Assembly (NCBI GenBank): GCA_946402735.1
Contig: CAMIXH010000003.1
Location: forward strand, 65,472 to 129,471
Direction of reading: 5' to 3'
Length of the DNA stretch: 64,000 nt
Origin: an uncultured Mycoplasmatota bacterium
Lineage (GTDB): Bacteria > Bacillota_I > Bacilli_A > RF39 > UBA660
Of the stretch, positions 1-64,000 are shown piece by piece (within the stretch, counting starts at the first letter, position 1; each line of letters opens with the position of its first letter). The notes under the pieces are model-generated. The model worked only from the letters and a program-made list of their open reading frames with translations. It ran no database searches and was not told the DNA's origin. Made by a program: the position numbers and the translations under genes.

Positions 1-403
1 TACTATGATCTCTAATTACTCTTTGAACTTCTTCATCATATAGTCTTACTTCTGGTATTAACTTAGGAAGTAAACCATCATCTTTTAATACTTTTGCTCC
101 TAAATCACCATGATCTTTCATACCAGGATAAAACTTAGGAATTTCTATATCTGCAAAAGTACCAGTTACTCTCATTTGTTCAAATCTACCTATATCATGA
201 AATAAACTTTCTATTACAAGTAAGTTTCTATAATTTAAGCTATATTTTGTAAATATAGCATCTACATTTAAAGCTTCATCCATAACAAATAAAGAATGAG
301 TTAACTTATCTTCATATCTTGGTGTTTTTTCATCTGGATTAGTAGATAAATAGTCATCTTTAACATAATCTTCAAATACTCTTTTAGTGTTACTTTCTTC
401 CAT
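1..403 (-). CDS. HD-domain phosphohydrolase, 3' end cut by window edge
   Basis: Hand translation from the ATG at 403..401 (AAGGAG 8 nt upstream): MEESNTKRVFEDYVKDDYL...ESLFHDIGRFEQ...MKDHGDLGAKVL. It shows the H..HD pattern of the HD superfamily. It is absent from the ORF track because no stop lies inside the window. Confidence 0.55.
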   Translation of the reverse strand, partial: MEESNTKRVFEDYVKDDYLSTNPDEKTPRYEDKLTHSLFVMDEALNVDAIFTKYSLNYRNLLVIESLFHDIGRFEQMRVTGTFADIEIPKFYPGMKDHGDLGAKVLKDDGLLPKLIPEVRLYDEEVQRVIRDHS

Positions 404-452
404 ATAGATAACTCCTTATTATCTATATTATATCATAAAAAAAAGTAGTTAC

Positions 453-845
453 CTACTTTTCTTTAAAATACATATTAACGTTTGATTGAGCAACTAACTT
501 ATCTTTATCATCATAAATATTAACATTATAATAACCTATTTTATTACCTTCTTTTAATATAGTTGCCTCTGCGATTAATTTGGTTCCAGTTGCTTGTTTT
601 AAGAAATTAATATTACTATTAGTAGTTAATGGAATATTGCCACTCATAAATGCTAGTGTTCCAGCACATGTATCAGCTAGTCCAAATAAAAGTCCTCCAT
701 GAACTATTCCATATGGATTTAATCCATCTTTTTTTATTTTATATTCCATTAAACAATGAGTACTGTTTAATTCAATTATTTTAAAGCCATTTGCTTTAAT
801 AAATCCTTCACCTTTATTAAAAGCCTCTACTATTTGGTTCTCCAT
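453..845 (-). CDS. PaaI-type hotdog-fold thioesterase
   Basis: 130 aa. GIVHGGLLFGLADTCAG matches the PaaI/thioesterase-superfamily active-site region. Confidence 0.75.
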   Translation of the reverse strand: MENQIVEAFNKGEGFIKANGFKIIELNSTHCLMEYKIKKDGLNPYGIVHGGLLFGLADTCAGTLAFMSGNIPLTTNSNINFLKQATGTKLIAEATILKEGNKIGYYNVNIYDDKDKLVAQSNVNMYFKEK

Positions 846-1737
846 ATTTTTCCTCCATTAAATATTTATCACTAAGAGTTTTAATAGCATCAACATTACT
901 TTTTAATTCTTGTAAATAATTTGCTTCTTGCATTTCATCTTGAATATCACAACCAATTGATTCAATATATAAATTATTCTCTAATGCAAAATCAATAAAT
1001 TTTAATAATTGATAGGAAGTATATGGTTGATTAGTAACAAGTAATATATTTTGATCTCTTACATTAAAGAAATTAAGAAATTCTTTAAATGTATCAAATG
1101 TATTAGCACGTCTTCCATCAGGATAATTTCTTGCACTAATCATATAGATGTGATTTCCATATAGTACCATATTATCTTCTCTTGATTGTTCTTGTACTCC
1201 AAAGCTTTCTGCTATTCCTACTCCTAAAGCATCAGCTTCTGTTTTAATTCTTAAACCATAATCTCTATAAACTGCTGTTTCAAGATCATTTATTGCTCTA
1301 TCACAAGTTAGTCCAACTACTACTGGTTTTTCTTCACATACATCATATACGTCTTTAGCTTTTTTTGGTCTTAAGAAATTATTCTTTCTAGCTCCACCTA
1401 ATATTAAAACAAAATCAGGTTTAGTCCCTAAAGGTCTTGGATGAACTAGATTTAGTTTTGATAATAAATCTCTTATTTCTTCTTGATGTTGAACAATAAA
1501 ATCATCATTTTTAATAGCCCATCTTTCCCTATTATTTCTATAATCCCATACTTTAACAAATTCATATAAATAATCTATTTTTTCTTTTAGACTCATAGCA
1601 GAATAGTCTATTCCTCCAAATAAAAGAACTAATCTTCTAAATTCTTCTGAATCAATATAACTCTCTATGTTTTTAAATAATAGATTTATTCTATCATCAA
1701 CACTTAAATCTTTAGGCGGACATTTTATTTCTACCAT
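817..1737 (-). CDS. conserved hypothetical protein (possibly DUF218/YdcF-like)
   Basis: 306-aa ORF overlapping the downstream gene by 29 nt. FVLILGGARKNN resembles the DUF218 core, but this is unconfirmed. Confidence 0.4.
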   Translation of the reverse strand: MVEIKCPPKDLSVDDRINLLFKNIESYIDSEEFRRLVLLFGGIDYSAMSLKEKIDYLYEFVKVWDYRNNRERWAIKNDDFIVQHQEEIRDLLSKLNLVHPRPLGTKPDFVLILGGARKNNFLRPKKAKDVYDVCEEKPVVVGLTCDRAINDLETAVYRDYGLRIKTEADALGVGIAESFGVQEQSREDNMVLYGNHIYMISARNYPDGRRANTFDTFKEFLNFFNVRDQNILLVTNQPYTSYQLLKFIDFALENNLYIESIGCDIQDEMQEANYLQELKSNVDAIKTLSDKYLMEEKYGEPNSRGF

Positions 1738-1751
1738 AACAATTACCTCTT

Positions 1752-2297
1752 TTATCTATATTTCTTTTGCATAACCATAACAGCTTCATCTATATGATGA
1801 GGTTGCAATCCTTCTAAATCAGGATTATCTTTATTATATTCTTCTGTTTTAACAACATATTCTCTAAATGATTCTAAATCTTGTAAATAATCATCTAATA
1901 TACAAATATGATCTACTTCAGGATGAAGATCTAAATATGCTTGTATTTCATATTCTTTCCATGTTTCTACATATGAAAATGGTGTAAGCCATTTTGGTAT
2001 AGTGGGAGTTATTCCATAAAAAGGAATATCATATTTTCTTATTTTTTCCAACATCTTTATAAAATATGGATTAGTAGGATGCATTTCATCTAATTCTTCA
2101 AATTCATCAATATTCCATGCTGCTGATGTTGAGGATGAAAATACCACTTTTGCTTTTGTAGCATCACAAATACGTTTTAGTATTTCTAATTTTCTTTCAT
2201 CAACATCATAACATTCACTACTATCATGAGATAGTGCTTCTTTTTGACGATGAAGTCCATTTAATGTACCATCTTTATCACAAAATATAATATTCAT
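1752..2297 (-). CDS. HAD-like phosphatase-fold protein
   Basis: N-terminal IIFCDKDGTLN is HAD motif I (DxDGT). A later ILDDY acidic motif is present. Confidence 0.5.
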   Translation of the reverse strand: MNIIFCDKDGTLNGLHRQKEALSHDSSECYDVDERKLEILKRICDATKAKVVFSSSTSAAWNIDEFEELDEMHPTNPYFIKMLEKIRKYDIPFYGITPTIPKWLTPFSYVETWKEYEIQAYLDLHPEVDHICILDDYLQDLESFREYVVKTEEYNKDNPDLEGLQPHHIDEAVMVMQKKYR

Positions 2298-2334
2298 ACC
2301 TTATTCCCAACCAATTAATATTATATCATACAAT

Positions 2335-2360
2335 AAAAAAAGACGAAATATATTCGTCTT
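2335..2360 (-). terminator. rho-independent terminator after the thioredoxin-like lipoprotein gene
   Basis: Arms aagacgaa (2340-2347) and ttcgtctt (2353-2360), loop atata. The plus-strand A-run at 2335-2341 gives a U-tract on the minus strand. Confidence 0.55.
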
Positions 2361-3048
2361 AGCATTTATCATCACATGTAGTAGCAGTTTTAAAGTAATT
2401 ATCAAATATTTGAGCTTCATCATTAAGTAATTCTTCAGTTAATTCTTGTCTTGGATCAGTTTGTTTATCAGAAGTTCCTTCTACCATTATTTTAACTTCA
2501 CCTTTATTAACATAGAAAAAGTTAGGTGCATAAATTCTCTTTTCTCCAGTTGATATTTTATTACCATTACTATCAGTTAGATTGTATTCTGATAATACAC
2601 TATCAAAATAAGTAAGTAATTTATTATATCCTTCTGTTCCTTCAACTGTTTTCTTCATTGTGCCATCTTCTTGTAATTCATATTTATCTCTAAATACTTC
2701 ATTATGATCAGCATCCCAAATATGAATATAATATATTTTCTTTACTCCATATTCTTTTGCTTTTTTAATAGCCATTTCAATAGCACTTCTACACCAAGGA
2801 CACATTGTATCTCCTACATAAAGATAGAATGTTTCTTTGTTTTCTATCATTTTTACTACATCTTCTCCTGTAGTATAAACAAATGGATTATCTTTATCGA
2901 TTGTTACTGTTCTATGAACTTTTCCATTTTGTTCTACTCCATTTAAAGATTCATAATCTTCTTTAAACTTAGCTGCATCATTATTACAGCATCCACTTAA
3001 AAACAAAACGCATAAAACTGTTAATACTGTTAATAAATATTTCTTCAT
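2359..3048 (-). CDS. thioredoxin-fold lipoprotein with CPWC active site (extracytoplasmic thiol-disulfide oxidoreductase)
   Basis: Lipobox signal MKKYLLTVLTVLCVLFLSGCC. CxxC motif in GDTMCPWCRS. A cis-Pro-like YAPNFFYVNKGEV lies near the C-terminal half. Confidence 0.65.
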   Translation of the reverse strand: MKKYLLTVLTVLCVLFLSGCCNNDAAKFKEDYESLNGVEQNGKVHRTVTIDKDNPFVYTTGEDVVKMIENKETFYLYVGDTMCPWCRSAIEMAIKKAKEYGVKKIYYIHIWDADHNEVFRDKYELQEDGTMKKTVEGTEGYNKLLTYFDSVLSEYNLTDSNGNKISTGEKRIYAPNFFYVNKGEVKIMVEGTSDKQTDPRQELTEELLNDEAQIFDNYFKTATTCDDKC

Positions 3049-3086
3049 TCTTACACCTCTACTTAATATGATAACACATTAATTTT

Positions 3087-3281
3087 TTAAAATAAACCTA
3101 AAGATTGATTTTCATAATCAGATAAATCATATCCTTCTTCTGCTGCTATTTTTAATAATTCATAATTGCTTGCTCTTTCTACTCTAGCAAGACTTAAATA
3201 AGCAGCTGGATATATTTGAGCTAGTGTACCAAAATGATCTATTAAATCTCTTCTAAGTCTGTCATAGTCATAATCATCCAT
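3087..3281 (-). CDS. small hypothetical protein
   Basis: 64-aa ORF whose start abuts the upstream IMPase stop, giving a coupled arrangement. No motif recognised. Confidence 0.35.
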   Translation of the reverse strand: MDDYDYDRLRRDLIDHFGTLAQIYPAAYLSLARVERASNYELLKIAAEEGYDLSDYENQSLGLF

Positions 3282-4060
3282 TATTTATATAACCTCCTTA
3301 GTATTTTTACTAAATCATCGTGAACTTCTTTATTAGTAGCAATAAATCCATCTATATCTCTATCATATTTTTGTGGTTCTCCATGAATATTTGAAGTAAT
3401 ACCACCAGCTTCTTCAACTATTAGTTTACTTGCTCCTATATCACATTCTCCATGAGCAGTACCTGGAAATATTTGACCACTTATTCTTCCGGTTGCTACC
3501 ATCATACAAGCATGAGCAACACTTCCAGAAGAACATGTTTTAACTTTGTCTCTTATTTCTTTTACTACATCTAAAGTATCATACTTCGCATTATTCCACA
3601 TACAGTAATCTATACTACATCCAAGTTCACCAAACTTTTTATTATTAACACTTATTTTCTTATCATTACAATATGCACCCTGTCCTTTAATAGCGCTATA
3701 CATTTCATCTAAGAAAGGATCATATACTACACCCACTATAGGTTCTCCATCATGCACTAAGGCAAGTGAGAATACAGATACTGGTAAATGCCTAGTAAAC
3801 ATACTAGTTCCATCTACTGGATCACAAACCCAAGCATATTCGCTATCATTATCTAATGATAATTCTTCTCCTATTACTTTAAAAGTAGGATATTCTTTTT
3901 TTACTTCTTCAATTAAATAAGCATTTATAGTTTTATCAGCTATTGTTACTGGAGTTCTATCTTCTTTAAATTCTACTTGTTGATCTTTATAAAAATAATC
4001 TTTAATTACATCTCCAGCATGATGAGCTATTCTTTTAGCAAATTCTAAATATTCTTCCAT
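3281..4060 (-). CDS. inositol monophosphatase family protein
   Basis: WVCDPVDGTSMF and GEELS motifs are typical of the IMPase/SuhB family. Confidence 0.8.
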   Translation of the reverse strand: MEEYLEFAKRIAHHAGDVIKDYFYKDQQVEFKEDRTPVTIADKTINAYLIEEVKKEYPTFKVIGEELSLDNDSEYAWVCDPVDGTSMFTRHLPVSVFSLALVHDGEPIVGVVYDPFLDEMYSAIKGQGAYCNDKKISVNNKKFGELGCSIDYCMWNNAKYDTLDVVKEIRDKVKTCSSGSVAHACMMVATGRISGQIFPGTAHGECDIGASKLIVEEAGGITSNIHGEPQKYDRDIDGFIATNKEVHDDLVKILRRLYK

Positions 4061-4086
4061 TTAATTCACCTACCATTATTATAATC

Positions 4087-4115
4087 AAAATAGAATCTCT
4101 ATTAAAGAGATTCTA
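4087..4115 (-). terminator. rho-independent terminator after SDR gene
   Basis: Perfect 10-bp arms tagaatctct (4091-4100) and agagattcta (4106-4115), loop attaa, with a flanking A-run at 4087-4090. Confidence 0.65.
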
Positions 4116-4126
4116 GATTTAATTTA

Positions 4127-4885
4127 CTATACAGCAGTATATCCACCATCTATTGGAAGTATAACTCCTGTTACATAAGAAGCTTCTTCACTTGCTAGGA
4201 ATATTGCTCCAGCATTAAGCTCTCCTTCTTTTCCATATCTTTTCATTGGAACATGAGACTTAGCAAATTCTTGAAATTGTGGAGTATCTAATACAGCAGT
4301 TGTTAACTCAGTATAGAAGTATCCAGGACATATTGCATTAACTGTAATATTATATGGAGCTAATTCAGCTGCAGCTGCACGAGTAAAGTTAACTACTCCA
4401 CCTTTACTTGAATGATATGCTATTGTTGGTATTTCACTATTACCTACCATTCCATACATCGAAGCAATGTTAATAACTCTACCATAATTATTCTTTTTCA
4501 TAATATTAGCAAATGCTCTAGTCATTCTAAATACACTTGTTAAATCTGTATCTATAGTAAAATTCCATTCTTCATCAGTCATTTCAAGTACGCCTTTATC
4601 TTTACTTGATCCAGCACAGTTTACTAGAATATCTACTTTACCAAATGTATTTTCCACTAAAGCAGCAGCATTGTTAATATCTTCTGTTAATGTTACATCA
4701 CATTTAATTGGTAATACTCTAACACCTGTACCTTCTAATTCAGTTTTTAATTCTTCTAATTTTTCTATTCTTCTTGCTAGAATTGCTAGGTTAGCTCCTT
4801 GTGCAGCAAAAGCTCTTGCCATTTGTTTTCCAAGTCCACTTGATGCTCCGCTAATAACAGCAACTCTTCCTTTTAAATTAAACAT
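4127..4885 (-). CDS. short-chain dehydrogenase/reductase (FabG / gluconate 5-dehydrogenase-like)
   Basis: GASSGLG cofactor motif, NCAG, and the YHSSK catalytic YxxxK. Confidence 0.85.
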   Translation of the reverse strand: MFNLKGRVAVISGASSGLGKQMARAFAAQGANLAILARRIEKLEELKTELEGTGVRVLPIKCDVTLTEDINNAAALVENTFGKVDILVNCAGSSKDKGVLEMTDEEWNFTIDTDLTSVFRMTRAFANIMKKNNYGRVINIASMYGMVGNSEIPTIAYHSSKGGVVNFTRAAAAELAPYNITVNAICPGYFYTELTTAVLDTPQFQEFAKSHVPMKRYGKEGELNAGAIFLASEEASYVTGVILPIDGGYTAV

Positions 4886-4920
4886 AACTTCACTCTCCTC
4901 ATAATAATTTTATCATATAA

Positions 4921-4944
4921 AAATGAGAATTAGTATTCTCATTT
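4921..4944 (-). terminator. hairpin overlapping trxB stop
   Basis: Arms aaatgagaat (4921-4930) and attctcattt (4935-4944), loop tagt. The U-tract on the minus strand is weak. Confidence 0.45.
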
Positions 4945-5847
4945 ATTTTTGTTTACATATTTTATTGCTTCATTAGCAGCATTAGCTCCATCGCTACATG
5001 CCGTTACTAATTGTCTTAGTTCCTTAGTTCTATTATCACCTGATACAAATATACCATCTATATTAGTATGACAATCTTCTCCAGAAACAATAAATCCTGT
5101 TTCATCAGTATTAATTAAATCTTTAATAAATTCATTTTGAGGATTTCTTCCTATTGATATAAATACTCCAGAAATACTCTTATCATATTCATTTCCATCA
5201 TTGTCTTTAATAGTTATACTCTCTACTTTATCAGTACCATTTATTTTAATAACATTAGAATTCATTAAACACTCAACATTATTCTTTGTTGATAACTTGT
5301 CTAATAATGATTCTTCTGCTTTAAATTCATTTTTAGGATTTATTAAATATACTTTTGAAGCTAAATTGCTTAAATATAAAGCAGCTTCAACAGCAGTATT
5401 AACTCCACCTACTACACATACTTCTTTTCCTTTAAAGAAATTACCATCACAAGTAGCACAATAAGAAACACCTTTACCAGTAAACTCTTTCTCACCAGGA
5501 ATATCTAAATTCTTATGAGCCATACCTGTTGCTAGTATTATTGACCTACATTTATATGTACCTTTTGAAGTAATTACTTCTTTATAATCATCACAATTAT
5601 TAATACCAGTAACTCTTTCAAATTTAAAATCTACATTTAATTCCTTTGTTTGATTATAAAGATTCATTGCAAAATCAAAACCACTAATATGAGGATTAGC
5701 GGGATAGTTTTCAATATTTAGTGTATTAATAATTTGTCCACCTGGACTAGATGATTCAAAAACTAATACACTTTTATTACTTCTTTTTGCATATATAGCT
5801 GCAGTAAGACCAGCAGGTCCTGCTCCAACAATTATAATATCGTACAT
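4939..5847 (-). CDS. trxB: thioredoxin-disulfide reductase
   Basis: GAGPAG FAD motif and the CATCDG redox-active disulfide. 302 aa. Confidence 0.9.
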   Translation of the reverse strand: MYDIIIVGAGPAGLTAAIYAKRSNKSVLVFESSSPGGQIINTLNIENYPANPHISGFDFAMNLYNQTKELNVDFKFERVTGINNCDDYKEVITSKGTYKCRSIILATGMAHKNLDIPGEKEFTGKGVSYCATCDGNFFKGKEVCVVGGVNTAVEAALYLSNLASKVYLINPKNEFKAEESLLDKLSTKNNVECLMNSNVIKINGTDKVESITIKDNDGNEYDKSISGVFISIGRNPQNEFIKDLINTDETGFIVSGEDCHTNIDGIFVSGDNRTKELRQLVTACSDGANAANEAIKYVNKNK

Positions 5848-5849
5848 TA

Positions 5850-6161
5850 TTATTCTCCTAACATACTTTCTAATTCTTCTTTATTCATAAATCCAATACT
5901 TCTTTTTACTTCTTCACCTTTATTAAATACTATTAAACATGGAATTGAAGATACGCCATATTGAATTGCTAATTCTTCAGCTTCATCTACATCAACAGCA
6001 GCAAAATTATATTTATCATTTTCACTAGCAACACTCTCTAATATTGGTGAAAGCATTCTACAAGGGCCACACCAAGTAGCATTAAAATCAACTAGTACTG
6101 GTTTATCTGATTTTAAAACAACACTTTCAAAATTATCATTATTACATTCAATTATTTTCAT
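5850..6161 (-). CDS. trxA: thioredoxin
   Basis: 103 aa with the WCGPC active site. Confidence 0.9.
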   Translation of the reverse strand: MKIIECNNDNFESVVLKSDKPVLVDFNATWCGPCRMLSPILESVASENDKYNFAAVDVDEAEELAIQYGVSSIPCLIVFNKGEEVKRSIGFMNKEELESMLGE

Positions 6162-6610
6162 AAGTAATTATTTCTATCCTCCAATAATTTATCTAGTATT
6201 ACTCTTAATGAATAAATTAGATCTCTTTCTTCATCATAAGTTAAATCTAATTCTTTTCTCATACTTTTAGCAACTATTTCAGCTTTATCTTTTAATCTTT
6301 CTCCTTCTTTAGTTAAAGCTAATACTAAATTTCTTTCATCTTCTATATTTCTTTCTCTTGTAATAAATCCTTTAGCTTCTAGCTTCTTTAATAAAGGAGT
6401 TAATGTACTGGAATCAAGCAACATTATTTTACCTAATTCTTTAACATTACTAGTCTTCTTCTCCCAAAAGAAAGTCATAACTATATATTGTGTATATGTT
6501 AAATCTATTGCTTCTAATAAAATAGAATATCTTCTAATTATTTCCTTTGAACATAAATATAATGGAAAAACAAGTTGATTATCTAAGTTTAAAATATCAT
6601 CTTTTCTCAT
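6158..6610 (-). CDS. MarR-family regulator, OhrR-like
   Basis: LDNQLVFPLYLCSKE...LDSSTLTPLLKKLEAKGFITRERNIEDERN closely parallels OhrR-type MarR proteins. There is a 4-nt overlap with trxA. Confidence 0.8.
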   Translation of the reverse strand: MRKDDILNLDNQLVFPLYLCSKEIIRRYSILLEAIDLTYTQYIVMTFFWEKKTSNVKELGKIMLLDSSTLTPLLKKLEAKGFITRERNIEDERNLVLALTKEGERLKDKAEIVAKSMRKELDLTYDEERDLIYSLRVILDKLLEDRNNYL

Positions 6611-6629
6611 ATTATCACCTCATAAAAAA

Positions 6630-6647
6630 TAATTTGTTTACAAATTA
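6630..6647. promoter_or_regulatory. 18-bp perfect palindrome in the marR-trxA-trxB leader (candidate operator)
   Basis: taatttgtttacaaatta lies 20-37 nt upstream of the MarR start codon, just downstream of a tatgat -10-like hexamer on the minus strand. Confidence 0.45.
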
Positions 6648-6671
6648 ATTTTATCATACAATCATAATATT

Positions 6672-7259
6672 TTAAAGATAATCTTTAAAGTCTTCTTTTA
6701 TTTTTTTGCTTAAAGAACCCTCTCTTAAAAAGATAATTTTATTATTTTCTACCTTTATTAAAGTAGATGATTCGTTTTCTAAAGTACCCGCATCATATAT
6801 ATAAGACATTTTATTTTCTAATTCTTCATTTAATAGTGATACATCTGTTATTACTTCTTCATTTGTAATATTAGCGCTTGTTGATATTAAAGGTTTACCA
6901 AATTTATTAATTAAATCAAGCAAAAAATTATTATTAGGCATACGAATACCAACATACTCACTACCTTTTGTTAATTCATCACTGATCTTATCATTCTTTT
7001 TAAATAAAATTGTTAATGTATTAGGCCAATATTTATCTATTAGTTTTCTTTGCAATTCATCTATTTCTGATGTATATTCTTCTAACATTTTAATATTTGA
7101 AACCAGAATTAAATGAGGCTTGTTACTATGTTTAGCCTCATCTATTTTTTTAATTGATTCTATATTTGTAGCATCAGCGTGTATACCATAAACTGTATCA
7201 GTTGGTAATACTGCTAAATCTCCATTATTTAATACCTCCAGTAATTTATTATCTATCAT
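6672..7259 (-). CDS. tsaC: L-threonylcarbamoyladenylate synthase (YrdC/TsaC family)
   Basis: VLPTDTVYGIHADA and ISTSANI motifs of the YrdC/Sua5 domain. 195 aa. Confidence 0.8.
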   Translation of the reverse strand: MIDNKLLEVLNNGDLAVLPTDTVYGIHADATNIESIKKIDEAKHSNKPHLILVSNIKMLEEYTSEIDELQRKLIDKYWPNTLTILFKKNDKISDELTKGSEYVGIRMPNNNFLLDLINKFGKPLISTSANITNEEVITDVSLLNEELENKMSYIYDAGTLENESSTLIKVENNKIIFLREGSLSKKIKEDFKDYL

Positions 7260-8395
7260 TTTCCACCTTTAAATTTCCTTTCAGATTTTTTAAGTGATTC
7301 ACTTCTATCTCTTAAGATATCAGAAATAGATAAATCATTATGAATATGATATATTACTTCAGCTAATTCTTTAGAACAATCACATACATGTAACCATTTT
7401 TCCTTTAAATACTCTTTTGGAATATAAGATAAGTTTGTTGTATAAATACCATTTATCTTTCCTTCTTTATAATATTTCTTAAATTCATCTATTCCTTTAG
7501 TAAATAAAGCATATGTTACGATGATATAAATTTTTTCTATTTCTAGTTTTTTAAGTTCTTTTACAACATCAAACATACTTCCACCACTAGAAATCATATC
7601 ATCTACTATAATAGCGGTCTTACCTTTTAAATCTTTATTACCACAATATTCATGAGAAACAATTGGATATTTTCCATCAACTAATTGATTAAAATCTCTT
7701 TGTTTAATAAAGCTTCCTGCTTCTCTGTGAATATATTTTGAAGAAAATGAATTTAGGTATACATTTCTTCTTCCAGTTGCTCCATTATCAGGTGCGATGA
7801 ATACAAGACTTTTTAATTCCTTCTTAGGTAAATCATCTATAAATTTATCAAGAATCATATCAGTGGCATAAAAATTATCAAATTCCATATTTCTAACAGC
7901 ATGTTCTACACCTTGATCATGAGCATCGAAAGTGATAAAGCTTCTAATTCTACATATTTCATCTATTTCCATAAGTGTTTGTCCACAAGTTAAATTTTCA
8001 CGAGTATTTCTTCTATGTTGACGTCCAGCATACAAAAGTGGCATTATTACATTTACTTTTTCAGCATGTCTTGAACATGCTCCGACACCATCTTTTAATT
8101 GCATTAATAAGTCACTAGGACTAGCATGATTAGTAAATCCATGAATATTATATGTTAGAGAATAATTTCCTATATCAGTTAAGAAATATACATCTTTTCC
8201 TCTAACAGTTTCACTTATCTCCACTTTTAAATGACCATCTTCAAAGAAACTCTCTTTAATTGGTAAGATAAAAGTATTTTTACTTGGATCAAGCTTATAC
8301 ATTTTAAGTAAATGCTTATCAACTTTTTCTCCTAATTCTTTAGCGCTATCAAACACCATCAGCCTTAATTTTTCATCGTTAACTTGTTTTTTCAT
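7256..8395 (-). CDS. prs: ribose-phosphate pyrophosphokinase (long form)
   Basis: IIVDDMISSGGS PRPP-binding loop and the Prs N-terminal domain pattern. Confidence 0.75.
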   Translation of the reverse strand: MKKQVNDEKLRLMVFDSAKELGEKVDKHLLKMYKLDPSKNTFILPIKESFFEDGHLKVEISETVRGKDVYFLTDIGNYSLTYNIHGFTNHASPSDLLMQLKDGVGACSRHAEKVNVIMPLLYAGRQHRRNTRENLTCGQTLMEIDEICRIRSFITFDAHDQGVEHAVRNMEFDNFYATDMILDKFIDDLPKKELKSLVFIAPDNGATGRRNVYLNSFSSKYIHREAGSFIKQRDFNQLVDGKYPIVSHEYCGNKDLKGKTAIIVDDMISSGGSMFDVVKELKKLEIEKIYIIVTYALFTKGIDEFKKYYKEGKINGIYTTNLSYIPKEYLKEKWLHVCDCSKELAEVIYHIHNDLSISDILRDRSESLKKSERKFKGGK

Positions 8396-8412
8396 ATTAA
8401 CACCTCACAAAC

Positions 8413-8441
8413 AAAAAAGAGTACTCAAAAAAGAATACTCT
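8413..8441 (-). terminator. terminator-like hairpin after DHH gene
   Basis: Arms agagtactc (8418-8426) and gaatactct (8433-8441) with one mismatch. The A-run at 8413-8418 gives a U-tract on the minus strand. Confidence 0.45.
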
Positions 8442-8512
8442 AAATCTCTAATTTTTTGGAACAATATGCATTTTTCATATTAACACTTCCTAATTATAGA
8501 ATACCATTTATA

Positions 8513-9586
8513 TTATTCATTTTCAATTCTTTTTAAAGATAATTGCATTTGATTGTCGTCAAGTATTTGATTTGGTGAATTTACTATGGCTGTTAACTCG
8601 TCTCTTACTTCACTTACAGTTTTTCCTTTTATTTTAGCAGCTGCTAGATGAGCTGATCCACCTGATTCGCTACTTAATAGTTTCATTATTCTTGATACAT
8701 CTATTGTCTCTTTACTTCTGGCACTAACAGACACAGTTTCTTCATCAACTTTTCCAATTGCGAATGTAATAAGAACATCAAAGTCAAGAAAATAGTCTGC
8801 TGCTTTTCCTATGTCTTCAGGGCAATATAGTAGTCTATTGTTTTCATCTTGACTACATATAGCATAGAATGGTTCTACAAGAGTAGCATGAGATATTATT
8901 CTTTGTATTTCTCTATCCTTTTTATAATTCTTTAAAAATAATTTATTTGCTTCAGTAGAATTAGCACCAATATGTACTAAATCAGCGCAAACTCTATATG
9001 TTTCTTCACTTGTATTAATTGTAGTTTTATTAGTATCTAAATATATACCTGCTAATAAGTAGTTAGCTTCATCTTTATTAATTGGAGCATCATATGCAAA
9101 TACTAATCTACTCATTTCTTCACAAGTACTAGATAGTGTAGGATTAGTAAATAAATAATCAGTCTTAATAGTATTTTCATCAACTTGATGATGATCTATA
9201 ACCATTATATTTTTAAATCTATCAAATATTTTTCTTGTTGATACCATATATGTTTTATTAACATCTACTGCTACCATTAAACTATTATCAGTAATTAGAC
9301 TTTCTGCTTCACTTAATGTAATTATTGGATACATTCCCTTTATTTTCTTTAATACCCCTCTAGTAGCAGATTCTATTTTTTCTATTTCATCATTTATAAT
9401 AATATAATATTTTTTATTATTCTTTTTGCAAATTGAAGCCAAAGCAATTGAAGAACCCAATGCATCCATATCGGGTCTATTATGTGGAACAATAAATACG
9501 GTATCACTTTGGGCTAACAGTTTATCAAGACAATCTTTAATAGCCATAGTATCCTGCATTGCTTCTTCTCCTTTTTTTATAAGCAT
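8513..9586 (-). CDS. DHH/DHHA1 family phosphoesterase (GdpP/NrnA-like catalytic domain only)
   Basis: HNRPDMDALGS, VIDHHQ and GGSAHLAAAKI motifs. No TM, PAS or GGDEF region. Confidence 0.75.
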   Translation of the reverse strand: MLIKKGEEAMQDTMAIKDCLDKLLAQSDTVFIVPHNRPDMDALGSSIALASICKKNNKKYYIIINDEIEKIESATRGVLKKIKGMYPIITLSEAESLITDNSLMVAVDVNKTYMVSTRKIFDRFKNIMVIDHHQVDENTIKTDYLFTNPTLSSTCEEMSRLVFAYDAPINKDEANYLLAGIYLDTNKTTINTSEETYRVCADLVHIGANSTEANKLFLKNYKKDREIQRIISHATLVEPFYAICSQDENNRLLYCPEDIGKAADYFLDFDVLITFAIGKVDEETVSVSARSKETIDVSRIMKLLSSESGGSAHLAAAKIKGKTVSEVRDELTAIVNSPNQILDDNQMQLSLKRIENE

Positions 9587-9634
9587 TATTTTAACTCTAA
9601 ATTTTTAAAAGTCAATTTGACAAATCAAAAAAAA

Positions 9635-9649
9635 TATGCTTTTAGCATA
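9635..9649 (-). terminator. weak AT-rich hairpin flanked by A/T runs
   Basis: tatgct ttt agcata, flanked by an A8 run upstream and an A5 run downstream. Confidence 0.35.
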
Positions 9650-9663
9650 AAAAAGATAGATTA

Positions 9664-10155
9664 TTATAATCTACCTTTTCCTCTTCCAACTTTTAGAAGT
9701 AAGTATTCTTCCATTTCTTCATCACTTTTTAAAGTTACTTCTTCTGTCTTTGGCCATATTCCATTATATGAACTTGTCCTAAATGTTTTTCCATCTTTAA
9801 CTTCATATTCATCATATACTCTATATTCTTTATCATCACCAAATACTAGTTCAAATAATCTATATACATTAGAAGTAACAAAATACTTACCATCTCTTAT
9901 TTCAACAGTGCCATATACCATTTTATTCTCTTCACCATTACTAATAGCACCATCAAATCTAACAATACTTCCTTCATCATTTAGATGCATAAATACAATA
10001 TCAAACTCTTTAGGTGAAGAATCTCTATAAACATATTTACTATTTTTTAATTCTATTGAATTTAATAATAAATTTAAAAAGAAATTTCTACTTTTTTCAT
10101 CCATATTTAATGCTGGAAATAATTGTTCTACTAATATACTCTCTTCGTTTGTCAT
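9664..10155 (-). CDS. hypothetical cytoplasmic protein
   Basis: The ORF track starts at 10176. I prefer the ATG at 10155 (MTNEES...) because a GGGGGT RBS sits 7 nt upstream. No motif recognised. Confidence 0.5.
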   Translation of the reverse strand: MTNEESILVEQLFPALNMDEKSRNFFLNLLLNSIELKNSKYVYRDSSPKEFDIVFMHLNDEGSIVRFDGAISNGEENKMVYGTVEIRDGKYFVTSNVYRLFELVFGDDKEYRVYDEYEVKDGKTFRTSSYNGIWPKTEEVTLKSDEEMEEYLLLKVGRGKGRL

Positions 10156-10210
10156 TTTAATACCCCCCAATTGCATAATATATTATACATATAATAATTT
10201 TTAATGCAAG

Positions 10211-10232
10211 AAAAAAGGAACAATTTGTTCCT
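10211..10232 (-). terminator. terminator after rpsP-KH operon
   Basis: Arms aggaaca (10216-10222) and tgttcct (10226-10232). The A-run at 10211-10215 gives a U-tract on the minus strand. Confidence 0.55.
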
Positions 10233-10473
10233 AAAATGAATCTATATTTACTTTAACTCTATTATTTCCTTCATTATAAGCTTTTGCTTGTATTAAAGTT
10301 TTAATACTGTTTGCTATTTTTCCTTTTTTACCTATTACACGACCCATATCTTCTTCGCTAACAGCAATTTCAATAACAGTTTCTTCACCATCTTCAAATT
10401 GTTGTACTTTAACTAGATCTGGTTCTTTAACAAGTTTTTTTACAATTAATTCAGAAAAGTCAACTAAATTCAT
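10231..10473 (-). CDS. KH-domain RNA-binding protein (YlqC family)
   Basis: 80 aa. GRVIGKKGKIANSIKTL is the KH GxxG loop. It sits in the conserved position directly after rpsP. Confidence 0.8.
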   Translation of the reverse strand: MNLVDFSELIVKKLVKEPDLVKVQQFEDGEETVIEIAVSEEDMGRVIGKKGKIANSIKTLIQAKAYNEGNNRVKVNIDSF

Positions 10474-10742
10474 TATTTATTCTTTTTAGAATTATGGAAT
10501 TCTTCCATAACACCTACTTCACTTAGAATGTTCTTAGCTGTATCTGTAGGTTGAGCTCCTTCCTTAAGCCATCTTAATGCAGATTCTTTATTAACATTAT
10601 ATTTTTCTGCTTCTAAAGGCATATAAGTTCCAATAGATTCAATTACATTTCCATCTCTTTTAGCTCTAGAATCAGCTACTACTAAACGATAGTATGGTCT
10701 TTTCTTAGCGCCCATTCTTTTTAATCTAATTTTAACTGCCAT
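10473..10742 (-). CDS. rpsP: 30S ribosomal protein S16
   Basis: [31 protein letters not shown] is the canonical S16 N-terminus. Confidence 0.95.
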
Positions 10743-10770
10743 ATTATTATCTCCTTCCCTTGCTTTATAA

Positions 10771-10799
10771 ATAATACTATATTTTACTAACTATGTCAA
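10771..10799 (-). promoter_or_regulatory. sigma-A type promoter of rpsP
   Basis: On the minus strand: TTGACA (plus 10794-10799), a 17-nt spacer, then TATTAT (plus 10771-10776). Confidence 0.6.
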
Positions 10800-10843
10800 C
10801 TATTTTTGGTTAACACATATAAAAATAAGTTAAATTAATTAAC

Positions 10844-12136
10844 TTATTTCTTTTTTAACATTTTTTTAAGCTTTCTTTTTACTCTAAAGAAGAAACTTGG
10901 TGGTATTTGTTTTAACTCCTTAATCTTTTCATTTCTTTGTCTAATTATTTCATTCTTTTCTTTATCTTTATCATATGAAGTTAAATATTTCTTTTCTGCT
11001 TTTCTAACCTTAAATATTAAATCCTTATAATCTTCTTCTCTAGATACATTTATTTTTTCTAAATACTCAGTTACTTGTTTAAAATTGAAACTCTTTTCTT
11101 TAGATTTAGTTATGTTAGACACTACTTTATAAATATAATCATATAAAGACATTAAATATTTTTCATCTGCTTTATAATCTTTATCTTTTATTAATTCATC
11201 TAGTTTTGATTCAAGTAATTCTTTATTAACATCATCTAATTCTACTGCTCTATTAGGATATCCAATATTATCATAGAAGAATCTTAATTTATCATTCCAA
11301 ACAATATTTATTGATGGAATATCAAGTGCATAAGATACAATAGATGAATGCATTCTAATACAGAATGCAACATCAAATCGTGACATAACATTAACAAAGT
11401 CTTCAGTTGTATCTACTATACGAACTTTTTCATCTGGAATATTACATTCTTTCTTATATATTCCAAGTGTATGATTATCTAAGAAACTACCATTAGTATA
11501 AAAAACATAATCTAGTTTTTTACTATCTAATATTTCTTTAATAGTATTTAAATACTTAAATTGATCATCCATAGTCCATGTCTTATCATTAGCTTTGAAT
11601 AATCCACCTCTAACAACGTTTATACCAACACATTTTTTCTTGTTATCCTTTTTTAAATGATAAACATATTTAGTCCATACTCCTGGATCACATACTAAAT
11701 CAATATCCTTAATCTTTGATTTAGGAACATAATTTTTAAAGAAGTCTTTATTTTCTCTAACTGAAATATATTTGATATTCTTTCTTTGTAAAATTCTCTT
11801 CATAGTATCATAGTCAGTATCAGTATAAGACATATTATTTACTCCTACTGATGAGAATACTACTGGAATATTATTCTTTTCAGCAATACTAGTTATTTCT
11901 TCTAAATATTGTGTGAAATCTAAATAACTAATTCCAAATAATCCTCCGCCTGGGAACATTATTATATCTGCGGAAGATACTTTTTCTTTGTTAATTTCTT
12001 TTAATGGCATTTCATCAATAACATAATCTGTTATTTTCAAATTATGAAGTGCTGTTTTCAATAATTGTTCAAAACATATTCTAATTAGCATGTCTCCATA
12101 GTTATCATCAAAGAAACCAACTACTAATATTTTCAT
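10844..12136 (-). CDS. polysaccharide pyruvyl transferase family protein with C-terminal coiled-coil/basic tail
   Basis: MKILVVGFFDDNYGDMLI and FPGGGLFG resemble the pyruvyl transferase (CsaB/WcaK-like) fold. Located inside the glycopolymer cluster. Confidence 0.55.
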   Translation of the reverse strand: MKILVVGFFDDNYGDMLIRICFEQLLKTALHNLKITDYVIDEMPLKEINKEKVSSADIIMFPGGGLFGISYLDFTQYLEEITSIAEKNNIPVVFSSVGVNNMSYTDTDYDTMKRILQRKNIKYISVRENKDFFKNYVPKSKIKDIDLVCDPGVWTKYVYHLKKDNKKKCVGINVVRGGLFKANDKTWTMDDQFKYLNTIKEILDSKKLDYVFYTNGSFLDNHTLGIYKKECNIPDEKVRIVDTTEDFVNVMSRFDVAFCIRMHSSIVSYALDIPSINIVWNDKLRFFYDNIGYPNRAVELDDVNKELLESKLDELIKDKDYKADEKYLMSLYDYIYKVVSNITKSKEKSFNFKQVTEYLEKINVSREEDYKDLIFKVRKAEKKYLTSYDKDKEKNEIIRQRNEKIKELKQIPPSFFFRVKRKLKKMLKKK

Positions 12137-12197
12137 AAAACCTCCAAATAAATGAATAATTACAACATTATTATAACTTAAAATTTGGCTTTTTCAA

Positions 12198-12809
12198 CTA
12201 TTTATTATTCTTAAATTGATATCCCCTTTTATATGTAATAAGTTTATTGCCTTCAACTACATATGCTACATTTGCCATTTCTAAAATAGGAATATCTACA
12301 CTAGAATCACTATATGAACAAGCAATAGTTGCTTTGGGGAATAATTGTTGTATCTTTCTTACCTTTTCTGCACCCTTACAATTACGATCTAATATATGTC
12401 CATCTGAATCAGTTCTTGTTGCGATTACATGTTTAACACCTAAGTTTCTAGCAAATAAACTAATCCATAATTCATAAGATGCACTTGCGATTAAATCATT
12501 TTGAGTTTTTCTAGCGTTATAAAAAGGTTTAATCTTCTTCATATGTGAAGAAACAAATTTATTAATAAATTTTGGATAATTTCTTATTTCAAATATGAAT
12601 GATAACAAAGCTTCTTTAACCTTTTCAAAAGGAACTAAACCAGCTTCATATTCTTTATTAAGTTTTTTAGCTTTTTTTAATGCTTTTAAAGTTAAAAAAG
12701 GATGCTTTTTAAGTCCATATTTAACTATGTCCTTACATGAATCTCCATCATATATGGTACCATCAAAATCATACACACAAATATTACCTTCATAATTAGA
12801 AGTATTCAT
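12198..12809 (-). CDS. HAD-IB family hydrolase
   Basis: VYDFDGTIYDGDS (motif I) and YSDSSVDIPIL (motif IV-like). Confidence 0.6.
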   Translation of the reverse strand: MNTSNYEGNICVYDFDGTIYDGDSCKDIVKYGLKKHPFLTLKALKKAKKLNKEYEAGLVPFEKVKEALLSFIFEIRNYPKFINKFVSSHMKKIKPFYNARKTQNDLIASASYELWISLFARNLGVKHVIATRTDSDGHILDRNCKGAEKVRKIQQLFPKATIACSYSDSSVDIPILEMANVAYVVEGNKLITYKRGYQFKNNK

Positions 12810-12821
12810 ATAATCACCCTT

Positions 12822-13559
12822 TTAATCTAATTTCATAAAATCTTCATATTTTGTCATTATAGTTTGAGGATCTCCCTCTTCCTTAATAACACCATTATGT
12901 AACCAAATAACTTTATCACATAATTCTACTAATGTTTTAGTACTATGAGATACTATAACAACAGTTCTATCATCATTACTAATTAATTCTTTCATTTTGT
13001 TATAACTTTTTTGTTTAAAATGTACATCTCCTACACTTAAAACTTCATCTATAAGCATAATGTCTGTTTCTAAAATAGCTGTAATTGAAAATGCCAATTT
13101 AGAATACATTCCTGAACTATAACTACTTACTGGTTTATAAATAAAATCTCCAAGTTCAGAGAACTCTATAATTTCATCTAATTTTTCTTCTATTTGTTCT
13201 TTAGTAAATCCAAGTAATAATCCAGATAGGAATATATTTTCATATCCAGTTAATCTCTTTTGAAATCCTACTCCAATTGATAAAAGTGAAATAGAATTTC
13301 CATGTAGATTAATACTTCCTTTATCTGGAGAGAATATACCAGATATTGCTCTTAATAAAGTAGATTTACCACTACCATTTTTACCTGTTATTCCAAGTAT
13401 TTGTCCTTTTGGTACTTCAAAAGATACACCTTTAACAGCTTTGAATAATTTTCCACTACCTTTACCTTTCAAACCGGCTTTCTTTAGTGAAAATCTATTC
13501 ATATCTCTATAATACACATGTAAATCTTTAACACTAATTGCTATTTCATTCTTTTCCAT
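12822..13559 (-). CDS. tagH: teichoic acid/polysaccharide export ABC transporter ATP-binding protein
   Basis: Walker A GKNGSGKST, signature SSYSSGM, Walker B MLIDEVLSVGD. Start/stop overlap with the ABC-2 permease. Confidence 0.85.
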   Translation of the reverse strand: MEKNEIAISVKDLHVYYRDMNRFSLKKAGLKGKGSGKLFKAVKGVSFEVPKGQILGITGKNGSGKSTLLRAISGIFSPDKGSINLHGNSISLLSIGVGFQKRLTGYENIFLSGLLLGFTKEQIEEKLDEIIEFSELGDFIYKPVSSYSSGMYSKLAFSITAILETDIMLIDEVLSVGDVHFKQKSYNKMKELISNDDRTVVIVSHSTKTLVELCDKVIWLHNGVIKEEGDPQTIMTKYEDFMKLD

Positions 13560-14347
13560 TATTTCATCACCTTCACATATGTATTTTCATATTTATAAAT
13601 AACATTGATTCCAAGAATACATAATAGTAATCCTACTACAAACCAAATAAATGTCCACATACCTACAGGTGAACTACTATATATCAATACATTTCTCATA
13701 TTATATATAAAATTAGCAAGTGGATTTAAATCAAGTAAAATAGTTCTATATACTACATTAGTAACTCTAGTACTTAAATCATAAAATACACCAGTTAAAT
13801 AGAATACTAATCTAAGAACAATAGTGACAACATTGGACATATCTTCAATAAATACACCAACATGCATCATTATTGTACATACTCCGAAAGTAAATACAAT
13901 TACTGTAATTAATATTGGTAAAAACCATAATATATTCCATGTAATAGGTACTTTATATATAACCATGAAAATAGCTACTAGTACAAATGATACTAGCATT
14001 TTAAATCCATTAACACCAATTTTTTCAATTAGCAAAACAAACTTTGGTAAATATACTTTAGTAACTGTATCTTTATTACTAGATACTAATTTAACACTAA
14101 CATTTACCATTTTATTAAAGAAATTCCAAATACTTAAACCAATAAATACAAATACTGGGAAGTAATCTACTTTTGTTTTAAAAATTACTCCTGCTAAAAA
14201 TGTATATATCAACATAAAACATAATGGTTCAAGTACTAACCATAGCCAACCTAAATAAGAATTAATAATCTCTGATTTTAACTCTGCCCAAGTAGAATAT
14301 AAAATATAATTCTTATATTTTTTTAAATCCCTTATAAATCTTTTCAT
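13559..14347 (-). CDS. tagG: ABC-2 type polysaccharide/teichoic acid export permease
   Basis: 262-aa polytopic protein directly upstream of and coupled to tagH. Confidence 0.8.
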   Translation of the reverse strand: MKRFIRDLKKYKNYILYSTWAELKSEIINSYLGWLWLVLEPLCFMLIYTFLAGVIFKTKVDYFPVFVFIGLSIWNFFNKMVNVSVKLVSSNKDTVTKVYLPKFVLLIEKIGVNGFKMLVSFVLVAIFMVIYKVPITWNILWFLPILITVIVFTFGVCTIMMHVGVFIEDMSNVVTIVLRLVFYLTGVFYDLSTRVTNVVYRTILLDLNPLANFIYNMRNVLIYSSSPVGMWTFIWFVVGLLLCILGINVIYKYENTYVKVMK

Positions 14348-14395
14348 ACTTTCTCCTTCAAGTCATAATAATTTTAGCATAAAAATCTAATCTTA

Positions 14396-15418
14396 TCAAT
14401 TTAATGCTTTGATATTAATCTTTCCTATTAGTATTGGACAATACTTTTTAACAAGTATTGAAAGTGGATATAATACAACTGTTATTCCTATAGATACTAA
14501 TAACGTATAAAGATTAGAATTAAATAATTTTGGATAAAATTTCATTAATACTAAAGCTAACATATAATGATATCCTAGATAAAATATAGTATTTTGCCCT
14601 ATTATTTTAATAAAATGAGATTTTTTCATAAACATATTAACAAATAATATTAAACCAAATATTGTACAAATGCTACTAGTAAAAAATAATGTTATTGATC
14701 CATATAAATTACCATCCATACTTACCCTTCTATTAACATATGCAGTAATAAAGCCAATACTTCCAATGGTTAATCCATATGATAACATTCTGAATTTATC
14801 TTTTAATATAAATTCAAATTTCTTAATATTCTTTATAAATAAATATCCTAAGAAATAAAACATAGTTCCCATTAAAACTGCTTCTATATGGAATGGAGTT
14901 TTAATTTGAAACTTACTTAAACTATTAACATAGCTAATTAATGCACATATAGTACATGATAGTCCCAATTGAAAATCATTTTTAGTATATTTTTTTAATA
15001 AATAGAATAATATATCAACTATAAATATTGACACTAAGAACCATGATGGATTACATGGAGTTGGTAATATTTTATTACTTGAATAGAATATACCAAAGAA
15101 TGCTCTAATATAATCAAATTCATCAATAATACCAGTATTAAAATAAATAACTTTAATAATGTAACAAATTATATTTAAAAACAAATATGGTATTATTAAA
15201 CCTTTAACTCTTTTCTTTACATAATCTTTAAATGGGAGTTTATCATTTTCACCAAATGTAAGTCCACTTATAAAGAAAAAAATAGGCATATGAAAAGAAT
15301 AGATATATTTTCTAATCAAAGTACCATTTTTTTGATTATGACCCCATACAACAAGGAACATAGCTAGTCCTCTTAATGTATCTATCCAATCAATTCTCTT
15401 TTTTTCTATTTTTTCCAT
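14396..15418 (-). CDS. acyltransferase family 3 (O-acyltransferase), paralog A
   Basis: RIDWIDTLRGLAMFLVVWGHN is the acyltransferase-3 signature. I prefer the ATG at 15418 (MEKIEKK) because GGAGG sits 7 nt upstream and it matches the paralog N-terminus. The ORF track starts at 15433. Confidence 0.8.
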   Translation of the reverse strand: MEKIEKKRIDWIDTLRGLAMFLVVWGHNQKNGTLIRKYIYSFHMPIFFFISGLTFGENDKLPFKDYVKKRVKGLIIPYLFLNIICYIIKVIYFNTGIIDEFDYIRAFFGIFYSSNKILPTPCNPSWFLVSIFIVDILFYLLKKYTKNDFQLGLSCTICALISYVNSLSKFQIKTPFHIEAVLMGTMFYFLGYLFIKNIKKFEFILKDKFRMLSYGLTIGSIGFITAYVNRRVSMDGNLYGSITLFFTSSICTIFGLILFVNMFMKKSHFIKIIGQNTIFYLGYHYMLALVLMKFYPKLFNSNLYTLLVSIGITVVLYPLSILVKKYCPILIGKINIKALN

Positions 15419-15436
15419 TATTTCCTCCATCAAGTA

Positions 15437-16459
15437 TTAATTTAATGCTTTTATATTTATCTTACCTATTAGTATTGGACAATACTTTTTAACAAGTATT
15501 GAAAGTGGATAAAGCACAATTGTCATACCAATAGCAATTAATAAAACGTATAAATTAGAATTAAATAACTTTATATAAAAATGTTTCATAACTAATATAA
15601 GCATAGAATGATATCCTAAATAAAATACTGTATTTTGACCTATTGTTTTTAAGAAATGAGATTTCTTCAAAAATAAATTAACAAATAATACAAGACCAAG
15701 TATTGTACAAATACTACTTATAAAGAATAAAGTAATTGATCCATATAAATTAGCATCCATACTTACTCTTCTATTAACATATGCTGTAATAAATCCTATA
15801 CTTCCAAGAGCTAATCCATAAAATAACATTCTTGTATTGTCTTTTAATAAAAAATCAAATTTCTTTATATTCTTTATAAATAAATAACCTAAATAATAGA
15901 ACATAACACCCATTAAGACTGCTTCAAAATGGAAAGGTCCCCTAATTTGAAATTTACTTAAACTATTAACATAACTAATTAAGGCACATATAAAACATGA
16001 AACCCCTAGTTCAAAATCACTATTAGTATTTCTCTTTAGAAAATAGAATATAATATCTACTAATAATAATGATATTAAGAACCATGATGGACCAGCTGGA
16101 ATTGGTAATATTTTATTATTAGCATAAAATACTCCTCCAATATATCCAATATAATCAAAACTAGCAATAATACCTGTCTTATAGAAAATTAATCTAATTA
16201 TATAACATACAATGTTTAAAACTATGTATGGTATTATTAGTCCTTTTACTTTCTTCTTAAGGAAATCTTTAAATGGTAATTTATCTGCTTCACCAAATGT
16301 TAATCCACTTATAAAGAAAAACATGGGCATATGAAATGAATAAATATATTTTCTTATTAATGTACCATTTTTTTGATTGTGTCCCCATACTACAAAGAAC
16401 ATGGCTAGTCCTCTTAATGTATCTATCCAATCAATTCTCTTCTTCTCTACCTTTTCCAT
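15437..16459 (-). CDS. acyltransferase family 3 (O-acyltransferase), paralog B
   Basis: MEKVEKKRIDWIDTLRGLAMFFVVWGHN. Collinear with paralog A along its full length. Confidence 0.8.
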   Translation of the reverse strand: MEKVEKKRIDWIDTLRGLAMFFVVWGHNQKNGTLIRKYIYSFHMPMFFFISGLTFGEADKLPFKDFLKKKVKGLIIPYIVLNIVCYIIRLIFYKTGIIASFDYIGYIGGVFYANNKILPIPAGPSWFLISLLLVDIIFYFLKRNTNSDFELGVSCFICALISYVNSLSKFQIRGPFHFEAVLMGVMFYYLGYLFIKNIKKFDFLLKDNTRMLFYGLALGSIGFITAYVNRRVSMDANLYGSITLFFISSICTILGLVLFVNLFLKKSHFLKTIGQNTVFYLGYHSMLILVMKHFYIKLFNSNLYVLLIAIGMTIVLYPLSILVKKYCPILIGKINIKALN

Positions 16460-16462
16460 CTA

Positions 16463-17584
16463 TTATTCCTCCAGTAAATCATATATTTTCTTAGCACTAT
16501 TTCCATCATAATTAATATATTTATTTATAAATTTGTTTAGTTTTTTGAAATCATATTTATCATGTTCAATAGAACTAATTATTTCTTCAACATTTCTAGT
16601 AACTACACCAGGTAAATCTTTAAAATAATCAATATTCAAACTTCTATTATTGTTATATGAATCATAATCAAAAGCATCAAAATATAATGGTTTATTAATA
16701 AATCCTGCCTCATATAATATACAAGAATAATCAGTAATAACATAATCTGATACTAATATCATTTCCATAGAATTAAAATCATCTGCTGTTATTACATTTT
16801 TATTATTTATTTTTACTTCACTTAATGGATGTAATTTAATAATTAAATTGTATTTTTTATAATCAATTAATTTTATTAATTTACTAACATGATTTTCAAA
16901 TTCAGTTTCATCTTTTCTAAATGTAGGAACATATATAATATTTTTCTTCTTTCTTAAAATAGGATATTTATTATATATCTTTTCTTTTGTTTCTTTTATA
17001 TATTCTTTATCAGCAAGTAAATCTAATCTAGGAAGAGGTATTATTCTAATAGATTTCTCATCACAATTAAATTGTCTAACTAAATCATCTTTATACCCTT
17101 CTCCAGCACATAAAACATAAGTATAGTTTTTATGCATATTTATGGTTTCTGCCATTTTTCTACTGTTACCTTCTTCTTGATCTAAAATATCATATCCAAA
17201 TTTCTTCATAGTACCAATAGAATGCCATATTTGTATTATTTTTAAATTCTTTTTATGTTTTAAAATGCTTATAACAATACAATATGTATCTAATATTACA
17301 GCTTTAGAAGTGGCTATATGATACATTTGTCTTAACATATGGAATCCATATTTAACTAAATCAAATAATGTAGCTTGTTCTTTTCCTTCTAGTTTTTTAC
17401 ACAATACAACTACTTTATATTTATTATGTTTTTCTATTTCTTCTTTTATTAATTTAAAATCTAAAACAATATCATTAGATTGTCTACTTATCATAGTTAT
17501 TTTATTCTTTGTAGGTAATAATTTCATAAAAAAATAAATTATACTTAAAAAGAAAATAACTATTTTGATTAATATGTATTTCAT
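16463..17584 (-). CDS. CDP-glycerol/CDP-ribitol poly(alditol phosphate) transferase (TagB/TagF family)
   Basis: IIYVPTFR, KLHP and SDYVITDYSCILYEAGF motifs of the TagF catalytic domain. The track start at 17596 is a GTG; the ATG at 17584 is equally plausible. Confidence 0.8.
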   Translation of the reverse strand: MKYILIKIVIFFLSIIYFFMKLLPTKNKITMISRQSNDIVLDFKLIKEEIEKHNKYKVVVLCKKLEGKEQATLFDLVKYGFHMLRQMYHIATSKAVILDTYCIVISILKHKKNLKIIQIWHSIGTMKKFGYDILDQEEGNSRKMAETINMHKNYTYVLCAGEGYKDDLVRQFNCDEKSIRIIPLPRLDLLADKEYIKETKEKIYNKYPILRKKKNIIYVPTFRKDETEFENHVSKLIKLIDYKKYNLIIKLHPLSEVKINNKNVITADDFNSMEMILVSDYVITDYSCILYEAGFINKPLYFDAFDYDSYNNNRSLNIDYFKDLPGVVTRNVEEIISSIEHDKYDFKKLNKFINKYINYDGNSAKKIYDLLEE

Positions 17585-17620
17585 AATACACCCCACGTAT
17601 TAATTTTACCATATTTCCAA

Positions 17621-17649
17621 AATAAAAAGTACATTATTGATGTACTTTT
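17621..17649 (-). terminator. hairpin overlapping stop of the SDR gene
   Basis: Arms aaaagtacat (17625-17634) and atgtactttt (17640-17649), loop tattg. Confidence 0.5.
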
Positions 17650-18722
17650 CTTTCTAACATAACTGGTTTTTCTTTCTTCATTTCACTTTCTAAATAATCA
17701 ATTGTTCTTTTAAATCCTTCAGATATTGAATATTTAGGTTTCCATTTTAGCTCTTTTCTAATTTTATCTGTAGCTAGAATACCTAAAGTGAAACTTGCAG
17801 TTCCTTGATTTTTAGTTTCTTTTGGAATATCAAATACTAATTTTAATCCTCTTTCAGGATATATTGATACCATAGTTTCAGCTAGTTCTCTAATTGATGT
17901 CTTACATGCTTCATCGGCAATGTTATAAACCATATCATCAGAATGTAATAATACTTTAAACATACCATTAACAGCATCTGCTATATATGTATATGTTCTT
18001 ACTGCTTCACCTTTACTCTTTAAAACTATATCTTCATTATTAACAACATTTTTTAAGAAGTCTGCTTGAACTCTACCATCATAAATAGACATACCTGGTC
18101 CATATGTATGAGCAAGTCTTACTACTTTAGTATTAAGTCCATACTCTTCTTTGAAACCAGCACACATATTTTCAGCAGCTTTCTTTCCTTCAGCATAACC
18201 ATTTCTTGGCACTAGATGATCTACTTGTCCTAGTTTTCCATCTTCATAGAAGAATTCTTGTCCTTCTTCTGGTTGTCCATATATTTCTCTTGATGATACA
18301 AATAAGAATCCTTTAGCTCCATGATTATTTGCATATGTTAATGCATTAGCTGTTCCAATTGTATTAGCAAAGTTTGTTTCAACTGGTTTTTCTTTCATAA
18401 TTAATGGGCTAGCTGGACTAGCTGCATGAATTACATAATCAACATCAACATCTGCTACTACTGGATTAACAATATCTTGTTCAATAATATGAACATTCTT
18501 ATTATCAAGTACATATTCTGGTAATTTTTTTGGATTTCTAACAACTAAATATAAATTAATATCATATCCATATAATTCATTTAATGTTAGTAATGTGTTA
18601 ACAAAATAAATACCAATCATTCCACTAGCACCAGTTATCATAAAATTAGTGCCTTTTAATTCTTTTAATTTATCATTATCTTCAATTATTTGAATAGCGT
18701 CGTCTCTTAAAATATCATTCAT
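17634..18722 (-). CDS. NAD-dependent epimerase/dehydratase-family SDR
   Basis: ITGASGMIG Rossmann motif and YAEGKKAAE (YxxxK). Immediately downstream of the cytidylyltransferase. Confidence 0.8.
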   Translation of the reverse strand: MNDILRDDAIQIIEDNDKLKELKGTNFMITGASGMIGIYFVNTLLTLNELYGYDINLYLVVRNPKKLPEYVLDNKNVHIIEQDIVNPVVADVDVDYVIHAASPASPLIMKEKPVETNFANTIGTANALTYANNHGAKGFLFVSSREIYGQPEEGQEFFYEDGKLGQVDHLVPRNGYAEGKKAAENMCAGFKEEYGLNTKVVRLAHTYGPGMSIYDGRVQADFLKNVVNNEDIVLKSKGEAVRTYTYIADAVNGMFKVLLHSDDMVYNIADEACKTSIRELAETMVSIYPERGLKLVFDIPKETKNQGTASFTLGILATDKIRKELKWKPKYSISEGFKRTIDYLESEMKKEKPVMLERKVHQ

Positions 18723-18725
18723 AGA

Positions 18726-19511
18726 TTATTCACTTCTTCCTTTATAAGTTCTAGTTAACTCACGAGCTTTTTCTTTATTAGTATATAATTCAAATATTTG
18801 TTTTTGGTCTTCTGCTGATAATTTAGCAAGTAAATCAAGATAATCTTCTGGAGTAGTAACTTTAATATTACCTCTAATTCCTTCAATTAAATGAGTTTGG
18901 AATCCATTTCTTTCCATTAAAGTACAACTATCAATAATATCAGTATACTCTGGATTTTCTTGTCTTACTTTTAGATGCATATTATATATATCTCCAAGTC
19001 TGAAACTTTGTGGTGCTTGTGCTGTATACACAAATTTTCTCTTTGGTAATTCATCTACATTAGTTCCATCATAACTTATAACTGGTGTTTCAAATGCTGG
19101 AGTACAAGTAATAGCTGATCCCCATTGTTTAACATTCTCAATATTTCTACTAATTAAACTTTCATCTATTAATGGTCTAACACCATCATGGATTAATACT
19201 ATTGAGTCCTCATCATTTTCTCTGTGTGCAGCATCTAATGCATTAAATATTGAGTCTTGTCCAGTTGCACCACCAGGTACAATTCCAGTAGCTGGAATCT
19301 TAGTTATATTATACTTTTGAACTAATTCCTTAAAATATGGAATTAAATCCTCCTTACATGCTACATATATTTTGTCAATATCTGGATGATATTGAAATTT
19401 CTCTAATGTATGGATTAAAATTGGTTTTCCATATACATTAAGAAATTGTTTAGGGATATTGCTTCCCATTCTTTGGCCTACGCCACCTGCAAAAATAATA
19501 GCTATATTCAT
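18726..19511 (-). CDS. IspD/TarI-family sugar-alcohol-phosphate cytidylyltransferase
   Basis: AIIFAGGVGQRMGSNIPKQFL is the N-terminal IspD/TarI signature. Confidence 0.8.
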   Translation of the reverse strand: MNIAIIFAGGVGQRMGSNIPKQFLNVYGKPILIHTLEKFQYHPDIDKIYVACKEDLIPYFKELVQKYNITKIPATGIVPGGATGQDSIFNALDAAHRENDEDSIVLIHDGVRPLIDESLISRNIENVKQWGSAITCTPAFETPVISYDGTNVDELPKRKFVYTAQAPQSFRLGDIYNMHLKVRQENPEYTDIIDSCTLMERNGFQTHLIEGIRGNIKVTTPEDYLDLLAKLSAEDQKQIFELYTNKEKARELTRTYKGRSE

Positions 19512-19527
19512 AAAAACCTCCTTATAA

Positions 19528-20736
19528 CTATTTAGTTAATTCTATAATCTTTTTAACAGTTTTAACTGATGCTTCTCCTTTTTCATAACATCCTAATCTA
19601 TCTAAATACTTATCTACCTCTTTCAAATATTTCTTTTCATTGAAATCAAGTATTTTATTATATAACTCTTCATTATTTTCTGCAACTTTAAATGGTGTTG
19701 AACTTAAAGGATAATAAAATCCTCTTTCATCATCAATATATTTTTGAATATCACTTGCATATAAGAATCCGGGTTTTCTAGTTAATACATAATCACACAT
19801 CCAACTAGAATAATCAGTAATACCTAAATCACATGCACATAATAATTCTTGCATATCATTATAATCAGTTACATTAATAACATTCTTAATGTACTTTTTA
19901 GGTATCTCAAGATTTCTTAATCTAAAATGGAATCTTACTAAAACAACCCATTTTCCACCAAATTTCTTTTCTAGGGCTTCTTTTAATTTATTATAATCTA
20001 AATCATATGATTCAAAAGAATAATTATCTCTAAATGTTGGGGCATATAATGCCATTTTAGTATTCTCTGGTATATTGTATAATTCTCTAACCTTTTTAGA
20101 ATACTTTTCAAATTCACCATGTTTATTAAATAAACAATCATTTCTAGTATGACCATATTTTAAGAAAGTAGTTTCTGGCCAATAACTTTCTCTAAATACA
20201 TCTTCTTCAAATTTACTATCTGTAATACAATAATCAGTAACATCTCCAAGATATTTAGCCTTTTTAACCCAATTCTTATCACTTACTGAAGCAGGATCTA
20301 ATCTCTTGAATCCCATAGAACCATGCCATGTTTGAATTATGATTTGTCCTTTTCTCTTCTTTAAATTCATAAATCCAAAGTTAGTAGAGTTATCAACTAT
20401 TATCTTAGAAGTAGCTACTGCTTTAAAGAATTTATACGTATCTCTTCTTACAATTGTTAATTCCTTTGGGTATTGTTCCAAGTCATTCATATTAACTTTT
20501 CTAATAGCCCAATACATTTTATATGGTAATTTTTGTTTAATTATTTCATCCGCAATTGCACGAGCATTGCAATTATAATTTCCTTGAAATGTTAAAAATA
20601 ATATTTGATTTTTATTGATTTTTGAAAATCTTCTAACAAATATTAATAAAAATTTTGAAATTAATGCAACTAATTTAACTTTTATTTTATGTAATAGTTG
20701 TCCTTCTCTTATTGCTATTATTATTTTTTTACACAT
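19528..20736 (-). CDS. TagF/TarL-family poly(alditol phosphate) transferase
   Basis: LYAPTFRD, VRFHF and CDLGITDYSSWMCDYVL motifs. Confidence 0.8.
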   Translation of the reverse strand: MCKKIIIAIREGQLLHKIKVKLVALISKFLLIFVRRFSKINKNQILFLTFQGNYNCNARAIADEIIKQKLPYKMYWAIRKVNMNDLEQYPKELTIVRRDTYKFFKAVATSKIIVDNSTNFGFMNLKKRKGQIIIQTWHGSMGFKRLDPASVSDKNWVKKAKYLGDVTDYCITDSKFEEDVFRESYWPETTFLKYGHTRNDCLFNKHGEFEKYSKKVRELYNIPENTKMALYAPTFRDNYSFESYDLDYNKLKEALEKKFGGKWVVLVRFHFRLRNLEIPKKYIKNVINVTDYNDMQELLCACDLGITDYSSWMCDYVLTRKPGFLYASDIQKYIDDERGFYYPLSSTPFKVAENNEELYNKILDFNEKKYLKEVDKYLDRLGCYEKGEASVKTVKKIIELTK

Positions 20737-20804
20737 CTTTTCTTCTCACCACAATTCAATTTTAACATATTTTTCTATCACTTACAAATTAACGAAACAC
20801 AAAA

Positions 20805-21776
20805 TTACTCTTTTTCTATAAGAAAACTAAGCATTTCTTCTTTTTCTTTTTTTCCGTTGATTATATCATAAATTAGATTAATTATCGGCATTTTTACTCT
20901 CTTTTTTCTAACTAATTTATGAATAGATTTTAATGTATACATACCTTCAACAGTAGTAGTTTCTAAATACTTATCTATTTCTCTTTTAGTAGCACCATTA
21001 CCAATCAAATAACCAAAACTAAAGTTTCTTGATTCTTTTGAAGTACATGTCATTAAAATATCACCAAAACCTGCAAAACTAAGAATTGTTTTCTTTTTTC
21101 CACCTAAAGCTTTTATTAGATTTTTAACATCATTCATACTTTCTGTTAAAAATAGTGCTCTAGTTGAATCAGTAACTCCCATTCCTTCTAACATACCTGA
21201 TGCTATTGCCATAACATTTTTAATGCTTCCACATATTTCTACGCCTTTAACATCTCTACTTCTTCTAAATTTAGTTGTACTATTTTCAAAACACTTTCTT
21301 ACTATTTTCTCTGTACTAGGATAAGTAGTAGCAAGAGAAAAACCTACAGGACTTTCTTTAATAATATCAACAGCAAAAGTAGGTCCTGATATAACACCAT
21401 ATTTATTTTTTGAATAATTTCTAAATATATCATTTAAAAACATACATGTGTCTTGTTGAATACCTTTAGTAGCAATTAATACATGTGCTTTTTTATCCAA
21501 ATGCTTAACTAATAATTTAGTTGTTTCTTCAAATGCAAAAGCAGGAACGGCTATTACTACTAAGTCCTTCCCTTCTACAGCATCTTTAATATTACTTTCT
21601 ATTGTTATATTTTTTGGTATTTTATATTCTGGTAATTTTTTACCTATTCTTGTTCTTTCTAATTCTTCTTTTTCTTCATCTCTATGTGTCCATAAGGTTA
21701 AGTCAATATTATTTTTTGATACAATACTTGATAAGGCTAAACCATAAGCTCCACAACCTAAAATACATACTTTCAT
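20805..21776 (-). CDS. gpsA: NAD(P)H-dependent glycerol-3-phosphate dehydrogenase
   Basis: MKVCILGCGAYG, ATKGI, GPTFA and KNVMAIASG motifs. Confidence 0.85.
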   Translation of the reverse strand: MKVCILGCGAYGLALSSIVSKNNIDLTLWTHRDEEKEELERTRIGKKLPEYKIPKNITIESNIKDAVEGKDLVVIAVPAFAFEETTKLLVKHLDKKAHVLIATKGIQQDTCMFLNDIFRNYSKNKYGVISGPTFAVDIIKESPVGFSLATTYPSTEKIVRKCFENSTTKFRRSRDVKGVEICGSIKNVMAIASGMLEGMGVTDSTRALFLTESMNDVKNLIKALGGKKKTILSFAGFGDILMTCTSKESRNFSFGYLIGNGATKREIDKYLETTTVEGMYTLKSIHKLVRKKRVKMPIINLIYDIINGKKEKEEMLSFLIEKE

Positions 21777-21801
21777 AAGGATACCTCTAAGAATATTGTA
21801 T

Positions 21802-21832
21802 AAAAAAAACCATATAATTGCAAACTATATGG
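21802..21832 (-). terminator. rho-independent terminator after tagO-like gene
   Basis: Arms ccatata (21810-21816) and tatatgg (21826-21832). The A8 run at 21802-21809 gives U8 on the minus strand. Confidence 0.65.
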
Positions 21833-21841
21833 TCTATTTTT

Positions 21842-22894
21842 TTATTTATTTTTCTTTTCAAAAATTACTTCTGTTTTTAGTACTAGGAATAACACTATAA
21901 GTATCAAAATAACATAACAAACCATTACTATTTTCTTAAATCCTAATATATAGAAGATTGTTGTTATTGAGAATACTAAGTTTATTCCATATATAGCAAG
22001 TAATGATGAAGTTTTACTAAGTCTTTTTAAGAATTGATGATGAATATGCTCTTTATCAGCATGATCAATTGCTTCACCTTTAAGTTTTCTTCTTATTATT
22101 GCAAATAGTGTATCCATAATTGGAATAGCTAGTAAGAACATTGGAATAATAAGTGATGTTAATGTAGTTGTTTTAAATCCAATTAAGAATACAACTGACA
22201 TCATTAATCCTAAGAATGTACTTCCTGCATCTCCTTGATATATTGAAGCTGGTGGGAAATTGTGAACTAAGTATCCTAAAGTACTACCTAGCATTATAAT
22301 AGTTAAAATAATATCTAGTCCACCAAACTTATTTAATAAAAATCCTATAATTGCTATTGTTAAAAAGTATATCGAAGATATTCCAGCACATAAACCATCT
22401 AATCCATCAATCAAGTTAATTGCATTTATCATAGCTACTATTATTAATATAGTAACAAATGGAGCAAATACACCAAAATTAATTGATAATCCAAATATAC
22501 TAGCCTTTGATAACTCTAGTCCTCCATAGAAAACTACTATACAAGCAACTATTATTTGAACAATTACTTTGTATTTATTAGGCATTGGTGTTTCACTCTT
22601 AGTCATATCATCAAATAATCCAAGTAACATTATCAAGAATGATGATATTAAAATTGATAGCATTAAATTATTCTTAGGAGCAAATAACATATAACCTAGT
22701 AAGAATGCAAAGAATATACCTATTCCACCTAGCAATGGTACTGGTTTTGTATGTATTTTTCTCTTATCATTAGGATAATCTAATACCTTTAAAAATATAG
22801 CTACTCTCTTCATTATTTCTACAAATACAATTGATGCTAAGAAAGTAACTCCTAATATCAAAAATATATTGTATCCGTTAACGTTAAAACTCAT
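21842..22894 (-). CDS. tagO: glycosyltransferase family 4, undecaprenyl-phosphate GlcNAc-1-P transferase (TagO/WecA-like)
   Basis: Polytopic protein with LFDDM, NAINLIDGLDGL and HHQF motifs of the MraY/WecA family. Confidence 0.85.
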   Translation of the reverse strand: MSFNVNGYNIFLILGVTFLASIVFVEIMKRVAIFLKVLDYPNDKRKIHTKPVPLLGGIGIFFAFLLGYMLFAPKNNLMLSILISSFLIMLLGLFDDMTKSETPMPNKYKVIVQIIVACIVVFYGGLELSKASIFGLSINFGVFAPFVTILIIVAMINAINLIDGLDGLCAGISSIYFLTIAIIGFLLNKFGGLDIILTIIMLGSTLGYLVHNFPPASIYQGDAGSTFLGLMMSVVFLIGFKTTTLTSLIIPMFLLAIPIMDTLFAIIRRKLKGEAIDHADKEHIHHQFLKRLSKTSSLLAIYGINLVFSITTIFYILGFKKIVMVCYVILILIVLFLVLKTEVIFEKKNK

Positions 22895-22994
22895 ATAATC
22901 ACGTCCTATGGATATTATACTATAATAAATTATAAATTTTCAACTAAATGCAGTGTAAAGTCCGTTGTATTCTAATGAAATGAGATTTGTTTTT

Positions 22995-23003
22995 TGCTAT
23001 AAT
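22995..23003 (+). promoter_or_regulatory. extended -10 element for the plus-strand operon
   Basis: tgctataat (TGnTATAAT) lies about 38 nt upstream of the ATG. AGGAGG RBS at 23026-23031. Confidence 0.4.
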
Positions 23004-23040
23004 GATATTAATAAAAATGAGGTATAGGAGGTGTATTTAA

Positions 23041-25308
23041 ATGAAAAAGAAGATATTATTCTTTATAATCGTTTCTTTATTCTTTTGTATGCCTACTGTT
23101 TTACTAGCCGATTATGATGCTTATATCAACGATAATTACGTTAATATAAGAAAGAGTGCTACTACCTCATCAACCTCTTTATATAAGGTGAATAAGAATA
23201 CTGAAATAAAAGTTGTTGATAAAAAGTTAATATCAGGATCTGGATGTTCTAGTAAATGGTATAAAATAACTTATAAAGGAACAACTGGATATGTTTGTTC
23301 TCGTTATGTAAGTTTTAAATCAACTACTTTTAGTGGAATAAATGTTATAGATTATACTGCAAGAGTAAATGCTAACAATGTAACAGTTAGAAAAGATAAA
23401 ACTACTAAATCAGATGCACTTGCTACACTAACTCTAGGAGCAAATGTAGAAATATTATCATCTCATGAAGCGTCTAATTCAGGATGTTCTACAAATATTT
23501 GGTATAAAATTAGTTATTACAATAATAAAATTGGATATATGTGTTCAAAATATGTAACAAAGAAATCTGATATAACATCAACTAATGAAGAGTATGCACA
23601 AGTATTAAGAGAAGAAGGTTTCCCAGATAGTTATATTCCATATTTAACATACTTACACAATAAATATCCAAATTGGACATTTAAAGCTAAAAATACAAAT
23701 TCTAATTTTGCTGATGCTGTAGATGCTGAAGAAGGCATTAACTATATGCAAACAACAAATAATAATTATAGAATTTCTACAGTTCCAGCTGAAGGATCTA
23801 CTTGGTTTAGAGTAAACGAAGGTGTTATAGCATTTTATATGGATCCTAGAAACTGGTTAACTAAAGAAAGAATATTCATGTTCGAAAAATTAGATTATGC
23901 TGATTCTTATGAAGATATGTATCTTGATTTAGTTAAAGCTCTATTTGGAGATGGAACACTAGGAGCTGATACATATACAGTACCAATGTGTACTTATGGA
24001 AAACAATATAGAGTTAGTCCACTTCACATTGGAAGTAGAATTAGATTAGAAGTTGGAAAGAATGGTAGTCATTCAACAGATGGTGGATCATTTACTTATA
24101 AAGGTAAAACATATAGTGGATATTATAACTTCTTTAATATAGGAGCTTATCCACAAACTATAGATGGTGTTGAATATTCAGCAATCACTATGGGACTTGT
24201 TAAAGCTAAAAGTAATGGATGGAATACTGTTGAAAAAGCAATCGAAGGTGGAGTTAAATTCCTAGCTAATGGTTATATTACTAAAGGACAAGGAACACTA
24301 TATTATCAAAAATTTAATGTTTCACCAGATTCAGAACCATATTCAACAAAATACTTACATCAATATATGACTAATATTCAAGCACCAGCTACTGAAGGAA
24401 ATCAAAACTATAATTCATATAAAAGTTCTGGAATACTTTCAAATCCATTTATTTTTGAAATACCAGTTTATAATAATATGCCAGCTTATACTTCTCTACC
24501 TGCTTCAGGAGATGGAGATAATACGCTTAAATCATTAAGTGTTACTGGATTCTCTATTGAACCTACATTTGATAAAGATGTATTAAATTATGAAGTTAAT
24601 GTACCAGCAGGAACTAATACAGTTACAATTGTTGCTAATGCTAATTCATCAAAAGCAACTATTAGTGGTGCTGGAGAAGTAGAAATAACTGAAGATACAA
24701 CTGTTATTACTATTACAGTAAAAGCTGAAGTTGGTGATGAAAAGAAATATGTTATTACTATATTAAGAAGTACTACTACAAATGGTGATAATGGTAATAG
24801 CGAAGTTCCAGGAAATGGTGGAAACACTGATCCAGGTGAAGGAGGAAATACTACTCCTACTACACCAGAAGTAACATATAAGAGTGTAGCTCAAATATTA
24901 AAAGATTCTGGAATTGATGTATCAAATAAAACAATAACTAATATAAAATATAATGTTAAAGCATCAACAGTATTAAATAAATTAACTAAGAATGGCGCTA
25001 GTAGTGTAGTACTTAAGAATAAGAGCAATACAGTTATTAAAGATAGTACACTAATAGGTACTGGTTCTACTGTAACAATAACTAGTGGAAATGAAACTGT
25101 TACTTATACATTCGCTATTAAAGGTGATATATCAGGTGATGGTAAAATAACTATGGTTGATTTATTACAAGTATTAAAACATATTAAAAATGATAAAAAA
25201 TTAAGTGGTGTTTATTTATCTTCAGCAGATACATCTCTAGATAATAAAGTAACTATGGTCGATTTATTAAAAATATTAAAACATATTAAAGGCGATAAAA
25301 AGTTATAG
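23041..25308 (+). CDS. secreted cell-wall hydrolase: 2x SH3b + GH73-like N-acetylglucosaminidase + cadherin-like beta-sandwich + C-terminal dockerin
   Basis: Signal peptide. Two repeats of the form NVRK..T..S..L..V......S..GCS..WYKI.Y....GY.CS.YV (SH3b). GTLYYQKFNV...HQYMTNIQAP (glucosaminidase-like). LKSLSVTGFSIEPTFDKDVLNYEVNV (cadherin-like). Two EF-hand loops, DISGDGKITMVD and DTSLDNKVTMVD (dockerin). Confidence 0.65.
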   Translation: MKKKILFFIIVSLFFCMPTVLLADYDAYINDNYVNIRKSATTSSTSLYKVNKNTEIKVVDKKLISGSGCSSKWYKITYKGTTGYVCSRYVSFKSTTFSGINVIDYTARVNANNVTVRKDKTTKSDALATLTLGANVEILSSHEASNSGCSTNIWYKISYYNNKIGYMCSKYVTKKSDITSTNEEYAQVLREEGFPDSYIPYLTYLHNKYPNWTFKAKNTNSNFADAVDAEEGINYMQTTNNNYRISTVPAEGSTWFRVNEGVIAFYMDPRNWLTKERIFMFEKLDYADSYEDMYLDLVKALFGDGTLGADTYTVPMCTYGKQYRVSPLHIGSRIRLEVGKNGSHSTDGGSFTYKGKTYSGYYNFFNIGAYPQTIDGVEYSAITMGLVKAKSNGWNTVEKAIEGGVKFLANGYITKGQGTLYYQKFNVSPDSEPYSTKYLHQYMTNIQAPATEGNQNYNSYKSSGILSNPFIFEIPVYNNMPAYTSLPASGDGDNTLKSLSVTGFSIEPTFDKDVLNYEVNVPAGTNTVTIVANANSSKATISGAGEVEITEDTTVITITVKAEVGDEKKYVITILRSTTTNGDNGNSEVPGNGGNTDPGEGGNTTPTTPEVTYKSVAQILKDSGIDVSNKTITNIKYNVKASTVLNKLTKNGASSVVLKNKSNTVIKDSTLIGTGSTVTITSGNETVTYTFAIKGDISGDGKITMVDLLQVLKHIKNDKKLSGVYLSSADTSLDNKVTMVDLLKILKHIKGDKKL

Positions 25309-25318
25309 GAGGATATAA

Positions 25319-26770
25319 ATGAAAAAGATAATTAAGGGATTATTACTTGTTTTGTTTGGGTTATTTATTACTATAAGTAATCCACAAAACTTACTAGCAT
25401 CTTCTGCATCAATTAGTATATCCTCTTCATCAAGTAAAGTTGTTGTAGGAAAAACATTTCATGTTTATTTTAAAGTATCATCTTCTTCTAAGATTGGTAC
25501 CGTTGAATTTACCCCAACATATGATAAAAGTGTATTAAAACTTGTAAGTGGAGATACTCATGTAACAGATTATGATGTTTATGGTAAAAAATCAAAAACA
25601 TATACTTATACTTTTAAAGCTATAAGTAGTGGTTCATCAAAAATATCTATTAAATCATATGAAGTATTAGACTTTGATACTAAAAGAATGTCTGTATCAG
25701 TTTCAACAAAAACAGTTAAAGTTATAACACAATCTCAACTAGAAGCTTCATATTCAAAAAATAATGATTTAAAAAGTTTAAAGATAGATGGATTAACACT
25801 TAGTCCTAAATTTGATGATGATACATTAAAATATACTGCTCAAGCAGGTGCTAATACTACTAGTATCAATATTAAAGCAACTGCAGAAGATTCAAGATCA
25901 AAAATAAGTGGTACTGGTAAAAAAACTGTATCTGAAGGAGAAAATAAATTCAAAATTGTAGTTACTGCTCAGAATGGAAGTACTAAAACATATACAGTAA
26001 TTGTTAATGTAACAGATCCTAATCCTATTGAAGTAGTAATTAATGATCAAAAATATACAATAGTTAAAAGAGAATCTAATTTAGGAAAAGTAACTGACTT
26101 TTCTAATAAAACAATAAAAATAAATAATCAAAACGTCCCTGCCCTATATAATGAAGATAATAAAATAACGCTTGTTGGTTTAAAAAATAGCGAAGGAGAC
26201 ATAGTATTATATAGTTATAATGAAGAAGATAACTCATATAAGGAATTTAATGATATAATATTATCAAAACTTAGAATGATACCGCTTGATATGGATAAAA
26301 AAATAAATGATTATAAAAGTGAAACAATTACTATTGATGAAGTAAATGTTGAAGCTTTAAATGTTAATGATCACATCTATATCATTAAAGCTAAGAATTT
26401 TGATACAACTGAAGAAGAATATTATTTCTATGATAAAGATAATAATACAGTAATTAAATATTATGAAGGTGAAAAAGATAATTCCCCTATCATAATAAAT
26501 TCTGATGTATCCCATTATAAAAAGATGATAATGCTTCTAGGTATAGAAACAGTTGTTATAATATTTGTTCTTATTTGTATATTGATTAGAAAAGTAAGAA
26601 GAAATAAGAAGAAAAGAGAATACTTACAAAAGAAGATAGAAGAAGAAAAGAAAAGAATTGAGGAAGTTGAACAACTAAAAAGTGAAATTAAAAAATTAGA
26701 AAGTAAAACTTCGAAAACTAAAGCTAGAAAGAAAGAAGTGTCAAAGGATGAAGTCAAGAAAAAGAAGTAG
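25319..26770 (+). CDS. membrane-anchored protein with cohesin-like module and cadherin-like beta-sandwich
   Basis: Signal peptide. VVVGKTFHVYFKVSSSSKIGTVEFTPTYDKSVLKLVSG resembles a cohesin beta-sandwich. LKSLKIDGLTLSPKFDDDTLKYTAQ is cadherin-like. C-terminal TM (IMLLGIETVVIIFVLICILI) followed by a K/E-rich tail. Confidence 0.5.
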   Translation: MKKIIKGLLLVLFGLFITISNPQNLLASSASISISSSSSKVVVGKTFHVYFKVSSSSKIGTVEFTPTYDKSVLKLVSGDTHVTDYDVYGKKSKTYTYTFKAISSGSSKISIKSYEVLDFDTKRMSVSVSTKTVKVITQSQLEASYSKNNDLKSLKIDGLTLSPKFDDDTLKYTAQAGANTTSINIKATAEDSRSKISGTGKKTVSEGENKFKIVVTAQNGSTKTYTVIVNVTDPNPIEVVINDQKYTIVKRESNLGKVTDFSNKTIKINNQNVPALYNEDNKITLVGLKNSEGDIVLYSYNEEDNSYKEFNDIILSKLRMIPLDMDKKINDYKSETITIDEVNVEALNVNDHIYIIKAKNFDTTEEEYYFYDKDNNTVIKYYEGEKDNSPIIINSDVSHYKKMIMLLGIETVVIIFVLICILIRKVRRNKKKREYLQKKIEEEKKRIEEVEQLKSEIKKLESKTSKTKARKKEVSKDEVKKKK

Positions 26771-28682
26771 ATTATTAAGAGCAATTATTAGTTTTATATT
26801 TATAGTAGTACAATTTGTATCCTTAGTAGCATTAAGTTATTCATTAATACTATATAAAGGTGTTGAAACATTCTATAGATGTTTTGCTATTTTAATATTC
26901 ATATATTTCTTTTTCTTTTTTTCTTACCTATTACTTAGAAGTATTAAACTAAAAACTAAAAAATCTATTTTGATTCCATTATTATTATCAATATTAATTT
27001 CAACATTATCATTTGGAGTCTTTTATTACTTAACAAAGATTTATTCTTCTATAAATCAATATAGTAATAAAGAAAATATGTATTATAGTTCTTTAGTTAC
27101 ATATAATAAAGAATTAAATAGTGAAAAAGATTTAAATAAAATGAAAATTGGTATTGTAAATGATCAAAAAGATATAGAAGGATATATTCTTCCTAGTGAA
27201 GCAATAAGTAATCTAAAATTAGATAAATCAAATACAATAGTTAAATATGATTCTACTATGGAATTATTACACGCATTAAAAAATAAAGAAATAGATGCTG
27301 CTTTCTTTAGTAGAAACTATATAGATATGTTCTATTCTGTTGAAGGATTTGAAAATATTGAAGAAGAAACTAAAGTACTATATACAATAGAAAAAGAATA
27401 TGAAAGTAATGAAGAAGATATAAAGAATTCAACAGCATCATTTGATAAACCACTTAGTATGTTATTAATTGGAGTAGATTCTTCACAAGATGGTGTTACT
27501 TCTGGATATAATGCTGATGTATTATTACTTGCTACATTTAATCCAGAAACACTAAGAGTGACACTTACTAGTGTACCAAGAGATATGTATCTTAAAACTG
27601 CATGTTCAAATGGTAAGTATAGAAGAATTAATACTACTACTTGGGGAAGCTCATCTAGTTGTGCTGTTCAAACAATAGAAAAATTATTTGATGTAGATAT
27701 TGATTATTATGCAAAAATTAATTTTAAGGGTGTTGTTAAATTAGTAAATGCTATTGGTGGAATAGATGTTAATGTAGACTACCCTATTTGTGAACAAAAT
27801 AGTTCAAGAAAATGGGGAAAGAATACTGTATTTATTAAAAAAGGAAAACAACATTTAAATGGTGAACAAGCTTTAGCTTTAGCAAGAAATAGACATAAAC
27901 CTAATGACGGAAGCAAAGCTGGTACACATATGGCTAAATATTGTCCTACATGGACTAAAGGATCAAGAAATGATTATACAAGAGGAAGAAATCAAATGAA
28001 AGTAATCTTAGGAATAGTTGATGCTGCTACTAAGATTAAAGATCCAAATAAAGTAATATCTGTATTAGATACAATTAAATCTAACTTCCAAACTAATGTT
28101 ACATCTAAAGACTTGCTTAAGATGTATAACTTAGCTAAATCAATTGTTATATCTGATAATACAAACTTAGTAAATGTACAAAGAAGTCAATTATCTGGAT
28201 ATGATGCTTGGGGATACGTATATGATGTATCATCAAAGAGTTATCCTGCTGTTACTATTCCATATAAAGGAAGTATTCAAGATATAAAAGATGAAATTAA
28301 AGCAAATTTAAATAATCAAAGTATTAAAGCAATTACTAAAATATCATTTGATTTAAATAATCCATATAAAGACACTATAGTTGGACAAGATAAATATAGT
28401 GAAGCTAAGATAGCTACATTAAAAAATTTATCATCATATTCACTTGAAAAGATTAAAACATATGCATCAAGTAATGGATTAAAAGTTAAGTTTATTGATA
28501 AATCTACTAATAAAGAAGTTATAGATATTGATAATTATAAATTTAGTTCTCAAAAAGAACATGTTGATACTATACTTGATCAAATAAGTACTTTAACTAT
28601 ATATGTTAAAGAAAAAGTTGTTTATACACCTCCTGAAGAAGAAAGTACAGAAAGTGAATCAGGAGATAATACTGGAGAATAA
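26748..28682 (+). CDS. LytR-CpsA-Psr (LCP) family glycopolymer-peptidoglycan ligase with C-terminal PASTA-like region
   Basis: N-terminal TM segments. LLIGVDSSQDG...NADVLLLATFNP...TSVPRDMYL and ALALARNRH motifs of the LCP domain. Confidence 0.85.
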   Translation: MKSRKRSRLLRAIISFIFIVVQFVSLVALSYSLILYKGVETFYRCFAILIFIYFFFFFSYLLLRSIKLKTKKSILIPLLLSILISTLSFGVFYYLTKIYSSINQYSNKENMYYSSLVTYNKELNSEKDLNKMKIGIVNDQKDIEGYILPSEAISNLKLDKSNTIVKYDSTMELLHALKNKEIDAAFFSRNYIDMFYSVEGFENIEEETKVLYTIEKEYESNEEDIKNSTASFDKPLSMLLIGVDSSQDGVTSGYNADVLLLATFNPETLRVTLTSVPRDMYLKTACSNGKYRRINTTTWGSSSSCAVQTIEKLFDVDIDYYAKINFKGVVKLVNAIGGIDVNVDYPICEQNSSRKWGKNTVFIKKGKQHLNGEQALALARNRHKPNDGSKAGTHMAKYCPTWTKGSRNDYTRGRNQMKVILGIVDAATKIKDPNKVISVLDTIKSNFQTNVTSKDLLKMYNLAKSIVISDNTNLVNVQRSQLSGYDAWGYVYDVSSKSYPAVTIPYKGSIQDIKDEIKANLNNQSIKAITKISFDLNNPYKDTIVGQDKYSEAKIATLKNLSSYSLEKIKTYASSNGLKVKFIDKSTNKEVIDIDNYKFSSQKEHVDTILDQISTLTIYVKEKVVYTPPEEESTESESGDNTGE

Positions 28683-28705
28683 TAATTCTCCTTTTTTAAT
28701 GCAAT

Positions 28706-28732
28706 AAAAAAGAGTATCACTACTCTCCTTTT
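28706..28732. terminator. bidirectional terminator between convergent genes
   Basis: Arms agagta (28711-28716) and tactct (28721-28726), loop tcac. Flanked by an A5 run and by ccTTTT. Confidence 0.45.
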
Positions 28733-29334
28733 ACTATATATAATAAATCTTTATCTTTTATTACTGTTAGTTTAATACTCGTTTCATAATTGTTTTCTTT
28801 AGTATATGTCCATTTTAATGATACTAAGTATGCTGGATATTCTGTTTTATTATAAGTATACTTTGTTTCAAATACATCTGTTACTTCAATACTTGCAACT
28901 TCAGGTAAAGTTTGTTTTCTTTTACCGTCTAAATTGTTTTTAACATTTTTATATAAAGTATTACCCATATTTTCTTTAAAGTTTTCTCTTAAATCCTTAT
29001 GAATAAAATCCAGACCACCTATATCAGTACCTGATACTTTATTACTAAGAGTAAATACATCTATTATAAAAAGTTTTGAGATACTTTTTGCATATTCTTC
29101 ATAATTTATAGGGGTTTCATTTAAAATCTTCTCTAGGGCCTTAAAATTAGTCTTAAACAGAGGAATATCTCTTTCTTTTAATGAATAACCATATAAATCT
29201 AATGATATTAACTTCTTAGTAGGACTTTGATCCTTAATAAAGTCATTATATGCTTTATATCCAACTATAGAAAATAACATTATTCCTATTAATACAAATA
29301 ATATAATTATTCTTCTATCTTGTTTCTTACTCAC
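28720..29334 (-). CDS. hypothetical N-terminally membrane-anchored protein, translationally coupled to ltaS
   Basis: GTG start (plus-strand cac at 29332-29334) overlapping the ltaS stop by 8 nt. Single TM IIILFVLIGIMLFSIVG. TAG stop. Confidence 0.5.
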   Translation of the reverse strand: MSKKQDRRIIILFVLIGIMLFSIVGYKAYNDFIKDQSPTKKLISLDLYGYSLKERDIPLFKTNFKALEKILNETPINYEEYAKSISKLFIIDVFTLSNKVSGTDIGGLDFIHKDLRENFKENMGNTLYKNVKNNLDGKRKQTLPEVASIEVTDVFETKYTYNKTEYPAYLVSLKWTYTKENNYETSIKLTVIKDKDLLYIVKGE

Positions 29335-31174
29335 TTGTACACTCTCCTATCTTGCTTTCTTCTCTCTTAATCAAATCATGTACTATTATACCATTAGATA
29401 CCTCTAGTATTTTACTAGCTTCAGTTTTTAATCTATCAATATAATCAGTTTCTATTGGTTCATTAGTAAATGAAATATATTCTTCATTTAAATCACTATA
29501 ATAAACTTTATCTGTTAATACATTTCCATTAGGAAATACTACTATCTTTTCATCATTACTAAATATATCATGTCCTAATGAGAATTTTTCTTTAAAACCA
29601 AACATATTAGCAATAGTAGGAAGTATATCATACATTCCCATAACACTATCTACTTCTTTATTAAATTTTTCTTCTCCACTCCATATTATTAAAGGAGTAT
29701 TTTTAAGTAGATCATAATTATAACCATATACATCATAATAATCTTCATCATCTTTAGATTTAATATTATTAGTTTTAGGATCATAATTATATAACAAATC
29801 AAATTCATTTCTAGGAAGTCTAGCTTCATGATCTCCATATAATATGAATATTGTATTTTCATATAAATTATTATCTTTTAATAATTCAAATAGTTCACCT
29901 AATGCTTCATCAGCATAATGAGATGATCTTATATAATTACCCATAGAAGAATTCTCTAAATATGGAGCATAATCTACTACCTTATTACCATCTCCATCTT
30001 CGTGTGAATATTTCATTCTAACATCAAATTCACCATATTTTGTTAAATCACTAAATGGTGAGTGATTAGATAATGTAATAATAGTGCCTAAATACTTTGA
30101 TTGAGTAGCTTTTATATTATTTAACATTGGTATTATTTGTTTATAAAATGCTTTATCTGATAAACCTAAACCTACTATATCTGGACTACTATTATCTTCT
30201 GGTATTTCTAAATTATCCTTAGCATAGAAATCCATATATCCTAAATTCTTATGCATTACTGCTCTATTCCAATACTCTCTATTATTCGCATGCATTGAGA
30301 ATGTATAATAACCATTATTTTTAAAATATTCAGGCATACCATAATATTCTCTATCAAAATAATTAACAAATACTGTTCCACTAGAAGATGGCATTAAACC
30401 AGTATTTAAAGTAAACTCTGTATCAGAAGAAGTACCTACACTTATTTGAGGATAGAATTTACTAAAGTATATTCCTTCATTAACTAACCTATTTATATTT
30501 GGGGTAACATATTCTCCATTTATTTTTAAATTAACTAAGAAATTTTGAATACTTTCCATATGTATAAATATAATATTCTTATCTTTAAAGATATTTGTAT
30601 ATTCATTTTGTGTATTATCTTCTTTTCTACAAGAATAGTATTCTCTAAATTTTAAAGCAGCTTCATCATATCCATTAAGTGTATTTAATTTAGGACTAAT
30701 ACTTTGAATAATATCATTAATAGTATATACATATAAACCATATTTATTAACTACAGAACCTCTATTCCATAATTTAACAAATCTACTACTATCAGCTGTA
30801 GTCATAGTTAAAGCTAAGAATACAAATATTAAGCAAGATACAATAAAAGTATTTCTAAACACTCTTTTATCATTCTTATTATTATCAACATAATCTATCT
30901 TTTTGAAATATCTATGAACTACGATTAATAAAATTGGATATATTACATAAACAAATTGTCTTAAATGCATTTTAGCCCATAATGAATCATTTACTTGAGT
31001 TACCATAGATGCCGTATCAATTAAATTAATAGAAATATATGATTGATAAAAATCGTAATACAAAGCATTTCCCCAAGCAAGAACACTATTGAATCCTAAA
31101 AATACCATATAATATAAAAATCTATGTTTAGGTTTTAATAAAAATGAAAATGAACCAACAAATAAAGAAAACAT
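29327..31174 (-). CDS. ltaS: lipoteichoic acid synthase family protein (sulfatase domain); the longest uninterrupted ORF lacks the first TM helix
   Basis: NIIFIHMESIQNFLVNLKINGEYVTPNINRL and TSSDTEFTLNTG are LtaS-type active-site motifs. See the pseudogene entry for the interrupted 5' end. Confidence 0.85.
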   Translation of the reverse strand: MFSLFVGSFSFLLKPKHRFLYYMVFLGFNSVLAWGNALYYDFYQSYISINLIDTASMVTQVNDSLWAKMHLRQFVYVIYPILLIVVHRYFKKIDYVDNNKNDKRVFRNTFIVSCLIFVFLALTMTTADSSRFVKLWNRGSVVNKYGLYVYTINDIIQSISPKLNTLNGYDEAALKFREYYSCRKEDNTQNEYTNIFKDKNIIFIHMESIQNFLVNLKINGEYVTPNINRLVNEGIYFSKFYPQISVGTSSDTEFTLNTGLMPSSSGTVFVNYFDREYYGMPEYFKNNGYYTFSMHANNREYWNRAVMHKNLGYMDFYAKDNLEIPEDNSSPDIVGLGLSDKAFYKQIIPMLNNIKATQSKYLGTIITLSNHSPFSDLTKYGEFDVRMKYSHEDGDGNKVVDYAPYLENSSMGNYIRSSHYADEALGELFELLKDNNLYENTIFILYGDHEARLPRNEFDLLYNYDPKTNNIKSKDDEDYYDVYGYNYDLLKNTPLIIWSGEEKFNKEVDSVMGMYDILPTIANMFGFKEKFSLGHDIFSNDEKIVVFPNGNVLTDKVYYSDLNEEYISFTNEPIETDYIDRLKTEASKILEVSNGIIVHDLIKREESKIGECTSE

Positions 31175-31336
31175 TAAATTAGAAAGTATAGATTTAGAAT
31201 GCCCTATTGTTCCAATTGTTAGTATATTTAAAGTTGATCCTAATAGAGTTAAAAGTAAAACAAAAATTATAAATAACTAGTTATTTATAATAAATGATTT
31301 AATACTATTTAATATGTTATTAACTCTCAATTTCAT
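29327..31336 (-). pseudogene. ltaS: full-length ltaS reading frame interrupted by an in-frame TAG at 31277..31279
   Basis: Hand translation. The ATG at 31336..31334 (GAGGAA RBS upstream) gives MKLRVNNILNSIKSFIINN, then TAG. The same frame continues LFIIFVLLLTLLGSTLNILTIGTIGHSKSILSNL into the M at 31174. Confidence 0.6.
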
Positions 31337-31387
31337 TCCTATTCCTCGCTAGTATTATAGCACTATAATCAAGTTTTTTCAAACAAG

Positions 31388-31407
31388 AAAAAAGAGCTTA
31401 CGCTCTT
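31388..31407 (-). terminator. terminator after the Tad-like block
   Basis: Arms aagagc (31392-31397) and gctctt (31402-31407), loop ttac. The upstream A-run gives a U-tract on the minus strand. Confidence 0.55.
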
Positions 31408-31414
31408 ATATTTA

Positions 31415-31783
31415 TTATTCTCCACCGCCGTCGTCGCTACCATCTTCGCCAGTTTTATTTGTACAAGACCATGGTGAATTAATACATGTCATACAATCTT
31501 CATATGAATTATCACCAACGATAGTCATAACTACACCAACTAGTGATACTACTAAGAATACAAGTACAGCTGCGATAGCACGTTTAATAAGTTTTTGTTG
31601 TGCTTCTTTAATTTTATCTTCACTCTTTTCAGTAACAGCTTTTGCTAAGTCAACCATACCTACTACGATTAAGATAATTGGTACAATAACTTTAATTCCC
31701 CAAATAACTATTCCTACTATTCTTAGTACTGGTCCTAAACCACTACATACTTCTGCAGCATCTAAAATATACATATCTAACAC
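31415..31783 (-). CDS. small two-TM membrane protein, paralogous to the N-terminal module of 57582..58757 (VirB2/TrbC-like topology?)
   Basis: VLRIVGIVIWGIKVIVPIILIVVG...KLIKRAIAAVLVFLV aligns with VIRIVKIIITIIKIVVPIILMVSL...KIIAAVLVFYI of the other protein. Cys-rich C-terminus CMTCINSPWSC. Confidence 0.5.
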   Translation of the reverse strand: MLDMYILDAAEVCSGLGPVLRIVGIVIWGIKVIVPIILIVVGMVDLAKAVTEKSEDKIKEAQQKLIKRAIAAVLVFLVVSLVGVVMTIVGDNSYEDCMTCINSPWSCTNKTGEDGSDDGGGE

Positions 31784-31850
31784 TCCTTTACTTTCTAATA
31801 TAATTTTATCTTAATTTCAATATATTTGTCAATCTATATTGACATTAATA

Positions 31851-32831
31851 TTACAAGTTAATCTTGTTAGCGAATTTTTTAATTGGATCAATATTCTCTT
31901 GTCTATCATCGACTGGAGGTATTGAAAATAATACGCTTAATTTTGTTTCATATTCAAATGTTGCTATATCTTCACTTCCAAGACTACATTTATTTAATAT
32001 AATCTTTTTATCTTTTAATTTTTCAAGTATACCTTTATTTTTCTTCATCATACGATTAATCATAATTGTTGATGGTTCAATTAAATAATATACTTCAGTA
32101 CAAATATCAACATCTTCATAACTATTTAAATCTACGAATATAATATCGCAAGCATTTCTCTTCATTATTTCTTTTAAAAGATCTGTAGCATTTGCACTAA
32201 CCATATCTTTATCATTGAAATATAAGAAATCTACTTTATCAACTTCTACAGCAGATACATTTCTATATCCATTTAGCATTTTCTTTAGCATATAGATAAG
32301 TGATGTACTACCTGCATGTGAAGTAACATTCTTAAATCCTATAATTCTTAGTTTTCTTCCACCACCATCAGATATAGGACCTGGATCTGAAACATAGTGC
32401 TCAACAATAGTTGTTTGTTGTTGAGGAGCTTCTTGTCCTTGATTTAAATCTTGTAAACTATGGATATTAACAACATCTCTATAAGTATGTGGATGTACTA
32501 ACAAATAGTTAATACCCTCAGCATTCTTAGTGAAGTTATAAATACCAAGTGAGATAAGTTTAGAAAGATATGATTTAGATTCAGTTTCTGGAGAATCATC
32601 TAATAAAAGTATAACATTCTCCATATTGATATTCATTGCTAGCTTTTGTAAATTATCAGTATTTTGATAATCTCTAATAGCAGTAATATCTAAAATCATT
32701 TTGTCATAATAGAAATTAGCAAAAGTATCTATAATTTCATCAACATTATAAACACCTTCTAATGACTTCATAACCTCAATGTTTAATCCCATTAATAGTT
32801 CTTTATATTTGTTATAAACCATTACATTCAT
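31851..32831 (-). CDS. TadZ/CpaE-like protein (receiver-like N-domain + ParA/MinD-like domain with degenerate P-loop)
   Basis: Position in the Tad cluster. RIIGFKNVTSHAGSTSLIYML occupies the place of the KGGVGKT deviant Walker A. IIFVDLN is Walker-B-like. Confidence 0.45.
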   Translation of the reverse strand: MNVMVYNKYKELLMGLNIEVMKSLEGVYNVDEIIDTFANFYYDKMILDITAIRDYQNTDNLQKLAMNINMENVILLLDDSPETESKSYLSKLISLGIYNFTKNAEGINYLLVHPHTYRDVVNIHSLQDLNQGQEAPQQQTTIVEHYVSDPGPISDGGGRKLRIIGFKNVTSHAGSTSLIYMLKKMLNGYRNVSAVEVDKVDFLYFNDKDMVSANATDLLKEIMKRNACDIIFVDLNSYEDVDICTEVYYLIEPSTIMINRMMKKNKGILEKLKDKKIILNKCSLGSEDIATFEYETKLSVLFSIPPVDDRQENIDPIKKFANKINL

Positions 32832-32851
32832 AATCCTTTTTCCTCCTAAAT

Positions 32852-33358
32852 CTAATCTAAGTTTTCAGTACAAGGATAATTACTCATATCAGAATAAATT
32901 GTTCTTGTTTCTCCAGTAATTGGTATTTTTACTGTTATATTAATAACTGGTAGTTTCAATGCAATATAAGTAGTAATTTTATAATGTGTGTTTGAATTTG
33001 GTACATTATTAGGACAATATTTAACAACACAATATCCACCTTCTGTTGTTACATTTTGTGAACCGTTTTGTGTTCCTTCACAAGCTATTCCTTGTGATCC
33101 AGTATAATTGTAACCTGTATTTCTTATAAGCTTATAAGCTTTTCCTTCCACAGTTTTACTCAATTCTTCTTCAGTTCTCGATGCTATATCACCTTCACCA
33201 ATAGTATATCCTTCATATTCTTCTATAAAAGATATAATATTGTTTTTAACATTGAAAGCTTTAGTATAACTAATAGAATAAGCTAAGAATCCAGAGAAAA
33301 AGAATATAAATACAATTACTATACCAAATAACCAAGCTCCACCAATTGACTCTCTCAT
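32852..33358 (-). CDS. TadE-like pseudopilin/minor pilin
   Basis: Short leader MRESIGG followed by the hydrophobic helix AWLFGIVIVFIFFFSGFLAY. It follows the pilin-like gene. Confidence 0.5.
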   Translation of the reverse strand: MRESIGGAWLFGIVIVFIFFFSGFLAYSISYTKAFNVKNNIISFIEEYEGYTIGEGDIASRTEEELSKTVEGKAYKLIRNTGYNYTGSQGIACEGTQNGSQNVTTEGGYCVVKYCPNNVPNSNTHYKITTYIALKLPVINITVKIPITGETRTIYSDMSNYPCTENLD

Positions 33359-33390
33359 ATATTTAAACTCCTTTTAATTCCCGTACTTAA

Positions 33391-33429
33391 AAAAACTATA
33401 AACTATAATCACTATAGTTTATAGTTTTT
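33391..33429 (-). terminator. strong hairpin directly after the pilin-like gene
   Basis: Perfect 14-bp arms aactataaactata (33394-33407) and tatagtttatagtt (33413-33426), extendable by 3 A:T pairs. Loop atcac. Confidence 0.8.
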
Positions 33430-33437
33430 ATTCTTTA

Positions 33438-33680
33438 TTAATTTATTCCTACACAGCTTTGACCTTTACAGCATTTCCACTCATTAACTTTTGCATTTGA
33501 ATCATTTAATTGAGTAGTAAGCTTTGAGGCTTGCCATCCGTCTCCATAAGTATTACATGTTTGTTGTACAAGCATTCTTTGTACCATAGGCCAAATAACT
33601 AGGTAAAAAACTGCTCCTAATGCTGCTACTGCAATTAAAGTAACAACTGTCATATTTAATTCACCTGTCGCTTCTTTCAT
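33438..33680 (-). CDS. Flp/type IV pilin-like small protein
   Basis: 80 aa. Leader MKEATG followed by the hydrophobic segment ELNMTVVTLIAVAALGAVFYLVIWPMV. Strong AAGGAGG RBS. The canonical Flp EY motif is absent. Confidence 0.5.
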   Translation of the reverse strand: MKEATGELNMTVVTLIAVAALGAVFYLVIWPMVQRMLVQQTCNTYGDGWQASKLTTQLNDSNAKVNEWKCCKGQSCVGIN

Positions 33681-33713
33681 TTATTAAATCCTCCTTATAT
33701 TTCTACTAATTTA

Positions 33714-33742
33714 ATTATATAACATAATTTTTTTTTATTCAA
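33714..33742 (-). promoter_or_regulatory. dedicated promoter for the pilin-like gene
   Basis: On the minus strand: TTGAAT (plus 33737-33742), a 17-nt spacer containing A9 (plus T9 at 33728-33736), then TATAAT (plus 33714-33719). Confidence 0.55.
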
Positions 33743-33752
33743 TCATTTTTCC

Positions 33753-34562
33753 TTACATACTGCCAAACATTTGTAAAAGAGAGAATAAAATGATTGCCAT
33801 AACACCTGCTCCTGTTGAAACAAGCATTGTCATTGTTTTCTTTTCCATTGTATCTAATCTTTCTTTATACTTAGTATCTCTTGATTTAGCTTGTAAGTTA
33901 GAAATTGTTCTAGAGAATGTAATCAATTGTTCTTGTTTTCTTTCTTGACTACCAAGACTAAGTCTATAAAGAAGTCTCATCATACGCATTGAATCTCTAA
34001 CTGGATAACGTCTAGCAAATGCCATATATGGCTCTATTGTAGAATCTCCAGCATCAATAGATGCAATTAATTCACGAAGACCAGGTTTAAACATTTCTGG
34101 TGCTTCTTCTAAACTTCTAGTAATTGCTACTGGAACTGTATAGTGTTGAATCAAGATTTCTAAACTCTTTAAATAATATGGTAGTTTTAAATTAATTTCA
34201 TGTAGATGAGCTTTATAAAATCTTTTTAACTTACTATAATCATCTTTAAATATTAAATATGTTAAACCAAATACAAGTACTAGTTTTACAGCAAAGTTTA
34301 TTCCAGATACACTAGTAATCATTATTACTATACCTATTATAAATGTTAATATTGCTGTTTTTACTCTTTTATTAAATCTTTCATTAGGATCTACTTTTTC
34401 TCCATATCTACTATTTACATAAAAGTCATAATCTTCTTCTTTTAGTTTTGAGAATACTGCTTTATTATCTGTAACAAATTTATTAAAACTAAATGCTCCT
34501 ATGTAATTAAATACTAATATTAAAATAACTCCTACTGCTAATATTTCAATTCCTGTAAACAT
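33753..34562 (-). CDS. tadC: type II secretion system F-family membrane protein (TadC-like)
   Basis: 269-aa polytopic protein with a central soluble helical domain. Start/stop overlap with the TadB-like gene, downstream of tadA. Confidence 0.6.
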   Translation of the reverse strand: MFTGIEILAVGVILILVFNYIGAFSFNKFVTDNKAVFSKLKEEDYDFYVNSRYGEKVDPNERFNKRVKTAILTFIIGIVIMITSVSGINFAVKLVLVFGLTYLIFKDDYSKLKRFYKAHLHEINLKLPYYLKSLEILIQHYTVPVAITRSLEEAPEMFKPGLRELIASIDAGDSTIEPYMAFARRYPVRDSMRMMRLLYRLSLGSQERKQEQLITFSRTISNLQAKSRDTKYKERLDTMEKKTMTMLVSTGAGVMAIILFSLLQMFGSM

Positions 34563-35461
34563 TACTCAGCACCTACATCCTCATGGTAATATTTAATTCC
34601 TGTAACTAGGAAGAATGTATTTATAAGTATTACCCCATGAAGTAATACTACTACATACCATTGTTCAAGTAATTTTATATAACTATCATTTCCTAATAAT
34701 AATTGAACTAATAATATCAAGAAATATAAGGCTATACCGAATGTTACAAATTGTTTAAAGAAGTTTGCTCTATCAATTCTATCACGATATACACTTTCAA
34801 CAAGCATATCTATATCTTGTGACATACCTTCTAAAGCTTCACCCGAGTCTTTAGAACCTTCTTTTGTTATTTGAATAAATAATTGATGCATATTTCTAAT
34901 AATGTAGTAATCATATTTTTCATTCATAAATCTTATTGCTTCATCTATAGTACCATTATCATATGCCATTTGAATCATTTCTTTAATATCACTTAGAAGT
35001 GGATCTTCAAGTACTCCTGAATCTCTAACACCTTCTAATGATTTAACGAATGATTGAGTTGTGTTATATTCCATAATAACGTTAGTTGTATATATTTGAA
35101 CTTCTTCAAATATATATTCACTATATACCTTTTTGCATCTTAGATATGCTAAATATGGAACAAACAATATTGCCGCTACAGCATATATTATTGACCAAAT
35201 AATACTATAGAAATATAAGTATGCAACAAAGGCAGCTACTACACCGAATAGTATAACTTGTCCTATATATTGCTTTGAAGTATATTCTTGTCCTAATTCT
35301 TTAGCTTTTTCTCTAACTACTTTAAAAGAATAAGGAGCATATCTTTCATAAGTATTACCTATTGTTCTTGCAATAAACTTATATGAATTGTTACCAGTAT
35401 TTTTTCTATAAATATAGATAAATACAAGAATTGCTGCAATTACAAATACTTCTATATACAT
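34562..35461 (-). CDS. tadB: type II secretion system F-family membrane protein (TadB-like)
   Basis: 299-aa protein with the same architecture, immediately after the ATPase. Confidence 0.6.
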   Translation of the reverse strand: MYIEVFVIAAILVFIYIYRKNTGNNSYKFIARTIGNTYERYAPYSFKVVREKAKELGQEYTSKQYIGQVILFGVVAAFVAYLYFYSIIWSIIYAVAAILFVPYLAYLRCKKVYSEYIFEEVQIYTTNVIMEYNTTQSFVKSLEGVRDSGVLEDPLLSDIKEMIQMAYDNGTIDEAIRFMNEKYDYYIIRNMHQLFIQITKEGSKDSGEALEGMSQDIDMLVESVYRDRIDRANFFKQFVTFGIALYFLILLVQLLLGNDSYIKLLEQWYVVVLLHGVILINTFFLVTGIKYYHEDVGAE

Positions 35462-35473
35462 CTTCTACACCTC

Positions 35474-36787
35474 CTACATTTCAACTATTTCTAGTCCATT
35501 ATTAACTTGTGTACTTACCCCCACTCCAACAGCACTTGTTGCTACTTGTGAAACTGGTGAAACCGGAGCAACTGCTGGTTTTGGTGTTACTGGAGCAGCT
35601 GGTGCAACTGGGGCTGCTGGTGCAGCTTGTGTTGTTTGTGCTACCGGAGCAACATTTGGTTGGGCAACTGATGTTGCCTCATTATTTATCTCACTGAATT
35701 CATCAGATGATTCCGTTATTTCTTCTCCTTTTGGAATAAAAGGATCTTCTCTCATTACTACACCTTGACTAGCTAAGTAATCAATTAAATGAGATGTTGG
35801 GTTATTATATCTTTCATTTCCTGCTAAATCTCTTTGATATAAAACATTTGCTTTAGCTTCATTAGCTTCATCATCTACATAGAACTCAACAACTTGAGTA
35901 ATTTCTCTTTGGAATCTATCATATTTCTTAGAATAGAAACCTTTAACATGAATACCCAATTGAATATATCTATGCATACTTTTAACAAATTGATCAATAT
36001 CTTGACTTGATTCAAGAAGTGAATATAAACGCATTGGAATACTTGATGCTTTATCAGAGTGTATTGTTGATAAAATGTTGTGTCCTGAAGAAATACTATT
36101 TCTAACAGCAGTAACAGCTTCAGCAGAACGAACCTCTGATAGTAAAATCCATCTTGGGTTTTGACGCATACAAGCTACAAGAACTTCTGAATATGAAGCA
36201 ATATTATTTGTTTTCATTGCTACAATATCTCTTGTTGGATAAATCTTATCTAAGTGAAGTTCTAGTGTATCTTCTATAGTTATTATCTTTTCATCTTCTT
36301 TTATATGGCTGGCTAAGTATTTAACAAGCTCTGTTTTACCTGAACCAGTTTCTCCACTAACAATTATATTGCAGTGTCCTACAACACAAGTCATTAAGAA
36401 TTCATGAAGTTTTAAAGATACATAATCTTCTTTTATTAATTTTTCTTTATTTAACCTAATCATCGCTGGTGTTTTTCTTATAAGAACAGCGATTCCATTA
36501 GTTGCTATTGAATCGTGAACAAAATTAAGACGTAACTCAGCACTTTCAGCATCTAGTAATGGATGGGCCATGTTAAAAGTTTTACCCATAACGTTAGAAC
36601 ATTGGAAAGCTAGTTTTTCCATAACATCATTATTTAAACCTTCTATATGTTCTTGGTATACACCTTTGGATAAAGATTTAACCCACAATTGTCCACCATT
36701 AGAATATGAAATATCGGTAATATCGTCATTTTCTAATAATGGCATTAGCAAACCAAAATCTATTTGTGAAAATACAATTGCGTCCAT
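35474..36787 (-). CDS. tadA: CpaF/TadA-type secretion ATPase with Pro/Ala/Val-rich C-terminal tail
   Basis: Walker A SGETGSGKTE, IITIEDTLELH, RQNPRWILLSEVR, and HNILSTIHS (His box). Confidence 0.9.
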   Translation of the reverse strand: MDAIVFSQIDFGLLMPLLENDDITDISYSNGGQLWVKSLSKGVYQEHIEGLNNDVMEKLAFQCSNVMGKTFNMAHPLLDAESAELRLNFVHDSIATNGIAVLIRKTPAMIRLNKEKLIKEDYVSLKLHEFLMTCVVGHCNIIVSGETGSGKTELVKYLASHIKEDEKIITIEDTLELHLDKIYPTRDIVAMKTNNIASYSEVLVACMRQNPRWILLSEVRSAEAVTAVRNSISSGHNILSTIHSDKASSIPMRLYSLLESSQDIDQFVKSMHRYIQLGIHVKGFYSKKYDRFQREITQVVEFYVDDEANEAKANVLYQRDLAGNERYNNPTSHLIDYLASQGVVMREDPFIPKGEEITESSDEFSEINNEATSVAQPNVAPVAQTTQAAPAAPVAPAAPVTPKPAVAPVSPVSQVATSAVGVGVSTQVNNGLEIVEM

Positions 36788-36825
36788 TTTTATTCCCTTT
36801 CGTTTATTCTTTTTTTAATTCTTTT

Positions 36826-37620
36826 TTATTCTATTACTGTAATACTCTTATCTACATCTATTTTTTCGATAATATCAGGTTCTAAATATTGAGAATTACT
36901 TTCGATATAAGATAATATCTTTTCATTACCTAATGTAGTTTCAGCATTATAGCTTGCATTTCTTGGAACTGGTAATATTGTTCCACCAGAAATGTAGTAA
37001 GCTCTCTTAATAACTGAGAACATTTCATCTGGTACAGCAAATATTAATGCTTCTGCATTCTTTTGTTCTGCACTCTTCTTGAAAATGTGTGATCCATTTT
37101 CATCTTTAACTGCTAGTACTTCAATACCTTCAATTAAAGGTCCTAAGAACATTTTATTATTTACTGTATTTTGATAATATAAGTCAATTTTATCTCCAGG
37201 ATAAATTGAGTTTCCAAATGTAGAAGTTGAATTAACTTTTAATGAGAAAATTGTGTATCCCTCTTGAATATCAGCCCAAGCTGAGTCTGGCATTTGTTTC
37301 CATTCAACTACTGCACTTCTATAGAACATTCCACCTTCTGGAATATAAGTATTATAATTAACATATTTTCCTAATAAGTCATTTTTATTAATAATAACAT
37401 TACTAGTAATCATAGAATGAGCAACTTTAACAGTTGTAAATAAATCTTCTGTGATTTCTTCTCTTGCTTGAATATCTCTTTTAGCAATTGGTACACTTAC
37501 AGCATTTATTGCTGTATTTACTCTATATCTATAAGCAAAGAATAGAATAACTATACAAGCTATTAATGATAATAAAGTAACAATACTTTTGTTATGAAAT
37601 AATTTACTAAAGAATTTCAT
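36826..37620 (-). CDS. CpaB/RcpC-like Flp pilus assembly protein (TM + SAF domain), copy 2
   Basis: N-terminal TM. VPIAKRDIQAREEITEDLFTTVKV is SAF-like. Collinear with copy 1. Confidence 0.55.
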   Translation of the reverse strand: MKFFSKLFHNKSIVTLLSLIACIVILFFAYRYRVNTAINAVSVPIAKRDIQAREEITEDLFTTVKVAHSMITSNVIINKNDLLGKYVNYNTYIPEGGMFYRSAVVEWKQMPDSAWADIQEGYTIFSLKVNSTSTFGNSIYPGDKIDLYYQNTVNNKMFLGPLIEGIEVLAVKDENGSHIFKKSAEQKNAEALIFAVPDEMFSVIKRAYYISGGTILPVPRNASYNAETTLGNEKILSYIESNSQYLEPDIIEKIDVDKSITVIE

Positions 37621-38438
37621 TATTCACTACACCTCCCTGTTTCTGCCTTATCTAATTGAAATAATTCATCACTTACAGCATTACTTCTAATTTCTTCTTC
37701 AATTAAACTATTTACTATTGCTGTTTGTTTTGGATTTTTTGAATAATTAGCATTTCTTTGAACAGGTATTATTCTACCAACGTTACGATTCTCAGCTATC
37801 TTCAAAAGTCTAAATACTTTGTTTGGCACACTAAATAACAAGAATGCTGGCACTCCTGGATCTCCATTAGTTTCAAATACATTGTTACCATTTGAATCAG
37901 TAACAGATAAAACTTTAATACTTTCAATAAATTTTCCAAACCATACCACTTGTTGTCTATTTACTACTTTAGATGTTTCAAAGTAAAGGTCAATATAGTT
38001 TCCTGGGAAAATTGAATTTCCATATGTTGTTTCAGGATCTACTTTCAAAGCATATACTGTATAACAATCTGGAATATCTTCAAATTCACTTGAAGGCATA
38101 TCCTCCCAATTAACTACCATACTACTATAGAACAAACCATTTTCTGGAATAACTGCCTTATTTGAAACATATTTTCCAATGATTAAGTCCTTATTAATTA
38201 TGGCTCCTCCCTTTACAATTCCACCTGGAACTTTCTTAACCGCAACCATATCAGATGTGATTAATGTTCTAGGTCCAAGCTCCCTTGTTGCATATGGAAC
38301 ACTAACTGGATCAGTAGCTTTCTTAATTCTAAGATAGTATGCTCCATATAGGATTCCTAGCGATGCTAAAATAGCAATAATAGTAACAGTATTTTTATTT
38401 TTTAAAAATCTTTTAATACCAACTAATATACTTCCCAT
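37620..38438 (-). CDS. CpaB/RcpC-like Flp pilus assembly protein (TM + SAF domain), copy 1
   Basis: N-terminal TM. VPYATRELGPRTLITSDMVAVKKV is SAF-like. Shares ..YGNSI(F/Y)PG..IDLY.. with copy 2. Confidence 0.55.
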   Translation of the reverse strand: MGSILVGIKRFLKNKNTVTIIAILASLGILYGAYYLRIKKATDPVSVPYATRELGPRTLITSDMVAVKKVPGGIVKGGAIINKDLIIGKYVSNKAVIPENGLFYSSMVVNWEDMPSSEFEDIPDCYTVYALKVDPETTYGNSIFPGNYIDLYFETSKVVNRQQVVWFGKFIESIKVLSVTDSNGNNVFETNGDPGVPAFLLFSVPNKVFRLLKIAENRNVGRIIPVQRNANYSKNPKQTAIVNSLIEEEIRSNAVSDELFQLDKAETGRCSE

Positions 38439-38475
38439 TTTTATTCCTCCATATATTCTTACATTATTCTAATTA

Positions 38476-38505
38476 ATTATAACACAATTCTTTTTTGTTT
38501 TTCAA
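38476..38505 (-). promoter_or_regulatory. promoter of the Tad-like operon
   Basis: On the minus strand: TTGAAA (plus 38500-38505), an 18-nt spacer ending in TGT, then TATAAT (plus 38476-38481), giving an extended -10. Confidence 0.55.
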
Positions 38506-38551
38506 TACAAACTAAAAAATATATATTAAATGGTTTACAATTAATATAAAT

Positions 38552-38583
38552 TAAAAATAGTTTAGGTTAAAAACCTAAACTAT
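38552..38583 (-). terminator. terminator after yfhO-like gene
   Basis: Arms atagtttaggtt (38557-38568) and aacctaaactat (38572-38583), with a U-tract on the minus strand. Confidence 0.7.
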
Positions 38584-38585
38584 TC

Positions 38586-41123
38586 TTAAAATAATGACAA
38601 AACATATATTTTTAATATGAAAAATGCAAATGCTATAAATGATATAGTAAACAATGGATAAACTATTATTTTACTATTCATAAAACGTAGCTTTTTATTA
38701 ATTAGATTTAGTACAACAAATATTAGAAGTGAAACCACTGATATTATAGCCCCCATCTTAAACCATTTTTGTTTATATACTACTTCAATTACATTATTAC
38801 CCTTCTTAACATCTATAGATAACAAGTTATATAAATTGCATTTATAATCAACTTTTTCACCATTAACTCTTACTTCATAATTAGAAGTATAATTAATTGG
38901 TAATAATACACTTGTATCTTCTAAAGCATTATATGTGTATGTTTTAGTTGTACCACTAGTTTTTACACTAACATCTTGATTTCCATATGTATTTATAAAT
39001 TTATTAAATTCAGTTTCATCAAATTCATACAATGTATAATTCATATCTATATTAGGTAATCCAAATTTAACAATTCCATCAACATTACTTTCGAAAGATA
39101 CCATATCTACAAAATACCTAATTGAAATATCTTTATAATATGAGATTTCTTTTTCTTTATACTTAAAGTCTAAATCTACTTGCTCTTGATTCTTCAATTT
39201 TTCATTTGCCTGATCTTTATCAAACTGAATAAACAATATATAAGTTTTACCCTTTTTTGCATTAAATACTAAATAATCATCTTGTATTTTAGAATTAATA
39301 CTATTATAAATATCTTTATTACCATTAAATAATGTTTTGTAAATCTTATTTGAATTAGCAAACACATCTTCTTCTGTTTCATTATATTCTTTTCCGTTAT
39401 ATGGAATTAAATAACTTAGATTATTAATAGCCTTATAATAATTGATATCATCTTTTGAAGTTATTAATTCGTAATACTTTTCATTTAGTTTTCTGCTTGT
39501 TATATAGTACTTGTTTTGCATTAAAGCATTATTAAAGAGATTACCACCTTTTGAATTTATTATAGTATCAGTACCACTATATCCCAAGTATTCTCTTTGA
39601 TCAATTTCACTTTGCTCTACAAAATGAATTCTATTTTCAAGACTAGGTACTTCCAATATATATGGAAAGTTCATATTAGTATCGGATAATTCTAAAACAT
39701 AATTATAATTATCATTTACTAAATCAAATTTATCTCTTAATGTTTGCATAATCAAAGATGTTTGATCTGGTAAGAATTGCATGTATAAAAGACCAAAGTT
39801 TAATGATTGCATTGTTACTAATACTGCTGTTAAGATTATTGCTTTCTTTTTATCATTTTTTAATATTAGCATGTATGCAATTATATAAACTATAAAGATA
39901 ACTAATAAAACTATGTAACTAGGTGTTTGAATATATCCACTTGCATAGTAGTTACCATCATAGAAGTCTTTTCTTGTCACCAAGAACGTGATAACTATAT
40001 TAATCATTAAAAATACAGGAACTAGTATTTTTAAATAACTAGTGTTTTTAGCAGGTTTATAATTGTTATTTAAATAATAAATACTTGTTAATATCATAAA
40101 GAACATTATTTGAAATCCATATCTTAATGGGAATCCAGAATGTGATCCTGTATGCCATAAAGCATTTATTGGTTCAATAAACACTCCAAGTAGTAGCATA
40201 GCTAACATAGCAATAATAAACTTATTATATTTTTTATCTTTCTTAACAAATAATTGTTTAATACATAAAACAAAAGGTATTGCTAAAGTAAATAGATATG
40301 ATGACTTTTCAATAAAGTAAGCAAATATACCATCATTACTTGCATTATTAGCCATTCTAGCACTACTACGAGCAAACATAAATCCTGGTAAGAATAATAT
40401 GCATGACATTAATAAAGAAAATAATGTACATACTAATACTTTAATAGCTTTCTCTTTTTTATGATCAGTTTTCATAAATATTAAAGCAAGTCCTGTTGTT
40501 CCAATTATGAATAATAAATCTAACCATGCTATATAATAATTCAACAATAATGTTATTGTTAATAATACAGTATAAAGTTTCCAATTACCCTTCTCTAATA
40601 GCTCTTTTAATGAATAAACAAGTAATGGATATATTGCTATTGCATCTAAATACAATAAATTAGTAGACATTATAAAGAAATAACAACTAAGTGAATATAT
40701 TAAAGTAAATATACATTTATATAATCCTTCTGTTTTAGGGAATATTTTTCCAATAGCTATATATGTCATTAAAGAAATAAATGCCATTTTTAATAAAAAT
40801 ACATATGAAATTGTATATGGAATACTATCTCTACTAAATAATCCAATTATCCAACATAGTGGAGAAATAAAACCATTTCCTATTAAAGAACCAAATGCAT
40901 TTAATCCACTTCCAAGATTCCAATCGAAAAGTGCAGTACTTCTAAAATGTAACACATCCCATAATTTATAATATGCAGGGATATATCCACTATCAAAATC
41001 TATTAATGTAATAGTTCTTGATCCAAATGGGTATATATTACTGCAATAAAAAATAATACCATACCCCGCAATAGTTAATAAAACGCATATAAGTAAATAC
41101 TTATCAAATTTAAATTTTTTCAT
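38586..41123 (-). CDS. YfhO-family polytopic membrane glycosyltransferase
   Basis: 845 aa. The N-terminus YPFGSRTITLIDFDSGYIPAYYKLWDVL...WNLGSGLNAFG matches the YfhO signature. Many TMs and a C-terminal extracytoplasmic domain. Confidence 0.8.
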   Translation of the reverse strand: MKKFKFDKYLLICVLLTIAGYGIIFYCSNIYPFGSRTITLIDFDSGYIPAYYKLWDVLHFRSTALFDWNLGSGLNAFGSLIGNGFISPLCWIIGLFSRDSIPYTISYVFLLKMAFISLMTYIAIGKIFPKTEGLYKCIFTLIYSLSCYFFIMSTNLLYLDAIAIYPLLVYSLKELLEKGNWKLYTVLLTITLLLNYYIAWLDLLFIIGTTGLALIFMKTDHKKEKAIKVLVCTLFSLLMSCILFLPGFMFARSSARMANNASNDGIFAYFIEKSSYLFTLAIPFVLCIKQLFVKKDKKYNKFIIAMLAMLLLGVFIEPINALWHTGSHSGFPLRYGFQIMFFMILTSIYYLNNNYKPAKNTSYLKILVPVFLMINIVITFLVTRKDFYDGNYYASGYIQTPSYIVLLVIFIVYIIAYMLILKNDKKKAIILTAVLVTMQSLNFGLLYMQFLPDQTSLIMQTLRDKFDLVNDNYNYVLELSDTNMNFPYILEVPSLENRIHFVEQSEIDQREYLGYSGTDTIINSKGGNLFNNALMQNKYYITSRKLNEKYYELITSKDDINYYKAINNLSYLIPYNGKEYNETEEDVFANSNKIYKTLFNGNKDIYNSINSKIQDDYLVFNAKKGKTYILFIQFDKDQANEKLKNQEQVDLDFKYKEKEISYYKDISIRYFVDMVSFESNVDGIVKFGLPNIDMNYTLYEFDETEFNKFINTYGNQDVSVKTSGTTKTYTYNALEDTSVLLPINYTSNYEVRVNGEKVDYKCNLYNLLSIDVKKGNNVIEVVYKQKWFKMGAIISVVSLLIFVVLNLINKKLRFMNSKIIVYPLFTISFIAFAFFILKIYVLSLF

Positions 41124-41165
41124 TTTCTCAAATCCTCTTCTAATACTAATTATACAATATTTCCA

Positions 41166-41197
41166 ATAAAAAAAATATCTAAATAAATTAGATATTT
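41166..41197 (-). terminator. terminator after dockerin-pilin gene
   Basis: Arms aaatatctaa (41173-41182) and ttagatattt (41188-41197). An A-run upstream gives a U-tract on the minus strand. Confidence 0.6.
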
Positions 41198-41204
41198 TTA
41201 TTTT

Positions 41205-42017
41205 TTAATGTGAATTAGCAAGTGCTGTCTTCATTCTTTCTAAATCAGCAGTGTTAATAGTTCCATTACTATCTGTATCAGCAATGATTCTTTGTCTTGC
41301 TGTTAAACCACCAGTATTACATGTATTCTTGCTTAAGCATCCTGCTATTATATCTACATCTGTTTGATTGAAGTTTCCATCTCCATTAACATCTAGAGGT
41401 GTTCCACTATATAATGCTTTCTTTAATAAGATAACATCTATATTATTACATGTATTATCATTGTTAACATCAATAACACTCTTCTTATCGCCACAAGATC
41501 CACGATTTAATGAAATGAATTGTTCAATTAGTGGAATATCATCTTCACTAAAGTTTCCATCTCCATTAAAATCTCCAGTAGTTGTTGAATAAATAATATT
41601 GAATTCTCCTGTTGTTTCAGTTGTTTCTAAAATACCAGTTATGAATGTATTTACTTCAATATCAGTTCCATTATTCTTAATTATTGTTTCACCTGTATTA
41701 GTTCTTATTCTAATTGTTGCTTTTGGTGGATATTCATAAATATCATAAAAGTCTAATTGATAAGTTCTATCAGGATTAACACTTTCAGCAAATCTTCTTG
41801 TAAATACTGAAACAAATTTTTCTCTAGACATAACTAATTTTCCAGATTTCATATATGTTCCATAATCGATAGCATCATACATAGATGCTCTTAGTATTTC
41901 TCTACTTAAATAATAATCTTGTTCATTTGTTGTTGTTAAATTTTGTACTAGGAATAATACAGCTATAATAACTAATCCTAGACCAATAATCATATAACCC
42001 CACATGGATTCTTTCAT
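41205..42017 (-). CDS. pilin-like (TadE-type leader) protein with two C-terminal dockerin modules
   Basis: Leader MKESMWG plus the helix YMIIGLGLVIIAVLFLV. Four EF-hand loops: DFNGDGNFSEDD, DVNNDNTCNNID, DVNGDGNFNQTD and DTDSNGTINTAD, each followed by an amphipathic helix. Confidence 0.55.
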   Translation of the reverse strand: MKESMWGYMIIGLGLVIIAVLFLVQNLTTTNEQDYYLSREILRASMYDAIDYGTYMKSGKLVMSREKFVSVFTRRFAESVNPDRTYQLDFYDIYEYPPKATIRIRTNTGETIIKNNGTDIEVNTFITGILETTETTGEFNIIYSTTTGDFNGDGNFSEDDIPLIEQFISLNRGSCGDKKSVIDVNNDNTCNNIDVILLKKALYSGTPLDVNGDGNFNQTDVDIIAGCLSKNTCNTGGLTARQRIIADTDSNGTINTADLERMKTALANSH

Positions 42018-42072
42018 ATATATACCTCTCTTCTATCTTACTGATATAATTATAACAAATTTTTTTTGGTTT

Positions 42073-42714
42073 TTAAATACCATGTTTAACTTTTCTATAT
42101 TTATCACTAAATAATGATATAGAAAGAATAGTACTAATTACTGCTAAAAGTATTTTAATGCCCCAAGTAGTTAAGAAAGTCATTACTTTTGACATCATCG
42201 TTTCTTCTGTTTCTACCTCTTCTTTAGTAGTTTTTTGACTAATAGTATGATTATAATTATAAATTGATTTTTCTAATAATGATTTAGTAACTTCAACGTT
42301 AGTAAATTGTGACTTACACATAAGTAGAGTTTCTTCATAACCATTACACATACTACTACCATAATATTTATTAAAATAAGGCTCTTTTGTTACGATTCTT
42401 TTTAAAGCAGTGCAACCATCATCTCCATAAATATCAATGGATACTTTTTCACCACAAGGTATTTTAGAAATAACTATTGTATTATCAGATCCTACTTTAT
42501 ATTTCTTATCATTATATTCAGCATACATTCCTCCAAATAAGTTATAAATTGTTATTGTAAAAGAATTAGCTGATTTTATATAGTTGTTATCATAAGTAAT
42601 ATCTTCTGATAAACTTATATACTCCTTATGTTTCTCCTTATCACAAGTTTTTTCTTCATCTGCATAAACAATAAAAGGAATCATTAATAGTATTAATAAA
42701 ACTATTTTTTTCAT
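42073..42714 (-). CDS. exported Cys-containing protein with C-terminal TM anchor (paralog of 48699..49355)
   Basis: Signal peptide and a C-terminal TM plus basic tail. SIDIYGDDGCTALKRIVTKEPYFNKYYGSSMCNGYEETLLMCKSQFTN aligns with TIEVYGNKESKCDGQLLKKLSYTVPRFNRKVKDARCVGNSDLELCKTFTN. Confidence 0.5.
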   Translation of the reverse strand: MKKIVLLILLMIPFIVYADEEKTCDKEKHKEYISLSEDITYDNNYIKSANSFTITIYNLFGGMYAEYNDKKYKVGSDNTIVISKIPCGEKVSIDIYGDDGCTALKRIVTKEPYFNKYYGSSMCNGYEETLLMCKSQFTNVEVTKSLLEKSIYNYNHTISQKTTKEEVETEETMMSKVMTFLTTWGIKILLAVISTILSISLFSDKYRKVKHGI

Positions 42715-44384
42715 TGCTTACCACCCTTTTCTTCTTTTAATAATACTGCATGTACTACAAGTCTTCTATTATTACCACCAGTACATGTAGATAATGTTAA
42801 TATTTTATCATTAACGCCAACTTTAGTATCATTCTTAAACATGCTTCTTTTTCTGATCATATTTATGAATTTTTCTTTATCTTTATTTGAACTAAATTTA
42901 ACTTTTAAATAATCAGTTGTGTAATCTACTTTATATACAGAGAATATTTTGAAACTCATTGTTCCTTTCTCTGTAGTTAAAGATATTACTAAATTATCCT
43001 CTTCTTTTCTCCAACTACTGTTAGTTACTTTTCTAAGTGTTCCAAACATAGTTCCATTTAACATACTATGTCCATATATTATTGTATTATCATCCATTTT
43101 TTTAACATTATTTCTATAATCAAAGAATAAAGCACCAATACTTGTTTTTCTCTTATAAATATCATGCTTTAAATAATAATTATTATCTGAATGCTTTAAT
43201 ACTGGATAAGATATTTTAGTATTTTTAACTATCAAATACCCTTGTACTTCTTTATTAATCTTTTTTAGCCCTTTTATTGAAGGAGTAAATGTATATCTAT
43301 CTGTAATTTCTTTCTCAGTTAATTTATTAGCATCTTCCATTCCATCTTCAGAAACTTCAGGAATATAAACTGATTCTTCTTCACCTAGTTCATCTAATTC
43401 GTCATCACTTGTATCTATAAAACTACTAGCATCACTTAATATTCTATTTCTCATTTGTTCTACATTGATTTCTTCAATATAATCATATGACTTTACTATT
43501 ATTAATGATACTACGCATACATAAATACATAATATTGATGCTAATTTTAAATTATTAAATGTTAATTGTTTAAATAAATTAGAACTCAAGAATGAATTAG
43601 CATATATTATTCTAAACTCACAAGTATAACTTTCTTTGCATTCATTACTTATTTTCTTTAACCATTCAAAGTTACTTACTATAAAGTCTCCTTTATCATA
43701 TCCTTGATGCAAATAAATAATTACATTTTTAGACTCATCATTTTTAACTTGTTTAACTATTGCTTCAATTAAACTTTTAGAATATGTATAAATATGAATA
43801 GCTTTAAGATTATAGTTTAATTTAAGAAACTCTCTTAAATCATCCATTACACCTGGATATTCCTCATTTATTTTAATTACCTTTTTATAATATAATGTAT
43901 CTATTTCAAAAGCATCTTGTTGCATTAAGAATCTATCACTTATTTTTATGTCAGATGAAAATACAACTTCACATCCTCTTTTTGAAAATTCATTTTTAAT
44001 CTCTTTAGGCATATAAAAGCAATATATATGTTTAAGTGTATTTAATTCTAGTAATTGATTATAATCAGTAAGACTAAGTGTAGAATCAAATTCTAAAACT
44101 AAAGTCTCAATACTTAGTTTTTTCATTACTTCAATTGGATATTTAAATGTTACTAATCTTAATATCTTTATTGAAGTAAATCCTCCGCTTGATAATACTC
44201 CAGTTATATCTTTTATATGTTTTTTAAAATATTTTAGATCATAATAAAGAGAATCTTTATAATAATTGTTTTTATTAATAAAGACAGTTTCATCATCAAG
44301 AAGCGTTCTATAATTAAACACTAATGTATTATCTAATTTTGTTAAAACAAAATATTCCTTCATTATATCTCCAATATTATACAT
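42711..44384 (-). CDS. class B-like sortase fused to a ~280-aa N-terminal cytoplasmic domain
   Basis: The C-terminal third carries NTIIYGHSM (His), ILTLSTCTGG (TLxTC Cys) and NRRLVVHAV (Arg). A TM (LASILCIYVCVVSLIIV) lies around residue 285. Confidence 0.7.
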   Translation of the reverse strand: MYNIGDIMKEYFVLTKLDNTLVFNYRTLLDDETVFINKNNYYKDSLYYDLKYFKKHIKDITGVLSSGGFTSIKILRLVTFKYPIEVMKKLSIETLVLEFDSTLSLTDYNQLLELNTLKHIYCFYMPKEIKNEFSKRGCEVVFSSDIKISDRFLMQQDAFEIDTLYYKKVIKINEEYPGVMDDLREFLKLNYNLKAIHIYTYSKSLIEAIVKQVKNDESKNVIIYLHQGYDKGDFIVSNFEWLKKISNECKESYTCEFRIIYANSFLSSNLFKQLTFNNLKLASILCIYVCVVSLIIVKSYDYIEEINVEQMRNRILSDASSFIDTSDDELDELGEEESVYIPEVSEDGMEDANKLTEKEITDRYTFTPSIKGLKKINKEVQGYLIVKNTKISYPVLKHSDNNYYLKHDIYKRKTSIGALFFDYRNNVKKMDDNTIIYGHSMLNGTMFGTLRKVTNSSWRKEEDNLVISLTTEKGTMSFKIFSVYKVDYTTDYLKVKFSSNKDKEKFINMIRKRSMFKNDTKVGVNDKILTLSTCTGGNNRRLVVHAVLLKEEKGGKQ

Positions 44385-44425
44385 AATAATAATATCATAA
44401 TTTTGAATAAAAAAAAATATGAAAC

Positions 44426-44956
44426 TTATTCAATTCCATATTTGTTTATAATATCTTGAAGGGTTCTATAGTTAATCATTCCCTTTGAACTATCTCTAGC
44501 TACTAAGGCATCTCCTTCTTTAATATATATTAATAAAGGAGCTTCATTAATATCTAGAGCTACATTAGGATATTTATTTCTTAACATTCCTATATATTCT
44601 TTATTTTTTAAATCTGTAACATCCCAATAAATAACTCTATCTGTGAGATTTTTATTTTCTATTTCTTTATATAGTTTATTTTCCATTCTATATATTTTTT
44701 TATCACCAGTATAACTTACATACATTATAGCTTCATTAGCTTCTAACATAGCATAATCAAAATCTTGAGTATTAATTTGATTAATTACTTTATTATTAGA
44801 GAAAATACCAATTTCAATTCTATTATTATCATAGTTTAAATAAACAGTTCTAACATATAAAGATAAAGCTATTACCAATAAAGATACACCAAATACTATA
44901 TAATAATTCTTTTTTGGTATCTTTCTTTCTGTTATTTTTTCAAATATTTTTTTCAT
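44426..44956 (-). CDS. membrane-anchored protein, possibly thioredoxin-fold without CxxC
   Basis: N-terminal TM. IMYVSYTGDKKIYRM and APLLIYIKEGDALV resemble the Trx-fold strand pattern, but no cysteines are present. The assignment is weak. Confidence 0.35.
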   Translation of the reverse strand: MKKIFEKITERKIPKKNYYIVFGVSLLVIALSLYVRTVYLNYDNNRIEIGIFSNNKVINQINTQDFDYAMLEANEAIMYVSYTGDKKIYRMENKLYKEIENKNLTDRVIYWDVTDLKNKEYIGMLRNKYPNVALDINEAPLLIYIKEGDALVARDSSKGMINYRTLQDIINKYGIE

Positions 44957-45014
44957 GATATCACCTACTAAATCTATGAATATTTTACCATATATTAATG
45001 TTGTTTTCCAACAA

Positions 45015-45046
45015 TAAAAAAGAAAGATTTTTAAAATCTTTCTTTA
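45015..45046 (-). terminator. terminator after giant gene 2
   Basis: Arms aagaaagatt(tt) (from 45021) and (aa)aatctttctt (to 45045). The upstream A-run gives a U-tract on the minus strand. Confidence 0.6.
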
Positions 45047-48000
45047 ATTCATATTATCAGTATTTACATTACCATATTGACCTGATCTATATTGTGAAGC
45101 GTTTCCTCTTAATACATCTAAGAAGTAACTATTACAATTGTAATAAATACCATCTACTGGATCCTTTTCACAATTATAAATTAGTTCATCAGAATATCCA
45201 CCATTACTATTGTTATATTCTTTAATATTTCTAATTTGTGTTGGATCTAATGTAATACTTGCATCTAAATACTTTTCATCAGTCTTTAGATCACTAGCAG
45301 AGTTTTCAATAGCTTCTTTTGCTTTTTGACCATTAGCAGTATTCCAGTTTGATCCTTCTTTAGTATTTCCTGATGGGAATAGATTTGCAGGATCAACGTT
45401 TCTATATAATGCTGCACTCTTATCTTCACAACTTGTCTTAGTTGGATCATCACAGTTTGGTTTTTGAACATCTACATAACATTTGAATGTATTGTCATCA
45501 TTAATTGTTAGTTTTTGAGTTGTATCATTTCTATAGAACATTAATGGTTTAATTGTTTGAGTTACTGTACATCTATGATATAAACCACCACTTAGTGAAG
45601 TTCTACAAGCATCTAAGTTGTAAGCATCTTTATCAACTGGATAAGAGAAGCTTGCTAATGTTAATAGGTTAGCATTTCCTGTTCCTCTAACAACTTTACC
45701 AGTTCCCATGTCTGCTTGGAATTTATCATTATTATAATAATTTATTTCAGCAGTTACTGTGAATCTAGCATAATCATTTGTTGGAACATCTATATTCTTA
45801 CCTCTAAATAATGTGTATGTCTTCTTTGCAGCTGGTTTATTTGCTGGGTAATTATATGATAATGCATCATTGTTTGGATCATATCCATAACATAATTCTC
45901 CAGTCTTATCTTTACAATAACTAATTCCTGATAACTTACCAGTAAATTTAGAAGCAGCACTGATATTATTTACTCTATTATTTGTTCCTGTTACATCTTT
46001 AATAAGTGCTCCAAATCCATATTTAATTGTATCAGCATTTGAACTTGTTGTCTTATTACCTTCTTTATCTGTTCCTAAACCATATGCATTATTTGAACTA
46101 TAAACTTCTTTAACTTTCTTCATTAATGAAGTTGTATAGTTACGTGGAATATCAACTCCAGCATTCTTGATTTGTTCGGTAGTATAGAAGTTACAATTAT
46201 AAATATCATAAATTATTTGATTTAAGTTGTCATTTCTTTCATTTTCGCCACTAGCTTTTGTTTTTAAGATATTAAATAATCCATCAAAAGTCTTAGTTTT
46301 CTTTAATTCTGTATATTCTTCAGAAGTTAAACCATAAGCAGTCTTTAATTCTTCTAAATTTCCTAAATGAGTATAGTAGATTTCAGATACACAATTTCTC
46401 TTTTCTGCTACGATACTTGTTAGTTTGTAATCTAACTTATTAGTTTTCTTAGCAGGGAATTCTATATCATACATGAATGTTTTACCAGATATAGCTTTTA
46501 CTTTATCTGCTAATGTATATTCAACTTCATCACTACAATATACTCTACAGAAGTTAGTATTAACACCAAAGTAACTACTATAATCGTATCTAGTCTTAGC
46601 AGCAGATTCATTTAAGTTAAGAATACACTTTAATGATGGATCTTTTACTGTTGCACTATATACTCCATTGTAATTATTTTGATCATTTACACACTTGTCG
46701 TCTCCCTCAGTTCTTAAGCTTGTGTCATCACATCCTCCTGCACACTTATAATTTGTTACTGAGAAAGTTGTTTCTGTTTCTTGTCTATCAACTTCAACTG
46801 GTTCTCCTTCTTCATGACCTTCTTCAGTTTCAGTCTCATCTTTGAAGAATGCGAATAATGTTTGATTGATATTAGCATTAGCACAAGAATAATACTTTCT
46901 TACGCTATAACTACTTCTTGTTCTTTCATAAGTTACTTTAATTTCAATATCTTTTCCAGCACTTTCTGTTATGTCACATATTGCAAAATTGAATTTTTCA
47001 GTTCTACATCCAGAACCTTTAATACATTTTTCCATTTCTTTTTCAGTTACAAGAATGTTTCCATCTTCGTCAACAACTTGAACTTTAACTTTACAATATG
47101 GTTTTATTTGAGCAATTACAGCATCTGCTTCACTAGCAGTTTTGCCTTCATTGATTAATTTTGTTCTTAATGCTCCTAATTCAGAATCAGTACATCCTAC
47201 TTGTTCATCATGAATTTCATTCCAGAATGATTCATGTTCGAATGATACTTCAATCCAAGATTCAGTAACTGTTTGAGCAGTTGCTTCTTCCATACTGAAT
47301 TCACTTTGTAATGTAGCTCCAGTTGGTTTAGAACCATCTCCACCACCAAATAATCTACTTAAGTGGTTCTTCATGTATTCGTTACCGATTACAGTATTGA
47401 AGAATAATTCAAATCCTACTAGATAATCAGAGTCATCACCACACATAACTCCTCTCATTGTTTTAACTTTAGCACTATTTTGATTTCTTAATTCCTCAGT
47501 AGTTAAGCAAGCAATCTTTTCAAATGTACTACCATTTAAAACTCCCATTGTATTTCCATTTTCTTCTGGTGGGATATGTGCGTATGTTTTAGCAACATCA
47601 TAGAATTTTTCTTTTGCTACATACATTATATAATCATGTGTATGTTTATAAACATTAACATACTCATCATTTTCATCTGTTGTATAGTATGTAATAGTCT
47701 TACAATCTGAACCACTTACATTTGCAATACCTGTTCTTTCATCTCCAGCTTGTCCAGAGTGAATAGACCAAAGTCTAAGTGCAGTATTAATTGCATCATC
47801 GCTTGTATTATAATAAGCACCTTCGATTAATATGTTAGCATAACCACAATCTACAGTACTATAACTGCTTGCACAGTCATAAACATTAAATGAATCATCA
47901 TATTGATAATTACCTACTCCACCATTGAACTTTTGACTTGGGTTAACACAATATGCTGGTTGACCATCTATTTCAAAGTCAGGAGTACAAGCTTCTATAT

Positions 48001-48697
48001 TTTTATAATATCTTTCGCATGTATATGTAGGACAGTTTAATGTATATTCTGCTACACAAGTACCATCATCACCAAAGCTTTCTCTAGCTGTTGTGATAAC
48101 ATCATCTGTAGCACCTATTTTACTATAAGAATATTCTTTACTATATGTACAAGTTGTTCCTCTATCAACATGTCCTGTTGGAGTATAACCATTTGGGCAT
48201 TCATAATATACAACTGTTCTACTATTACTTCCACCACATGTTTCAGTATCTGCATCCCATGTACAGCCTCCAGTACATTCTGATTCACTCTTATCTGGAC
48301 AAGTATTAGTTGTATCATATGAATGATAACTTGCAGTTGTTGTCTTTGTACATGTTACTTTTGCTGATACGTATCTATCAGGATCACTACATCTTGGTAC
48401 TTCTAGATGCATTATATCTTTGCCATCGTAGCTTTCAACAGTAATTCTTTCTGTTTCATAACCACTATCAAATGCGTCATCATATGTTGAGTAAGTTCCA
48501 CCTTCAACTTTATAATTTCCTGTCTTAGTCCATTTACATACTGGTAATAATACATCGAAACCAGCAGGTGTAATTCCTGTTTCAGTAATTGTTACTTCTT
48601 CATCATCAGGATTACAAACTAATGATGCATTAACAGTAGTTGTAAATAAAGCTACTAAGAATAAAGCAATAAATAATTTAAAGACATTCTTTTTCAT
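45044..48697 (-). CDS. giant secreted cysteine-rich protein, paralog 2 (function unknown; putative adhesin)
   Basis: I place the start at the ATG at 48697 (MKKNVFKLFIALFLVALFTTTVNA signal peptide, GAGAGGAA RBS, 1 nt after the upstream stop). The track extends to 48760. About 43 Cys by hand count. Collinear with 49448..53392. Confidence 0.7.
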   Translation of the reverse strand: MKKNVFKLFIALFLVALFTTTVNASLVCNPDDEEVTITETGITPAGFDVLLPVCKWTKTGNYKVEGGTYSTYDDAFDSGYETERITVESYDGKDIMHLEVPRCSDPDRYVSAKVTCTKTTTASYHSYDTTNTCPDKSESECTGGCTWDADTETCGGSNSRTVVYYECPNGYTPTGHVDRGTTCTYSKEYSYSKIGATDDVITTARESFGDDGTCVAEYTLNCPTYTCERYYKNIEACTPDFEIDGQPAYCVNPSQKFNGGVGNYQYDDSFNVYDCASSYSTVDCGYANILIEGAYYNTSDDAINTALRLWSIHSGQAGDERTGIANVSGSDCKTITYYTTDENDEYVNVYKHTHDYIMYVAKEKFYDVAKTYAHIPPEENGNTMGVLNGSTFEKIACLTTEELRNQNSAKVKTMRGVMCGDDSDYLVGFELFFNTVIGNEYMKNHLSRLFGGGDGSKPTGATLQSEFSMEEATAQTVTESWIEVSFEHESFWNEIHDEQVGCTDSELGALRTKLINEGKTASEADAVIAQIKPYCKVKVQVVDEDGNILVTEKEMEKCIKGSGCRTEKFNFAICDITESAGKDIEIKVTYERTRSSYSVRKYYSCANANINQTLFAFFKDETETEEGHEEGEPVEVDRQETETTFSVTNYKCAGGCDDTSLRTEGDDKCVNDQNNYNGVYSATVKDPSLKCILNLNESAAKTRYDYSSYFGVNTNFCRVYCSDEVEYTLADKVKAISGKTFMYDIEFPAKKTNKLDYKLTSIVAEKRNCVSEIYYTHLGNLEELKTAYGLTSEEYTELKKTKTFDGLFNILKTKASGENERNDNLNQIIYDIYNCNFYTTEQIKNAGVDIPRNYTTSLMKKVKEVYSSNNAYGLGTDKEGNKTTSSNADTIKYGFGALIKDVTGTNNRVNNISAASKFTGKLSGISYCKDKTGELCYGYDPNNDALSYNYPANKPAAKKTYTLFRGKNIDVPTNDYARFTVTAEINYYNNDKFQADMGTGKVVRGTGNANLLTLASFSYPVDKDAYNLDACRTSLSGGLYHRCTVTQTIKPLMFYRNDTTQKLTINDDNTFKCYVDVQKPNCDDPTKTSCEDKSAALYRNVDPANLFPSGNTKEGSNWNTANGQKAKEAIENSASDLKTDEKYLDASITLDPTQIRNIKEYNNSNGGYSDELIYNCEKDPVDGIYYNCNSYFLDVLRGNASQYRSGQYGNVNTDNMN

Positions 48698-48698
48698 A

Positions 48699-49355
48699 TT
48701 ATCTATTCCTCTCTTCTTTTTTAACTTGTCTAATTTTCCTAATGTATATAATTCCAACAATTAAGATAGGTAATACTATAAATAAACCATAACTGATGAT
48801 AGTTGATATTACATCGCTAACAGTAGAACCTTTTTCTTTAATATATTTGCTGATTTCTTTATTAAATTGTTCTTCAGTCATATCTTTTGTTGAATTAGTA
48901 AAAGTCTTACATAATTCTAAATCGCTATTACCTACACATCTTGCATCTTTTACTTTTCTATTAAATCTAGGAACAGTATATGATAACTTCTTAAGTAATT
49001 GTCCATCACATTTACTTTCCTTATTTCCATATACTTCAATTGTATATGTCTCCTCTTCTAAATTAGTAAAAGCTCCAACGCCATATAGATTAACATCTTT
49101 AAAGAATTGTCCATTTGCTTTGTTTCCTTTAGAATCAGCAACTACAATTCTAACATCCTCTCTATATGGAGTAATTGATAAGAAATAAGCATATTTAGAT
49201 ATGTCACTATTCATTACAGTGTTTTCTGTAAACTTAGCTTCTACCTTAGTAGCCCATTCATTTAAATCCTCGTCATTACACTCAGCATTAACGTAATTAA
49301 CGGCGATTAAACTAGCTACTATGAATCCCATCATAATTCTAATAATTTTTTTCAT
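48699..49355 (-). CDS. exported Cys-containing protein with C-terminal TM anchor (paralog of 42073..42714)
   Basis: Signal peptide and a C-terminal TM plus RKIRQVKKEERNR tail. Its stop lies 1 nt before the giant gene 2 start. Confidence 0.5.
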   Translation of the reverse strand: MKKIIRIMMGFIVASLIAVNYVNAECNDEDLNEWATKVEAKFTENTVMNSDISKYAYFLSITPYREDVRIVVADSKGNKANGQFFKDVNLYGVGAFTNLEEETYTIEVYGNKESKCDGQLLKKLSYTVPRFNRKVKDARCVGNSDLELCKTFTNSTKDMTEEQFNKEISKYIKEKGSTVSDVISTIISYGLFIVLPILIVGIIYIRKIRQVKKEERNR

Positions 49356-49410
49356 TTACTCACCTACTATCTAATCAATATTTTATCAAAAAAATATTGA
49401 TTATTCAACA

Positions 49411-49440
49411 ATAAAAGAGAAGATTAAGTAATCTTCTCTC
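49411..49440 (-). terminator. terminator after giant gene 1
   Basis: Arms gagaagatt (49417-49425) and aatcttctc (49430-49438), loop aagt, with a U-tract on the minus strand. Confidence 0.65.
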
Positions 49441-49447
49441 TATTTTT

Positions 49448-52400
49448 TTAATTTTTACCATTATGTTTTTGATCTATTGTTCCATATTCTCCATTTGTTC
49501 TTAATTCTTCCATAAATGGACTTATACAATTTCGGTATGTATCCCCTGAAATCTGGCAGTTAAACACGGCCTCATTAACATATGTATTATTGTTGTTATA
49601 ACTTTTGATATTCTCAATCTGTACTGGATTTAATGTAATACTATATTGAAGATATTCCTCTGTTGTCCTTATAGTACTAGCAGATTGAGTTATATTTAGC
49701 GTTGCTTTTTTACCATTTTCTGTGCCCCAGTTACTATTCGTTTTCGTTGTATATCCATCTGTAGAAGATGGGAACATATTAGCTATATCAACATTTCTAT
49801 AAGTTGTTCCAATTCTACATATTTGTTTTGATGGATCACATTCAGGTGATGGAATTTCAACATCAACATAACAGCTATGATTCTTATGATTATTAACAGT
49901 CGTATAGAATGAATCATTACTATTTTTTCTAAAGTATGTTTCAATTCTATTATAGCTATGTGTAATATTACATCTTCTATAATTAATTCCTTTTAAGAAA
50001 TCTCTATCTGAGCATACTCCTGAATTATATGCATTACGATCAACAGTATATGCATATGCATCAAGTAATAAGTAATTTTTACCTCTTTCACTACCAGCTG
50101 TTATAACTTTACCATCTGGTTTAACTTGATATCTAGAACTGTTATAGAATGATATATCTGTTTGAACAGTAAACATTACATAATCATTTATTGGTATATC
50201 TACTTTATCGCTTGAGAATACTTGACCACTTATACGAGTATTATCACCAAACGTTTCTTTAACATCTAATGTTTCTGTTGAACTAGTTTTATTAGTTGGA
50301 TAATTATATTCATTTTCTGGATGATCTAAATCGTAATAGAAGCAATCCTCTCCAGAACAATATATTAAATCACTAAGTGTATTTTTTGAACTAACAACAG
50401 ATTTCATTACAGCTGTTTTTCCTGCAGTTGGAGCTCCAAAATCATATTGAATATTATTCATACTAACACATTCTCTATCTCTTTCGGCATCACTAGCTCC
50501 AAATTTACAATTAGTATCTGTTCCAATACCATAATTATTACTCTTTTGGAATTTCTTAATAATTGTTTCTTTTATATTTTTAGCTTTATAATCTTTAGGT
50601 TTAACAACTCCAGCATCTTTTATTTCTTTTTCTGTATATAAATTACAATTGAATAAATCATATAGAATTCTATTGATGTTTTCTGTTCTTCCACCTTCGT
50701 TTTGAGCTTTTTTAACTAAAACTTCAAATAATGTTTTCCAACTATCAATACCTTCTATTTCTTCATCTGTTATACCATCAGAAGTTCCACGTGTAGTCTT
50801 ACCTAAATTATATATGCCTTTCCAATCAACACTATCAGAGAATTTATTTACATCATAGTATATTTCTGAAACACAGTTTCTCTTTTCTTCTACTATATTT
50901 GTAAATAAATATCTAATGTTTTTATCGTTTCTTACTGATCTTTCAATATCATAATAGAATCTCTTACCAGAAGTTTCTTTTATCTTATCGGCCATATGGA
51001 ATACTACTTCATCACTACAATAAATTCTACAGAATCTATTTCCGACTTCAAACTCATCACTATAATTGTATGAGTTCTTATAAGCAGCACTTCCCATATT
51101 TAAAATACATTTTAATGATGGATCTTTAAATGATGAATCATAAGTTCTATTATAATTGCTTGCGTTGTCATCACAATTATCTTTAGAATCTTCTCTTATT
51201 GAATAATCATCACAGAAACCAGCACATTTATAGTTACGTATTTCAAATGTCTCTGAATATGGTTCTCTTTCCTCTGTTGGATCAGTACTTGGATGAGTTT
51301 CTGTATCTGTCAAATCCGCATCAAATCCAAATAATATTTGATTATTTAATGGGTTAGAACATGATACGTATTTTGTAACACTTTTACTACTTGGTGATTT
51401 TTCATAAGTTACAACAATTTTAATTGGTGTTGTAATACTTTCATCTAAATCACAAATAGCAAAGTTTTCTAATTTTCTTCTACAATAGTTTTTAATACAA
51501 TAATCAGGATATGCAGGTCCATAACCTGGTAGTTCTCTGCCTCTTCCATCAACTAATGATATTTCAACTCTACAGAATGGTTCGATTTGTTCCTTTTGTT
51601 CTGCTGTTATTTTACCAGAACTTACCATTTCATCTAATTTTGTACAATCTATTTTAAGATTTGAGTTATGAGTTACTTCTCTTAATTCTTCAAAAGTAAC
51701 TTGAACATATTGTGTTCCATCTTCCGAAGTCATTAATTCTGCTGTTTCTACTTCTTCACTTATTTCCCCATCAAATAAATCTCTTAAGTGTTCTTGCATT
51801 TTATTGTTTCCAAGAACTGTATTAGCAAGTAAAGCAAGAGCTACTTTGTATTCTTGATCTCCTGTTCCACAGGCTACACCTAATTTATTTTTATCACATG
51901 TTATTTCAAATACACTCAAATCTCCTGTAGGAATTATTTCATCTTTATATCTAACTTTATCTAATATTACTTTTGCAAATTCCTTATATGTTTCTACATA
52001 AGGATTAATTAAGTCTCCTGAATATCCATTAGATAACATAAAGTAAGTTGCAGTTCCACAATTAGTACCTGTTCTATTTGATATACCAATTGTATCAAAA
52101 CCAGCTTGTTGTGTATGAACACCCCAAAGTCTCATTGCAAATTCTATTGTTTTGTCAGGGATTTCATATTTTGCTCCCTCAATTAATATATTTGCATATC
52201 CACAATCTACAGTACTATAACTTGTTTCACAATTTTTAACACTAAAATCAGAGTCCGGAATATACTCAGCAGTTGTTGAATATCCTGAAGAGAACTCTTG
52301 TCCAGGGTTAACACAGTAAACTGTTCCTCCTGTTGGAGTTTGAAACACTGGAGTACATAACTCGACTTCTTTATCTTCTTTTGTACAAGTATAAACTGGG

Positions 52401-53392
52401 CAATAGAATGCATAAGCTATATCGCTTGCATTACAAGTACATGAAGATACTGAATTAGCTGTTTTACATTCTGAAATAGCAGTAGAAACATTTACTTGTC
52501 TACTTGTATGTTCAGCATCCCCTTCTTTTTTATCTTCATAAGTCCATGTTTCTTCTTTTTCACACCATTGATCATCTTTATTTGAAGCTTTGTTGAAAGT
52601 CCAACCAGTATCGCAACTGATTGTATCTGGATCACTTACGGTTTTAGTTTTTATGCATGCAATCTCGTTTGCACTAAGACCACTTCGATCTACTTTTTTG
52701 TCGCATGTAGAACATCCGCCTCCGCCGCCATCATCTACAACCATAGCTTCCATATTTGAAACTTTTGGATTTATAATTAATTCATTATCGAAAATTTCAG
52801 GTTTAATATCTAAGAAAGATTTGCTTGCTTCCCTTACAATTTCAGGTCTTGGATTTGGTCTAACTGGGCTAATAACAGTATTGCCTCCGCCGCCACTTGG
52901 AGGTGAATCATCGTCTCCTTCTTCCAATTTTTTAACACAATCTTGATCTACATATTCTTCAGTATGTGAATGTGGAGTATATGTTGGACGAACCCTAGCA
53001 GTATAAGTACATGGTAAAATTCCTTTAACATACGATTTTGGATCTGAACATATTGGTAGTGAAACTGTAATAACTCCTTTGTTATCAGCTCTTTTTATTG
53101 TATACCAATCATGATAATCACCAATACCAGTAACCCAAGTATAGTCACTCCAGTCTTGCCTTCCTCCTTGAGGAACACCTACACCAGAACCAATACTAAC
53201 TTGTTGGAATCCTGAGATTGTGAATGTACCACAAACAGGCATAGTAGCAGTAATATGAGTTGGACCAAACATAGTTGTCTCAGTCATAAGAACTTTTTCT
53301 TCTGAACAAGTTAGTTCATCCGCTACTATCTTATTTGTATATATAAAAATCAAAAAAACTAATAATACTAATTTTGCAATTGTTTTTTTCAT
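49448..53392 (-). CDS. giant secreted cysteine-rich protein, paralog 1 (function unknown; putative adhesin)
   Basis: Start placed at the ATG at 53392 (MKKTIAKLVLLVFLIFIYTNKIVA signal peptide, GAGGAA RBS). The track extends to 53419. Blocks shared with paralog 2: SYSTVDCGYANILIEGA, KDPSLKCILN, FCR(I/V)YCSDEV, EKRNCVSEIYY. Confidence 0.7.
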   Translation of the reverse strand: MKKTIAKLVLLVFLIFIYTNKIVADELTCSEEKVLMTETTMFGPTHITATMPVCGTFTISGFQQVSIGSGVGVPQGGRQDWSDYTWVTGIGDYHDWYTIKRADNKGVITVSLPICSDPKSYVKGILPCTYTARVRPTYTPHSHTEEYVDQDCVKKLEEGDDDSPPSGGGGNTVISPVRPNPRPEIVREASKSFLDIKPEIFDNELIINPKVSNMEAMVVDDGGGGGCSTCDKKVDRSGLSANEIACIKTKTVSDPDTISCDTGWTFNKASNKDDQWCEKEETWTYEDKKEGDAEHTSRQVNVSTAISECKTANSVSSCTCNASDIAYAFYCPVYTCTKEDKEVELCTPVFQTPTGGTVYCVNPGQEFSSGYSTTAEYIPDSDFSVKNCETSYSTVDCGYANILIEGAKYEIPDKTIEFAMRLWGVHTQQAGFDTIGISNRTGTNCGTATYFMLSNGYSGDLINPYVETYKEFAKVILDKVRYKDEIIPTGDLSVFEITCDKNKLGVACGTGDQEYKVALALLANTVLGNNKMQEHLRDLFDGEISEEVETAELMTSEDGTQYVQVTFEELREVTHNSNLKIDCTKLDEMVSSGKITAEQKEQIEPFCRVEISLVDGRGRELPGYGPAYPDYCIKNYCRRKLENFAICDLDESITTPIKIVVTYEKSPSSKSVTKYVSCSNPLNNQILFGFDADLTDTETHPSTDPTEEREPYSETFEIRNYKCAGFCDDYSIREDSKDNCDDNASNYNRTYDSSFKDPSLKCILNMGSAAYKNSYNYSDEFEVGNRFCRIYCSDEVVFHMADKIKETSGKRFYYDIERSVRNDKNIRYLFTNIVEEKRNCVSEIYYDVNKFSDSVDWKGIYNLGKTTRGTSDGITDEEIEGIDSWKTLFEVLVKKAQNEGGRTENINRILYDLFNCNLYTEKEIKDAGVVKPKDYKAKNIKETIIKKFQKSNNYGIGTDTNCKFGASDAERDRECVSMNNIQYDFGAPTAGKTAVMKSVVSSKNTLSDLIYCSGEDCFYYDLDHPENEYNYPTNKTSSTETLDVKETFGDNTRISGQVFSSDKVDIPINDYVMFTVQTDISFYNSSRYQVKPDGKVITAGSERGKNYLLLDAYAYTVDRNAYNSGVCSDRDFLKGINYRRCNITHSYNRIETYFRKNSNDSFYTTVNNHKNHSCYVDVEIPSPECDPSKQICRIGTTYRNVDIANMFPSSTDGYTTKTNSNWGTENGKKATLNITQSASTIRTTEEYLQYSITLNPVQIENIKSYNNNNTYVNEAVFNCQISGDTYRNCISPFMEELRTNGEYGTIDQKHNGKN

Positions 53393-53498
53393 ATATTTCC
53401 TCACATTATACAAAATCATTTTATCAAAAATCTATAAAAATATCTACATTTATAGATAAAAAGTTTTAATTATTATATAATTAGTTAGAGGTATAATT

Positions 53499-54074
53499 AT
53501 GCATAAAATATTTAATAGAGAGATAAAATACATTAAAAATGAAAGAATAAAAAATAGTTTAATAACTATGTTAGATAAACTACCATCATACTTTTATGAA
53601 GTTCCAGCTAGTAGTACTGGTAAGTATCATCCAGAGTTTTCTCTAGGTAAAGGTGGATTAGTTAGACATACTAAAGCAGCTGTAAGAATAGCAATAGAAT
53701 TATTTATGGATGAATCATTAAATAATTTTACTGATGATGAAAAGGACTTAATAATAATGGCATTAACTCTACATGATGGTCTTAAAAGTGGACTAGTTAA
53801 AAGTGAATATACTGCATTTGAGCATCCAATATTAGTTGCTGATTATATTAGAGATAATAAAAAAGATTTAGAATTAACAGATGAAGAAATAAACTTTGTT
53901 TGTGATGCTATTATTACTCATATGGGACCATGGACAAAGAATTACAAAGGAGAAGAAGTATTATCTCCTCCAGAAACTAAATATCAAAGATTTGTTCATA
54001 TGTGTGATTATTTAGCCAGTAGAAAATTCTTAGATATAAAGTTTGATAAAAATGACAATATAAAAGATGAATAA
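53499..54074 (+). CDS. HD-domain phosphohydrolase
   Basis: SSTGKYHPEFSLGKGGLVRHT and ALTLHDGLKSG give the H...HD pattern, similar to the YhaM-type HD region. Confidence 0.65.
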   Translation: MHKIFNREIKYIKNERIKNSLITMLDKLPSYFYEVPASSTGKYHPEFSLGKGGLVRHTKAAVRIAIELFMDESLNNFTDDEKDLIIMALTLHDGLKSGLVKSEYTAFEHPILVADYIRDNKKDLELTDEEINFVCDAIITHMGPWTKNYKGEEVLSPPETKYQRFVHMCDYLASRKFLDIKFDKNDNIKDE

Positions 54075-54101
54075 TTAAAAATATTCATCTTCTTTTTTTT
54101 C
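54064..54101 (+). terminator. rho-independent terminator of the HD gene
   Basis: Arms aagatgaata (54064-54073) and tattcatctt (54082-54091), followed by cTTTTTTTT. Confidence 0.7.
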
Positions 54102-54263
54102 TGGATCTTTTACTTCAGCATTTCCTTTTAAAGTATTAAATTCATCATTATCTTTAAATAACTCATTTGCCTTTTTAGATTCACAAAAGCTTTTAATATA
54201 TTGTTTATATGATGATTTATCTTCTTTCATTTCATCAATTTTCTTTTTTAAATCTTCTTTCAT
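54075..54263 (-). CDS. small K/E-rich hypothetical protein
   Basis: 62-aa ORF starting 10 nt after the upstream stop, with a GGTGA RBS. Its 3' end overlaps the plus-strand terminator. Confidence 0.35.
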   Translation of the reverse strand: MKEDLKKKIDEMKEDKSSYKQYIKSFCESKKANELFKDNDEFNTLKGNAEVKDPEKKEDEYF

Positions 54264-54273
54264 ATTTCACCTA

Positions 54274-56862
54274 TTAACTTTGTATTTCTACAATCTTTAG
54301 ATTATTATCTCTTGCTATTTCTAATAAATCCGAAGTTAGTTTACTAGTTACTATAATATAAGAAGCTTCCATCTTTTTATCATTATAACTATCACTATTA
54401 ACTTTTACTATAATTTTATCATCTTCACTTGTGAATCTAATACTTCTTCCTTCGACTAATGTATTATACGCATAAACATTTTTAGTTAATTGACTAACAT
54501 TTAAGCATTCAAAATTGCTGCCATCATCATTAGTTGAGCATAATACTCTAAAGTCTTGATTAACTACAGTATATACTTCTACACCTTCACGTTCATTCTT
54601 AATAACTATATCAGGTCTAGAATTATAAAGAGCTTCTATTTCTCCTATTGAAACAATTTCATTGTTAATTAAATCAACTCTATATTTCTTTAGTTTATTA
54701 AATAATTCCATTGTTCCTAGTATATTTCTTTTAACTTTGTTCTTAATAACATTTTCAATAAAAGTAATTAATAAATCAAAATCATTTATTGAGAATAATA
54801 ACTTAGTCATTGAGAATAATTCAACTTCATCATTAGTAAATACTTTTTTGCCATCTATTTCTAATGTTTTTAAAGCATCTATTTCATATATATCACATAC
54901 TTGTTTAACAGTATCTGTTTCTAACCATCCTACATCACCTTTTTCATCATAAGACTTATTAAATAAGTAATGACATAGTATATTTTTATATATTTTCTCA
55001 TCTTTAATATTTGTTAATTCATTAACAACCTTTTTAATAGAAATAATATCATAATCACTTAATTGATCTTTCTTTTCTATCTTATATGGATTAAAGAATG
55101 TTGCTAATAATAATGCTAAGTTCTCTAATTCTTCTCTATTTAATTCTTTATCTTGTATATCAGTTATTATTCCTTTATAGTAATTAAAGTTTTCAATTAT
55201 TCTATATAATGTTTCTTTATTCTCTCCATAGATATGTATTACTATTTCATAATATAATTTAAATAACTCATATATTTTATCTGATTTAACAATTAACAAT
55301 AGATTAGATATATTAACAAAATTATATTTAGAAAAATCATCTAATAATTCTTTACTAATAAATGATAATTTTGGATCAAATAATTCTAATGAACTTAGAT
55401 TATATATTTCTTTATTATTATTAACTGTTGTATTATATGCAGTTGATAATATTTCATTTAATAATTTAACACATAGTTTCTTTGAAGTATCAGTTGCATT
55501 GTTTTTATACATTAAACATGTACCAATATATATTGATATTTTTTCAAAATTATTCTTTTCAATTATACTTTTATTAAATAGAATCTTCAATAATTCTAAA
55601 ATACATCTATAATCTCTAGCAAAATTATAATCTTCTAAGTTTTCTAAGTATTCATTATATATTTTATTTATTATTTTATAATATTTAGCATATATATCAT
55701 TTCCATAGTATGCTTTAAATACATTTAAACATCTAAGGTTAGAATCTATAATTATTCTTTCTTTTTCTTCTTTTGAAACAGTATCTATATATAATGGTGC
55801 TACATATGGAAGTATATAATTAGCATCTACCATTATTAAAGTAACTATTTGATCTATTGATAATTTTTGTATCTTACGCATTAAAGTTTTAGTATATTGA
55901 TAGCTTATATCATTGCTCTTAGGATGAAATCTATATAATTTACCCTTAGCATTTAATACACATTTATTAACTAAAACATTAACTATTTCTTTATTACTTT
56001 TACTTTGAATACTATCAAGTAATTCACATATCATTTCTTGAGTATCTTCATTCTTTCTATTTGATAATGATAAATTAACATTCTTTATTAATGAAAAATC
56101 ATATTTTAATAAACTTATAATAGTAGGCGTTTCTAAATAATTCATTATATATGGACGTCTCTTGACATACTCTCTTTGGATATCCATATCAGATTGTTTA
56201 AGTAAATTAATGTCTTCTTCTATTTTTTCTAATTGTGAATTTATATATTTTTCTCTAGCTTCTCCATTTAAATACATAACAAACTTTTCATCTTCAGCTT
56301 TTTCTTTTTGAATGTTTTGAGAAGCATACTTAATAAACACTGGGTTAACATCAATTATATATTCCCATTGTCTATCTATAAACTTATCTTTAGCTGCCTC
56401 AATAATAGCTTCAGTTTGTTTTAAATCATATTCACTAAGAACTTTAACTACTGTTCTTAAGTCATTCATGAATAGTAAAGGTAAATCCTTAGGTTGTTTA
56501 AAGTATAATTTTATATATTCTTTTTGTTCTTCTTCAGTTAAACCAACGTTAGCAGCATTCATAAAGAACTTATTGCCACTAATCCAAGAACTAACTAAGC
56601 CTCTTTTGGCTTCATCACTACCCTGTTTAAACATTTGAAGATTGCTATTGATTCTTGATTTTTGGAAATCAACAGGCATTATTCTTATTAAAGAAGGGTA
56701 GTTAAAAAATAGGTAGCTTAAAACTATCTCATTATTTTCGAATTCTTTATTGTCTAAATAAGCTTGTTCAACCTCTTTTTCACTCTTGTTTTTTAGAGTT
56801 TTAATAAAGTTGTTAGCTTTTCTTGCTATTTGTCTACTTTGAAATTGCTTAAATAGTGACAT
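54274..56862 (-). CDS. large (862 aa) predicted cytoplasmic helical protein, no recognisable domain
   Basis: Long uninterrupted ORF with no signal peptide or TM and no motif I recognise. Confidence 0.6.
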   Translation of the reverse strand: MSLFKQFQSRQIARKANNFIKTLKNKSEKEVEQAYLDNKEFENNEIVLSYLFFNYPSLIRIMPVDFQKSRINSNLQMFKQGSDEAKRGLVSSWISGNKFFMNAANVGLTEEEQKEYIKLYFKQPKDLPLLFMNDLRTVVKVLSEYDLKQTEAIIEAAKDKFIDRQWEYIIDVNPVFIKYASQNIQKEKAEDEKFVMYLNGEAREKYINSQLEKIEEDINLLKQSDMDIQREYVKRRPYIMNYLETPTIISLLKYDFSLIKNVNLSLSNRKNEDTQEMICELLDSIQSKSNKEIVNVLVNKCVLNAKGKLYRFHPKSNDISYQYTKTLMRKIQKLSIDQIVTLIMVDANYILPYVAPLYIDTVSKEEKERIIIDSNLRCLNVFKAYYGNDIYAKYYKIINKIYNEYLENLEDYNFARDYRCILELLKILFNKSIIEKNNFEKISIYIGTCLMYKNNATDTSKKLCVKLLNEILSTAYNTTVNNNKEIYNLSSLELFDPKLSFISKELLDDFSKYNFVNISNLLLIVKSDKIYELFKLYYEIVIHIYGENKETLYRIIENFNYYKGIITDIQDKELNREELENLALLLATFFNPYKIEKKDQLSDYDIISIKKVVNELTNIKDEKIYKNILCHYLFNKSYDEKGDVGWLETDTVKQVCDIYEIDALKTLEIDGKKVFTNDEVELFSMTKLLFSINDFDLLITFIENVIKNKVKRNILGTMELFNKLKKYRVDLINNEIVSIGEIEALYNSRPDIVIKNEREGVEVYTVVNQDFRVLCSTNDDGSNFECLNVSQLTKNVYAYNTLVEGRSIRFTSEDDKIIVKVNSDSYNDKKMEASYIIVTSKLTSDLLEIARDNNLKIVEIQS

Positions 56863-56958
56863 AATCCAACCTCTTCTATTCCATTCTATAGTTTATTATA
56901 ACATAATAAAAAATGAAAAAAAAGACGAATAAATAAAAACAAATAAGTTATTTCTAAC

Positions 56959-57573
56959 CTATTCGTTATTTTTTTGTTTCTTTTTTAAATAAATGATTCC
57001 AATTACTATGCCTATTCCCACTAGTACAAATAGTATATTTTGTAAAGTAAATATATTATTTTTTAATATTTCTTTGCTGATATTGAAATGAATATCATTG
57101 TTTTCTTTTTGTACATTCCAAATATATTCATTATTACTCTTTTCATCAGCATTATTACTCATCATTCTATTATCTGCTTTAACATTTAAAGTAAATGGAG
57201 CACATTCACTTTTTCCTTTTAAATAGATAAATATTGTTTTATCATCTTCTTCAACAGCAGCATATTCAAAACATCTTTTTAAAATATCATTCTCTTTAAA
57301 ATTATCATATGTGTATGTATAACTATATTCTCCTTTGTAATTACCATTTTGATCACTATAGCTTACTTCTTTATATATTTCATCATATGAATCCTTTATA
57401 GGACGAGCTTCATTTATTATAGCTTCTATATCCATACCAGATTGATTATATTCTACTTCAGTAAATGAAAATTCTATTTTAGTATCTATTTTATCATTAA
57501 AATCAATAGTTAGTTTATTAGTACATCCCGCTAGGATAAAACATATTAGAATTAAAATTAGTCCTTTTTTCAT
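56959..57573 (-). CDS. lipoprotein with additional C-terminal TM anchor
   Basis: Lipobox LILICFILAGC. C-terminal ILFVLVGIGIVIGIIYLKKKQK. Confidence 0.55.
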   Translation of the reverse strand: MKKGLILILICFILAGCTNKLTIDFNDKIDTKIEFSFTEVEYNQSGMDIEAIINEARPIKDSYDEIYKEVSYSDQNGNYKGEYSYTYTYDNFKENDILKRCFEYAAVEEDDKTIFIYLKGKSECAPFTLNVKADNRMMSNNADEKSNNEYIWNVQKENNDIHFNISKEILKNNIFTLQNILFVLVGIGIVIGIIYLKKKQKNNE

Positions 57574-57581
57574 AATTCCTC

Positions 57582-58757
57582 CTATAACTTAGAATATGCT
57601 TCTGCCCTTCTAATAGTTCCATATATTGATTCTATATCACTCACTGATTTGAATTCTCCACTCTTCTTTCTCTTATCGGCCCAATTAACATATGGATCTA
57701 GAAGAACTACATTTCCTCTACTACTATAAGATAAAACTATATAATGTCCTGGTACTAAAGCTAATACTGGTTTCCCTGATTTTAAAGCAGACTCTATTTG
57801 ACCTCTACTAACTGTCTCACACTTTAGATTATAATGAGCAATCATTTTATTATTACCTATTTCGCCCCAACTAGCTGCTCCATAACCTCTATGAATTAAT
57901 TCACCATCTTTAATATTTCTCATATATTTAATAACACTATATGGATTAATATTAGGGTCATTATTCAAACCAGCTGCTATCATAGCAAATGATGTGTATC
58001 CACAAGCAGATGAACATAAAGTAGCTGGTCCACCATTTGAACCTCCACCTATATCATATTGTATATTTTTCCATCTATCATCACATTGTTTATAATAGTA
58101 AATTCCCATTACGTTATCTACATTACCACTTACGCCAACAGCAAAACTAGTGTTACCTCCACCACCAGTGCTTCCACCTGATGAGCCCCCTGAAGAACCT
58201 CCTTCTCTTTCTCTTCTTGCTTGTTCTTCTCTTTCTTTTCTTTGGCGCTCTTTTTCTTCTTCCTCTTTTTTCTCTTTTTCCTTTATAGCATTTTCTATTT
58301 CTTCTAATTCTTTTTCTAATTCTTTTCTTGACGATTCATCTTTAACTTTATGAACCATATTAGTTGCTAACATAAGATCGTTTCTCTTTAATGATTGTTT
58401 TGCAAAATTCAAATATATTTTAGCATCACTAACTAATACTTGAGCAATATATTCTTTATTAGCATTTGTTAAACATTTTGTATAATTATTACTATCATAA
58501 GATGAAATACTAGCAATTACACTTACAAATGTAGGTATGTAAAAAACAAGTACTGCTGCTATTATTTTAGGAGCCAATGCTTTATTAGCTTTAGCTAAAG
58601 CATCAAAATCACTAGATTTTACAGCAATTAAATAATTAATAGAAAGTGAAACCATTAATATAATAGGAACAACTATTTTAATAATTGTTATAATTATTTT
58701 CACTATTCTAATTACTGATAATATTTCTGCATTGTCACAAATACTAGTTATTAACAT
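57582..58757 (-). CDS. fusion: two-TM membrane module + K/E coiled coil + G/S linker + C39-like (YvpB/Peptidase_C39_2-type) cysteine peptidase domain
   Basis: The N-terminus is paralogous to 31415..31783. YYYKQCDDRW...TLCSSACGYTSFAMIAAGL (Cys) and PVLALVPGHYIVLSY...VVLLDP (His/Asp) fit a papain-like C39_2 domain. Confidence 0.55.
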   Translation of the reverse strand: MLITSICDNAEILSVIRIVKIIITIIKIVVPIILMVSLSINYLIAVKSSDFDALAKANKALAPKIIAAVLVFYIPTFVSVIASISSYDSNNYTKCLTNANKEYIAQVLVSDAKIYLNFAKQSLKRNDLMLATNMVHKVKDESSRKELEKELEEIENAIKEKEKKEEEEKERQRKEREEQARREREGGSSGGSSGGSTGGGGNTSFAVGVSGNVDNVMGIYYYKQCDDRWKNIQYDIGGGSNGGPATLCSSACGYTSFAMIAAGLNNDPNINPYSVIKYMRNIKDGELIHRGYGAASWGEIGNNKMIAHYNLKCETVSRGQIESALKSGKPVLALVPGHYIVLSYSSRGNVVLLDPYVNWADKRKKSGEFKSVSDIESIYGTIRRAEAYSKL

Positions 58758-58794
58758 ATTTCTTTCACCTATTTTATCTTATCATATTTTAGCA

Positions 58795-58826
58795 TAAATA
58801 AAAATGATTTATCAAATAAATCATTT
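58795..58826 (-). terminator. terminator after pcrA
   Basis: Arms aaatgatttat (58802-58812) and ataaatcattt (58816-58826), loop caa. Confidence 0.55.
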
Positions 58827-60922
58827 TATTTTTTCTTTAAATATTTATGGTTTATAGCAATTTGTTTTATTCCAAATTGATGTGAAAATGCTATTGTACC
58901 AATAGTACCATTAACACTTATTACTACACCTTCACCAAATACATTATGTATTACTTTATCCCCTGCTTTAATTGATTCAGTTACTTCATCACTATTATAC
59001 ATATTATTAATAAATGTTTGAGTTTTCTCTATAGGTCTATCTTCTTTTCTTCCTTCATCAGTTACATTTAATGTGTCTTTATCAATTTCTCTTATAAATC
59101 TACTTTCAACACATCCACTTGTTAGACCAAAGATAGTTCTTTGTCTTGCGCTTAATAAATATAGTTTTGTCTTAGCACGAGTTATTCCAACATAGCAAAG
59201 TCTTCTTTCTTCTTCTAATTCAGTTCCACTTTCAAAGCTTCTAATATGTGGGAATAATCCTTCTTCCATTCCAACTATAAACACTACTTTAAATTCTAAT
59301 CCTTTAGCAGAATGAAGAGTCATTAAAGTAATAACATCATCACTCATAGAGTATTGTCCAGTATCGCTAACAAGCATAATGTTTTCTAAAAATGATTCTA
59401 AATCATATATACCATTATCTTCAAAGTTTATAGCTAAACTCTTAAACTCTTCTAGGTTTTCTAGTTTTCTATAGCTTTCAACAGATTTATCACTTTCATA
59501 TTCACTTCTCATTCCTGTTTTAACAAGAACATCTTCAATTAATTCTTCTAAGTTCATATCTTTAGAGTCTTCAATTAAATCAAGAATTATTTTTTTCCAT
59601 TCTAATTCTTTCCCTGAATCAATTGCTTCAAACATACTTGTGTTTTCAATAAGTGCTTTTCCTCTTATTGATTCAATTGTTTTAGCACCTATTCCCCTTT
59701 TAGGGGTATTTATTACTCTTTCAAGGCTTACTGAATCATCAGGATTATATATAATCTTTAAATATGAAACTAAATCTTTTATCTCTTTTCTTTCTAAGAA
59801 TTTATAAGATCCAATTACATTGTATGGAATACCATTACTAGTGCATGTTTGTTCTATAACACGGCTTTGAGCATTTGTTCTATATAAAACTGCAAAGTCA
59901 CTATATTTATATCCCATCTCCATTAAATCTTTTATTTTGCTTATAACAAATTCCGCTTCTTTTATTTCATTATCTACTCTAATATATTCAACCTTATCTC
60001 CATCTCCACTACTAGTCCATAGATTTAACTTCTTACCTTCACTATTATTCTTTATAACAGAGTTAGCTGCTTTTAATATATTATTAGTGCTTCTATAGTT
60101 TTCTTCCAATAAAATTACACACGCATTTTTATAATCGTGTTCAAAATTTAATATATTCCTATAATCTGCGTTTCTCCAAGAGTAAATAGATTGATTATGA
60201 TCTCCTACTACAAATATATTTTTATACTTATCTGCTAACATTTTGCAAAGATTATATTGAATACTATTTGTATCTTGGTATTCATCAATTAATATATATC
60301 TAAATCTTTCTTGATAACGCTCTAATATATCTTTATTAGTTTTGAATAACTTAACTGGCATTAATAATAAATCATCAAAATCAACAGAATTATTTTCTTT
60401 TAATAGATTATTATACTTTTCATATACTCTAGCTATTACTTTATCATCTTCTCTTAAAAATAATCTACTATACTCTCCTGGAGTAACTCCATCATTCTTA
60501 GATGAGCTAATCCTATTAACTATATGTTTAATGTCATAATCATTTGGATCTAAATCTTCTTCTTTTAGAATTCTTTTTACTAAAGACTTAGTATCATCTT
60601 GATCTAAAATAGTAATATTATTCTTTAAACCTAATTCTAAGTAATTCTCTCTTATTATTCTAAGGCCAAAAGAATGGAATGTTCCAATAAAGATAGAATC
60701 TGCTAAAGTACCTAGTTTTGCTTCTACTCTAAGTTTCATTTCACGCGCTGCTTTATTAGTAAAAGTAATAGCAAGTATATTATATGGACTAATTCCATCA
60801 TCTATTAATTTAATTATTCTTTCAGTTAAAACTCTAGTCTTTCCACTTCCTGCTCCTGCTAGAACAAGACAAGGTCCTTCTTTATGATTTACTGCTTCTA
60901 ATTGTTTATCATTTAATGTCAT
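58826..60922 (-). CDS. pcrA: UvrD/PcrA-family ATP-dependent DNA helicase
   Basis: LNDKQLEAV, GPCLVLAGAGSGKT (Walker A), ILIDEYQDTN, and the TLMTLHSAKGLEF and VGITRAK motifs. Confidence 0.85.
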   Translation of the reverse strand: MTLNDKQLEAVNHKEGPCLVLAGAGSGKTRVLTERIIKLIDDGISPYNILAITFTNKAAREMKLRVEAKLGTLADSIFIGTFHSFGLRIIRENYLELGLKNNITILDQDDTKSLVKRILKEEDLDPNDYDIKHIVNRISSSKNDGVTPGEYSRLFLREDDKVIARVYEKYNNLLKENNSVDFDDLLLMPVKLFKTNKDILERYQERFRYILIDEYQDTNSIQYNLCKMLADKYKNIFVVGDHNQSIYSWRNADYRNILNFEHDYKNACVILLEENYRSTNNILKAANSVIKNNSEGKKLNLWTSSGDGDKVEYIRVDNEIKEAEFVISKIKDLMEMGYKYSDFAVLYRTNAQSRVIEQTCTSNGIPYNVIGSYKFLERKEIKDLVSYLKIIYNPDDSVSLERVINTPKRGIGAKTIESIRGKALIENTSMFEAIDSGKELEWKKIILDLIEDSKDMNLEELIEDVLVKTGMRSEYESDKSVESYRKLENLEEFKSLAINFEDNGIYDLESFLENIMLVSDTGQYSMSDDVITLMTLHSAKGLEFKVVFIVGMEEGLFPHIRSFESGTELEEERRLCYVGITRAKTKLYLLSARQRTIFGLTSGCVESRFIREIDKDTLNVTDEGRKEDRPIEKTQTFINNMYNSDEVTESIKAGDKVIHNVFGEGVVISVNGTIGTIAFSHQFGIKQIAINHKYLKKK

Positions 60923-60989
60923 TTTTTTACCTCTAAAAGATATTATAGCAAAATAAAAACCAATTTAATAGCAAACAAACAGAAAGTTT

Positions 60990-61523
60990 TTACTTTCTGT
61001 TTGAAATCTTTGGTTCAACTGGAAAATCATGAATTGTCTTATCAAATAATAATATTGATATATTAGAAATAATAATTAATGCTGAGTCAATAACACCAGA
61101 ATATGATTTATACTTAATATCATATACAATCCATAATATACATGATACTATTGCTCCTATTAATACTATTTTTTTATGCTTTGTTAATGAATAGCCATCA
61201 TTAATACTAGCTACTGTTGGTAGAATATCTACAAGTGTATTAAAACTCATATAACCAGCTAGTATATAAAATGGAACTGATACAAAAAATATCAATCTAT
61301 CTTTATCAGTCTTGTAATACAATAAGTCTCTTATGAAGTCTAATAAACACATAAATAATCCTGTAAAAGCACCTAGTAATAAATAATGAACAGCATAGCT
61401 TAATGAACTTAATAATTGCACAACCAAAATTTGGTTAGTATTCTTTCTTCTATAACTAACCAATAATAGCAAGAATGCTTCAAAACCAATTAATTGTGCA
61501 ATCCAAAAACTCATATTTTCCAT
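60990..61523 (-). CDS. YgjV-like inner membrane protein
   Basis: 177 aa with about 5 TMs. The resemblance to the Imp-YgjV family is weak. Confidence 0.4.
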   Translation of the reverse strand: MENMSFWIAQLIGFEAFLLLLVSYRRKNTNQILVVQLLSSLSYAVHYLLLGAFTGLFMCLLDFIRDLLYYKTDKDRLIFFVSVPFYILAGYMSFNTLVDILPTVASINDGYSLTKHKKIVLIGAIVSCILWIVYDIKYKSYSGVIDSALIIISNISILLFDKTIHDFPVEPKISNRK

Positions 61524-61585
61524 AATACGATTATATCACAGACACTATATTTAGAACTATTTTGTTTTATCTCTTTACACAAAAT

Positions 61586-61611
61586 AAAAAATTGTTTTAA
61601 AACAATTTTTT
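61586..61611 (-). terminator. AT-rich palindromic hairpin after the ESAT-6-like pair
   Basis: aaaaaattgttttaaaacaatttttt is a near-perfect palindrome overlapping the stop at 61610. Confidence 0.45.
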
Positions 61612-61936
61612 ACATTCTAGTTAAATCTTGATTAAGAACTGATGTCTTGTTCTTTAACTCTTGTTCATGAGTACTTAAACGATTTAATGCATCATCGTAT
61701 TCTTTAGCAAAACTTCTAACTAATTTAAGAAATTCACCATATTGATTCTTTAAAACAGTATAATCAGTTCCTACAGATTCTGCTGCAATTCCTTTAAAGA
61801 ACTCAGGATCTAGAGCTTTATTCATAGAAGTATCAAATTCTCCGAATAATGATTCCATTCTATTAGCATATTCATTTATTTTAGCAACACCATTACGAAC
61901 TCTCTCGTAATCAATAGTAGTTGAAATATCTGCCAT
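61610..61936 (-). CDS. WXG100/ESAT-6-like small helical protein (FxG variant)
   Basis: 108 aa with a helix-turn-helix-hairpin composition. The central FFKGIAAESV sits where W-x-G-x-A-A is expected. Confidence 0.4.
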   Translation of the reverse strand: MADISTTIDYERVRNGVAKINEYANRMESLFGEFDTSMNKALDPEFFKGIAAESVGTDYTVLKNQYGEFLKLVRSFAKEYDDALNRLSTHEQELKNKTSVLNQDLTRM

Positions 61937-62247
61937 TATTTAACGCCCTCCCCTACTTTAATACTTTTAGCTATTTCATCATCAACGTTAATTGTTTGAC
62001 CACCAGCTTCAACCATATAAGATCCATAGTTAGCAAAAGTTTTTGTAACTCCATCTAACATCATTTTACTTGATTGAATTTGAGTATATAATTCTCTAGC
62101 TGCTGGAGATGTATAACCTGTTTGTAATAATTCTTCAACTTCTTTATATAATTCTGATGTTATATGCTTCATTTCACCAGCATGGCTAATTTGAGTTCTT
62201 CCCTCTCTTATAGACTCTTCAGGTGATTGTTTAAATACGTTTCCCAT
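61936..62247 (-). CDS. small helical protein, WXG100-superfamily-like partner
   Basis: 103 aa, start/stop coupled to the downstream gene. No clear WXG motif. Confidence 0.3.
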   Translation of the reverse strand: MGNVFKQSPEESIREGRTQISHAGEMKHITSELYKEVEELLQTGYTSPAARELYTQIQSSKMMLDGVTKTFANYGSYMVEAGGQTINVDDEIAKSIKVGEGVK

Positions 62248-62396
62248 ATAATAATCCTCCTATTTTCTAATTTCATTTTAACACATGAAATGTTTCAAGT
62301 AAATAAAACCATTGTTTTAAAAGTAAACAAAAAGTAAAGTTCTATAAAACTGGTATTGTTTTATGATAAAATATAGTTTCAAAGGAGGAAGCGTTT

Positions 62397-62918
62397 ATGA
62401 ATAATAGTAAAAAAGATAGAATTAAAAAACTAATATTTCTATTAACTACTTATTTTACTATATTATTAACTGTTAAAGCTGGTACAAACAATACTGGTAA
62501 AAATGAGTTATATCCATATAACACTACTCCAACAGAAACAATATGTCCTTATACTACTTATGGAAATAGGAACATCTATATCGCAGATGAAGAAACTATT
62601 AAAAGAATTATAGTTGAATCAAATGATATTTATATAATAGATGAAAGAGATGAAAAAGATCCTAACATGTGTATTTGTAATTCACATTTAATTAAATCTA
62701 CCCAAGAAATAGAAGATATAATTGATATACTTCTACAGTATGAAAAAGAGAATCCATCAGATTGGGAAAGAACAAGAGATTCATTAATTAACGAATGGAT
62801 TATGCATAACTTAGGATTTGATTTTGGTATTAAAAGATTACGTACTAGAAATGTAGATTTAAACAATGCTGATGAAGAAAATTATGATGATCTTATCTTA
62901 AGTAGAATACTAAAATAA
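62397..62918 (+). CDS. hypothetical secreted protein
   Basis: N-terminal signal/anchor LIFLLTTYFTILLTVKA. No motif recognised. Confidence 0.4.
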   Translation: MNNSKKDRIKKLIFLLTTYFTILLTVKAGTNNTGKNELYPYNTTPTETICPYTTYGNRNIYIADEETIKRIIVESNDIYIIDERDEKDPNMCICNSHLIKSTQEIEDIIDILLQYEKENPSDWERTRDSLINEWIMHNLGFDFGIKRLRTRNVDLNNADEENYDDLILSRILK

Positions 62919-62944
62919 AAATAAACTTTTAAAAGTTTATTTTT

Positions 62945-63553
62945 TTATATACTATCAGGTCCATATTTTTCAAATTTATTTTTTGCTGTTATTAATTTAA
63001 TTAATTTATATACATCATATACTAATATTACTATAGCTGGTATTAATATTGCTATTAACCAACCTGTTTTTGATGCTAAAAAGAATTGTACTTTTCCAAG
63101 TTGTGGTATTCTAAATAATACTTTTCCAATAACATTACTTGGAAAAACTTTTTCTTCATCTGCTTCTTCATTAGCATCTCCCTTAACTCTAAACATAGTT
63201 CCAGTTTCAGGTACATCTAATATTTCGACTATTCTATGAGTAATTGGAGTTCCACCAAAGAATGCATTTGTTGAATAAAAAGTTATAACATCATTTACTT
63301 TTAATGTATTAGTATCCACATTTTTAACAAATACTACATCATATACTTTTATATTAGGTGTCATACTTGGACTAATAATAGTATATAATCCAAATGGTGG
63401 TGTTTTGCCTTCTTTTTCTGCTAGTTTTCCACTAATAACATAGAAAATAAAGAAAGCAGCAATTACCATTAAAATAATGATTATAGTATAACTAATTATC
63501 TTATAGAAAGTTTTCCAAATTTTTTTAAGTTTTATAGATTTATCTTCTTCCAT
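62945..63553 (-). CDS. sipW: signal peptidase I, SipW (archaeal/ER) type
   Basis: The ISPSMTPNIKVYDVVFV serine motif and ITHRIVE histidine motif are characteristic of SipW-type S26 peptidases. A C-terminal TM is present. Confidence 0.8.
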   Translation of the reverse strand: MEEDKSIKLKKIWKTFYKIISYTIIIILMVIAAFFIFYVISGKLAEKEGKTPPFGLYTIISPSMTPNIKVYDVVFVKNVDTNTLKVNDVITFYSTNAFFGGTPITHRIVEILDVPETGTMFRVKGDANEEADEEKVFPSNVIGKVLFRIPQLGKVQFFLASKTGWLIAILIPAIVILVYDVYKLIKLITAKNKFEKYGPDSI

Positions 63554-63561
63554 AGTTTCAC

Positions 63562-64000
63562 CTAATCAGCATTTACTACTTTAACTCTAACTGAAAAAAC
63601 ATTTCCAGAAGGATATTTCTTTGCTCCCTTTTTTAATCTAAATACTATTTTATAACTATGAGTGTTTTTTGGAGTAATTGAAGCAGTACCTAAATCCTTT
63701 GTAATAACAGGAATTGGAGTTTCACTTACATTAATAACTTTATTTGTCGTATCATTACTTTCAGATATACCTTCTACAGTGTATACAAAATTCTCATCAA
63801 TCATATTAGATAAAGGAGTAATGATTTCTAAAATAATATTATATTTTCCAATAGTATCAGTACTATAGTTTTCAATTGTGAACTCTCTTGAATCTTCCCA
63901 CCCTGCTTTAATATTATGACCATTTATTTGATCATCTTTATTAAACATTAATAACATATCAAACTTATTAACAATTGTTTCTTTGTTAGTAGGATCAATT
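63562..64000 (-). CDS. TasA/camelysin-like SipW-dependent secreted protein, 5' end beyond window
   Basis: The frame stays open upstream of the M at 63957 to the window edge (...IDPTNKETIVNKFD MLLMFNKDD...). Beta-rich composition, and located directly upstream of sipW. Confidence 0.45.
   Translation of the reverse strand, partial: IDPTNKETIVNKFDMLLMFNKDDQINGHNIKAGWEDSREFTIENYSTDTIGKYNIILEIITPLSNMIDENFVYTVEGISESNDTTNKVINVSETPIPVITKDLGTASITPKNTHSYKIVFRLKKGAKKYPSGNVFSVRVKVVNAD

Follow-up and report, generated by a model that had tools for sequence, protein, structure and literature searches.

Paired cysteine-rich giant proteins with a partial thioester-domain likeness encoded beside a Tad-like module in uncultured gut Bacilli

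Results

Genes at the locus

Two giant open reading frames (ORF) lie on the minus strand of the window (the whole 64,000-nucleotide stretch of DNA that was analysed), at 45044-48760 (1238 aa from a TTG) and 49448-53419 (1323 aa). Their true starts are likely ATG 48697 for the downstream paralog (GIANT1) and ATG 53392 for the upstream paralog (GIANT2). ATG 48697 has an AGGAA ribosome-binding site, stands 1 nt past the TAA stop of an upstream 218-aa gene (sm218), and gives a product of 1217 aa, the same as database protein P0001. ATG 53392 is preceded by a GAGGAA ribosome-binding site and gives a product of 1314 aa; the end coordinate 53392 of the original prediction is therefore correct. Residue numbers of GIANT1 (C271, Q633, 255-348) are ORF residues, and those of GIANT2 run from the ORF start at 53419. 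The genes of the locus are as follows.

31415..38438, minus strand: Tad-like module
41205..42017, minus strand: protein with DUF5411 and dockerin
42073..42714, minus strand: sm213, paralogous to sm218 and built in the same way (BLASTP E = 5e-5; hhalign P = 1.8e-7)
42711..44384, minus strand: 557-aa protein with an N-terminal cytoplasmic domain, a transmembrane (TM) helix and a class B sortase domain
44426..44956, minus strand: PedC-like protein (PF20207/DUF6568) without Cys, conserved beside giants
45044..48697, minus strand: GIANT1, 1217 aa, 43 Cys, signal peptide cleavage VNA|S
48699..49355, minus strand: sm218, with a signal peptide, 4-Cys ectodomain, C-terminal TM helix and basic tail
49448..53392, minus strand: GIANT2, 1314 aa, 47 Cys, signal peptide cleavage IVA|D
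54274..57573, minus strand: conserved 862-aa protein and 204-aa lipoprotein, the latter a remote sm218 relative

In the Tad-like module, a TadA/CpaF ATPase is accompanied by two RcpC/CpaB-like genes and, judged by position only, two putative platform proteins. It further encodes a pilin-like protein of 80 aa (4 Cys), a TadE-like protein of 168 aa, a membrane protein of 122 aa and a protein of 326 aa. T2SSE and RcpC domains were found in it, and the pilin and platform proteins were assigned by position and shape. The platform proteins had no Pfam match, and in the window neither a prepilin peptidase nor a Flp motif could be identified. The 557-aa sortase protein retains the TLSTC, His and Arg motifs.

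The TAA stop of sm218, 1 nt before the GIANT1 ATG, suggests translational coupling of the two genes. The cluster of giant and Tad-like genes is conserved across 10 distinct, non-truncated loci, in which an sm218-like gene precedes 13 of 14 giant copies. In-frame fusions of the sm218 module with the giant occur in P0046, P0071, P0081, P0084 and two ORFs of L012. Between loci, TadA is 82-93% identical, whereas the giants are merely 25-35% identical.

Properties and distribution of the giants

That the two giants are paralogs was borne out by BLASTP (38% identity across 1059 residues, E = 0), with an additional match between the N-terminal 133 residues (30% identity); the similarity is well above chance level. 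All sequence blocks quoted in the original prediction occur in both proteins (CP(T/V)YTC, YCVNP, GYANILIEGA, RLW, QAG, KDPSLKCILN, FCR(V/I)YCSDEV and EKRNCVSEIYY). Its hand count of about 43 Cys agrees with the 43 of the downstream paralog, the upstream paralog having 47, and Cys content is 3.5% in the giants vs. 0-3.1% (mostly 0.5-2%) in 30 other window ORFs. The Sec signal peptides, and the lack of LPXTG and TM segments, also predicted earlier, were confirmed by motif and hydrophobicity scans of both proteins: LPXT[GAS] was absent, and the sole hydrophobic window was the N-terminal signal peptide, with no C-terminal TM segment.

Both giants belong to a large family, so far undescribed, of secreted, probable surface proteins about 1,200 residues long. 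The distribution survey proposed with the original prediction retrieved 53 close homologs and a wider family of 460 clusters at 50% identity (E <= 1e-3), restricted to metagenome-assembled genomes of uncultured gut Bacilli labelled 'Tenericutes' or Erysipelotrichaceae. The family had no match in Pfam, NCBIfam, PHROG or PDB sequences, and no significant Foldseek match. Cys positions are nearly invariant in alignments of 49-137 homologs, with pairwise identity of 22-30% within the 137 aligned full-length members.

Predicted architecture

AlphaFold2 models of the giant were confident (pLDDT 87.5 for the N-half, and 83.1). The modelled architecture runs from the signal peptide through a long predicted beta stalk held together by disulfides, then a head and an acidic linker, to a C-terminal region of about 570 residues. 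Within the head, models and alignments place in the first ~90 residues a part homologous to the N-lobe of class II (Pfam TED_2) thioester domains (TEDs), then a helical insert, then a beta domain ending in a hairpin that bears a Gln. The parts and the residues discussed below are as follows.

47966..48625, minus strand: GIANT1 N-terminal stalk, ~220 residues in very long beta-strands with 14 Cys (AlphaFold2 strands 14-219)
47717..47998, minus strand: GIANT1 thioester-domain-like N-lobe, residues 255-348 (from hhalign, a TED_2 HMM and model secondary structure)
47948-47950, minus strand: GIANT1 C271 codon
46826..47716, minus strand: remaining GIANT1 head, a helical region plus the beta domain from C556 to the hairpin SVRKYYSCANANINQTLFAF
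47087-47101, minus strand: C556 in PYCKV, at the start of the GIANT1 beta domain
46862-46864, minus strand: GIANT1 Q633 codon
45047..46765, minus strand: GIANT1 C-terminal region, ~570 residues, behind the acidic linker
45479-45481, minus strand: codon of the lone Cys C1094 in FKCYVDV, GIANT1 C-terminal region
52313-52315, minus strand: codon of the GIANT2 YC Cys, C369
51338-51340, minus strand: codon of the invariant GIANT2 Gln, Q694
49871-49873, minus strand: codon of the GIANT2 C-terminal lone Cys, C1183

The N-lobe contains, in order, a strand ending in Y270-C271, a C296-x8-C305 loop, the helix CGYANILIEGA and the helix AINTALRLW. The C-terminal region, which houses KDPSLKCILN, FCRVYCSDEV and EKRNCVSEIYY, is modelled with confidence and gave no structural match with Foldseek; it is predicted to adopt a novel fold.

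Resemblance to thioester domains

The claim that the YC...GY-hydrophobic...RLW stretch recalls a thioester domain was partly supported by profile comparisons, for the N-lobe only. With a reference profile of nine plasmid TED_2-type domains, hhalign aligned the family at P = 8.3e-5 over the 391-residue head and at P = 5.7e-6 over residues 255-345, pairing the Cys strand, helix 1 and helix 2. Controls gave P = 0.98 for the reversed sequence, 0.33-0.84 for other regions, and 0.08 for the best of 30 column shuffles. The in-house hhalign gave P = 6.6e-4. An HMM built from the nine plasmid TEDs matched dozens of family members, every time at the YC region, an HMM of TED_2 sequences aligned to GIANT1 residues 255-348, and the profile of the nine plasmid TEDs found the solved SaTIE-TED 6fx6 (E = 1e-4, Cys aligned). 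Within the family, the best match to a curated model was that of the divergent member P0174 to PF20610 (TED_2), exactly at its YC motif (E = 9.6e-4; 19.5 bits, below the cut-off of 27).

The window proteins are not TED members by curated thresholds, and in this respect the original prediction was not supported: the proteins had no match to TED or TED_2 (PF08341 and PF20610) at E <= 1, nor to NCBIfam, including TIGR03934, at E <= 0.1. The structural comparison that it had suggested, Foldseek with the AlphaFold2 models, yielded no significant match. With the 605-residue N-half model against PDB, 6fx6 ranked 10th (E = 0.31, probability 0.14, TM-score 0.21; non-significant, with sensitivity lowered by the multidomain query); of the 50 PDB matches listed, it was the one with the highest probability.

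At the level of motifs, YCVN fits [YFL]C-phi-zeta, and its Cys closes strand 222-226 of the model and aligns with the TED Cys. Of TQxx-phi-W on helix alpha-2, phi-W alone is retained (W331, 91% conserved); the Gln position is Ala (96% conserved) and the Thr position is unconserved. The likeness is confined to the N-lobe (aligned stretch of 60-90 residues). The Gln of TQxA, taken earlier as bond-forming, belongs to the wrong motif, as the Gln of TQxx-phi-W is dispensable and does not form the bond. Nor is the QAG that had been called conserved a conserved functional residue, because its Gln occurs in just 31 of 49 close homologs.

C271, Q633 and cysteine pairing

At the position of C271, 146 of 147 members have Cys. 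The hairpin SVRKYYSCANANINQTLFAF, 362 residues downstream, bears Q633, the only conserved Gln of the family: it is Gln in all 137 aligned full-length members and in 104/104 by HMM, and its column is the sole Gln column conserved above 70%. The surrounding motif is NQTLF in GIANT1 and YQTFI in divergent members such as P0174. This candidate bond-forming Gln (NINQTLF) had been overlooked in the original prediction. The best local match of the Q633 region to the TED profile places Q633 on the thioester Gln, weakly (P = 0.02-0.16).

The flanks of C271 and Q633 coevolve, with 272-635 (z = 5.5) and 272-634 (z = 4.0) as top pairs; empirical p was 0.0035 for the maximum coupling, 0.0009 for the second-highest and 0.0076 for the mean. 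Known disulfide pairs were recovered as controls. Among 28 anchor positions, C271 was the best coevolution partner of Q633. The neighbourhood of C271 also includes C556, which is therefore an alternative partner of C271. Between the flanks of C271 and C1094 a coevolution signal was absent.

After removal of the signal peptide, 47 of 49 close members have an odd number of Cys (range 37-57; 39 core Cys columns), as do 118/137 members of the wider family; therefore one Cys lies outside any disulfide, and the odd number is compatible with a thioester. For the N-half alone, at least 90% of close members have an even number, and the cumulative count is even at the end of the GIANT1 stalk and at each domain boundary up to C1094. 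The simplest pairing thus leaves C1094, not C271, unpaired, so that a thioester at C271 would call for one more disulfide, linking the N-half to C1094. C271 is substituted in a single member, P0073 (C to G), which is also among the only two members in which C1094 is cleanly replaced. Some short divergent members without C556 carry a new Cys 13-18 residues past the YC Cys.

Discussion

Comparison with known systems

Class II TEDs (PF20610; SaTIE 6fx6, BaTIE 6fwv and TIEpLS20) share several features with the giants: a strand ending in [YFL]C-phi-zeta, two following helices with phi-W at the end of the second, an invariant Cys, and a late beta-hairpin behind an inserted beta domain, on which an invariant Gln sits; their adhesins are likewise secreted Gram-positive surface proteins. 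In pLS20, as here, a tadA-like ATPase is adjacent, its proven TED adhesin gene sitting just upstream. The giants differ from class II TEDs in being similar in the N-lobe only, with the TQ of TQxx-phi-W replaced, in a Cys-Gln spacing of 362 residues (with helical and beta insertions) vs. 171-204 in known TEDs, in holding about 42 further Cys whereas the TIEpLS20 TED has a single one, and in C-terminal ~570 residues unrelated to anything known. Unlike TIE adhesins, they have neither CnaB/isopeptide or ester stalk domains (Pfam) nor LPXTG, and a dedicated tail-anchored partner would replace the stalk and sorting signal.

The locus shares with Tad/Flp (type IVc) pili a TadA/CpaF ATPase, RcpC/CpaB domains, and short pilin-like and TadE-like proteins in canonical order. 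Unlike those pili, it has no prepilin peptidase or Flp motif in the window, and its platform proteins are without Pfam match. To our knowledge, no described Tad system has giant disulfide-rich partners.

DUF5411 has been reported to mark an uncharacterised CpaF/PilC system, type IV-pilus-like, of gut Firmicutes (PMC9523054). That system (in Roseburia, Ruminococcus and Eubacterium) resembles this locus in having a CpaF-type ATPase in one operon with a DUF5411 protein, putative platform proteins and an adhesin-like 'cell invasion' protein (PMC9523054). The large proteins are internalin-like there and cysteine-rich giants here, and this locus further contains the sm218/sm213 family, a pair of CpaB-like genes, a PedC-like protein and a sortase-B fusion. 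The hosts also differ, being uncultured Bacilli labelled 'Tenericutes' or Erysipelotrichaceae in the present case.

Interpretation of the giants

The preferred account, with a probability of about 0.45, is that the giants are sm218-anchored covalent adhesins of the Tad-like system with a TED-type C271-Q633 thioester. About 21 disulfides would stiffen the protein; the left-over Cys, C271, would attack the Q633 side chain during folding to form the Cys-Gln thioester, which would then react with a nucleophile on a target surface and attach the protein covalently, as in SfbI, SaTIE and TIEpLS20. Co-translated, tail-anchored sm218 would retain the giants at the cell surface, as they have no LPXTG or TM anchor, and the giants, evolving fast, would be the adhesins of the Tad-like pilus or secretion system next to them. 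That the giants are adhesins and that sm218 anchors them is inferred solely from context.

It is possible, if doubtful, that the domain derives from a TED and has lost the thioester, with C271 in a structural disulfide, C556 being its most likely partner and C1094 a less likely one. The lone free Cys would then be C1094 or C556, perhaps used for an intermolecular disulfide, Q633 would be kept for structure, and the giants would serve the Tad-like system as adhesins that bind non-covalently or as structural proteins of the surface. The even N-half Cys count, by which the odd Cys falls on C1094, agrees with such a loss, as do C556 among the coevolution neighbours of C271, the Cys sometimes gained 13-18 residues after the YC Cys where C556 is missing, the missing TQ, and the failure of curated TED models to match. 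The joint loss of C271 and C1094 in P0073 points the same way but is one sequence only, and the flanks of these two Cys show no coevolution. Loss of the thioester would moreover demand a conserved free Cys amid about 21 disulfides, and it leaves the coevolution of the C271 flanks and the invariance of Q633 (137/137 at 22-30% identity) unaccounted for.

It is unlikely that the TED likeness is convergent or due to chance, in a wholly novel fold whose conserved Cys and Gln serve other chemistry or none. The non-significant Foldseek matches, the lack of Pfam, NCBIfam or PDB-sequence matches to the window proteins, and the short aligned stretch would fit such a reading, but three independent profile methods agree on the same residues with clean controls, 6fx6, the one solved TED found by profile, also tops the probabilities among the Foldseek matches listed, and the Cys and Gln motifs come in the same order as in TEDs.

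Very improbable is a role as secreted effectors or toxins (e.g. pore-forming, contact-dependent) exported by a Tad-like or T2SS-like machine, with sm218 as immunity protein or chaperone: the very long beta-hairpins predicted in the N-terminal region, the quick divergence of the giants relative to their neighbours, the small membrane protein paired with each giant, and weak Foldseek matches to leukocidin, aerolysin and perforin-2 would suit it, but those matches have probability <= 0.07 and rmsd of ~30 Å, the in-frame fusions with sm218 argue for a permanent complex rather than a toxin with its immunity protein, and domain searches detected no toxin domains in the giants.

Extending the preferred account of a C271-Q633 thioester, the family may, tentatively, represent a third structural class of TED, with an insertion of about 360 residues between Cys and Gln, a scaffold of about 21 disulfides, sortase-free display through sm218, and a role as covalent adhesin of a Tad-like system. 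If that were true, the thioester warhead could be gated through the redox state of a nearby Cys, C556 or C1094.

The two giant genes and their products

Two long minus-strand ORFs with a 218-aa ORF (sm218) between them were found in the window (G+C about 26%), and are called here GIANT1 (downstream) and GIANT2 (upstream).

GIANT1 ORF, 45044-48760, minus strand, likeliest start ATG 48697
GIANT2 ORF, 49448-53419, minus strand, likeliest start ATG 53392

The ATG at 48697 had an AGGAA ribosome-binding site ahead of it and was located 1 nt past the TAA stop of the 218-aa gene; the product from this start (1217 aa) was identical to the database protein P0001. As the original prediction had it, GIANT1 and GIANT2 were collinear Cys-rich secreted paralogs (38% identity across 1059 residues; E = 0), each with a signal peptide as its sole hydrophobic segment and with no LPXTG motif, and every sequence block quoted in that prediction was found in both. 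The products contained 43 (GIANT1) and 47 (GIANT2) Cys, or 3.5% of residues; 30 other ORFs of the window had mostly 0.5-2%.

Family extent and predicted structure

A word-indexed search returned 53 homologs, all without a name and without a Pfam domain. The exhaustive profile search of 1.84 billion cluster representatives returned 460 proteins at E <= 1e-3 and 152 at E <= 1e-30, mostly of 1,000-1,600 residues. Among species-representative genomes, the family was restricted to uncultured MAGs labelled as Bacilli, Erysipelotrichaceae or 'Tenericutes' (rumen, rabbit gut and similar samples). Neither GIANT1 nor GIANT2 had a match in scans of Pfam, NCBIfam and PHROGs, and the family profile had 0 matches at E <= 10 among PDB sequences. 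Further homolog searches with the thioester domain of the pLS20 adhesin and with an alignment of 137 family sequences yielded hardly anything new.

GIANT1 was modelled with AlphaFold2 as two halves, with a 49-sequence alignment for each (N-half: pLDDT 87.5, pTM 0.74; C-half: pLDDT 83.1, pTM 0.76). In mature-protein numbering, the predicted order started with a stalk of about 220 residues with very long beta-strands. A short strand with the YC motif at its end came next, followed by a helical region whose helices 1 and 2 corresponded to CGYANILIEGA and AINTALRLW, a beta domain, an acidic low-confidence linker and, at the C-terminus, about 570 residues of mixed alpha/beta structure. Foldseek returned nothing at E <= 1e-3 for either half-model against PDB, or for the N-half against BFVD. 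The solved SaTIE thioester domain, 6fx6, ranked 10 in the PDB search of the N-half and had the top probability among the 50 matches listed, at a level that was not significant (E = 0.31, probability 0.14). The giants are members of a large, undescribed and structurally novel family.

Homology of the YC region to thioester domains

To our knowledge, bacterial adhesins have no route to a covalent bond with their targets other than thioester domains (TEDs), which are known to date solely as small Cys-poor modules within sortase-anchored proteins. The bond-forming Cys of TEDs is part of a [YFL]C-phi-zeta motif on a beta-strand; the third TED motif, TQxx-phi-W, is on helix alpha-2, and its Gln and Trp are dispensable for bond formation (PMC6194298). 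The treatment of the TQxA Gln as the bond-former in the original prediction was thus wrong.

The TED reference set consisted of nine sequences, the experimentally studied pLS20 adhesin (PMC8092201) and eight diverse relatives from plasmids; Pfam PF20610 (TED_2, class II) was present in a close relative of the pLS20 protein. The nine-TED profile matched 6fx6 (E = 1e-4), and the thioester Cys was in register. When the family head (137 sequences) was compared profile to profile with the nine-TED set, G..AYCVNP was paired with G..AFCIDP, DCGYANILIEG with DDGxKAILYYG, and ALRLW with VALNNW; P was 8.3e-5 over the whole head and 5.7e-6 over residues 255-345. Control comparisons gave P = 0.98 with the reversed family, P = 0.33-0.84 with other protein regions, and P = 0.08 as the best of 30 column-shuffled TED alignments. 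In-house hhalign with whole-protein alignments paired the same residues (P = 6.6e-4), and the nine-TED HMM matched dozens of family members, in the YC region every time. In a Pfam scan of 35 divergent members, P0174 matched PF20610 (E = 9.6e-4) at residues 39-89, its PAYCIQPGKRAP region, with a score of 19.5 bits, under the 27-bit cut-off. phmmer with the pLS20 TED recovered no TED from PDB; TEDs are therefore highly divergent, and sequence negatives are weak evidence.

On profile evidence, the first 90 or so residues of the giant head are remotely homologous to the N-lobe of TEDs. The TED-like signature (YCVNP, GYANILIEGA, RLW) proposed from sequence alone was upheld as N-lobe homology of the YC region (hhalign P = 5.7e-6 to 6.6e-4), but not as family membership: judged by curated thresholds, the giants are outside the TED family.

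The invariant glutamine and its coupling to the YC cysteine

Residues are numbered by the GIANT1 ORF, in which C271 is the Cys of the YC motif. Q633 (NINQTLF; Q694 in GIANT2) was the sole Gln column conserved above 70%, and was Gln in 100% of 137 full-length members, the farthest of which were 22-30% identical to GIANT1. A region-specific HMM alignment had Gln at Q633 in 104/104 sequences and Cys at C271 in 146/147. Q633 is 362 residues downstream of C271 and, in the model, on a beta-hairpin closing the beta domain. In divergent members its motif was YQTFI, which fits phi-Q-zeta-phi-phi. The best local match of the Q633 region to the TED profile placed Q633 on the thioester Gln, weakly (P = 0.02-0.16).

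Mean-field direct-coupling analysis (effective sequence number about 117) recovered known or probable disulfide pairs (579-585, rank 2; 742-790, rank 25). V272-L635 ranked 21 of about 66,000 scored pairs, and V272-T634 had z = 4.0. Against a null of 20,000 random anchor pairs, the flanks of C271 were coupled to those of Q633 by maximum (p = 0.0035), second-highest (p = 0.0009) and mean (p = 0.0076) score; no signal was found in this analysis between the flanks of C271 and those of C1094. In a map of Cys neighbourhoods, the best partner of Q633 was C271, and the neighbours of C271 were C305, C296, Q633 and C556.

The QAG Gln, described as conserved in the original prediction, was present in just 31/49 homologs (63%) and was rejected as a functional residue. 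A Cys protease with an oxyanion Gln was rejected because columns conserved at 90% or more offered no His, Asp or Asn partner, and a Thr-Gln ester bond at Q633 because Thr, His and Asp were not conserved.

Cysteine pairing and the state of C271

The mature Cys count was odd in 47/49 close members (range 37-57; 39 core Cys columns) and in 118/137 members of the wider family, and Cys were gained or lost pairwise (579/585, 742/790, 949/957, 1197/1209, 353/523), which points to about 21 disulfides and exactly one leftover Cys. A disulfide between the odd giant Cys and a fifth Cys of sm218 was rejected, since the sm218 of the window has just 4 Cys and GIANT1 is still odd.

Cumulative Cys parity was even at all domain boundaries before C1094 (FKCYVDV). 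With purely local pairing, C1094 would then be the odd Cys and C271 would be paired, most plausibly with C556; if C271 were thioester-bonded, one N-half Cys, perhaps C556, would be bridged to C1094. The odd count moved between regions in divergent subgroups, so that disulfides are not all local and region parity cannot name the unpaired Cys. P0073, a metagenome sequence, was the sole member with the YC Cys substituted (Gly); it also was without C1094 and C690 and had Tyr for W331, and kept Q633 and all other conserved blocks. The Cys of C1094 was relocated in P0082, and C556 alone was missing from P0030.

A thioester between C271 and Q633 is tentatively favoured, with a probability of about 0.4-0.45. 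A disulfide at C271, as even parity with local pairing would have it, is a close second and likewise short of even odds; other arrangements, which take up the remainder, are unlikely. The likeliest reading makes the giants a new variant of the covalent thioester adhesin, with many disulfides and a partner as anchor, tied to a Tad-like system; the chief alternative is a derivative that no longer forms the thioester and has C271 in a disulfide. Either one is new relative to described systems.

The sm218 partner and related small proteins

Three small proteins of the window shared one build: a signal peptide or lipobox, an ectodomain with Cys, and a TM helix at the C-terminus with a basic tail.

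sm218, 48699-49355, signal peptide and ectodomain with 4-5 Cys
sm213, 42073-42714, clear paralog of sm218
204-aa lipoprotein, 56959-57573, remote relative (hhalign P = 3e-4)

An sm218-like gene was located ahead of the giant in 13/14 copies (10 distinct loci reaching past the giant genes), and sm218 was fused in frame to the giant via a TM hairpin in four database proteins and two ORFs of one fetched locus (L012). The natural fusions and the gene pairing are strong evidence that sm218 and the giant are physical partners, and suggest that sm218 anchors a protein otherwise without an anchor. sm218 and sm213 were rejected as sortase substrates, as the region before the TM segment had no conserved motif.

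Gene neighbourhood and the Tad-like locus

Gene order was compared across 10 distinct loci extending past the giant genes. The conserved order began with an 862-aa protein, an opposite-strand HD-domain gene and one or two sm218-giant cassettes. Next came the PedC-like protein, the class B sortase fusion with its TM anchor, sm213 and the DUF5411 (+ dockerin) protein, and then two CpaB-like genes, the TadA/CpaF ATPase, two putative platform proteins, the short pilin-like protein and the TadE-like protein. Between species, identity was 82-93% for TadA and 81-94% for the second platform gene, but just 25-35% for the giants. Exposed, interacting surface proteins typically diverge this fast.

DUF5411 is reported to mark a CpaF/PilC system of gut Firmicutes that is uncharacterised and includes adhesin-like proteins (PMC9523054). 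In pLS20 (L017, NC_015148.1), the TED adhesin gene is likewise a short distance upstream of a tadA-like ATPase: in positions 6477-12586, the thioester adhesin gene is followed by three small genes, then an ATPase gene annotated as tadA and genes for two proteins of about 250 aa. The adhesin-then-Tad-ATPase arrangement is common to pLS20 and the window.

In the sortase fusion (42711-44384), a cytoplasmic domain of about 290 residues at the N-terminus and a TM helix are joined to a class B sortase domain (TIGR03064, above cut-off); no protein of the locus has a recognisable sorting signal. The PedC-like protein (PF20207/DUF6568; 44426-44956) has zero Cys (0-1 in homologs) and is conserved beside proteins with >40 Cys; the lack of Cys rules out a CxxC oxidoreductase, and the protein may act as a chaperone. 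The 80-aa pilin-like (33438-33680) and 168-aa TadE-like (32852-33358) proteins have 4 Cys apiece, kept in homologs, so that extracytoplasmic disulfides seem common in the Tad-like locus. No prepilin peptidase was seen within the window.

The small HD-domain gene (53499-54074), which lies between the 862-aa gene and the giants and is encoded on the opposite strand, kept its position and orientation in 9/9 distinct related loci whose fetched sequence reaches it. A YfhO-family membrane protein (38586-41123; 845 aa) lies between the DUF5411 and CpaB genes in the window; none of the related loci examined had it there. The N-terminal membrane region of a 391-aa C39-like peptidase (57582-58757) resembled a 122-aa membrane protein (31415-31783) at the far end of the Tad-like cluster (38% over 107 residues; BLASTP E = 0.008). 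The sole plus-strand gene block (23041-28682), where GC skew changes sign, contains a LytR-CpsA-Psr protein and has an LtaS-type sulfatase (29327-31174) beside it; these two proteins argue for a cell wall in this 'Tenericutes'-labelled lineage.

Significance

Thioester or not, two confidently predicted halves without structural relatives stand, as does a clear relationship of anchor and partner, for which natural gene fusions are the evidence. If the thioester reading is true, a family of 460 clusters with a remote TED-like core, heavily disulfide-bonded and with a partner protein as anchor, would extend thioester chemistry to a wider range of sequences and structures. It would also be a first lead to the function of a conserved Tad-like surface system, so far uncharacterised, in uncultured Bacilli of rumen and gut, and would show that disulfides are made extensively outside the cytoplasm in a lineage of anaerobic Firmicutes.
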